Origin: a virus
Lineage: Duplodnaviria > Caudoviricetes
DNA length: 26,532 nucleotides
Virus record (IMG/VR): IMGVR_UViG_3300049472_000071
Coordinates: 1-26,532 of that record
Reading direction: 5' to 3' (one strand)
Shown: one piece after another, positions 1-26,532 of the stretch
How positions within the stretch are numbered: the first letter of the stretch is position 1
Layout: each line of letters opens with the position of its first letter
Program-made: the position numbers and the translations under genes
Notes under the pieces: model-generated
Told to the model about the DNA's origin: nothing
Databases searched by the model: none
Seen by the model: only the letters and a program-made list of their open reading frames with translations

Positions 1-203
1 ACTCGGTTTCCTCTTTTGATTGACGTATCAGCCTTGGATATAATGTACCTAATCGGCTTGCTGTTATTAGTTGCTTCTATTTTGAATGTGTAGTAATTAC
101 TAGAATTAACTATTTGAATTGATTGTTCATCAATAGGTTTCACTTCCTCTTTTTTAGCACATGAAAAAAAGAAAGGAATTGAAATTATAATTAGCTTTTT
201 CAT
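1..203 (-). CDS. Putative lipoprotein (5' part; runs off the window edge)
   Basis: Manual translation from ATG at 203: MKKLIIISIPFFFSCAKKEEVKPIDEQ..., open to position 1. It has a basic N-terminus, a hydrophobic core and a lipobox-like FFSC followed by AKKEE. Not in the ORF track. Confidence 0.75.
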   Translation of the reverse strand, partial: MKKLIIISIPFFFSCAKKEEVKPIDEQSIQIVNSSNYYTFKIEATNNSKPIRYIISKADTSIKRGNR

Positions 204-213
204 TTGATATAAT

Positions 214-681
214 TTAAGATAATGGAAAAAAGTTGCTAGCCATTGTTGCCCACGCTCCATTCGTTTCGTAATGCTTAACATATTTAAAATATATCCACGC
301 CTTACTCATTTTGTAGCCATGATCGGCTGCTGGTTCTGTGTCATGTGCCACAATTATTTTAGCATCATTCGCCCACCTGATAATGTCATCAACTCTTCTT
401 TCCCCAGGAGAATGGTCAATGAATAATACGGATAATTCTTCTATTGGGATCAAATTCCAGTCACTTATTATTTCAGCATTGTATTTTTTTGCCCAATCTT
501 TATCATAATCAAAGCCTTTATACTCTCTATTGTTTTTCTTGCAATACTCTTTTAACAATAGAGTAGAACCATCCCCAACTCCAAACTCAAAAACTTTGCC
601 ATTTTTTGTCAACTCCAAAGCCTCGTAAAGAAACGGTCGGTAACTATTCCAGTTGTCAATAAATGTAAATAGGTCTTTCAT
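214..681 (-). CDS. Class I SAM-dependent methyltransferase-like protein
   Basis: Motif I-like VFEFGVGDGST, acidic GFDYD after strand 2, and LFIDH...IVAHD. ATGA overlap with the upstream gene. Confidence 0.7.
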   Translation of the reverse strand: MKDLFTFIDNWNSYRPFLYEALELTKNGKVFEFGVGDGSTLLLKEYCKKNNREYKGFDYDKDWAKKYNAEIISDWNLIPIEELSVLFIDHSPGERRVDDIIRWANDAKIIVAHDTEPAADHGYKMSKAWIYFKYVKHYETNGAWATMASNFFPLS

Positions 682-1412
682 AATGAATAAAATTTATTGG
701 CGTAATCGTTAAAATCAAAATATTCAGAAACTAAGCCTTTGCATTTTGCCCAGTTATTACGTGGCATGTGAGCGTCTATTCTACATGAAGGCTCAATCCA
801 ATTGGCTCTATCATATCTACCCAAAGCAAATCCAGTCGTTTCGTCACCACCTCTTTGTATGTGTGTAATTTGTGAACCATAAAGCCTATCAGTAATTGCT
901 TGTTGGTCAATGTCCCACCACTTAAAAAAGTCATCGCTTGTATTTTTTGACCTATACGTGTGCTGGCATAAATCATAAATACCCTGCTCAATTGTTTTTA
1001 CCTGCATTATTTCAGCCCATTTTTCGCTTGTCATGCCAATGTAGCAAATTGGATATTGAGTGTGACCAGTCAAATCGTGACCGTAAACTGTAATTTCGTT
1101 TTCTGATGGATTAAAATATTTGTCATCTAAAGTAAGCATGTCAATGTCGCCTGTCAACAAATATCCATCCACAAATAAATGCCCAAATAGTCTTGATACT
1201 TGTGATACTGTTTCGTGGCGAACACCTTCTATATTTCCAATGTGATATGATTTTCCTTTAAACTTTGATATTGCGAAGTCAAGTTCTTTTGATTCTCCGT
1301 TTGTAAAAGCAAACACCTCAAAACCTGCACGATTCCAAAAAGCCTCACAAATTGGCAACCAAAAACAATAATCTGGATTTGCGTTTGTGGATATAATTAC
1401 TGTTTTTTTCAT
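678..1412 (-). CDS. Putative GT-A fold glycosyltransferase-like protein
   Basis: DxD motif (TGDIDML), YPICY and a late WDIDQ motif typical of GT-A/nucleotide-diphosphosugar transferases. The start is placed at ATG 1412 (ATGA overlap) rather than TTG 1418. Confidence 0.55.
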   Translation of the reverse strand: MKKTVIISTNANPDYCFWLPICEAFWNRAGFEVFAFTNGESKELDFAISKFKGKSYHIGNIEGVRHETVSQVSRLFGHLFVDGYLLTGDIDMLTLDDKYFNPSENEITVYGHDLTGHTQYPICYIGMTSEKWAEIMQVKTIEQGIYDLCQHTYRSKNTSDDFFKWWDIDQQAITDRLYGSQITHIQRGGDETTGFALGRYDRANWIEPSCRIDAHMPRNNWAKCKGLVSEYFDFNDYANKFYSL

Positions 1413-2233
1413 GCCCAATAAAATATTTTGTTGTATTTTTTTTCAACTTCTAAAATGTCCCCAAACTTACTCCAATGCTTATGAAGGAATTTAAACATTG
1501 CCGTCTCGTACCAACCTGCTGCACCTATATGTCCACAAACATCATTGCTTTCTTTCATTTCAACACATACATTAGGAAGCTCAATATCTTCTATGTAATT
1601 ATAATAACATGTTAGAAATGTTCTAGGCATTCCTAAAATGTAATGTTGCATAATGCTATCACTGCCATGTGTAGCCAATTTTGGATATACTTTTGCATTT
1701 AGGTAATCTTGATCTACTCCTTTTCTTGACCAGTCGTAACTTATACCTTCAAATAAATCTTCCCATTTGTTGACTCCCATGTACATAGTAAACCAATCAG
1801 AAACAAAACCTATCATACCACCTAATAAAGGAATGCAATGACTAACTGAATCGGTTATTGCGTGCGCTGCTTTTGTTCCATTGTTTAGCCATATTTGCAC
1901 AGCTTGCGCTTCACGATAAGTCAAAGGAGAATCTAAGTCACGACAAATAACATGAGTATATTTAGTATTAAATAAAGGCTTTAAACGCCACAGCATAGCT
2001 TTTGTTAATGGTGCATCTTCACATACAACTACCTCAATAGGCAAAGCATCAAACAATTCTTTCAATCCATCGTTTGTATTTTTGTCAACATGTAATACTA
2101 TGTTCCAATCAGGATATAACAAACGTGCCATTCTTATATTTAACGTAAGCCCACGCAAATATGAATTGAAATCAAAACAATCTTTTTGTCGTTCAGCATC
2201 AAAGCCAAATAGGGAATAACTTATAGCTTTCAT
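1409..2233 (-). CDS. Putative GT-A fold glycosyltransferase-like protein
   Basis: ISYSLFG N-terminal strand, MLWR, DxD motif (CRDLDS), LLGGMIG and DQDYL motifs. ATGA overlaps at both ends. Confidence 0.6.
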   Translation of the reverse strand: MKAISYSLFGFDAERQKDCFDFNSYLRGLTLNIRMARLLYPDWNIVLHVDKNTNDGLKELFDALPIEVVVCEDAPLTKAMLWRLKPLFNTKYTHVICRDLDSPLTYREAQAVQIWLNNGTKAAHAITDSVSHCIPLLGGMIGFVSDWFTMYMGVNKWEDLFEGISYDWSRKGVDQDYLNAKVYPKLATHGSDSIMQHYILGMPRTFLTCYYNYIEDIELPNVCVEMKESNDVCGHIGAAGWYETAMFKFLHKHWSKFGDILEVEKKYNKIFYWA

Positions 2234-2766
2234 TTAGAAGGGGTGTAATAATACAAAACTTTTTTCACTTCATATTCTCTTTTCAGCAAGCCTGATTGAT
2301 GTATCTTGGTTGCCCATGCAGTATCTTCACTTATCGTCTGATTAGGAAAAGTAAACTGCTTTGCGATACTTGCTTTGATACAATTTAAATGATTTGGAAA
2401 GCGATAATAAACATTATTTTCTTCATAATATCTATTATATTTTATTGAATGTAGAAAAGTTCTTTCTACTCCGCTTTCGTTTATTATTCCAATCAAAGAG
2501 CAGCAATCGACTTTTTTTAGAATTCCTACCATTATTTGATTAATGTAGTTTTTCGCAATAGTATCATCATCATCTATAAATACAACATAGTCCCCAATTG
2601 CTTTTTCTAAAAGAGCGTTTCTTTTTTCTCCAGTCGTTACACTTCTATTTCGGTCGTCAAACAAAACTTCAATGTCATCAGACAATTGAGGATTTAAGAT
2701 AGCCAGTAACGTATCAAGTTTTGACTTGCGTTCTGGTAATGTTGGGATTAGAATACTTAGAAGCAT
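2230..2766 (-). CDS. Glycosyltransferase family 2 (GT2)-like protein
   Basis: LSILIPT N-terminus, GEKRNALL, GDYVVFIDDDD (DxD) and a late SED catalytic-base motif, the classic GT2 layout. Confidence 0.85.
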   Translation of the reverse strand: MLLSILIPTLPERKSKLDTLLAILNPQLSDDIEVLFDDRNRSVTTGEKRNALLEKAIGDYVVFIDDDDTIAKNYINQIMVGILKKVDCCSLIGIINESGVERTFLHSIKYNRYYEENNVYYRFPNHLNCIKASIAKQFTFPNQTISEDTAWATKIHQSGLLKREYEVKKVLYYYTPSK

Positions 2767-2767
2767 G

Positions 2768-3436
2768 TTATTTATTTTGTCTTAACCAGTTACGATGTGA
2801 TTCACTTTCCTTGCTTGTAAGTTGTTTTGTTTGTTGCCTAACCCAGCTTAAATAAATTTCTTTACCTTCGTTAACCGTCTTATCATTACGCTCGTTAAGT
2901 GCATCCTTTTGGCAACCACCTATCGAATAGTGGTTGTGTTTAATCACAATATCGTTTCTAATAATTAGCTTGCCTTCTAGTTCTGCTTCATGTGTCAAAT
3001 GGGTATCGGCAAACATGTGTTTATATTGTGGAGGGTAAATATAGCCTTTTGACTCGTAGTATTCTACTCCCATAATTGGGAGTGTCACGATGTAGTTCTG
3101 GATACCGTCAAATGTTTTAAGCACCCCATTTTGTGGGCAATGTTCACGAATCAATTCTAAATCGCAAGGCTCGTTAAAGTCATCTGACAATGCAACTACA
3201 ATATCATTACATTTCCATGTTTTCCCCAATTGTTCAGATGCAAAATTAAAAGCTTCAATTGCCGTAACCGAATTAACCACCCAATTAGGGAAGTCAAAAT
3301 AATACATCATTTGGTCTGGCTCAATTGCCATGTGATAAGTATCATTTTTTTTAAGTAGTTTACTCCACGCCTCAAATGTTTTCTTCGCCTGTTCTGGTCT
3401 TGACCTACTGGCATGTATTATGTGTATGTTTCTCAT
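2768..3436 (-). CDS. GT2-like (GT-A) glycosyltransferase
   Basis: IHIIHASRSRP start, AIEAFN, VALSDDF (DxD-like), YKHMFADT and HNH C-terminal histidine motif. Confidence 0.65.
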   Translation of the reverse strand: MRNIHIIHASRSRPEQAKKTFEAWSKLLKKNDTYHMAIEPDQMMYYFDFPNWVVNSVTAIEAFNFASEQLGKTWKCNDIVVALSDDFNEPCDLELIREHCPQNGVLKTFDGIQNYIVTLPIMGVEYYESKGYIYPPQYKHMFADTHLTHEAELEGKLIIRNDIVIKHNHYSIGGCQKDALNERNDKTVNEGKEIYLSWVRQQTKQLTSKESESHRNWLRQNK

Positions 3437-4137
3437 ATGTGTTTACAAGTAATTTCAGGATTAATATTCAACCAATAACTAAACATGCGCTCTAGTACAA
3501 ACGTATGGAAGGGGTAATAAGGGACTCCCATATCAGATAAAAACTTATCCCTTAGTTGTGGGTGTTTTCTAAATCTTGACTCTGTGTATGGGTACTTTGA
3601 ATCTTTCCAAAGCGCACTAAATAGCTTCTCGTTTTTCGGGTCGGACATTAACGCAATACAAGGGTTAAGTATTTCGTTCACATACCTTTTGTAAATATCT
3701 ACCTTAGCAAAAAAAGCATTTCGATAAACTACACATCGCATCTTTTGAGTTGAATTGTAAACGTGTCCTAGCAATCGGAATAATTCTTGATAACAAATGT
3801 CTATTCCTTTGTGAACACGTTCAGCATGTCGAAACATTTCAAAGTTGTCTTTCTTAAAACCAAAGAACGAAACAACATCGCTGCTATTTAATCCGTTCCC
3901 TATTTCTCCAACCGTTATAGGTCTTAGTTCTAGGTTAACTGTTTCATGAAAAAACTTATGTGACAAAACCGCAATATACTCACAATCATTAGTATGATTA
4001 GTGACTATATCGGATATTACTTGATTCTCAAAGAAAGGACTTACTTTTTTGTTTATGATAGGTATTGCAAAATCAATATCAATATTTTTGATACTTTCTT
4101 CATCAAAGGCAATTTGGTACGCTTTATATTTTACCAA
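3433..4137 (-). CDS. Putative glycosyltransferase, DUF4422-like
   Basis: FFENQ, YIAVLSHK, YRNAFFAK..IYKRY and FVLERMFSYW motifs resemble DUF4422-type GT-A domains. It is first in the GT cluster after a small ORF. Confidence 0.5.
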   Translation of the reverse strand: MVKYKAYQIAFDEESIKNIDIDFAIPIINKKVSPFFENQVISDIVTNHTNDCEYIAVLSHKFFHETVNLELRPITVGEIGNGLNSSDVVSFFGFKKDNFEMFRHAERVHKGIDICYQELFRLLGHVYNSTQKMRCVVYRNAFFAKVDIYKRYVNEILNPCIALMSDPKNEKLFSALWKDSKYPYTESRFRKHPQLRDKFLSDMGVPYYPFHTFVLERMFSYWLNINPEITCKHI

Positions 4138-4333
4138 TGCCTTTTAAATATTTTGTGATTTGGGGCTTAATAGCATTACGCCACTTACAAACAGAACATT
4201 GTACCTTGTCTGATATTAGCTTGTTATAAGTCCAACATGCTTGCATGATTTTTTGCTGAACCTCTTTTTGCGACTCACAATGTGCGTCTTCTGGAATAGA
4301 GTTATACAGTTCTAATAAAATATCCTGTTCCAT
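4124..4333 (-). CDS. Small hypothetical protein with CxxC
   Basis: The ORF start is revised to ATG 4333 (MEQDILL...), just downstream of a promoter box. It contains CSVC and overlaps the next gene. Confidence 0.6.
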   Translation of the reverse strand: MEQDILLELYNSIPEDAHCESQKEVQQKIMQACWTYNKLISDKVQCSVCKWRNAIKPQITKYLKGIGKI

Positions 4334-4351
4334 TTTGTGCAACGTTTCGCA

Positions 4352-4359
4352 CAAATATA
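4352..4359 (-). promoter_or_regulatory. Bacteroidota-type -7 promoter element (TATATTTG) for the glycosyltransferase cluster
   Basis: Matches TAnnTTTG, lies immediately after the terminator and 18 nt before ATG 4333. A TTTG is present at 4375-4378. Confidence 0.65.
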
Positions 4360-4361
4360 AT

Positions 4362-4392
4362 AAAAAAGGCGTAACAAAATGCTACGCCTTTT
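4362..4392 (-). terminator. Rho-independent terminator after capsid/major tail genes
   Basis: Minus strand AAAAGGCGTAGCA-TTT-TGTTACGCC-TTTTTT: a 9-bp stem (one G-U) followed by a U6 tract. Flanking A/T runs make it potentially bidirectional. Confidence 0.85.
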
Positions 4393-4414
4393 AAAACTTC
4401 AACTTAAACCAATT

Positions 4415-4954
4415 TTAATTCGCTGTATAATATTCAAGGGCTTGTTGCGTACCACCATTTAGATTCAACCTACGTGGCTTACGTGTTTCTTGACCTGTGA
4501 ATGTCAACGTGTCGCTTGTATCTGTCGCAGCCTCTGTCCCTGATGTTTGAGCATAAGCCGTAACTTCCATCCCATTTTCAAGACCATAAGCAAACCAAAC
4601 ACCGTTGTTATCTTTTGAGAAAATAACAATGTCGGTTACTGCCAACTCCTCAATCACTCCATCATCAGTTGGACTAGTTGTGTATAATTTGCCAGTAAAA
4701 ACATGCTCAAAGAACTTGTTTGCACCTGCTTGCACGACTAGGTTGACTGTCTTAGAGTTACCTCTTTTTTGTCCGACAAACTTGTACATATAAGTATAAG
4801 ACTCCAATACTATACTTGTAATGTACCCGTTTGATTCAGCATAACTTGCAATATTTTCCTTAGAAACAGCGTAGAAAGTTTTGGATATACCTCCTACGCT
4901 TTTAAGGCTAGAGCAATCTATTGTTATGCCTCCTGTTAATAAACATTCTGCCAT
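4415..4954 (-). CDS. Probable major tail (tube) protein
   Basis: 179 aa, beta-rich. CLLTGGITIDC..SVGGI N-terminus and YGLENGM...SGT...LTFTGQE C-terminus fit tail tube proteins of Bacteroidota siphoviruses. It directly follows the capsid gene and precedes a terminator. Confidence 0.65.
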   Translation of the reverse strand: MAECLLTGGITIDCSSLKSVGGISKTFYAVSKENIASYAESNGYITSIVLESYTYMYKFVGQKRGNSKTVNLVVQAGANKFFEHVFTGKLYTTSPTDDGVIEELAVTDIVIFSKDNNGVWFAYGLENGMEVTAYAQTSGTEAATDTSDTLTFTGQETRKPRRLNLNGGTQQALEYYTAN

Positions 4955-4965
4955 AACTATAACTA

Positions 4966-5982
4966 TTAGTATACGTTGGTTGCATTACCATAAGAAACCG
5001 AACTCAAGTCACAATGTACATAATTGTAACCCATTCTATATTGAGCCTCAATGTAGTATTTACGATCTTTCTTTTCGTACCATCCTCTTACAGCACCTTG
5101 GTCACTTGCACGGTCAACACCGATAACATGGTTTTGTCTCCAAGTATACAAGATACGAGATTGGCTTCCAAGTGAATATGCCGAGATAGCGTCGTCCCAT
5201 GCATATATTGGGATTACTTCTACACCTCTAAATAGAATAACACCACCATCTCCTTTAGTTACAAGTTGAACGCCGTTAGCGTTTTGGTCTGCATTCTCTA
5301 AGTTTGTTTGGAAGTTCTCGTAAACATTACCAGTCACTAAGAATACTCTTTCCTCTTTCGGAGTTTGCTTCAAAATGATTGGTGCGCCTTCATAAAGGTT
5401 TCTGAAATAATCAATAGCACGTGTACCAGTAGTTTGATTCAAAACTGCGATATTGTCTTGACGTTTAACACAATAAGAATCTTGAACGCCTGCAAATAAA
5501 CGAGGCCATAAGCCTGTCATGCTGTTTAGGTTTTCATTTGATGAGTTGGTATCGCCAAATGAAAACAACCTAAAGTTATCTCTACGCATACCATCAATCA
5601 TCAATCTGTCGATAATACCTGTGATGATAGCCGATTGACCAACATCATTTGCATCAACACCAGCAGCAAGCAATTCTTCATACACTGTGTTTTCAAAAGC
5701 ATCTTTACACTGCTCTAAGAAAACTTGCATTTCGCTTACAGTCAATGTTCTATTGTCAAGTGCAACCGTTCCAGAAGCTGTTCTTGTGCCGCATCCAGAA
5801 TATGCCTTTACGATATTGCTTAAATTCCCCGCAACTGTAAGTTGATGTTTGTTTTTAATGCCTGATATTACTTTGAAAATTTGTAAAATATCAGGTGTTT
5901 GAACGGAAGGCTTATAAAGAATTTCCGTTGCAATTTGACCATTATAGGTATAGTCAAAATCTACTGTTACTGCATTTGCCAT
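4966..5982 (-). CDS. Major capsid protein (HK97-fold, probable)
   Basis: 338 aa, directly after the protease/scaffold gene, with a strong A-rich start context. FSFGDT, GLW..L, LFRGVEVI and YYIEAQYRMGYNY resemble HK97-type MCP motifs. Confidence 0.75.
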   Translation of the reverse strand: MANAVTVDFDYTYNGQIATEILYKPSVQTPDILQIFKVISGIKNKHQLTVAGNLSNIVKAYSGCGTRTASGTVALDNRTLTVSEMQVFLEQCKDAFENTVYEELLAAGVDANDVGQSAIITGIIDRLMIDGMRRDNFRLFSFGDTNSSNENLNSMTGLWPRLFAGVQDSYCVKRQDNIAVLNQTTGTRAIDYFRNLYEGAPIILKQTPKEERVFLVTGNVYENFQTNLENADQNANGVQLVTKGDGGVILFRGVEVIPIYAWDDAISAYSLGSQSRILYTWRQNHVIGVDRASDQGAVRGWYEKKDRKYYIEAQYRMGYNYVHCDLSSVSYGNATNVY

Positions 5983-6014
5983 TTTTTTTATTTGTTTAAA
6001 GTGTCAATTGTTAA

Positions 6015-7130
6015 TTAAGCTGTTTTTTCAGCAATGATGTTTTTTGCCCACCCAGATAAAGGAGCTTCTTCTAATTCAACTTTCCCTTTTGCTGGAATAG
6101 CCTTGAACGCGGCTTTTGGAGTTACTTTTGTTGAACCTGCTGGAAGTTTTGAAAGTACGTTTTCAATCTTTTCAGTCAAATCAACTAAAGCCAAATCCTT
6201 AGTTTCAATTTCGTTTTGTAACGTAACTGTTTCAGCATTTTTAGCCTCAAGTTCAGAAGTCAAACGAGCAACCTCGTTTTTAAGAAGTTCGATGTCGCCA
6301 GACTTGTCTTCGATTGGCTCTTCTGATGACTCAACAAAACCAGCTTTTACGACAATTGTACGACCGTCTTCCAACGTGTAACTACCATCTTCAAGTGGCA
6401 ACATTGCGCCAGTTTCATCCACCTTATAAATTGCAGCCCCAATAATATCCGCTTCTGCTTCAATGTAAACCATTGTTCCATCTTGCAGCTTTAACTCCAA
6501 GTTTTTAGGCTTGACGAGTTTCATAATCATGTTTTTAAAGCCAGACAACTCTTTTTTGATGTCATCGACTAAGTTTTTGTTCTCTGTCATTTGTTTTGTA
6601 TTTATTTTTGTTACATCGAAATACGCCACCGCTCTAAATGATTCAGTGGATAACTTTGCAAATCCAGCCGTTTCAGCTTCTTTTGCCGTGAAATAAGTTT
6701 CCTTATCCATCATGTCCCATAGTTCACGATTGGATAGACCTGTTTTTTCACCGTATACTTTTATAAGTTCCGCTTTGATAGCGTCTAAATGCTCAGCCGT
6801 TTTGCGCAATTGGTTAGCGTCACCTTCTACCCCTGCAAATGGGTTGTGAATCATGAAGGATGCTGTCTCGTACATGGTAGGGGAATCATTTCCAACCAAT
6901 GCGATAAGTGTAGCAATCGAAGCACAAAAGCCTTCAATAACTACGTTAATTTTTTTACCTGAATTCTTAAGGAGGTTGTAAATCGTATACCCTTCGTATA
7001 CTTCGCCCCCTTGTGATGAAATATGAACGGTAAGGCTATTTGATGTAACTCTGGCTAGTTCGTCTTTTACACGTTCAGCAGTTACGCCACCTTGACCTAT
7101 TGCACCATATATGTAGATATGTGACTCCAT
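6015..7130 (-). CDS. ClpP-type (S14) prohead protease with C-terminal scaffold-like region
   Basis: IYIYGAIG, HISSQGGEVYEG, GFCASIAT (catalytic Ser), FMIHNP (His) and ETYFTAKEA. The acidic/coiled-coil C-terminal half includes LEDGSYTLEDGRTIVV. Confidence 0.9.
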   Translation of the reverse strand: MESHIYIYGAIGQGGVTAERVKDELARVTSNSLTVHISSQGGEVYEGYTIYNLLKNSGKKINVVIEGFCASIATLIALVGNDSPTMYETASFMIHNPFAGVEGDANQLRKTAEHLDAIKAELIKVYGEKTGLSNRELWDMMDKETYFTAKEAETAGFAKLSTESFRAVAYFDVTKINTKQMTENKNLVDDIKKELSGFKNMIMKLVKPKNLELKLQDGTMVYIEAEADIIGAAIYKVDETGAMLPLEDGSYTLEDGRTIVVKAGFVESSEEPIEDKSGDIELLKNEVARLTSELEAKNAETVTLQNEIETKDLALVDLTEKIENVLSKLPAGSTKVTPKAAFKAIPAKGKVELEEAPLSGWAKNIIAEKTA

Positions 7131-7134
7131 ACGC

Positions 7135-7142
7135 CAAATGTA
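7135..7142 (-). promoter_or_regulatory. Bacteroidota-type -7 promoter element (TACATTTG) for protease-capsid-tail tube operon
   Basis: TAnnTTTG match 4 nt upstream of the protease ATG in a 49-nt intergenic gap. Confidence 0.65.
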
Positions 7143-7179
7143 TGAAGTCTAAAAATTAGTTTTGTTGCACGTGTTTGCA

Positions 7180-7431
7180 CTAAAATTGTCTTCGTATTCT
7201 AATTAACGAGTAACGGCTTATGTCATATTTTACCAAAGTGTCATATGTGGCGTTTCTTAGAGGCTTTAATGTATTGGAATGGTGTTCCAATCTTTGCTTA
7301 AAATACTGGAATATCTCATAATGATAATCAAGCGTATAATTTACTATCCCGTTTTTTGCAAGTATGACTGCCACCTTTTCACCTTGACATTCTGGACAGT
7401 CCCTGTTAATTAGTTCTGCAATGTAGCTCAT
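7180..7431 (-). CDS. Hypothetical protein, possible C-terminal HTH
   Basis: 83 aa ORF with ATGA overlap to the tape measure stop. The C-terminus YDTLVKYDISRYSLIRIRR is HTH-like. Confidence 0.6.
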   Translation of the reverse strand: MSYIAELINRDCPECQGEKVAVILAKNGIVNYTLDYHYEIFQYFKQRLEHHSNTLKPLRNATYDTLVKYDISRYSLIRIRRQF

Positions 7432-9461
7432 ACTTTAAGTTTTGCTCTCGATTCTGTTACGTCTGTTTTTTTTGTTACTTTTTTAATGTCAACTACCGAT
7501 ACAACGGGGTTGCCAATACGTGCCATTGTTTCTGCCATTGTTTTGCTTATGTTGTTTTGAGCCAACACATCCCCCCCTATTGAATTACCAACTTGTGACA
7601 TGCCAGAAGTATCGACTGTCAGCGACCCGCCTCCGGCCATTGCAATAAGCCCGCTGTTTTTTGCTACTCTTGTTTGACCACGACCAGACAAAGGAGTTAC
7701 ACTAACACGTTCACGCCCCCCAGGATTATCACCTACCAAAAGTAAAGTGGGTTTGGTTGTTACAAAATCACCTCCTCCTGCTGCTGCACTTGGTTCTGAT
7801 TGTGCAATAGTGGCGACTTGTGCCGCCCCTGCTGCTGCTGTAATCCCAGCCAATACAAAGTTTACGGGGGGTGGTGCTGAACCCAAAGCAGAAGTGACTC
7901 CTTTTGCCGTATTGATTATCGCCTCGGTAACCGAAAATGCTTTTTGCACCTCAAAGTTGTCTTTTGATAATTGTTTACCTAACGAAGCTATTCCAGAAGC
8001 CACGGCAAATGTACCTTGTATGTATTTTTGTTTTTCGTCTTCTGCTTTTTTCTTCGAGTCTGCTTCTTTTTCATCATTGGCTTTTGAGTCTTCCGTCATG
8101 AAGTCTCTGGCTTCACGATTTATCTCAACCTCCTCTTCAGAGTTGTCACGTGTTTTAGCGACTACTTCATCAGACATTTCTAGTTGTTCATCTGTTGCAA
8201 GTCTTTTAAATGCCAAATACTCTTGGTCTTTTTCTAAAAGTCCGCTTATTCTTTTAGATTCTGCTGCCGCAAATTGGTCACGTCTTGCATCATATTTTTC
8301 TTGCAATGCTAAAGATTCGGTTTGAGCGTCTATTCTTTGTGCCTCTAATTGTAAGATTTTAAAATATGTTTCTTCCCTTGCTTTTGACCCCTCCCCTTGT
8401 GATTCAAGTAACGCCCTTTCAGCTTTTAATTCGTCGTCTATTAATGACAGTTTTTGTTTTGCTCTTTGTTCATCAGTCTTTTGAATTTTATCTAAAATAT
8501 TTAATTGCTGCTCATAACTTAAAGTAGAATTTTTTAATGCCTTTTCATTTATGGCTATTGTTTGATTTAGTTTTGCAAGCGTAACCAAGCTTTCATTTTG
8601 TTTTTGCTCTAAGTCATCCATTGCCTTTTCATACGCAATACCAGCAGCCGTAGCATCTGCCACAGATTTTGCCATATCCTCAAACTTGGTAGCAATAGTA
8701 TCAACGATTGGGACATTTTCCCTAATTACATTAAACAATGCCACAAATGGGGAGGCAATTGTTTTAAGTATCGGGGAAACTTTGTCAAACAACAAAGAGG
8801 CTAATTCCCCAATATATTTTGAGAATTCAACGACTGCCGAACTTGCCAAACTAACAGCAACTCCTACCCCTTTCATTACCCCTGCAAAGAAAGTGGCTGC
8901 ATCATCATTTTGGTTAAATAAAGCTACAAGACCAGTCAAAGCCGTAACTAATAAGCCTATTGGGTTTGTTGCTATAACCGTTCCAAGATTAACGATGCCG
9001 CTCCCAAAACTACCTGTTCCTGCAATCGCTTCTTTTATCGAAGCCGTGTAATTACCTACGTTTCGGGTGTTGTTGCCAAACCCATCTTCTAAGCCTTTAA
9101 GCCTGTCGCTTACGGCTTTCGCTTGTGTTTTTAAATCCGTATAACTCTTTGAAAGCTTGCCATTACCTAAATCAGTCTTTACGATTTCAGCAGTCAAAGA
9201 CTTATACTTTGCCCTTAACCCTTCAATCGTATTGTCGTTTAGCTTCGATTGGTTCTCGACTTCTTTAAGTTTGTTTTTATGTTCACCTAACTTAGTATTT
9301 ATAGATACTATTTCGTTTTGGGCTTTGATATACTCTTCCGTACCTACTTGTGCAGCCTTATACGACTTCTTAGCTTCGGCAAGTTGTTTGTTTAACTCGT
9401 CAATACTTTGAAGGTTTTTTATCTCTATCTCAAATATTTCTATCCTTGTATTGTCTGCCAT
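7428..9461 (-). CDS. Tail tape measure protein
   Basis: 677 aa, long helical/coiled-coil, RNVGNY motif, NPIGLLVTAL hydrophobic segment, Ala-rich AAAGAAQVATI and a C-terminal A.GG motif. Confidence 0.85.
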   Translation of the reverse strand: MADNTRIEIFEIEIKNLQSIDELNKQLAEAKKSYKAAQVGTEEYIKAQNEIVSINTKLGEHKNKLKEVENQSKLNDNTIEGLRAKYKSLTAEIVKTDLGNGKLSKSYTDLKTQAKAVSDRLKGLEDGFGNNTRNVGNYTASIKEAIAGTGSFGSGIVNLGTVIATNPIGLLVTALTGLVALFNQNDDAATFFAGVMKGVGVAVSLASSAVVEFSKYIGELASLLFDKVSPILKTIASPFVALFNVIRENVPIVDTIATKFEDMAKSVADATAAGIAYEKAMDDLEQKQNESLVTLAKLNQTIAINEKALKNSTLSYEQQLNILDKIQKTDEQRAKQKLSLIDDELKAERALLESQGEGSKAREETYFKILQLEAQRIDAQTESLALQEKYDARRDQFAAAESKRISGLLEKDQEYLAFKRLATDEQLEMSDEVVAKTRDNSEEEVEINREARDFMTEDSKANDEKEADSKKKAEDEKQKYIQGTFAVASGIASLGKQLSKDNFEVQKAFSVTEAIINTAKGVTSALGSAPPPVNFVLAGITAAAGAAQVATIAQSEPSAAAGGGDFVTTKPTLLLVGDNPGGRERVSVTPLSGRGQTRVAKNSGLIAMAGGGSLTVDTSGMSQVGNSIGGDVLAQNNISKTMAETMARIGNPVVSVVDIKKVTKKTDVTESRAKLKV

Positions 9462-9462
9462 G

Positions 9463-11484
9463 TCAGTACCATTTAATCAATTCACACTCCGTTGATTCAC
9501 CACTACCATCATACTGCCCTATGCTATTCAAATAATAATACCCTCCAAGATATTCGATGTACTTTAGTTTGGTATAGTCAACATTTGAGATGTCAAAAGC
9601 ATTCAAGTTAAAAGAAGCCCTTACTACGTTGGGGTTGTTCAATACTTTCTCTAGCTTCGAATAAGTTAATTGTAGGATCGTATTGCTTTGCACCGTATTT
9701 TCCAAAGAGCCACCAAATCCTAGATTATCATTTATAATAGGGTCTTGAACATTTGAAAGGTTGTTCAAAAAATAAGCGTATGGGATATGTGTGACGTTTT
9801 GCCCTGCTATACTTATAGTTGATATGATACCTTGTGTCAATTCTTCGACGCTAACGTTTGGCGCATAGTATAAAATCCTAGGTGTTGGGCTGTCGTCTTG
9901 TTTAATATATGGTAATTGCAAATATAAATCGGCAACCCCCGTAAATACATTCCTACTTTTGGTTGCCCCAAATGGTGCTTCGTAATAATCTTGCTGCCCG
10001 TCTAGGTAATCGTTATTTATGTCAATAGACCCCTCTCCATACTCTGACGAATAAGCAGCCTTGTATGCTTGCAATAACGTGTCATCCGTTAAGTCAGTGT
10101 ACTTAAATGTGTTTTTCTTTGCGTAATTGGAAACAAAATCATTGTAACTTGTCTCTATACTTTGTGACAAATCTAGTTTGTCAGACCAATCTTCTGCATT
10201 GTCAATTGTTAAATCCGTAATTGAATTCAATACAACCGAATTGCTGTATTTTTCGAACGACGGGATTACTCCAAAAACGGCAAATATATATTCAATAAAT
10301 TCTTTTTGTTTGATGTTGGCTACGTAGTTAGAAATCTGAACCTGACTACCAGCCACTATATCACGTGTAGGATAAAAAGCAAAAAAAGATTTTACTTTCC
10401 CAACGGGCATATATGTTGGATGCCATAAAATACTTGTCCCAACATCCGTGTTTTTTTTTCTGAAATATATTTCAAGATAATCCCCTGATGCCAATGTGAT
10501 TGAAGGAACTTGATATTCCAAAGAACCAAAAAAGTTTTCATGAACCAACACCCCATTTTTTAAAATATCAAGATACATGTAGTCATCAAACGTTGGGTCT
10601 GGCAAATACCCAGCACCATTGAATGCATGAACCTCAATCTGCATTATCATTGGTTCGTCAGCCGTGTACCGATAATTTGACGTATCATAATTACCTACAT
10701 ATGACGGACGTAGGTCAGTATTCTGGGCATATCCTGTTACGTTGTCAAGTTGAAGTATGACATTTGTAGTCGTTCCGTTTGATTGCTTTACTCCTGTCCC
10801 GCTTACGATTGCAACCCTGTCGTTTTTCCATTGTTCCGAATGGTAAGGAGTAATCCCGCAAAATGGTAAAAGCATCCGATATAAACGAGGGTCTTTTAAT
10901 AGCGAACCTTTAACCTTATATCCTAAATCTTGGAATATCTGTCTAAGTATGGTATGTGCAAAAACGGCAGGGAATATCTCACTTGACGTAATCGTGGCAC
11001 TCGATTTAGCTGCAAGACTTCCATAGTCAACTGGCAAATAAATATACCCATCTGTCCTTTCTTCAAGTATTTTATCAACTGTATTGTAATGGTCAAACCG
11101 TGACAGGTCTAAGTCATGAAGTGTTTTGTCCCCTATTGAATTAAACCAATCTACGTTTTTGCCGAAAAAAGTAATCTTTACATTGCCTTCAATTTCCTCG
11201 TCTTCGTCAATTCTTAAAAACCCTCGGTCTATTTCGTTGTTGTTATCCAATAATCGTGCAGCTATGTTACGATAAGGACTTGTCTGGCTTATCACATTTT
11301 TAACCGTGGCAAATCCTAAAGCCTCGGAAACTTCTGCTGTTAAAGGGATAGATGCAGTTGTCGAGAACGAACCTGATGTACTACCAGCATCGGCGAAGTC
11401 CGCAGCTTGAAAAGTCACACGAATCCTATTCTTTTGCGACATTTGCAGCACATAGCCAGTTTCCTCTATCTCTATTTGTATCAT
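9463..11484 (-). CDS. Phage tail/baseplate structural protein
   Basis: 673 aa next to the tape measure gene. GSFSTT.SIP N-terminus, YLPVDYG, DWSDKLD and YYLNSI...CELIK C-terminus fit siphovirus tail-tip proteins. Confidence 0.65.
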   Translation of the reverse strand: MIQIEIEETGYVLQMSQKNRIRVTFQAADFADAGSTSGSFSTTASIPLTAEVSEALGFATVKNVISQTSPYRNIAARLLDNNNEIDRGFLRIDEDEEIEGNVKITFFGKNVDWFNSIGDKTLHDLDLSRFDHYNTVDKILEERTDGYIYLPVDYGSLAAKSSATITSSEIFPAVFAHTILRQIFQDLGYKVKGSLLKDPRLYRMLLPFCGITPYHSEQWKNDRVAIVSGTGVKQSNGTTTNVILQLDNVTGYAQNTDLRPSYVGNYDTSNYRYTADEPMIMQIEVHAFNGAGYLPDPTFDDYMYLDILKNGVLVHENFFGSLEYQVPSITLASGDYLEIYFRKKNTDVGTSILWHPTYMPVGKVKSFFAFYPTRDIVAGSQVQISNYVANIKQKEFIEYIFAVFGVIPSFEKYSNSVVLNSITDLTIDNAEDWSDKLDLSQSIETSYNDFVSNYAKKNTFKYTDLTDDTLLQAYKAAYSSEYGEGSIDINNDYLDGQQDYYEAPFGATKSRNVFTGVADLYLQLPYIKQDDSPTPRILYYAPNVSVEELTQGIISTISIAGQNVTHIPYAYFLNNLSNVQDPIINDNLGFGGSLENTVQSNTILQLTYSKLEKVLNNPNVVRASFNLNAFDISNVDYTKLKYIEYLGGYYYLNSIGQYDGSGESTECELIKWY

Positions 11485-14438
11485 TGTCTTTGACCCAATA
11501 TTTGTGGATAGATAATATCAAACTCAATTGCATATAGCTTATCCCCGTCACTGTATTTTTTTATAGAGTCAGTATCAACGATAACGGTTATTTTTTCGGT
11601 TGTGCTAATCCATGCCTGAACACGTATTGAACTGATTATCTCACTAATTACATCTAATCTATCCTTCGTCACAAACTGGCTTCTGACAGTCACGATATCG
11701 TTTGAGTCTATTCTTATCTTGTCGTCTTGTGTTTCGCTTGTAAAATCATTAGGGAAATTTGCTAATATGTTTCTCCTTACAGTAACCGTATTGTCTGTTT
11801 TTTTCTCATAACTTTTCCTAGCTGTAAACAAGAAATGTTCCCAGTTCCCAAGTGAGTTAATCCACGATAGATAAATACTTTGTTTTGCGCACTCTTGATT
11901 TATTTCAATTGTTTTTTGTTCCGAAACTTTCAACTCAACCACCTCGGATAGTTCTTTGCCTGAAATGGTTGTAAAGTTGTTTGGGGCTGAATAACTGCCA
12001 CCTCCCCCAGTTGACCATGTACCATTTACTCTAGTGTAAATACGTTCACCTGTCACTACTCTAATAACATCCTCACTCTCTATTTTTATCGTATTTATAT
12101 TTGTGGAGTCTGAATTGCTTGACATTATGGTGTTTATGCCAGAATCTTGGACAAATGAAGTCCCGTTATAGATATATAAATTAGCTGTCGTACATACTGC
12201 TATATTGTTTTCATCCAATACACTTATTGAATTCTCGTTTGTACCAGCTATAACATCAATAGCTTGACCTTGACCTGTTGCCAATGGATATTTTAATACT
12301 TGAATCTGTCCCATAAAATGATATGGGATATATAATATATCTTCATGAATATCTATTTTAATCGAAGCATCACTTATTATATTCAAAGCGGTTGTTGAGA
12401 AAGTATACTCCAATACCCAAACGCCATTTGATACACGCTTATAAATTTCAGTGTCCCCAAACGGTGCTTGTGCAATAATATAGATAGTGCCGTTACTACT
12501 CATTACTACACCTTGAACATAAGGAGTAATCCCCATTGGCTCTATATTGACATTTGCATCTATACATGTTAATATATTTCCAGAAGCTCCATTGTTTGCT
12601 ACTACCCAATTATCTGTATCAAGCGCATATAAATAGTTGCCAACGAATGAAACGTCCCCACCTAAATAATTTGTTGATGTTCCGTCAATGTAAGTATAAA
12701 CTTCACTTCTATTTGAAAATGGGTTAAGTGCTAAAATAACCGCCTTGCCGTAATCAGTTACAAATACTTTTTCGACATTATAATTAGCTGTCAAAGCAAA
12801 TGAAGTATAAGTATCAAAACTACCTATAAAATAGAATGCAGTGCCTATCCCGTAAACACTGAACCAATCTGTATTTGTTTGATTTCTTACTAACTGTAAA
12901 CTCACACTTAACGAACTGCCTATCTTGTCATCAATTCTTAACCGATAAACGCCGTCTCCGTTGTTTTCAATCTCTGTGTCTAAAGTATCAATTAACTCGC
13001 CTGATTCATCATATCTGTTCAAGCGATAAATCAACCCATCTTCTGTAAAAGGAATGTCAATTGTCGTTTGTGGAATGATACAAGATATATCAAAATAATT
13101 GTTTGGGAATAAAAGTGGGGTTTCAAATCGTGTAAGAAACTTTCCTAATATTTGTTGGGTGTTGTAGTTCATGACATATTCTGCCATGTTACCACCATAT
13201 GTAGTCCTTTGTCTTGTCAATCCATCATAAAATTGGCGTGTTCCATTTTCTGCAAAGATATATGCTTTACAATCCTCACTAACATCCTCTACTATTGATA
13301 TACTTGACACCTCGGCATAATATGAACTACTAGATAATGGGAACTGAAAATATATAATAAGGTATTTTTTGGGTTCATTTAATGTAAATGTAATGTTTAC
13401 GTCTTCGTTTGCGTTTGTTACATAACCAGCCGAATATATTACATCATTTGGGGGTGTAACAGCTAACGAGTCTGACGCAAACAGCTTTATACTACACTCA
13501 TAACGCAATACACTTGACAGGCTTATCAAATACTTTAGGTTTATGGTATATGACTTGCTCGCAATGAAGTTTAACTCTTGGTATAAATATTTAGACCAGT
13601 TGCCCAAATTAGGACTTGAAGGTGTAACTCTTGCAGTCCCAGAGTTCCATGCCCACGCAGTTGAATAAACACTACCAATAGCTGAATTTATCTGTGACCA
13701 CCCATCAAGGTTAGATGTGAACTCCCCGTTTGCGATTGTTGTAGTTGTGCATGTATCTAGTATGTCCGTCGTGTACCCACTGACATACGTTTCTGGATAA
13801 GCACTTGCATAGGTATCATATGTCTCGGCGTATTCAATATAAAAGGAAGTCCACGCATTTAAGTCGTTTGGTCTGCCAGTTCCGTTTATGTCGTTGTTCT
13901 GGTTAATCTTTTGCTTAACTAAATCGGCAACATCAATGATTGAAACGTTTGAAAGGTTTGGTGCGATTGCAAAAGTACCAACATAACTCATTGGGTCAGT
14001 CGCTTGTAATGGGTGTTCAGGGGGTATGCCTGCATATAACTTGACTAATACCGAATAGTTTTCGTAATACCGTTGTATAGCCCCCGTGCTGGTTTCTGAA
14101 TAAGAAATATTCAATGTAATATACTCACCAGCAACTACCTCCTTGACTTCATAAATGCCAGAATAAACAGAACCTGTTACCTTTACTTTTTCTCCTACAA
14201 TGTAATTCTCGTATGCTGACCCTGCAAGATTGAAACGAGCAAATCCATTTCTATTCAATACTTCTGTATATGAGTCAATAGTGTCCTCGCTGTTTGTCGG
14301 AAACTTTGTATTACTAATCTTATACACAAGCGGCAAGTGTGCAGCAGACCAACGTGAGTAGTAGTAAGGGTCTTCGCCGTATTCAGGAGGGTTGTTTTCG
14401 TAAAGATAAGCGTCTGGTCTTTGTGTTACTGTCAACAT
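11481..14438 (-). CDS. Large tail structural protein with inserted carbohydrate-binding-like and beta-propeller-like domains
   Basis: 985 aa, beta-rich. C-terminal WINSLGNWEHFLF motif, an internal IANGEFTSNLDGW segment and a repeated short-strand region. Confidence 0.6.
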   Translation of the reverse strand: MLTVTQRPDAYLYENNPPEYGEDPYYYSRWSAAHLPLVYKISNTKFPTNSEDTIDSYTEVLNRNGFARFNLAGSAYENYIVGEKVKVTGSVYSGIYEVKEVVAGEYITLNISYSETSTGAIQRYYENYSVLVKLYAGIPPEHPLQATDPMSYVGTFAIAPNLSNVSIIDVADLVKQKINQNNDINGTGRPNDLNAWTSFYIEYAETYDTYASAYPETYVSGYTTDILDTCTTTTIANGEFTSNLDGWSQINSAIGSVYSTAWAWNSGTARVTPSSPNLGNWSKYLYQELNFIASKSYTINLKYLISLSSVLRYECSIKLFASDSLAVTPPNDVIYSAGYVTNANEDVNITFTLNEPKKYLIIYFQFPLSSSSYYAEVSSISIVEDVSEDCKAYIFAENGTRQFYDGLTRQRTTYGGNMAEYVMNYNTQQILGKFLTRFETPLLFPNNYFDISCIIPQTTIDIPFTEDGLIYRLNRYDESGELIDTLDTEIENNGDGVYRLRIDDKIGSSLSVSLQLVRNQTNTDWFSVYGIGTAFYFIGSFDTYTSFALTANYNVEKVFVTDYGKAVILALNPFSNRSEVYTYIDGTSTNYLGGDVSFVGNYLYALDTDNWVVANNGASGNILTCIDANVNIEPMGITPYVQGVVMSSNGTIYIIAQAPFGDTEIYKRVSNGVWVLEYTFSTTALNIISDASIKIDIHEDILYIPYHFMGQIQVLKYPLATGQGQAIDVIAGTNENSISVLDENNIAVCTTANLYIYNGTSFVQDSGINTIMSSNSDSTNINTIKIESEDVIRVVTGERIYTRVNGTWSTGGGGSYSAPNNFTTISGKELSEVVELKVSEQKTIEINQECAKQSIYLSWINSLGNWEHFLFTARKSYEKKTDNTVTVRRNILANFPNDFTSETQDDKIRIDSNDIVTVRSQFVTKDRLDVISEIISSIRVQAWISTTEKITVIVDTDSIKKYSDGDKLYAIEFDIIYPQILGQRQ

Positions 14439-14440
14439 GT

Positions 14441-14938
14441 CTAAGCTGGCTCAAATGCCTTTGTAAATGATGTTTGAATTGTTTCAGTCATTAAGTCTTT
14501 GATTGCATCTTCTATACTTTCGGCTGTCTTGTCCAGTACGCTCGTATAAATGTCTCTAGTTTGTCCTTTGCTTCCTTTATCCCTCCATAACTTAGTCCCA
14601 AGCCTATTGATTTTCAAAGTTATAAAATTTGCCAAACTTGCTTTGCCTTTTTCAGATAAATCATTGCCTATCCCTCTATATGGCATCCATTCTAGTATCT
14701 TGTCTGCTAATCCTGAACTTGTACTGCTTTCTCTTGGAGGTCTACCTGTCTCTGCCCACTTCAAAGACTTATCCCCACTTATTACGCCCTTGATACTTGC
14801 TTCGCCTTGAGTCACCTCAAACAACAAACTCCGCTTTGTGCCACCACTTGCCGAGTAGTCGTTACTATCCATGTTTTGTTGGATAGCCTTAACCGCTCCT
14901 GATAGTTCATCTGTTAATATCTGTGATAGTGTTGGCAT
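14441..14938 (-). CDS. Putative neck/tail-completion protein
   Basis: 165 aa with ASGGTKRSL, ETGRPP, ILEW and I..KINRLGT motifs like HK97 gp10-type tail completion proteins. Its position is consistent. Confidence 0.55.
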   Translation of the reverse strand: MPTLSQILTDELSGAVKAIQQNMDSNDYSASGGTKRSLLFEVTQGEASIKGVISGDKSLKWAETGRPPRESSTSSGLADKILEWMPYRGIGNDLSEKGKASLANFITLKINRLGTKLWRDKGSKGQTRDIYTSVLDKTAESIEDAIKDLMTETIQTSFTKAFEPA

Positions 14939-15163
14939 TTAATCTTTAACAATATCAATTTGAATTCCACGTATATACAACCGTTTATCAGTGGCATACA
15001 TTTCTTTTTTATTGTAAACAAAAGGGAAACCATCAGCCCCTTTACATTCTCGCAGTATTTTTTCTACAATTGCTTCTTTTAGCTTCAACTTTGATGGATA
15101 AATTTTAAACGACTGGGTATATTTTACAAATTCATCCATCATATCAGCAAACATAAGTATCAT
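14939..15163 (-). CDS. Hypothetical protein
   Basis: 74 aa ORF that fills the gap exactly between the neighbouring genes. Confidence 0.55.
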   Translation of the reverse strand: MILMFADMMDEFVKYTQSFKIYPSKLKLKEAIVEKILRECKGADGFPFVYNKKEMYATDKRLYIRGIQIDIVKD

Positions 15164-15578
15164 AAACGATTAAAGAGAACGTCAAGATGCAACCACTTGT
15201 ATGGTCTGTCCCAAACGTAGTGCGATGCAAAGGCTTAATATCGGGACTAGTAGCAAACTCGATGTAATCATTGTCGTTTAGCTTATTGATAAAATCTCTT
15301 GCGATTGTTTCGCTAAAGTCTACCAAGCTATTTTGGTTGGCTGAATCATCTGTAGCTAAAGCCTTAACTAGAAAAACCATCGTGATAGCCCAACGCTCTG
15401 TATTGTCAAACGTATTTGGATTTGATGCAACTACTGTCATTGGGTCAAGCCATACCAAAGGGTATTTCTTTTCCTTCAATTGGTTAAAGTCAGCATCTCT
15501 ACCATGCCCAAACATGACAGAATAACCTAAGTCATCAACCGTATCGTTTATCAATGTTTGAACGCTTGCGTACTCCAT
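15144..15578 (-). CDS. Putative tail terminator protein
   Basis: 144 aa, acidic, with YPLVWL and a C-terminal SGCILTFSL strand. It lies in the neck module. Confidence 0.55.
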   Translation of the reverse strand: MEYASVQTLINDTVDDLGYSVMFGHGRDADFNQLKEKKYPLVWLDPMTVVASNPNTFDNTERWAITMVFLVKALATDDSANQNSLVDFSETIARDFINKLNDNDYIEFATSPDIKPLHRTTFGTDHTSGCILTFSLIVYDTYVC

Positions 15579-15763
15579 TACTTCAAAGTGTTTATCAATT
15601 TACCCAATGCCTGATTAAGTATTGCAACTTCTTTCTGCGCATTGACAATAAAATTTAGCCTATTATTTTTGTCTTCAAAATACTCTAGGTTATTGTGAAC
15701 CCCCAAACATGTCTCTTCAATATTACAAGCACTCGTAGAAATTTCCTTTAGTATTTCTTCCAT
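15578..15763 (-). CDS. Hypothetical protein
   Basis: 61 aa, with TAATG coupling at both ends. Confidence 0.55.
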   Translation of the reverse strand: MEEILKEISTSACNIEETCLGVHNNLEYFEDKNNRLNFIVNAQKEVAILNQALGKLINTLK

Positions 15764-16032
15764 TACTTTTGCTGATTTAAAAGTTCCTGATATTTCTTTT
15801 GAAAGTTAGCCACATGCGAATTATATTGAATCTTTCCATACACTCGATAAACGCTTAGTTGCTTAATATAATCCTCTTTTTCAAAGTCTCCTTTTGCCAA
15901 GCTGTCAAGTATAGCCGAAAAGCCAAACGCTTTATAGATCGCTCCAAGCCCAGCTTCAATTTCTTCCACGCTGAAATCTGTTTCGGGGCACTGCCCTCGA
16001 TGCCACTCTGTGATACGATAAATCTCAGCAAA
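15763..16032 (-). CDS. C-terminal (-1 frame) part of frameshifted tail assembly chaperone
   Basis: The frame of ORF 15763..15969 is open upstream to the T9 run at 16030-16038 and is the -1 frame of ORF 15855..16568. Confidence 0.6.
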   Translation of the reverse strand, partial: FAEIYRITEWHRGQCPETDFSVEEIEAGLGAIYKAFGFSAILDSLAKGDFEKEDYIKQLSVYRVYGKIQYNSHVANFQKKYQELLNQQK

Positions 16033-16568
16033 AAAAAATTGACAACCCCTATTACCATTGGTGCAGGTAACGTTCTGATTTGACTTACCAACGCCTCTGC
16101 TTTACCAAAGTTATACTTTTCTTTGCTTGCTTTTGGTTGTAGGTAAATAGAGCAAATCAAAGGGTAATACTTATCCATCGCATCAAAAGGATGTGTCTTA
16201 TACAACGTGTCATACTTAGCAAGCAATATTTTTGCATCCTCAAATTGTGCTACCGTGTTTTCCCCTAAGTCCCCAAACTCCATTGTTTCAGACATCCATT
16301 TAATCTTTCGTATCTCGGAGTCGTTAATCTCATTAATGCCTGACGTTATCCACTTTGAAATAGAGTTCATGCAATAGTAGTACAGGCTGGTCTTGTTGCT
16401 ATTTGCCCAATCTTCTTTGCTTACTCCTGTCAGAATTGAAACAGCATTCAAGTCCACGTTGTCGCAAACTTGTAGCTTCACAAATTGTTCAAATGTAACA
16501 TCATCCCACGACTCTGGTAGTTCAATAAAAGTGTCGTCTATAAATAGTAGTCTTTCCATTCTTATCAT
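15855..16568 (-). CDS. Probable tail assembly chaperone (unshifted product)
   Basis: 237 aa with LPESWDDVTFEQF N-terminus. It contains the slippery AAT TTT TTT TTG (VNFFL) and has an ATGA overlap with the terL stop. Confidence 0.6.
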   Translation of the reverse strand: MIRMERLLFIDDTFIELPESWDDVTFEQFVKLQVCDNVDLNAVSILTGVSKEDWANSNKTSLYYYCMNSISKWITSGINEINDSEIRKIKWMSETMEFGDLGENTVAQFEDAKILLAKYDTLYKTHPFDAMDKYYPLICSIYLQPKASKEKYNFGKAEALVSQIRTLPAPMVIGVVNFFLLRFIVSQSGIEGSAPKQISAWKKLKLGLERSIKRLAFRLYLTAWQKETLKKRIILSN

Positions 16569-17992
16569 CTAAAGTCTTTACGAATTGGCTTGCGTTCTGC
16601 CATTCTACTAAATGTTTTTAACGGCTGAACAACTACGTTCTTGTGATACCATTGAAGGATGTAAAAACAATCCATTAAGTGGTTCATGAAGTCAACTGGC
16701 TTGCGTACAGCGTTGCCGTCTTTGTCTTCCATCCACTTGTAACGCTTCAATTCACGTATCAAATTTAGCGAATTTTTATCTACAAACAAGTTGTACCGTT
16801 TCACTATGTCTATACGCTCCTCAATTGAACCTGCGCCTTTTACGCAAGGGTGTATATTAAAACCAGCACGATTTATTTCTTCAATCGAATCAGGTCGTGA
16901 ACTATCGGCTTCAATACGGCTCTTATCTTGTACTATTCCGTGTAGGTGTGCTATCAAATCGCCCGTTGTTAGCCTATTCTTGTATAACTTTTCCGAGATA
17001 TAGCAATCATTACCTATCACTTTTATTTCCATCAAAGCAGAAGGGTCATTTGAGAAGCCAAAGTCTAAACCGTACCCTTTAAATTTACCTTCTATTTTGT
17101 CGTAATTATCAATGATTGTGAACTGGTCGTAAACTAAACCACCTTCAAACGGTCTAGGGTCTTGTTGATACAAAGCATGAAAAGTACGGGGGCTTTTATT
17201 CCTTACTTCCTCTAATCGCTCTAAGCTATGCTGTTCCCCCCAAAGTGGTTCACCTAGTTGTCTAGGGTCTATTTCATTAGGAGTTTCTTTTATTGCCTCA
17301 AAGAGTACTATGTGCCAATCCTTTTCAGTTGCTAGTATTCGCCCTGCAAGGTCGTCTTCATCCCATCGAGTCATACAAAGGATTATCTGGCTATCATTGT
17401 GCATCCTTGTTAGGAATACATCATTATACCACTCCCACGCTCTCGCCCTGAAGGTAGCCGATTGAGCCGCCACGCTGTCCTTTATCGGGTCGTCAATGAT
17501 TCCAATGTCCGCTGGCGTACCTGTAAGAGAACCACCAACGCCAATAGACTTGTAAAACCCTCGATGGTCAACTACCTCAAATATATCCGCATTACGCAAA
17601 TAACCGCCTTTTGAATCGCTTACAACATTCTTTGAATTTAATTTCGTGTCAGGAAAAACAGAAAAATACTTTTCGTCATCAATAATTCTTTGAACATCTC
17701 GATTGAAAGCACTTGACAGATCACTTGAATACGAACAACCGATAATCCGATTCTTTGGGTTAATGCCTAAAAGGTATGAAGGTAAACGTCTGGAAACTAT
17801 TTCACTTTTGCCATGTTGAGGTGGCATGAATACCATCAACTTTTTAATCTCTTTCTTTGCAAACTTATCGCAAGCGTCCATTAAAACGGTATGATGCCAA
17901 TTGACACGATAGTCTGGCTTAGTGTATTTTACGAACGTATTAAAATTACGCCTTGCAAGTTCTTGATATGCTTTGTCGTAATCAACATGCAT
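16565..17992 (-). CDS. terL: Terminase large subunit
   Basis: Walker A MPPQHGKS, Walker B GIIDDP, motif III MTRW, LYQQDP, and a nuclease domain with GLDFGFSNDP, ADS and NHLMD. Confidence 0.95.
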   Translation of the reverse strand: MHVDYDKAYQELARRNFNTFVKYTKPDYRVNWHHTVLMDACDKFAKKEIKKLMVFMPPQHGKSEIVSRRLPSYLLGINPKNRIIGCSYSSDLSSAFNRDVQRIIDDEKYFSVFPDTKLNSKNVVSDSKGGYLRNADIFEVVDHRGFYKSIGVGGSLTGTPADIGIIDDPIKDSVAAQSATFRARAWEWYNDVFLTRMHNDSQIILCMTRWDEDDLAGRILATEKDWHIVLFEAIKETPNEIDPRQLGEPLWGEQHSLERLEEVRNKSPRTFHALYQQDPRPFEGGLVYDQFTIIDNYDKIEGKFKGYGLDFGFSNDPSALMEIKVIGNDCYISEKLYKNRLTTGDLIAHLHGIVQDKSRIEADSSRPDSIEEINRAGFNIHPCVKGAGSIEERIDIVKRYNLFVDKNSLNLIRELKRYKWMEDKDGNAVRKPVDFMNHLMDCFYILQWYHKNVVVQPLKTFSRMAERKPIRKDFR

Positions 17993-17994
17993 AA

Positions 17995-18507
17995 CTATTT
18001 TTTAGCATCTAAGATTGCTTTTAGAACGTCATCACTTAATTTAGAATAGTCAATGTCTTCTTTAATTGATTCACCTTTGGTTGTATGGTCAACTCCTGTC
18101 TTGTCAACTAATCCAAGTTTACGAGCAATGATATTAGGGTTATAAGCCCCAACTGTTGCCCCCTCAAACTGTTGTGATTCAATAATAGTTCTTATAGCTT
18201 TAGTGACTCCGAAAAAATCCTTATATGAACCTTCGTTTGATTCATAATTTTTAAACGTATCTCTGTCTATATCAGCGTATAAGCAAAATGATTCAATAGA
18301 CATTGGTGTATTTGTTGGAATGTCAATCAAAGTTCCTGCCAAATCCCCTGACTTAATAGCTTCCTTTTTGTTCCAAACCTTTGTACTTATCCATTCAAAG
18401 TATTTTACAGCCTCGTCCCAAAGGAGTTCAGGAGTATAGGAAAACCCCCTCCCATGCTTATTTCTAAACGACCAATAATTATTTCCTTTTTCAAACGGTA
18501 CTGGCAT
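17995..18507 (-). CDS. terS: Terminase small subunit (P22 gp3-like DNA packaging protein)
   Basis: FEKGNNYW, TPELLW..A..YF.W, PMSIESFC and GA.VGAYNPNIIARKLGL motifs. It lies directly upstream of terL. Confidence 0.9.
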   Translation of the reverse strand: MPVPFEKGNNYWSFRNKHGRGFSYTPELLWDEAVKYFEWISTKVWNKKEAIKSGDLAGTLIDIPTNTPMSIESFCLYADIDRDTFKNYESNEGSYKDFFGVTKAIRTIIESQQFEGATVGAYNPNIIARKLGLVDKTGVDHTTKGESIKEDIDYSKLSDDVLKAILDAKK

Positions 18508-18524
18508 AACTGTATACTAATAAG

Positions 18525-18532
18525 CAAATATA
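18525..18532 (-). promoter_or_regulatory. Bacteroidota-type -7 promoter element (TATATTTG) upstream of terS
   Basis: TAnnTTTG match 17 nt before the terS ATG in an intergenic gap. Confidence 0.6.
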
Positions 18533-18579
18533 CAAAATATTAATTAGGTTGTAAACTTTCGCAAATCTTGGATTGCACT

Positions 18580-18768
18580 TTAATCCCGACGTAGTAAGCC
18601 ATAGTCTCGTTTTACCTTCAAGTCGTAAAGCAGGTAACTCTTGCTGCTTTTGTCTGGATAAATGGCTGAACTTGATAACGGCTTTTTGTCGCACGTCAAT
18701 CCAAATTCATTTAAAACTTCGTCAAAATACTGTTCGTGTTCAATAGGTATTGTTATTTGTCTTAGCAT
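18580..18768 (-). CDS. Hypothetical protein
   Basis: 62 aa, ATG start overlapping the end of the HTH gene. Confidence 0.55.
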   Translation of the reverse strand: MLRQITIPIEHEQYFDEVLNEFGLTCDKKPLSSSAIYPDKSSKSYLLYDLKVKRDYGLLRRD

Positions 18769-18989
18769 ATGTTTATTTTTTTACCCAATACCGACATATA
18801 AATGTTTATGATGTCAATCGAGAACGCAAATTTACCATTTTCTATTTTGGATATGGTGCTTTGACTTAATCCTGAAAGTTCGGAAAATTCATCTTGACTA
18901 AGCAATGAGGCATACCTTTCGTCACGTAGTGTTGCCCCCATGCTAATACGCATTTCTTGTAGTTTTGATTTTGGTATTTTAGTTGTCAT
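18762..18989 (-). CDS. XRE/Cro-C1 family helix-turn-helix protein
   Basis: LRDER...LSQDEFSELSGLSQSTISKIENGK is the canonical XRE HTH pattern. Confidence 0.9.
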   Translation of the reverse strand: MTTKIPKSKLQEMRISMGATLRDERYASLLSQDEFSELSGLSQSTISKIENGKFAFSIDIINIYMSVLGKKINIC

Positions 18990-18995
18990 GAATGG

Positions 18996-19487
18996 TTATT
19001 GTTTTACTTCCCAACTTTTTGAATAATTATGGTTTTGATAATATGCCGCAATGCCCAATTGCTGTTTTAGCCTGATATATTCTTCTGCTTCCATACCGAG
19101 GTTTTTTGCTATCTCTATATCTGAAAGCCCTAATTCATTCAGTTTTACGACTAAGTTGGACATGCTTTCTACCTTGTGCATCCCTTTTATTCTGTTCATT
19201 AAAACGGTCAATTGCATCGCTTGTTCAATAGTTATTTGCAAGTCGATTACCATTGCTTTTTTTGATTCAAGGCGTTTTAATGTCTCATACCTATGCTCCC
19301 CGTCAATTATCCTGTATTTGCCTTTTTCTTTGTCGAAAGTGGTTATAATTGGAAAAAGAAAACCATACGTTTTGATACATTCTTTTAACAAGTCCATTTC
19401 AGTCTTTGGCATTTTGTTCGGGTTGTAGTCATTTGCATATAGCATGTCAATGTCTACTACTATTGGGGTTACGAATTTGATTTCCAT
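18996..19487 (-). CDS. ParB/Srx-like nuclease-fold protein (IbrB/YbdM-like)
   Basis: LYANDYNPNKM, GFLFPII, IIDGEHRY and NRIKG.H, plus a C-terminal HTH (SDIEIAKNLGM). TAATG-coupled to the IbrA-like gene. Confidence 0.9.
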   Translation of the reverse strand: MEIKFVTPIVVDIDMLYANDYNPNKMPKTEMDLLKECIKTYGFLFPIITTFDKEKGKYRIIDGEHRYETLKRLESKKAMVIDLQITIEQAMQLTVLMNRIKGMHKVESMSNLVVKLNELGLSDIEIAKNLGMEAEEYIRLKQQLGIAAYYQNHNYSKSWEVKQ

Positions 19488-20563
19488 TATAGTATGTCTA
19501 TATATTTTTGTTTAACTATTTGTCTTTTTTCTTCGTGGTCAGTTCTTACGTCCGTTATGTTTTCAAAGTCGTTTATAAGTAGTTGTCCTACTTGCTGTTT
19601 ATACACGTCCTCGTTATTTGGGTGGTTTTCGAATCGTTTTATAAACCTTGCTTTTTGTGATGGATTGTGGTGGTTGTCCAATAGGAAGTCCCGAAACTCC
19701 TTCCATGTTTTGTAATGAGTAGGAAGTTTCTCGTTACTATACATTTGCTTTTCCTTCACATATCTCATCGCTGTCGCCACTCCTTTTATCCTTTGACATA
19801 GCCAATGGTAGGTTTCAGGTTCAAACTCTGGCAAATCGGCAAGGCAATCAAAACTTTTTTCGTGTATGAGGCAAGATACCCTCATGTTTTCCTTATGGTA
19901 GTTTTTGGCAAATTGCCAATCATACACCTTGTTGTACTTCACTTGGTTGTCAAACATATACCTCCAAATGTCATCAAAACCAAAATCGTAGATAGGGTAG
20001 AAATTTATTAGATTTGAGTTTGACGTTTTGGTACTCCAATTAATACCTTCAATTGCGGGGTTTTTGGTCACAGCCCGATACCTGTTAAGGCTTTCAGAAC
20101 TTCTTAACCCTATTAACTGTGCCGTTGGTTCTTTGTACTGGCTTTCCAATGCTGGCAATAGTTTTTCCCATGTCAGATTGGAAGGCAAACCTAAATCTTT
20201 TATGCTATCTTTTTCAAGTTCACGGATATGCCCTCCGTCCCAACAGTTGAGATAATCCTGTTCGTAACTTGCTGAATTAGTCATTTGAAAAGGGACTTGA
20301 TACCACCTGAATATTACATTATGTTGCCTTGACAAATGCCTTATTATTGCAATCGTATTAGCATATTCAGCTTCTTGGTCAATAAATACAGCCTCAAACG
20401 TCCTATTTCGTCTTATAGCTTCTTTATGTACCAAATCAAACATTACGCTACTATCCTTACCGCCGCTTACCGAAACTGTTATATGTTTGTACAAGTCAAA
20501 CAATAACGATATTCGTTCCCTTGCAGCATCAACTACGGTATTTAGTTTATAAATTCTTGCCAT
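19487..20563 (-). CDS. PAPS-reductase-like PP-loop protein (IbrA/YbdN, DUF3440-like)
   Basis: PP-loop VSVSGGKDS, FIDQEA, GLRSSESLNR, YPIYDF...DIW and MRVSCLIHE. Confidence 0.9.
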   Translation of the reverse strand: MARIYKLNTVVDAARERISLLFDLYKHITVSVSGGKDSSVMFDLVHKEAIRRNRTFEAVFIDQEAEYANTIAIIRHLSRQHNVIFRWYQVPFQMTNSASYEQDYLNCWDGGHIRELEKDSIKDLGLPSNLTWEKLLPALESQYKEPTAQLIGLRSSESLNRYRAVTKNPAIEGINWSTKTSNSNLINFYPIYDFGFDDIWRYMFDNQVKYNKVYDWQFAKNYHKENMRVSCLIHEKSFDCLADLPEFEPETYHWLCQRIKGVATAMRYVKEKQMYSNEKLPTHYKTWKEFRDFLLDNHHNPSQKARFIKRFENHPNNEDVYKQQVGQLLINDFENITDVRTDHEEKRQIVKQKYIDIL

Positions 20564-21053
20564 GGCAATTATGTGTGTATCTTTTTTGTGACATAAAATC
20601 TAAAAATCTTTCTATTACATAGTCTGTTTGAAGTATTTTATTACTATCCATTGACACGCTTAGATAGTATCCCTCGTTTTTCTGTTTTGCAAGCAATTGA
20701 TGTGGGCTGTGACCATCCAGAACAAAATAAAGCCCCTTTTGTGGCTTTATTTCTTTTTTGTTTAACCCCCTCAACACAAATGTAGAATCACAATAAAGTA
20801 TTAAATGATGTGTAAACTTATTATACCCCTTGTCAGTGTGGAGCGGAGTTTGCTTTTGCACTCCAATATAATGGGGGCTTGACGTGCCGATATTATTCCC
20901 CCACGTCTTTAGCTTGTGTTTTTTGTCTTTGAAAATATATTTCAAATCTAAAACGGATACATATGGCGTTTCACATACAATGTGTTCGATGTTATAAAAT
21001 GGGTACTCTGACTCATTTTCTTTTAACTGGTATGTCTCGAAATCTACTTTCAT
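20547..21053 (-). CDS. Putative 2OG-Fe(II)-type (double-stranded beta-helix) oxygenase
   Basis: HxD (TPLHTD) followed by beta strands, G.YFVLDGHSPH (distal His) and a final strand YLSVSMD. Confidence 0.55.
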   Translation of the reverse strand: MKVDFETYQLKENESEYPFYNIEHIVCETPYVSVLDLKYIFKDKKHKLKTWGNNIGTSSPHYIGVQKQTPLHTDKGYNKFTHHLILYCDSTFVLRGLNKKEIKPQKGLYFVLDGHSPHQLLAKQKNEGYYLSVSMDSNKILQTDYVIERFLDFMSQKRYTHNCHGKNL

Positions 21054-21646
21054 GACTTAAATGTTAATGATTGTCTTTTACTACTTCTACGTTTGTCTAT
21101 TGCCGAAACCCCTTCAATATGGTCAACTAGATTTGGCACTACTACCCAATATTTTATCTTATTCTGTTTAAAATATGATGCCATCATTATATCGGTTGGA
21201 CATCCTTTTTCAGTCATTGTCTGTTCGTATTCTTTCCCAAATTGGTAGATTTTTTTTGCCATGCCATTTGGTAGGTAATAACATTGTTGCATGGAAAAAT
21301 TGCCACCCAATTCATACCTACTCCCTTTTGTCAAATCTGCATTTCTTCTGGAAAAAAACTGGATTACTTCATTAGGTCTTTGTTTAATCTCAATAAGGCA
21401 TTTGTCCATAAAGTTCTCACATAATATAATGTCATCATCCATTTGGACAGTTGACTTCTCTCCAGCCAAATGCAACCCATTTAGATAATTTTTCCATGCT
21501 GATGTAATTATCTCATTATCATTAGTATAATTATCGTAATTTACAATTATATCATTAATGTTTTGCTTTATATTTTCAATATATTTTTCTCTGTTTCTAC
21601 AGGTTTGTACTATAAAAACTGGAATCAAATTGTGCTCTAAGTTCAT
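21050..21646 (-). CDS. Putative GT-A fold glycosyltransferase
   Basis: FIVQTC..RE start, VQMDDDIILC (DxD), PTD catalytic-base-like motif and PNLVDH...S, a GT25-like pattern. Confidence 0.65.
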   Translation of the reverse strand: MNLEHNLIPVFIVQTCRNREKYIENIKQNINDIIVNYDNYTNDNEIITSAWKNYLNGLHLAGEKSTVQMDDDIILCENFMDKCLIEIKQRPNEVIQFFSRRNADLTKGSRYELGGNFSMQQCYYLPNGMAKKIYQFGKEYEQTMTEKGCPTDIMMASYFKQNKIKYWVVVPNLVDHIEGVSAIDKRRSSKRQSLTFKS

Positions 21647-22622
21647 TGTTGAAAATTTTATCGTGGAAGTAAGATTCTAGCTTGTTGTTAATCAATTTTA
21701 GCTGAATTATGTCTTGAGAATATTTTAGGCTCGCCTCTATATACAGCCATGAATGAGGCTTTACGATTGGCATCTCGGCAAGTACGATGGTTTCAAACTT
21801 TTCAAAATCGCTAGGTTGGCTATGTATAGACAAAAACTTAACTGATTTATTTTCAATATATTTACCTATCATTTTCGGGTATATACCTAAAGCGTTTATC
21901 ACAATACAAGCATTTTTAAGGTCTTTTGTTGCCTTGTTCAATGCCTCGTATTTTGTTTCTATCAAATTTATTTGCTCGCTACAAGCATTATATAGCTTGA
22001 TTGGATTGGTAAACTCAGAAGTTTCTTTTGATTTGCGTGTGATATACTTTTGCAAATCCTGTTCTGTCATTTGCCACTCAACAAACTGTCTTTTTTTGAA
22101 AAAACAATCGTAGTCCTGAATATAATAGTCTTTTATTTTGTCTTTCAATACCGAAAAAGAATGAGCCAAATCAACACCGCCGTTATTTTTTTCCTCAAAA
22201 TGATTGCCTTTGAATGTGTTGTAAGACCCATATCCAAGTATGTTTTTACCTAATAAGTAAAACGGGTAAAATATCTCGTGCGGCTCAGTGTAGAACGGTA
22301 CTATGTCAGTTACTATCACATTTTTTAACCCTTGTGATATGTTTTTTAAATAGTCTTTTTTGCCGTCCCCAAAATAAACACACTTCAATACGTTGTCAAT
22401 TACCAGTAGTGAGTTTTCATTTACCGTTTTGGTAAACTCAATCCAATTCTCGGTCTTATTTAGGTCTTTTAACGGCAATATCAAAGCCTCGATACCTTCA
22501 TATACTTTTGCCCTATCTTTTTCGCATAAAATATAAATATTGCTTGGGTTTATCTCTTCGATTGATTTTCGGATAAAATTAACCCTACTTTTGTCCGATT
22601 TTGTGACGTAAAACTTTTTCAT
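21597..22622 (-). CDS. Degenerate (probably ATPase-dead) SNF2-like helicase paralog
   Basis: The start is revised to ATG 22622 (ATGA overlap, GAGG upstream). Segments align by eye with the neighbouring helicase, but Walker A/B and motif VI are eroded. Confidence 0.6.
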   Translation of the reverse strand: MKKFYVTKSDKSRVNFIRKSIEEINPSNIYILCEKDRAKVYEGIEALILPLKDLNKTENWIEFTKTVNENSLLVIDNVLKCVYFGDGKKDYLKNISQGLKNVIVTDIVPFYTEPHEIFYPFYLLGKNILGYGSYNTFKGNHFEEKNNGGVDLAHSFSVLKDKIKDYYIQDYDCFFKKRQFVEWQMTEQDLQKYITRKSKETSEFTNPIKLYNACSEQINLIETKYEALNKATKDLKNACIVINALGIYPKMIGKYIENKSVKFLSIHSQPSDFEKFETIVLAEMPIVKPHSWLYIEASLKYSQDIIQLKLINNKLESYFHDKIFNNELRAQFDSSFYSTNL

Positions 22623-23836
22623 AATACCTCTTTTAACTCTTTTTTGGTTATTGATTTGAAATACATCAAATTGTCGTACTTTTTGTCGTTGTTTTCTTTC
22701 ATTAAACTGCAAAGTTTCTTGTTTGATTGGAGTCTAATGTATATGCAGTCTTTCGTTTGACCAGTCCTATACGTCCTATACTTGTATTGGTCAACCTTTG
22801 CGAAATCCCATGTCTTGTCAAATTCAATAGTGACGTGCCTAGATTGTAGGTTAAGGCTCATTGCATCTGATTGGATGCTCAAAACTGGAATATTTGGGAA
22901 TCGCTTTTTACATTCTTTTTTGCTATCAATGAACTTGCAGTAAATGATTACATTTTCTTCCCCATAATAGTCAATATATGTTTTACAAATGGCAAACTTT
23001 TCTTCCGAGCAACTATACACATGCTGCATCTTCATTGTCATCTCAAGGAAAATGTTGTTGTTCATGAATTGCAGTTTTTCATTGTCAAGATATTTTACCT
23101 TCAATCGCTTATATTCCTCATTTTCTTCATCAGAAACCTTATAGCTGGCATCAATGTATTGCATCCCCACCTCTAGGCATAAATCAGCCTCATAAACGTA
23201 TGGTCGAATTAGCGAATACAAGTAATCAATGTTGTGATACTGAACAATATACTCTTTAGTATAGCCTTTTTTGCCCCCAAAGAACTTCGTCACCTTTTTG
23301 TATTCGCAAAACGTGTTTTTAAATTCAGCATCGGACATGTTTAGAATTTTCCTAGAAAGGAAGTCCATTTGCGGTTTAATGTCCAAAAGGTTACGGCTTA
23401 TGGGTGTCCCATTTAGAATCAACTTGTATTCACATCTATTGCTAAGTTCCTGAATACGTTTCGTGCGATTAGCCTCCACGTTTTTTATCAAAAGGCTTTC
23501 GTCACACACCAAAAAAGTATTTTTACTTTCGACCTTATTTAGCAATTCAAGATAGATTCTGTCGCTACTGCTTAGGCTTTCGATTCCATAGTAATATATT
23601 GGCACATCAAAGCCTCCCCACTTGTCCACTTCTGATTTAATGCCAGAACCTTCCATTATCGGATTGACTGATTTGAAAGGCGCAAGCCAAACTACTTGCT
23701 CAATATTAGGCGCACTTTTAATCAATTCAATTGCCGTCCTACTTTTACCAGTGCCGGGTCTTTTAAACAAAGCCCCTACTTTCAATAACGAAAGCTTGTC
23801 TATCGCTTGTGATTGGCTATCTAATAAGGCTTTCAT
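22619..23836 (-). CDS. SNF2-family (SF2) helicase/ATPase
   Basis: Q motif LLDSQ, Walker A PGTGKS, Walker B VCDES, motif III NGTP, motif V SLNLQ and motif VI QYKYRTYRTGQ. Confidence 0.9.
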   Translation of the reverse strand: MKALLDSQSQAIDKLSLLKVGALFKRPGTGKSRTAIELIKSAPNIEQVVWLAPFKSVNPIMEGSGIKSEVDKWGGFDVPIYYYGIESLSSSDRIYLELLNKVESKNTFLVCDESLLIKNVEANRTKRIQELSNRCEYKLILNGTPISRNLLDIKPQMDFLSRKILNMSDAEFKNTFCEYKKVTKFFGGKKGYTKEYIVQYHNIDYLYSLIRPYVYEADLCLEVGMQYIDASYKVSDEENEEYKRLKVKYLDNEKLQFMNNNIFLEMTMKMQHVYSCSEEKFAICKTYIDYYGEENVIIYCKFIDSKKECKKRFPNIPVLSIQSDAMSLNLQSRHVTIEFDKTWDFAKVDQYKYRTYRTGQTKDCIYIRLQSNKKLCSLMKENNDKKYDNLMYFKSITKKELKEVL

Positions 23837-24146
23837 TTACTTTTGATTCTATTGGTTCTATTCTTGTTGGAACGTGTGTTTCTACGTGTACATGAAAAGA
23901 AGGCTCTACGCGCTGTTTTTCTGGGTTAAACCAGCCTTCTTTTTTAGTAGAATATTGAAGTTCTTTTTTTTCTAATATCCATGCTGCTATCCAGTAGGCA
24001 TCTGACTTTTGTACATCATAATCCTGCCCGAATATTTGTGTCTTTTGGAGTATAGCCTCTGAACCATCAAATGCAACTGCTTTATATGCTTTGTCGCTTA
24101 TAGAGGTGAGACTCGAAAGCTTCACCGAATAGCATTTTGTTTTCAT
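23817..24146 (-). CDS. Hypothetical protein, coupled to helicase
   Basis: 109 aa beta-rich ORF overlapping the helicase start by 20 nt. Confidence 0.75.
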   Translation of the reverse strand: MKTKCYSVKLSSLTSISDKAYKAVAFDGSEAILQKTQIFGQDYDVQKSDAYWIAAWILEKKELQYSTKKEGWFNPEKQRVEPSFHVHVETHVPTRIEPIESKVNESLIR

Positions 24147-24433
24147 TAGACAACTTCAAAAATCAAGTCTCTGTCCGCATCTGAAAAACACAGAATATTT
24201 TTTGAGTCGCCATATCCTTTTTTAAACCAAGGTGAATCTATCCATTGATTGAAAGCATAAGCCAAATTGTCCCCTTCAATTGATTCTGTGGTAAAAGGAT
24301 TCTTTTTTGTTTCGTCAAACGAAATAATTATATCTATTCCAGTGTAAGGTTCATTAGCTCTATCGGCAGGGGCAAACCACTTGATTGTTTTCCCTACTAA
24401 TGTTTTTGCGATTTCTAGGCTTAACTCGTTCAT
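24146..24433 (-). CDS. Hypothetical protein
   Basis: 95 aa, ATG start, TAATG coupling to the next gene. Confidence 0.7.
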   Translation of the reverse strand: MNELSLEIAKTLVGKTIKWFAPADRANEPYTGIDIIISFDETKKNPFTTESIEGDNLAYAFNQWIDSPWFKKGYGDSKNILCFSDADRDLIFEVV

Positions 24434-24456
24434 GACTTTATTACTTATAAAGTTAA

Positions 24457-24669
24457 TTATTTGATTAATTTATGTACAGCAGTGGGATTAAGTAAGTACT
24501 CACGTACATGAGCCTCTTTAAATGTAAAAAGTTGGTGTTGGTCTGATATAACCAATATCCCATTAGAGTCCGCACCTTTTACAGTACATAAGCCAATATA
24601 AGAAACGATAAATGTTTTGTTGATTAAGTCTTTAGGACAAGCCGACTTGTATTTTCTTGAAAGTTCCAT
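24457..24669 (-). CDS. Hypothetical protein
   Basis: The start is revised to ATG 24669 (MELSRKYK), downstream of a promoter box and an A-rich leader. Confidence 0.6.
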   Translation of the reverse strand: MELSRKYKSACPKDLINKTFIVSYIGLCTVKGADSNGILVISDQHQLFTFKEAHVREYLLNPTAVHKLIK

Positions 24670-24717
24670 TGCATTTTTGCAGAGTTTTAAGAGCTGCCCC
24701 GCTCTGTTTGTGTGATA

Positions 24718-24725
24718 CAAAGATA
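24718..24725 (-). promoter_or_regulatory. Bacteroidota-type -7 promoter element (TATCTTTG) heading the helicase/modification operon
   Basis: TAnnTTTG match in a very AT-rich intergenic region. Confidence 0.6.
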
Positions 24726-24787
24726 ATTAATTATTCTATATAAATAATATAATAAGCTAAAAATGGTAGTTTACTCTTAGGTTTATT

Positions 24788-25348
24788 TTACTCTTGGCTT
24801 AAATACCTCTCAATCCTATGTACAAACTTCCAATATAAGCCTTCGTTCAGGCTTTTCAACCGCACCAATATGTCTTGGTAGTTGACAAACTTCAATATCT
24901 TTTCAAAATCGTTTGCGCCCCAAATCAAATGACAAAATCTACATGATAATAACAAATTGGTTTCGTTTGTTGAATACTCCTTGTTGCCTACTCCAACTAT
25001 GTGGAATAAATCGACTTCGCCCGACTTGCCACATAGTTCGCATTTCTTTCCCTGTATACTAATTTTGCGCTTTTTGATTTGAGCCAAAACAGCAAGTTCG
25101 TTTGCCTTGTCTTTAGAAACGGGCTTGATTTTTGTCTTTTTTGATTCTTTATGTGTCCCAAAACTTCCATCCGACCGCTCTCCAGTATATCCAGCTTTGT
25201 TTCGTTCATTTTGTTTCTTTTTAACGGTCATTCCTTTTGACTGTGCGCTACGTTCATGTCTTTCCTTTGCTCCGATTGGGCATAAGCCCTTGGAGTTTAA
25301 TGATGACATTGTATTGTGGCAAATACATAAACCGTACTTTTTAGTCAT
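24788..25348 (-). CDS. HNH/NinG-like zinc-binding endonuclease
   Basis: CELC...DLFHI...NLLLSCRFCH pattern, with a basic N-terminal half carrying extra Cys/His. Confidence 0.7.
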   Translation of the reverse strand: MTKKYGLCICHNTMSSLNSKGLCPIGAKERHERSAQSKGMTVKKKQNERNKAGYTGERSDGSFGTHKESKKTKIKPVSKDKANELAVLAQIKKRKISIQGKKCELCGKSGEVDLFHIVGVGNKEYSTNETNLLLSCRFCHLIWGANDFEKILKFVNYQDILVRLKSLNEGLYWKFVHRIERYLSQE

Positions 25349-25440
25349 AAAGGCTGTTTGGTCTTACTTTTAGCCTATTTAAAATATATTTGGCTCACTC
25401 CAATATGAACAATTATGATGCACATTCATTTCTCGTTTTG

Positions 25441-25897
25441 AAGTGTATTACGTAGCTGTGCTACTCGCCATTTCTTTAATTATTGGAAGTTCGCCCTACT
25501 CCCACCGTTTGTACTTCACGGTTTACCAATCGCAAGCTGCATTGGGGCGTTTTGTTTTTCTTTGGCACACTTCGAGAGCTTCACTCGCCTTCTTTTTTAT
25601 TCAAATCCCATTACGTACTTGGGCAGCTTTATACTTTGTGAGCCAAAACTTTCAATTACTTGACTATGCCCATTGTAAGATACTTGCATATTTGCCGTAT
25701 GCAAGAACGACTAACATAACATAGCCAAATGTTATTGCGACCTTCTTTGCTTTGCAGATTGTTTCAGAATACTATCCCTGCAAAATGCGTATTCCTTTTA
25801 CTCGTAGGTCGCAAAACCTTAAATATCTTAAATAACTTTGTGCCTTTCGACTAATCGCAACTATACGGAAATTCCGAACAGTTGCGGAATTACACTC
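25441..25897 (-). ncRNA. Candidate large structured non-coding RNA
   Basis: No minus-strand ORF of 60 aa or more. At least eight inverted repeats and complementary ends are present (see findings). Confidence 0.45.
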
Positions 25898-26112
25898 TAA
25901 ACCTTATTCTTTATTCTTCTTTCAAGTTCTTCTGTCATTTGTTCAAACTTTCTAACTCTTACTTTTTCAGTAAAACAACCAGAATAAGTTGACAATCTAA
26001 CCCATCCAGTACGGTATTCAAGCGTATTTATCTCTCTTTCATTCTCAATCTTATAAGCACTTCTGTATCTTGGCTCTAATTCATTGAAAATCTTCCACGC
26101 TTGATTCTCCAT
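25897..26112 (-). CDS. Hypothetical protein
   Basis: The start is revised to ATG 26112 (MENQAWK), 1 nt after the stop of the upstream small ORF. Confidence 0.65.
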   Translation of the reverse strand: MENQAWKIFNELEPRYRSAYKIENEREINTLEYRTGWVRLSTYSGCFTEKVRVRKFEQMTEELERRIKNKV

Positions 26113-26113
26113 A

Positions 26114-26275
26114 CTAAAACTCAAATTGTTTCCTAAATGCCTTTCTAATCGCTTTTACTTTTGTCTTTGTGTAATACCTTTCTTTATTGACTTGAACGGG
26201 CTTCTTGTCGGCAAAACGGAATGTTCCATCTTTCTCCAACTCAAAGCTTGTCTCTATTTCAGGTTGTGGTATCAT
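26114..26275 (-). CDS. Small basic hypothetical protein (53 aa)
   Basis: Manual translation MIPQPEIETSFELEKDGTFRFADKKPVQVNKERYYTKTKVKAIRKAFRKQFEF. It fills the gap between neighbours and is below the track cutoff. Confidence 0.55.
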   Translation of the reverse strand: MIPQPEIETSFELEKDGTFRFADKKPVQVNKERYYTKTKVKAIRKAFRKQFEF

Positions 26276-26447
26276 TTTTAAGTTTCTCTCTAATCTTTTT
26301 AGGCAACGTCCCAGTATGGTATAATTTGACCCTTTTTGTTATCTGCTTGAATAACATCTCTGACAAGTTTTTTTTTAAGATACGATGCACGGTACTTTGC
26401 TCCATGCCTGTATTCATAACTATATCCGTTTCCGTCATCCAATCCAT
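26259..26447 (-). CDS. Small HTH-like DNA-binding protein
   Basis: The start is revised to ATG 26447. WMTETDIVMNTGMEQSTVHRILKK resembles an HTH. Confidence 0.55.
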   Translation of the reverse strand: MDWMTETDIVMNTGMEQSTVHRILKKNLSEMLFKQITKRVKLYHTGTLPKKIREKLKNDTTT

Positions 26448-26451
26448 TGCA

Positions 26452-26459
26452 CAAATATA
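26452..26459 (-). promoter_or_regulatory. Bacteroidota-type -7 promoter element (TATATTTG)
   Basis: TAnnTTTG 4 nt before ATG 26447, with AT-rich upstream sequence. Confidence 0.65.
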
Positions 26460-26532
26460 GAGATAGTATTTTAATTTACAATACATGAATTTATATATTT
26501 TTTAACTTACTGATTATTATAATACATAAAGA

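What the first reader, a model, noticed from the sequence alone, without database searches (positions are those of the whole stretch)
18762..24146. Candidate new phage DNA hypermodification system: SNF2 + pseudo-SNF2 + glycosyltransferase + Fe/2OG oxygenase + IbrA-like PP-loop + ParB
Seen: seven overlapping or stop-start coupled genes (20-nt, ATGA, 50-nt, ATGA, 17-nt and TAATG junctions), followed by an XRE HTH, directly upstream of the terminase. Established: 2OG-Fe(II) oxygenase plus glycosyltransferase is the logic of base hydroxylation then glycosylation (TET/JBP, base J, where JBP2 also carries a SWI2/SNF2 domain). PAPS-reductase-like PP-loop enzymes are the DNA-activating components of phosphorothioate systems (DndC/SspD). 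ParB-like genes often accompany phage modification enzymes near terminases. Inference: this operon may install a glycosylated base and/or a backbone adduct on phage DNA, using the SNF2 motor as a scanner. I know IbrAB-like pairs with helicases, but not this full combination as a characterised system.
Basis: partly seen in the sequence, partly recalled or inferred. Interest (0 to 1): 0.85.

Follow-up and report, generated by a model that had tools for sequence, protein, structure and literature searches.

The report
Phage IbrAB DNA-decorating enzyme cassette
Next to its DNA-packaging genes this phage carries a widespread but untested enzyme pair (IbrA/IbrB) together with a DNA motor, a motor-shaped partner that lacks the ATP-binding motif, a sugar-transferase-like gene and a metal-enzyme gene, which likely put a sugar-decorated chemical mark on the phage DNA to shield it from host nucleases.

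Summary
The seven coupled genes and their fold assignments check out. The fixed core is IbrA (PP-loop) plus IbrB (ParB fold): 51 of 51 IbrA-anchored loci have IbrB, and the two are predicted to bind (score 0.82, best control 0.00). The window's IbrA belongs to a 37-member clade that always carries an SNF2 or an ATPase-dead SNF2 paralog. The glycosyltransferase (GT) and the cupin are swappable add-ons. GT sits by IbrAB in 52 of 56 loci but has the cupin in only 19; acetyl- or methyltransferases often fill that slot. So the cupin likely acts after the GT, not before it as TET/JBP does, and it matches no TET/JBP model. IbrA lacks conserved cysteines, which argues against sulfur metabolism or classic phosphorothioation. 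Best model: IbrAB adenylates phage DNA, attaches a non-sulfur group, and GT and cupin decorate it (about 45%; no chemistry shown). GT + cupin + SNF2-type partner recurred in one other contig. This scan has noted IbrAB cassettes before on other DNA. Verdict: new variant of an annotated but uncharacterised module.

The parts
23817..24146 (-). 109-aa helper gene (phrog_5809), found directly before this SNF2 subfamily
   Evidence: phrog_5809 E 7.9e-43; homologues ahead of SNF2 in FCL-2, 23T, L004, L005, L099, L143
22619..23836 (-). Minimal SNF2-family ATPase, predicted active; dedicated partner of IbrAB
   Evidence: PF00176 E 5.7e-8; Walker A in 26 of 26, D112/E113 26 of 26, R354/R357 26 of 26; next to IbrAB in FCL-2, 23T, CHPC1062, D4276, Bsingle, phiAQ113, phiCs5676-1
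21597..22622 (-). Pseudo-SNF2 (341 aa): SNF2 fold with Walker A lost and Walker B DE changed to DN; likely non-catalytic DNA-binding subunit
   Evidence: AF2 pLDDT 92, Foldseek Snf2h E 1.3e-7; colinear with the window SNF2 but weak (hhalign E 0.01); Walker A in 0 of 37; present in 35 of 37 rows of the window's IbrA clade
21050..21646 (-). GT-A fold glycosyltransferase-like protein (phrog_854/GT25-like); first-tier tailoring gene of IbrAB
   Evidence: phrog_854 E 2.2e-7; PF01755 in 9 of 116 members; fold; IbrAB within 4 kb in 52 of 56 loci
20547..21053 (-). Cupin/double-stranded beta-helix metalloprotein with HxD...H triad, Asp-hydroxylase-like, not TET/JBP; second-tier tailoring gene
   Evidence: H72, D74, H118, H61 in 44 of 44; Atlas; weak Asp_Arg_Hydrox and Cupin_2 hits only; GT nearby in 37 of 39
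19487..20563 (-). IbrA: PP-loop adenylating enzyme (PAPS_reduct + DUF3440, phrog_2302), without conserved cysteines
   Evidence: PF01507 E 8.5e-16, PF11922 E 1.1e-7; phrog_2302 E 6.7e-78; closest solved relatives CysD and FAD synthase; motif counts
18996..19487 (-). IbrB: ParB/Srx-fold NTP-binding protein (DGxHR), predicted partner of IbrA through its C-terminal tail
   Evidence: PF02195 E 2.9e-8; phrog_2159 E 1.3e-42; DGxHR in 178 of 178; complex score 0.82 vs best control 0.00
18762..18989 (-). XRE helix-turn-helix gene; possible regulator of the cassette
   Evidence: PF01381 E 2.5e-10; an HTH gene closes the same module in phage 23T (E 5e-6 to the window protein)
16565..18507 (-). Terminase small (18507-17995) and large (17992-16565) subunits: context, not part of the cassette
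   Evidence: PF16677, PF03237, PF17288; phrog_606, phrog_38

Best explanation
This is an SNF2-type IbrA/IbrB phage cassette with a two-gene tailoring slot, which likely modifies newly made phage DNA: a predicted IbrA-IbrB complex would activate a site on DNA with ATP, and the sugar transferase and cupin would then decorate the product. Step by step: (1) IbrB's C-terminal tail docks on IbrA (predicted). (2) The pseudo-SNF2 holds DNA and the active SNF2 moves the complex along it; in the other IbrA clade an extra ParB and a small unnamed domain take this place (inferred from gene content). (3) IbrA adenylates an oxyanion, as its closest solved relatives CysD and FAD synthase do; by analogy with DndC/SspD/TdpC the likeliest site is a DNA backbone phosphate (inferred). 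(4) Lacking cysteines, it would release AMP to a non-sulfur nucleophile, possibly supplied or activated by the SerK/Srx-like fold of IbrB (speculative). (5) The adduct carries a free OH or NH that relatives acetylate or methylate and this phage glycosylates; the cupin then alters the sugar or the glycosylated adduct (inferred from nested gene occurrence). The likely benefit is escape from host nucleases. Shown: genes, folds, motifs, co-occurrence. Not shown: substrate, product, phenotype.
For: Core: IbrB within 4 kb in 51 of 51 IbrA-anchored non-redundant loci with flanking room. Complex score 0.82, best of 3 controls 0.00; the mark was reached by 116 of 157 solved complexes and 2 of 215 mismatched pairs (counts hold only roughly here); runs agree in at least 86% of contacts, partner pLDDT at least 72; the interface uses invariant residues IbrA D198/W200/Y210/Y214 and IbrB G145/Y155. 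DNA-directed partners: of 143 non-redundant IbrA loci, 41 have SNF2/pseudo-SNF2, 96 an extra ParB or the small domain, 6 neither, 0 both. Small N6/N4-methylase-like genes are frequent slot fillers (PF01555 E 5e-8; DPPW-type motif in 23 of 24 and 21 of 28). Tailoring slot: in 58 loci with GT just upstream of IbrA the gap holds the cupin alone (20), nothing (12), GNAT (10), methylase-like (6), cupin plus another enzyme (5), other (5). Nesting: cupin-anchored loci have GT and IbrA in 9 of 9; GT-anchored have IbrA in 52 of 56 and cupin in 19 of 56; IbrA-anchored have GT in 8 of 51. Chemistry: best PDB profile hits CysD E 3.2e-7 and FAD synthase E 3.7e-6, ahead of PAPS reductase E 0.029. Anti-defence context: in S. 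thermophilus phage D4276 the SNF2-IbrA-IbrB genes follow acrIIA5 in one coupled run; a PAPS-domain/methylase fusion gave Dnd escape in a vibriophage (bioRxiv 2021.05.05.442762); PAPS reductase genes occur in acr-aca operons (PMC13551039). The window has a separate GT cluster after the capsid-region genes, which may cover virion glycosylation.
Against: No biochemical or genetic data on any IbrAB system were found (10 paper searches). The S/P exclusivity rests mostly on one split in the IbrA tree (41 S rows need 3 changes), so it is not many independent observations. The best GT fold matches are protein and glycan GTs, including viral ones (mimivirus R655, STIV A197, PBCV-1 capsid GT), and the cupin resembles protein hydroxylases. 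IbrAB also stands alone on plasmids and in phage PhiR5_2, annotated as co-activator of prophage gene expression, which a DNA shield does not obviously explain. Terminase linkage is weak in the window's own clade (2 of 29 S-type IbrA-anchored loci against 24 of 33 P-type). SNF2 and pseudo-SNF2 can each be missing (FCL-2 and 23T lack the pseudo-SNF2; the 140-kb L003 contig, 60% complete, has no SNF2 match).
Confidence: 0.45

Rival explanations
1. The cassette modifies a protein (host defence factor, transcription machinery or virion protein): IbrAB adenylates or otherwise conjugates it, and the GT, hydroxylase, GNAT and methyltransferases are protein-tailoring enzymes.
For: [quoted passage not shown]
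Against: Dedicated SNF2, pseudo-SNF2, extra ParB and N6/N4-methylase-like partners point to DNA; a separate GT cluster lies in the structural region.
Confidence: 0.2
2. The cassette makes a small molecule: IbrB phosphorylates a metabolite (as SerK/SbnI do), IbrA adenylates the product (as FAD synthase and CysD do), giving an ADP-linked donor, signal or inhibitor that tailoring genes vary.
For: IbrB has weak hits to SerK (E 2.2e-6) and SbnI (E 1.7e-5); closest solved IbrA relatives act on small molecules; IbrAB often stands alone.
Against: ParB/Noc score higher than SerK; a DNA motor and a dead motor paralog are hard to explain for a soluble product; most IbrAB loci lack a GT to use a donor (43 of 51).
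Confidence: 0.15
3. One reading: the oxygenase hydroxylates a base (TET/JBP-like), the GT glycosylates it, and ParB/SNF2 activate or deliver the oxygenase.
For: HxD...H triad in 44 of 44; GT and cupin adjacent in most cupin loci; ParB-activated phage T-dioxygenases with GTs and terminases are published (PMC13229309).
Against: No Tet_JBP or AlkB hit in 28 members; no conserved Arg on the last strand (Y25/N17/K2 of 44 at position 130); GT lacks the cupin in 37 of 56 loci; the EDY/F motif of JGT-like DNA GTs is in 6 of 124 GTs.
Confidence: 0.1
4. IbrA installs phosphorothioate using a host cysteine desulfurase, with SNF2 as the partner NTPase, to mimic host Dnd/Ssp marks.
For: Weak hits to DndC (E 5e-9) and BrxP (E 6.7e-9) over short stretches; PT systems need a PAPS domain plus an NTPase (PMC12914056); anti-Dnd precedent.
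Against: No invariant Cys (best column 46 of 65); CC 7, CxxC 3 of 143; 5 of 143 have no Cys; DndC needs Cys for a 4Fe-4S cluster and sulfur transfer (PMC10853773); sulfur gives no obvious acceptor set for GT, GNAT and cupin.
Confidence: 0.07
5. IbrA is a sulfur-assimilation auxiliary metabolic gene (CysH), as such genes are counted in print, and the neighbours are incidental.
For: PF01507 match; DUF3440-bearing phage 'cysH', including D4276 and CHPC1062, are treated as AMGs (bioRxiv 2021.01.05.425418; PMC8879888).
Against: ECGxH in 0 of 143; scores far below the CysH cut-offs (27-30 bits against 154-165); fixed IbrB partner and predicted complex.
Confidence: 0.03

Closest known systems
[quoted passage not shown]
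   Same: PAPS_reduct + DUF3440 enzyme coupled to a DGxHR ParB-fold protein; found in 219 of 50,697 phage and 731 of 72,556 plasmid records; records of relatives carry the names IbrA/IbrB.
   Different: Here joined to SNF2, pseudo-SNF2, GT and cupin. No chemistry is known for any member. The original E. coli study is recalled, not read.
ORF109-SNF2-IbrB-IbrA(-HTH) module of Flavobacterium phages FCL-2 and 23T; SNF2-IbrA-IbrB of Streptococcus, Lactobacillus and Clostridium phages
   Same: Same helper gene (Flavobacterium), same SNF2 subfamily (47-48% identity in Flavobacterium phages), same IbrA clade for FCL-2/23T.
   Different: These lack pseudo-SNF2, GT and cupin (tblastn of isolated phages: no match for pseudo-SNF2 or cupin, GT only in Microbacterium phage Hendrix).
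DNA phosphorothioation systems (DndC, SspD, BrxP, TdpC)
   Same: PP-loop PAPS-reductase-like enzyme paired with an NTPase; a ParB-family gene in Dnd.
   Different: No conserved cysteines, no desulfurase, no DndD/SspC; tailoring enzymes instead.
Phage 5mYOX (TET/JBP) + GT-A hypermodification clusters, including ParB-activated T-dioxygenases
   Same: Oxygenase-like gene, GT-A, ParB, epimerases, methyltransferases and terminase in one neighbourhood.
   Different: Cupin is not a TET/JBP family match; GT does not depend on it; a PP-loop enzyme is the core (no PAPS or Ibr term in the main text of PMC13229309).
Vibrio phage P5a PAPS-domain/Dam fusion (anti-Dnd)
   Same: Phage PAPS-reductase domain with a shown anti-defence effect.
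   Different: Single fusion protein with a methylase; no IbrB, SNF2 or GT described in the passages read; relation to IbrA not tested.

Membership tests
IbrA/IbrB pair | PAPS_reduct domain plus DUF3440 | tested here: met
   PF01507 E 8.5e-16 and PF11922 E 1.1e-7, both above cut-off; phrog_2302 E 6.7e-78
IbrA/IbrB pair | Adjacent ParB-fold gene of phrog_2159 type | tested here: met
   TAATG-coupled; phrog_2159 E 1.3e-42
IbrA/IbrB pair | Activation of prophage eib genes (recalled phenotype) | not testable with these tools
   needs experiment
PAPS/APS reductase (CysH) | C-terminal catalytic ECGxH cysteine; CC...CxxC cluster ligands in APS reductases (motifs recalled) | tested here: not met
   ECGxH 0, CC 7, CxxC 3 of 143; far below NCBIfam cut-offs
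DndC/SspD/BrxP phosphorothioation | Conserved cysteines for 4Fe-4S and sulfur transfer | tested here: not met
   no Cys column above 46 of 65; requirement from PMC10853773
DndC/SspD/BrxP phosphorothioation | Full-length family match and cognate partners (DndD/SspC/BrxC, desulfurase) | tested here: not met
   TIGR03183 24 bits against cut-off 290; PADLOC hits cover about 60-90 residues; no such partners among the window's ten proteins scanned
DndC/SspD/BrxP phosphorothioation | Sulfur in the DNA backbone | not testable with these tools
   iodine cleavage or LC-MS needed
TET/JBP (5mYOX) dioxygenases | HxD...H metal triad in a jelly-roll fold | tested here: met
   44 of 44; Atlas structure hits
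TET/JBP (5mYOX) dioxygenases | Match to the Tet_JBP family and conserved 2OG-binding Arg on the last strand (Arg recalled) | tested here: not met
   0 of 28 members hit Tet_JBP at E 0.1; Tyr/Asn/Lys at the equivalent place
TET/JBP (5mYOX) dioxygenases | GT depends on the oxygenase for its acceptor | tested here: not met
   GT without cupin within 4 kb in 37 of 56 loci; an oxygenase elsewhere in those genomes was not searched
Fe(II)/2OG oxygenases (broad) | 2OG co-substrate site | tested here: inconclusive
   Asp-hydroxylase-like models (TM 0.52-0.61) and a 2OG-FeII_Oxy_3 cluster (0.94) in the Atlas, but no conserved terminal Arg; a non-oxidative cupin is not excluded
GT-A glycosyltransferases | GT-A fold and DxD-type metal motif | tested here: met
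   VIA Z 13.6, rmsd 3.2, 170 aligned; D72 invariant in 116
JGT-like DNA glycosyltransferases | R...DDD...EDY/F motif set | tested here: not met
   EDY/F in 6 of 124; the window has PTD at the conserved D152
SNF2 ATPases (22619-23836) | Walker A, Walker B, motif III, arginine fingers | tested here: met
SNF2 ATPases (21597-22622) | Walker A and catalytic Glu | tested here: not met
   Walker A 0 of 37; DN in place of DE; fold retained
Chromosome-segregation ParB | GxxR box with canonical GxRR and a ParA partner | tested here: not met
   DGxHR 178 of 178, GxRR 2 of 178; no ParA among window ORFs

The most novel reading that the evidence does not exclude
IbrAB installs a sulfur-free adduct on the DNA backbone phosphate through an adenylated intermediate, carried along DNA by an SNF2/pseudo-SNF2 pair, and this phage's GT and cupin turn it into a modified glycosyl adduct: a second natural class of DNA backbone modification, combinatorially tailored across thousands of phages.
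Probability: 0.2. Interest if true: 0.92.

Novelty: new variant of a known kind. Interest (0 to 1): 0.58.

Why it matters
IbrA-type genes are very common (about 3,700 IMG/VR stretches estimated; 219 isolated-phage and 731 plasmid records) and are counted in print as sulfur-metabolism AMGs. The motif data argue that this label is wrong. Phosphorothioate is described as the only known DNA backbone modification (PMC12914056 abstract start), so a sulfur-free IbrAB adduct would be new chemistry and a new anti-restriction route. The nested gene pattern gives a direct order of experiments: core first, then GT, then cupin. Cultured phages carry the core (D4276, CHPC1062, Pipefish, 23T, FCL-2) and Hendrix carries IbrA with the GT, so the question can be tested now.

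Tried and rejected
Single-protein IbrA scan of viral contigs found nothing; the alignment scan worked. tblastn of pseudo-SNF2 and cupin against isolated phages: no match. PDB sequence searches gave nothing for the GT profile, the cupin profile and IbrA alone. IbrA and the cupin were not folded alone by AlphaFold, as both jobs went to pseudo-SNF2 and GT. The wide profile search with the cupin alignment was still queued and gave no result. Promoter and terminator scans were at chance level (32 vs 32.6; 5 vs 5.4) and repeats looked like chance matches. Sequencing-run search: no RNA holder listed. Literature: 10 searches found no biochemical study of IbrAB or of this gene set; the library lacks most subscription papers. 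Iyer et al. 2013 (NAR) was not held, so whether it describes this neighbourhood is open. Supplements of PMC13229309 and PMC13551039 (Fig. S10) were not read and may show IbrA-type loci. Rejected: CysH, canonical ParB partitioning, TET/JBP membership, and the idea that the six enzymes are an invariant unit.

Full report
Setting. The window is a whole 26.5-kb viral contig with all main genes on the - strand: the cassette, terminase, a ClpP-type head protease and capsid-region genes. Its nearest named relatives for the cassette are Flavobacterium phages and Bacteroidota assemblies, so a Bacteroidota host is likely (inference).

Observation. An XRE gene follows after 6 nt, then a 62-aa ORF, then terS.

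What each protein is. 22619-23836 is a minimal SNF2 with Walker A, Walker B and both arginine fingers kept in 26 of 26 relatives. 21597-22622 folds as an SNF2 (pLDDT 92; Foldseek Snf2h E 1.3e-7), has no Walker A in 37 of 37 family members, and has DN where the active copy has DE. 21050-21646 is a GT-A fold protein. 20547-21053 is a cupin with H72-x-D74...H118 in 44 of 44 non-redundant members. Its Atlas matches are Asp/Asn-hydroxylase-like; 28 members gave no Tet_JBP hit and only weak Asp_Arg_Hydrox or Cupin_2 hits; the usual terminal 2OG-binding Arg (recalled) is not conserved. 19487-20563 is IbrA: PF01507 + DUF3440, phrog_2302, with the PP-loop in 136 of 143 relatives but ECGxH in 0, CC in 7 and CxxC in 3. 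Its profile is closest to CysD and FAD synthase in the PDB; both adenylate an oxyanion (established knowledge). 18996-19487 is IbrB, a ParB-fold protein with DGxHR in 178 of 178.

Neighbourhoods. I anchored searches on four genes. GT: best 80 of 137 viral loci plus 10 genome loci; 72 non-redundant, 56 with flanking room; IbrA and IbrB in 52, cupin in 19, GNAT in 11, terminase in 36, pseudo-SNF2 in 4. Cupin: 9 loci, all with GT and IbrA; two are near-copies and two lie on contigs already fetched. IbrA: best 80 of 593 confirmed matches from 11 of 64 parts of the collection, about 3,700 stretches estimated; 64 non-redundant, 51 with room; IbrB in 51, GT in 8, cupin in 1, some tailoring gene in 43. 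Pseudo-SNF2: 5 loci. The pattern is nested: cupin implies GT, GT implies IbrAB, not the reverse. Between GT and IbrA, 58 loci hold the cupin alone (20), nothing (12), a GNAT (10), a methylase-like gene (6), cupin plus another enzyme (5) or other genes (5). One of the added enzymes looks like a UDP-sugar epimerase (my reading of its motifs; not scanned). GT + cupin with an SNF2-type partner was seen only in the window and in L098, a Bacteroidetes contig that starts at the pseudo-SNF2 and has the two genes in the other order.

Two subtypes. Of 143 non-redundant IbrA loci (180 before dereplication at 90%), 41 carry SNF2 and/or pseudo-SNF2, 96 carry an extra ParB and/or a small unnamed domain, 6 neither, none both. 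On a FastTree tree the window's IbrA lies in a 37-row clade (local support 100) in which 35 rows have the pseudo-SNF2, 24 an SNF2 (one a fragment), 10 a GT and 2 the cupin. The exclusivity therefore reflects mainly one split. On the GT tree the 10 GTs from SNF2-type loci are scattered (7 changes, 5 forced by starred branches; several long branches), and the window's GT groups with 18 GTs of ParB-type loci. The tailoring genes thus appear to move between subtypes. In isolated phages this SNF2 subfamily has 115 records and lay next to IbrAB in all 7 loci inspected. In D4276 the module follows acrIIA5 in one coupled run; AcrIIA5 is a validated anti-CRISPR (PMC6060171 passages). Five other IbrA phages inspected in full context (Pipefish, Laroye, PhiR5_2, Gaia, L338C) and two Enterobacterales plasmids show IbrAB without an adjacent SNF2 of this family or GT.

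Complex. IbrA + ATP + IbrB scored 0.82 against a best control of 0.00; the mark was reached by 116 of 157 solved complexes and 2 of 215 mismatched pairs, counts that hold only roughly here. Runs agree in at least 86% of contacts and partner pLDDT is at least 72. The IbrB tail (138-162) packs on IbrA 1-13 and 193-219, where both families have invariant residues. This supports binding; it does not show it.

Mechanism. I commit to a DNA-directed model at 0.45. IbrAB activates a site on DNA by adenylation, most likely a backbone phosphate by analogy with DndC/SspD/TdpC (TdpC's adenylated intermediate: title seen in a reference list; details recalled). Without cysteines it likely accepts a non-sulfur nucleophile. 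The adduct offers a group that relatives acetylate, methylate or glycosylate, and the cupin acts on the sugar or the glycosylated product. SNF2 and pseudo-SNF2 load and move the complex. Only the parts list and co-occurrence are shown. Against it: GT and cupin folds fit protein substrates equally well; DNA of GT-less SNF2-IbrAB Flavobacterium phages was typed with EcoRI (PMC9304149 passage) and is CRISPR-targeted (PMC5524643 passages); lone IbrAB pairs are annotated as activators of prophage genes; and terminase linkage is rare in this clade (2 of 29). Rivals: protein modification 0.2, small-molecule product 0.15, TET/JBP route 0.1, phosphorothioation 0.07, sulfur AMG 0.03.

Literature seen. 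PMC13229309: abstract, outline and passages. bioRxiv 2023.12.21.572611, PMC4490671, PMC10853773, bioRxiv 2025.10.10.680097, PMC12914056, PMC5524643, PMC9304149, PMC6060171, bioRxiv 2021.01.05.425418, PMC13551039, PMC8879888 and bioRxiv 2021.05.05.442762: passages only. The E. coli IbrAB study and Iyer et al. 2013 are recalled, not read. Ten searches found no biochemical study of IbrAB; supplements were not read.

Earlier scan notes. The scan has reported IbrAB cassettes with GTs, cupins or hydroxylases, and with live or dead SNF2 partners, on other genomes. My slot reading was formed before those look-ups and agrees with them; they are not independent support.

Verdict. A real, well-conserved module. 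It is a new variant of the annotated but uncharacterised IbrA/IbrB kind, not a TET/JBP or Dnd member. What this locus adds is the union of the SNF2/pseudo-SNF2 subtype with a GT + cupin slot, the nested order of the tailoring genes, and a predicted IbrA-IbrB complex. Interest 0.58; a sulfur-free glycosylated backbone adduct (probability 0.2) would deserve 0.92.

Noticed in passing
window 214-4137 (- strand): A second cluster after the capsid-region genes: two glycosyltransferase-like genes (2230-2766 PF00535; 2768-3436 phrog_14945), three unassigned enzyme-like ORFs (678-1418, 1409-2233, 3433-4137) and a methyltransferase-looking ORF (214-681); possible virion glycosylation unit.
   Followed up: partly
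L116:3987-7768 (phage D4276); L109:2987-6771 (CHPC1062): acrIIA5 (and a close homologue in CHPC1062) is coupled directly to a 123-aa gene, SNF2, IbrA and IbrB, between lysin and cro.
   Followed up: partly
L032:3794-4102 and many P-type loci: A ~100-aa unnamed domain (FAKTM...PH.Y motif), no Pfam or PHROG hit, often fused to a class I methyltransferase, marks ParB-type IbrAB cassettes (36 of 56 GT loci).
   Followed up: partly
L119, L121, L132, L135, L140, L141: Loci with two IbrA-like genes, in some cases from different clades; L132 has a tandem pseudo-SNF2-IbrA-IbrB duplication.
   Followed up: no
L112:6311-7210 (mycobacteriophage Gaia gp104): IbrB fused to an N-terminal cupin annotated as ectoine-synthase-like, another cupin-IbrAB link.
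   Followed up: no
L204:1934-6074: A haloarchaeal plasmid carries an IbrA 42% identical to the window's, after a ParB gene and a 261-aa gene, with a second PAPS-reductase-family gene nearby.
   Followed up: no
L003:8001-11121: The closest IbrA (73%) sits in a 140-kb phage contig as pseudo-SNF2-GT-IbrA-IbrB, with no SNF2 match in the 60%-complete contig.
   Followed up: partly
L002:5872-9995 (Microbacterium phage Hendrix): The only isolated phage with this GT family: GT, second GT, methyltransferase, acyltransferase, IbrA at the genome end; a culturable test case.
   Followed up: partly
L205:5977-7838: A lone IbrA-IbrB pair between IS remnants just upstream of the iro siderophore genes on a Klebsiella plasmid; 323 Klebsiella plasmid records match IbrA.
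   Followed up: no
window 7428-14438 (- strand): Three large ORFs (985, 673, 677 aa) between terminase and head protease with no Pfam match; no portal was recognised; 7428-9461 has weak tape-measure hits in an unusual position.
   Followed up: no

Follow-up and report, generated by a model that had tools for sequence, protein, structure and literature searches.

The longest gene-free stretch on the minus strand of a tailed-phage genome fragment very probably encodes a functional structured RNA. The window analysed here is the whole of a 26.5-kb linear virus record (26,532 nucleotides, about 36% complete); all coordinates refer to it, and features lie on its minus strand unless stated otherwise. 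The tract, at 25349-25909, is supported as a real structured RNA region that lies outside Rfam and is apparently non-coding. It is highly likely to be modular, with exchange of modules among relatives, and module swaps are directly visible, with their breakpoints at conserved stems and junctions. Our preferred reading, held tentatively and at somewhat less than even confidence, is that the tract is a conserved modular array of non-coding RNA cassettes, which would be transcribed as part of an operon and cut into small RNAs serving as counter-defence decoys or mimics.

An earlier sequence-only reading had placed a candidate large non-coding RNA at 25441-25897, in what it described as the only long gap of this strand. 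The gap is there: no other ORF-free stretch of the minus strand is as long as 25349-25896. Its 3′ end lies about 90 nt further on than first described, at 25349. Together with motifs shared with relatives at its 5′ and 3′ ends, this gives an array of about 560 nt. The predicted fold of 25349-25910 was more stable than those of all 100 shuffled sequences (z = −4.25). The 457-nt tract originally proposed also outperformed all 100 shuffles on each strand, its z being −3.90 for the minus and −2.94 for the plus. As controls, 18 windows of 200 nt were folded at 1.5-kb steps; 16 of them fell between z = −1.4 and +1.6, and the remaining two gave −2.3 and −3.8, the latter just upstream of the tract. 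A 200-nt coding window at 500-699 folded with z = −2.3. Inside the tract, the 5′ window reached −3.5 and the 3′ window only −1.6. No Rfam family matched the window at E ≤ 1, and ARAGORN predicted no tRNA in it.

Homologous pieces were found on 10 other contigs, which represent only three further lineages: L003, L181 and the L019 group. The last consists of eight near-identical contigs (L018, L019, L050, L084, L086, L093, L118 and L175), counted as one lineage, which come from many separate assemblies and are 97-100% identical wherever they share sequence. L003 was reached through the HNH protein; its homologue lies in a gap of 510 nt, at a distance of 1.7 kb from the HNH gene (nhmmer E = 1.8e-7). 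A shared-motif search led to L018 and L019, three of its nine loci being homologous and one of these being L003 again. A search with the loop pattern of the terminal hairpin, PZ, led to L175 and L181 (4 of 15 loci homologous, two of them already known, and 11 unrelated), and a metagenome search yielded five homologous loci out of 117, on five contigs. The same 17-nt PZ loop pattern was observed in a non-coding stretch of an unrelated phage group (L168, L176, L180 and L182), consistent with chance. Member counts are lower bounds, as the metagenome scan covered 17 of 64 parts and one viral scan 56 of 64.

Annotated phages and plasmids contained no real match to the window, L019 or L003 arrays. 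None of 15 loci from a pattern scan of the genome collection was homologous, and the HNH alignment had no match there; a paired-arm pattern scan likewise gave no homologue among eight loci. Five records related through terminase or HNH, mostly fragments, showed no array. A Bacteroidota order, presumed from its rRNA leader to be Flavobacteriales, was represented by 401 genomes; 16 of them gave single short matches, each to one 21-47-nt piece. Fifteen such loci were fetched and the flanks of eight were examined: four proved to be a palindrome in rhuM-family genes (see below) and none was an array. The array family was seldom met in the collections scanned, and the searches turned up no cultured member.

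The conserved order of elements, from 5′ to 3′, is P1, P2, linker J, module M3, module M4, junction J4/5, module M5 and PZ. Ahead of P1 lies a 5′ motif common to L003 (25897-25909), which overlaps the stop codon of an ORF in the window and is non-coding in L003. P1 (25857-25885) is a 13-bp hairpin that covaries with L003, showing two double and four single compatible changes; all nine differences between the two sequences keep or improve pairing, and the probability of retaining 13 pairs randomly was 1.2e-4. P2 (25842-25851) is a 3-bp tetraloop hairpin, two of whose three pairs have changed on both sides among the window, L003, L019 and L086. When P1 and P2 were scored together, 39 of 40 cells were paired and four pairs had changed on both sides, a result matched by 3 of 500 shuffles; slid controls were 20-40% paired.

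Downstream of the conserved U/A-rich linker J (25818-25836), M3 (25735-25814; 74-121 nt among lineages) has a conserved closing stem of 9-12 bp, P3, around a variable interior, and three inner pairs of P3 covary across three lineages. M4 (25658-25730; 73-190 nt) is closed by a conserved 11-bp stem, P4 (pair probability 0.98), with two one-sided and no double changes. Its interior is also variable, and is tRNA-like in the L019 group. The interiors of M3 and M4 could not be aligned, MAFFT failing on M3, and the pairs of P3 and P4 were derived from end-anchored tables. Covariation was scored over only four lineages, so that counts are small and come partly from one sequence pair. The folding, the homologues and the covariation of P1, P2 and the P3 closing stem together support a conserved structured phage RNA. 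Arrays of the other lineages were also folded: that of L003 gave z = −3.2 in the sense orientation versus −0.8 in the antisense, and those of L019 (z = −1.7) and L181 (z = −0.4) folded no better than shuffles.

P1 is identical at 25 of 27 positions to a perfect DNA palindrome inside rhuM-family genes. This palindrome was present in four of the 401 genomes (L224, L226, L227 and L229, at about 1501-1527), where it encodes a TVRNFRTV-type motif, and a similar one occurs in an ORF of the phage locus L002 (L002:269). The palindrome may be an operator or the origin of P1.

The conserved junction motif J4/5 (25647-25657), of which a second copy in the L019 group marks a swap breakpoint, leads into M5 (25389-25647). 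M5 is closed by a 10-bp stem, P5, formed by 25638-25647 with 25389-25398 (alternative 3′ arm at 25561-25570), with a pair probability of 0.85; a perfect partner was found in 0.14% of 5000 shuffles. The stem encloses hairpins at 25504-25522, 25526-25545 and 25452-25464, and the module contains a linker, 25468-25486, common to L181. A 3′ closing strand follows (25375-25388), and then PZ (25351-25376), a terminal hairpin whose A-rich loop is invariant and which lies immediately ahead of the next start codon. These last 26 nt of the array are common to two other lineages, 24-25 nt being identical in the window, the L019 group and L181, and L003 has only a partial look-alike; the pair probability of PZ was 0.46. 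In the 562-nt frame the closing strand paired either with 25823-25835, in J, or with 25891-25902, in the region of the 5′ motif, with a probability of 0.47 each, and with slightly different bounds the pairing with 25823-25835 reached 0.96. In the window J is a candidate for the 5′ strand of a long-range closing helix of 13 bp. Only 0.5% of 1500 shuffles reached 13 bp, and the helix was not predicted in L003, L019 or L181.

These predictions bear on the 11 helices named in the sequence-only reading. Each of the eight arm pairs for which it gave coordinates is an exact reverse complement at the places stated, and ACCGT/ACGGT (25504/25518), CCAAT/ATTGG (25526/25541) and GTAGC/GCTAC (25452/25460) are present as well. 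Seven of the 11 helices had mean pair probabilities of 0.79-0.99, and four were not predicted in the full-length fold. Three of the four, ATAACAT/ATGTTAT, TGGGCA/TGCCCA and the CGCCC/GGGCG helix of the supposed three-way junction, had a probability of 0.0 in each of the two frames, and the first two are incompatible with the conserved P4 stem. The pairing of the two ends, AGTGTA/TACACT, had a probability of 0.97 in the 457-nt frame and 0.0 in the 562-nt frame. The RNA ends proposed earlier are probably wrong.

Comparison within the L019 group showed where modules had been exchanged. L018 and L019 have identical flanks and differ only inside P4. L018, L050, L084, L093 and L118 all leave the L019 sequence at position 673, which is the end of the repeated junction motif in L019; L018, L084 and L093 rejoin it at 751-753, about 80 nt later, and L050 at 821, about 150 nt later. 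Between modules, L050 has an ORF and L084 has extra tRNA-like units. L093 is without P1-P2, and L181 is without M3 and M4 though its downstream gene is near-identical to that of L019. Swaps seen in a single contig (L050, L084 and the 5′ end of L093) could be assembly artefacts, and the start of L093 resembles a sequencing adapter.

Units bearing a T-arm were found in or near the array at all seven L019-group loci scanned, and also in L003. Three of five related records gave one tRNA-like match each, and the window gave none. The tRNA-like genes at L003:1855-1937, L018:2007-2089, L084:362-444 and L093:2016-2098 have normal D- and T-arms, and the anticodon arm of all four can be drawn as extended by an extra hairpin. 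The end of L084 is taken up by a tRNA-like unit whose anticodon loop has an insertion of about 60 nt. Directly ahead of the L003 array lies a histone H1-like Hc1 gene (L003:551-802; Pfam E = 2e-18).

Upstream of the array, a Bacteroidota sigma-A promoter of the form TTG-N19-TAnnTTTG was predicted at 26452-26481. The TTG element and the spacing are those of the Bacteroidota promoter pattern. The −7 box of this promoter is described in PMC9723704 as occupying positions −12 to −5, which puts the predicted +1 on the first ATG, at 26447. The pattern matched three times in the window against 1.0 expected, and 9 of 100 shuffles reached three, so that by itself it lacks significance. The site recurs before the same gene in L086, and no exact same-strand match was found in the stretches examined for L003, L019 and L181. 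The first operon gene, predicted to be leaderless, is a small HTH-like ORF (26259-26447) with weak HTH matches below the cut-off; a near-identical gene is present in L086, and small HTH-like ORFs, again below the cut-off, lie upstream in L181 and L019. Next comes a conserved 53-aa ORF (26114-26275), which occurs in 11 other clusters and, in the L019 group, keeps its syntenic place ahead of the array.

The promoter, the HTH-like gene and the 53-aa gene are common to the window and L086 (80% identity over 398 nt), and the two sequences diverge immediately beyond the 53-aa stop codon. At this point the window has a 71-aa ORF (25897-26112), where L086 and L019 have a non-coding module. The ORF had no homologue among two candidates; its product was predicted to be folded, with a TM of 0.72 to a viral cluster, and its mRNA (25897-26116) to form a long interrupted hairpin (z = −3.0). 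The ORF is probably coding, and the stretch may act as protein, as RNA or as both. Downstream, and outside the element, a 186-aa HNH-like ORF (24788-25348) starts right after PZ; its Pfam HNH match was below the cut-off and its PHROG matches were weak, and a search with it gave 53 hits. No minus-strand intrinsic terminator was found in 24000-26532, and a discrete RNA would therefore need processing.

The minus strand of the window also carries terminase, head protease, tape-measure and helicase genes. ParB-like, PAPS-reductase-like, glycosyltransferase-like and SNF2 helicase genes lie ahead of the terminase at 18996-23836 and are possibly a DNA modification module. A 109-aa ORF of the window and a gene of one relative matched only Flavobacterium phages, and from these best matches we infer a Bacteroidota host. 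One freshwater sediment metagenome DNA run contains the region, as a single contig with no differences from the assembly, and is possibly the source of the window.

In the cassette-array reading, host sigma-A polymerase would start at 26481-26452 and read through the three small ORFs into the array, as an early operon. Each module would fold alone behind its 9-12-bp closing stem. With their U/A-rich linkers these stems resemble tRNA acceptor stems, and they could be cut by RNase P or RNase E-type enzymes to release small stable RNAs, with which the phage would counter host defences by decoy or mimicry. RNase P is described as cutting the non-tRNA phage RNAs C4 and M3 (PMC11143913) and a Y RNA whose acceptor-like stem is 7 bp long (PMC4201824). 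Closing stems of at least 7 bp with single-stranded flanks, a feature of RNase P substrates, are predicted and conserved in the array (P3, 9-12 bp; P4, 11 bp; P5, 10 bp). In our assessment it is an even call whether the array would be processed into separate RNAs. The short conserved flanks may double as recombination crossover points, which would explain a fast turnover of cargo, and fast turnover next to tRNA look-alikes points to a role in an arms race.

Phage tRNAs are described in PMC11555353 as countering host defences that cut tRNAs. A counter-defence role for the array is proposed from this precedent together with the hypervariability and the tRNA-like cargo; we regard it as possible, with rather less than an even chance of being correct. 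Against the decoy reading, the window's own modules contain neither a tRNA nor a T-arm motif, so that no decoy target is indicated here. A search of the phage for an antisense target found none, the best match being AT-rich with E = 0.04.

Two observations also count against separate modules: the order P1-P2-J-M3-M4-M5 is kept in three lineages, and the window copy is predicted to be closed end to end, by nested long-range stems whose frequencies in shuffles (0.14% for 10 bp, 0.5% for 13 bp) make chance unlikely. Kept order and end-to-end closure fit a single molecule equally well. The main rival to the cassette array is a single large ornate RNA that stays intact and works like GOLLD (RF02032) or ROOL (RF03087), as a scaffold that assembles itself and whose peripheral domains are dispensable; we consider this unlikely. 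Those two RNAs are described in PMC12286853 as phage-encoded, located near tRNA-like genes and of unknown function. The array resembles them in being phage-encoded, several hundred nucleotides long and rich in stems, and perhaps in lying near tRNA-like genes, but it is conserved only in short stems and junctions, its interiors are swapped and most of its length cannot be aligned. Neither model matched. GOLLD gave no hit in the window at E ≤ 10 or in four relatives at E ≤ 1, with no control genome over the cut-off, and ROOL gave none in the window, nor in the controls. Moreover, L181 dispenses with M3/M4 and L093 with P1/P2, L050 has an ORF inside, long-range closure was not predicted in the other lineages, and no conserved pseudoknot or kissing loop was seen on inspection. 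The earlier suggestion of a large phage non-coding RNA thus stands in so far as the RNA is conserved and structured; a single rigid GOLLD/ROOL-like molecule is not borne out, because the models fail, stem interiors are unalignable and modules are gained, lost and swapped in relatives.

The succession of hairpin, U-rich linker and long-range stem recalls the layout of rRNA operon leaders described in PMC13753749 and PMC4807359. The tract might on this account be a cis-acting element in which P2 and the weakly boxA-like linker recruit Nus factors, giving read-through, folding of the long stems and control of downstream genes. J had the top or joint-top boxA score in each of the four arrays, and the array has promoter-proximal genes on one side and the remainder of the operon on the other, no terminator having been found on the minus strand. 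The linkers, however, scored 4.7-5.9 bits (4.7 in the window) on a matrix built from 20 host sites, far below the 11.4-19.5 bits of 28 of 38 host leader or spacer regions, the other 10 having no site in the part scanned. As many as 48 of 26519 minus-strand positions score at least 4, so that about one is expected per array, and the window's linker is without the near-invariant C of boxA. A BLAST comparison with boxA sites gave hits in 1 of 8 cases for the window, and 4 of 45 control pieces matched as well. The long stem is not conserved across lineages and the swapped cargo would be left unexplained; we regard such a leader-like element as improbable.

The inverted repeats might instead act on DNA, as the boundaries at which inserts, either neutral or selfish, recombine, and RNA structure would then be their by-product. 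Swap breakpoints do fall at conserved motifs, the plus strand folds too (z = −2.9), P1 is close to the rhuM-family palindrome, and L181 and L019 fold weakly. Nevertheless, P1 and P4 have accumulated G-U pairs, which hold on the sense strand alone, L003 folds on one strand only and the cargo includes intact D- and T-arms. We find this explanation decidedly improbable.

The 186-aa HNH-like ORF that begins right after PZ could point to an HNH-associated guide RNA of the HEARO or omega kind, or to a group I intron with a homing nuclease; both are very improbable. The array resembles HEARO (RF02033) in being a structured tract directly upstream of an HNH-like ORF and differs in that the linkage is not conserved: among the window, L002, L003, L019 and L181, HNH adjacency occurs only in the window. 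The HNH gene of L002 abuts another ORF, with no array found on that record, the one in L003 is 1.7 kb away, and other genes follow the array in L019 and L181. The HEARO model matched none of five records, with no control over the cut-off. The group I model (RF00028) also matched none of five, with controls over the cut-off in two, and the flanking genes differ, so that there is no interrupted gene. The array appears to be an uncatalogued family, separate from GOLLD, ROOL, HEARO and group I introns, as judged with models of which the first three had no positive control over the cut-off.

A decayed protein gene or chance structure is hardly credible: the tract shares sequence with ORFs of 93 and 52 aa on the plus strand, where P1 reads as a RhuM-like peptide motif, behind an in-frame stop, but neither ORF matched PHROG, the 93-aa ORF had no Pfam match, the atlas score of 0.75 was within the range of shuffled input, and the covariation of P1, P2 and P3 argues against it. 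Conservation tracks the stems, and the indels are of any length.

RNAC and RNAD are located in the T4 tRNA cluster. They are described in PMC9697503 as small RNAs of unknown function made by T4. The array is comparable to them and to phage tRNA clusters as a putative source of small stable phage RNAs, its relatives holding tRNA-like units, and differs in having no Rfam or sequence match and no canonical tRNA in the window. With the C4 antisense RNA of P1/P7, the M3 RNA and Y RNAs, as described in PMC11143913 and PMC4201824, it has in common an acceptor-like closing stem; it differs in that no antisense target was found and the window copy has no T-arm. No Ro60 was detected among 30 window ORFs scanned in Pfam. 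Literature searches found no description of the array element, nor of fixed stems with exchangeable interiors. A motif search of part of the supplements of PMC10690425 gave no match, and pieces of the array could be among its 10,006 candidates (30-151 nt).

Large phage RNAs such as GOLLD, ROOL and T4 RNAC/RNAD have long been without an assigned function. Fixed stems carrying different cargo in near-identical genomes constitute a natural experiment that separates scaffold from payload, and each cassette, at 70-190 nt, is small enough for single testing. It is a speculative and quite unlikely prospect that the array represents a new kind of locus, whose stems would be both processing signals and recombination handles for loading swappable small-RNA cargo, such as tRNA mimics and other folds; it would then be an evolvable counter-defence arsenal made of RNA, corresponding to an anti-defence gene island. 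If the cargo does counter defences, phages of this family would have an RNA-based route of counter-defence that is refreshed by recombination.
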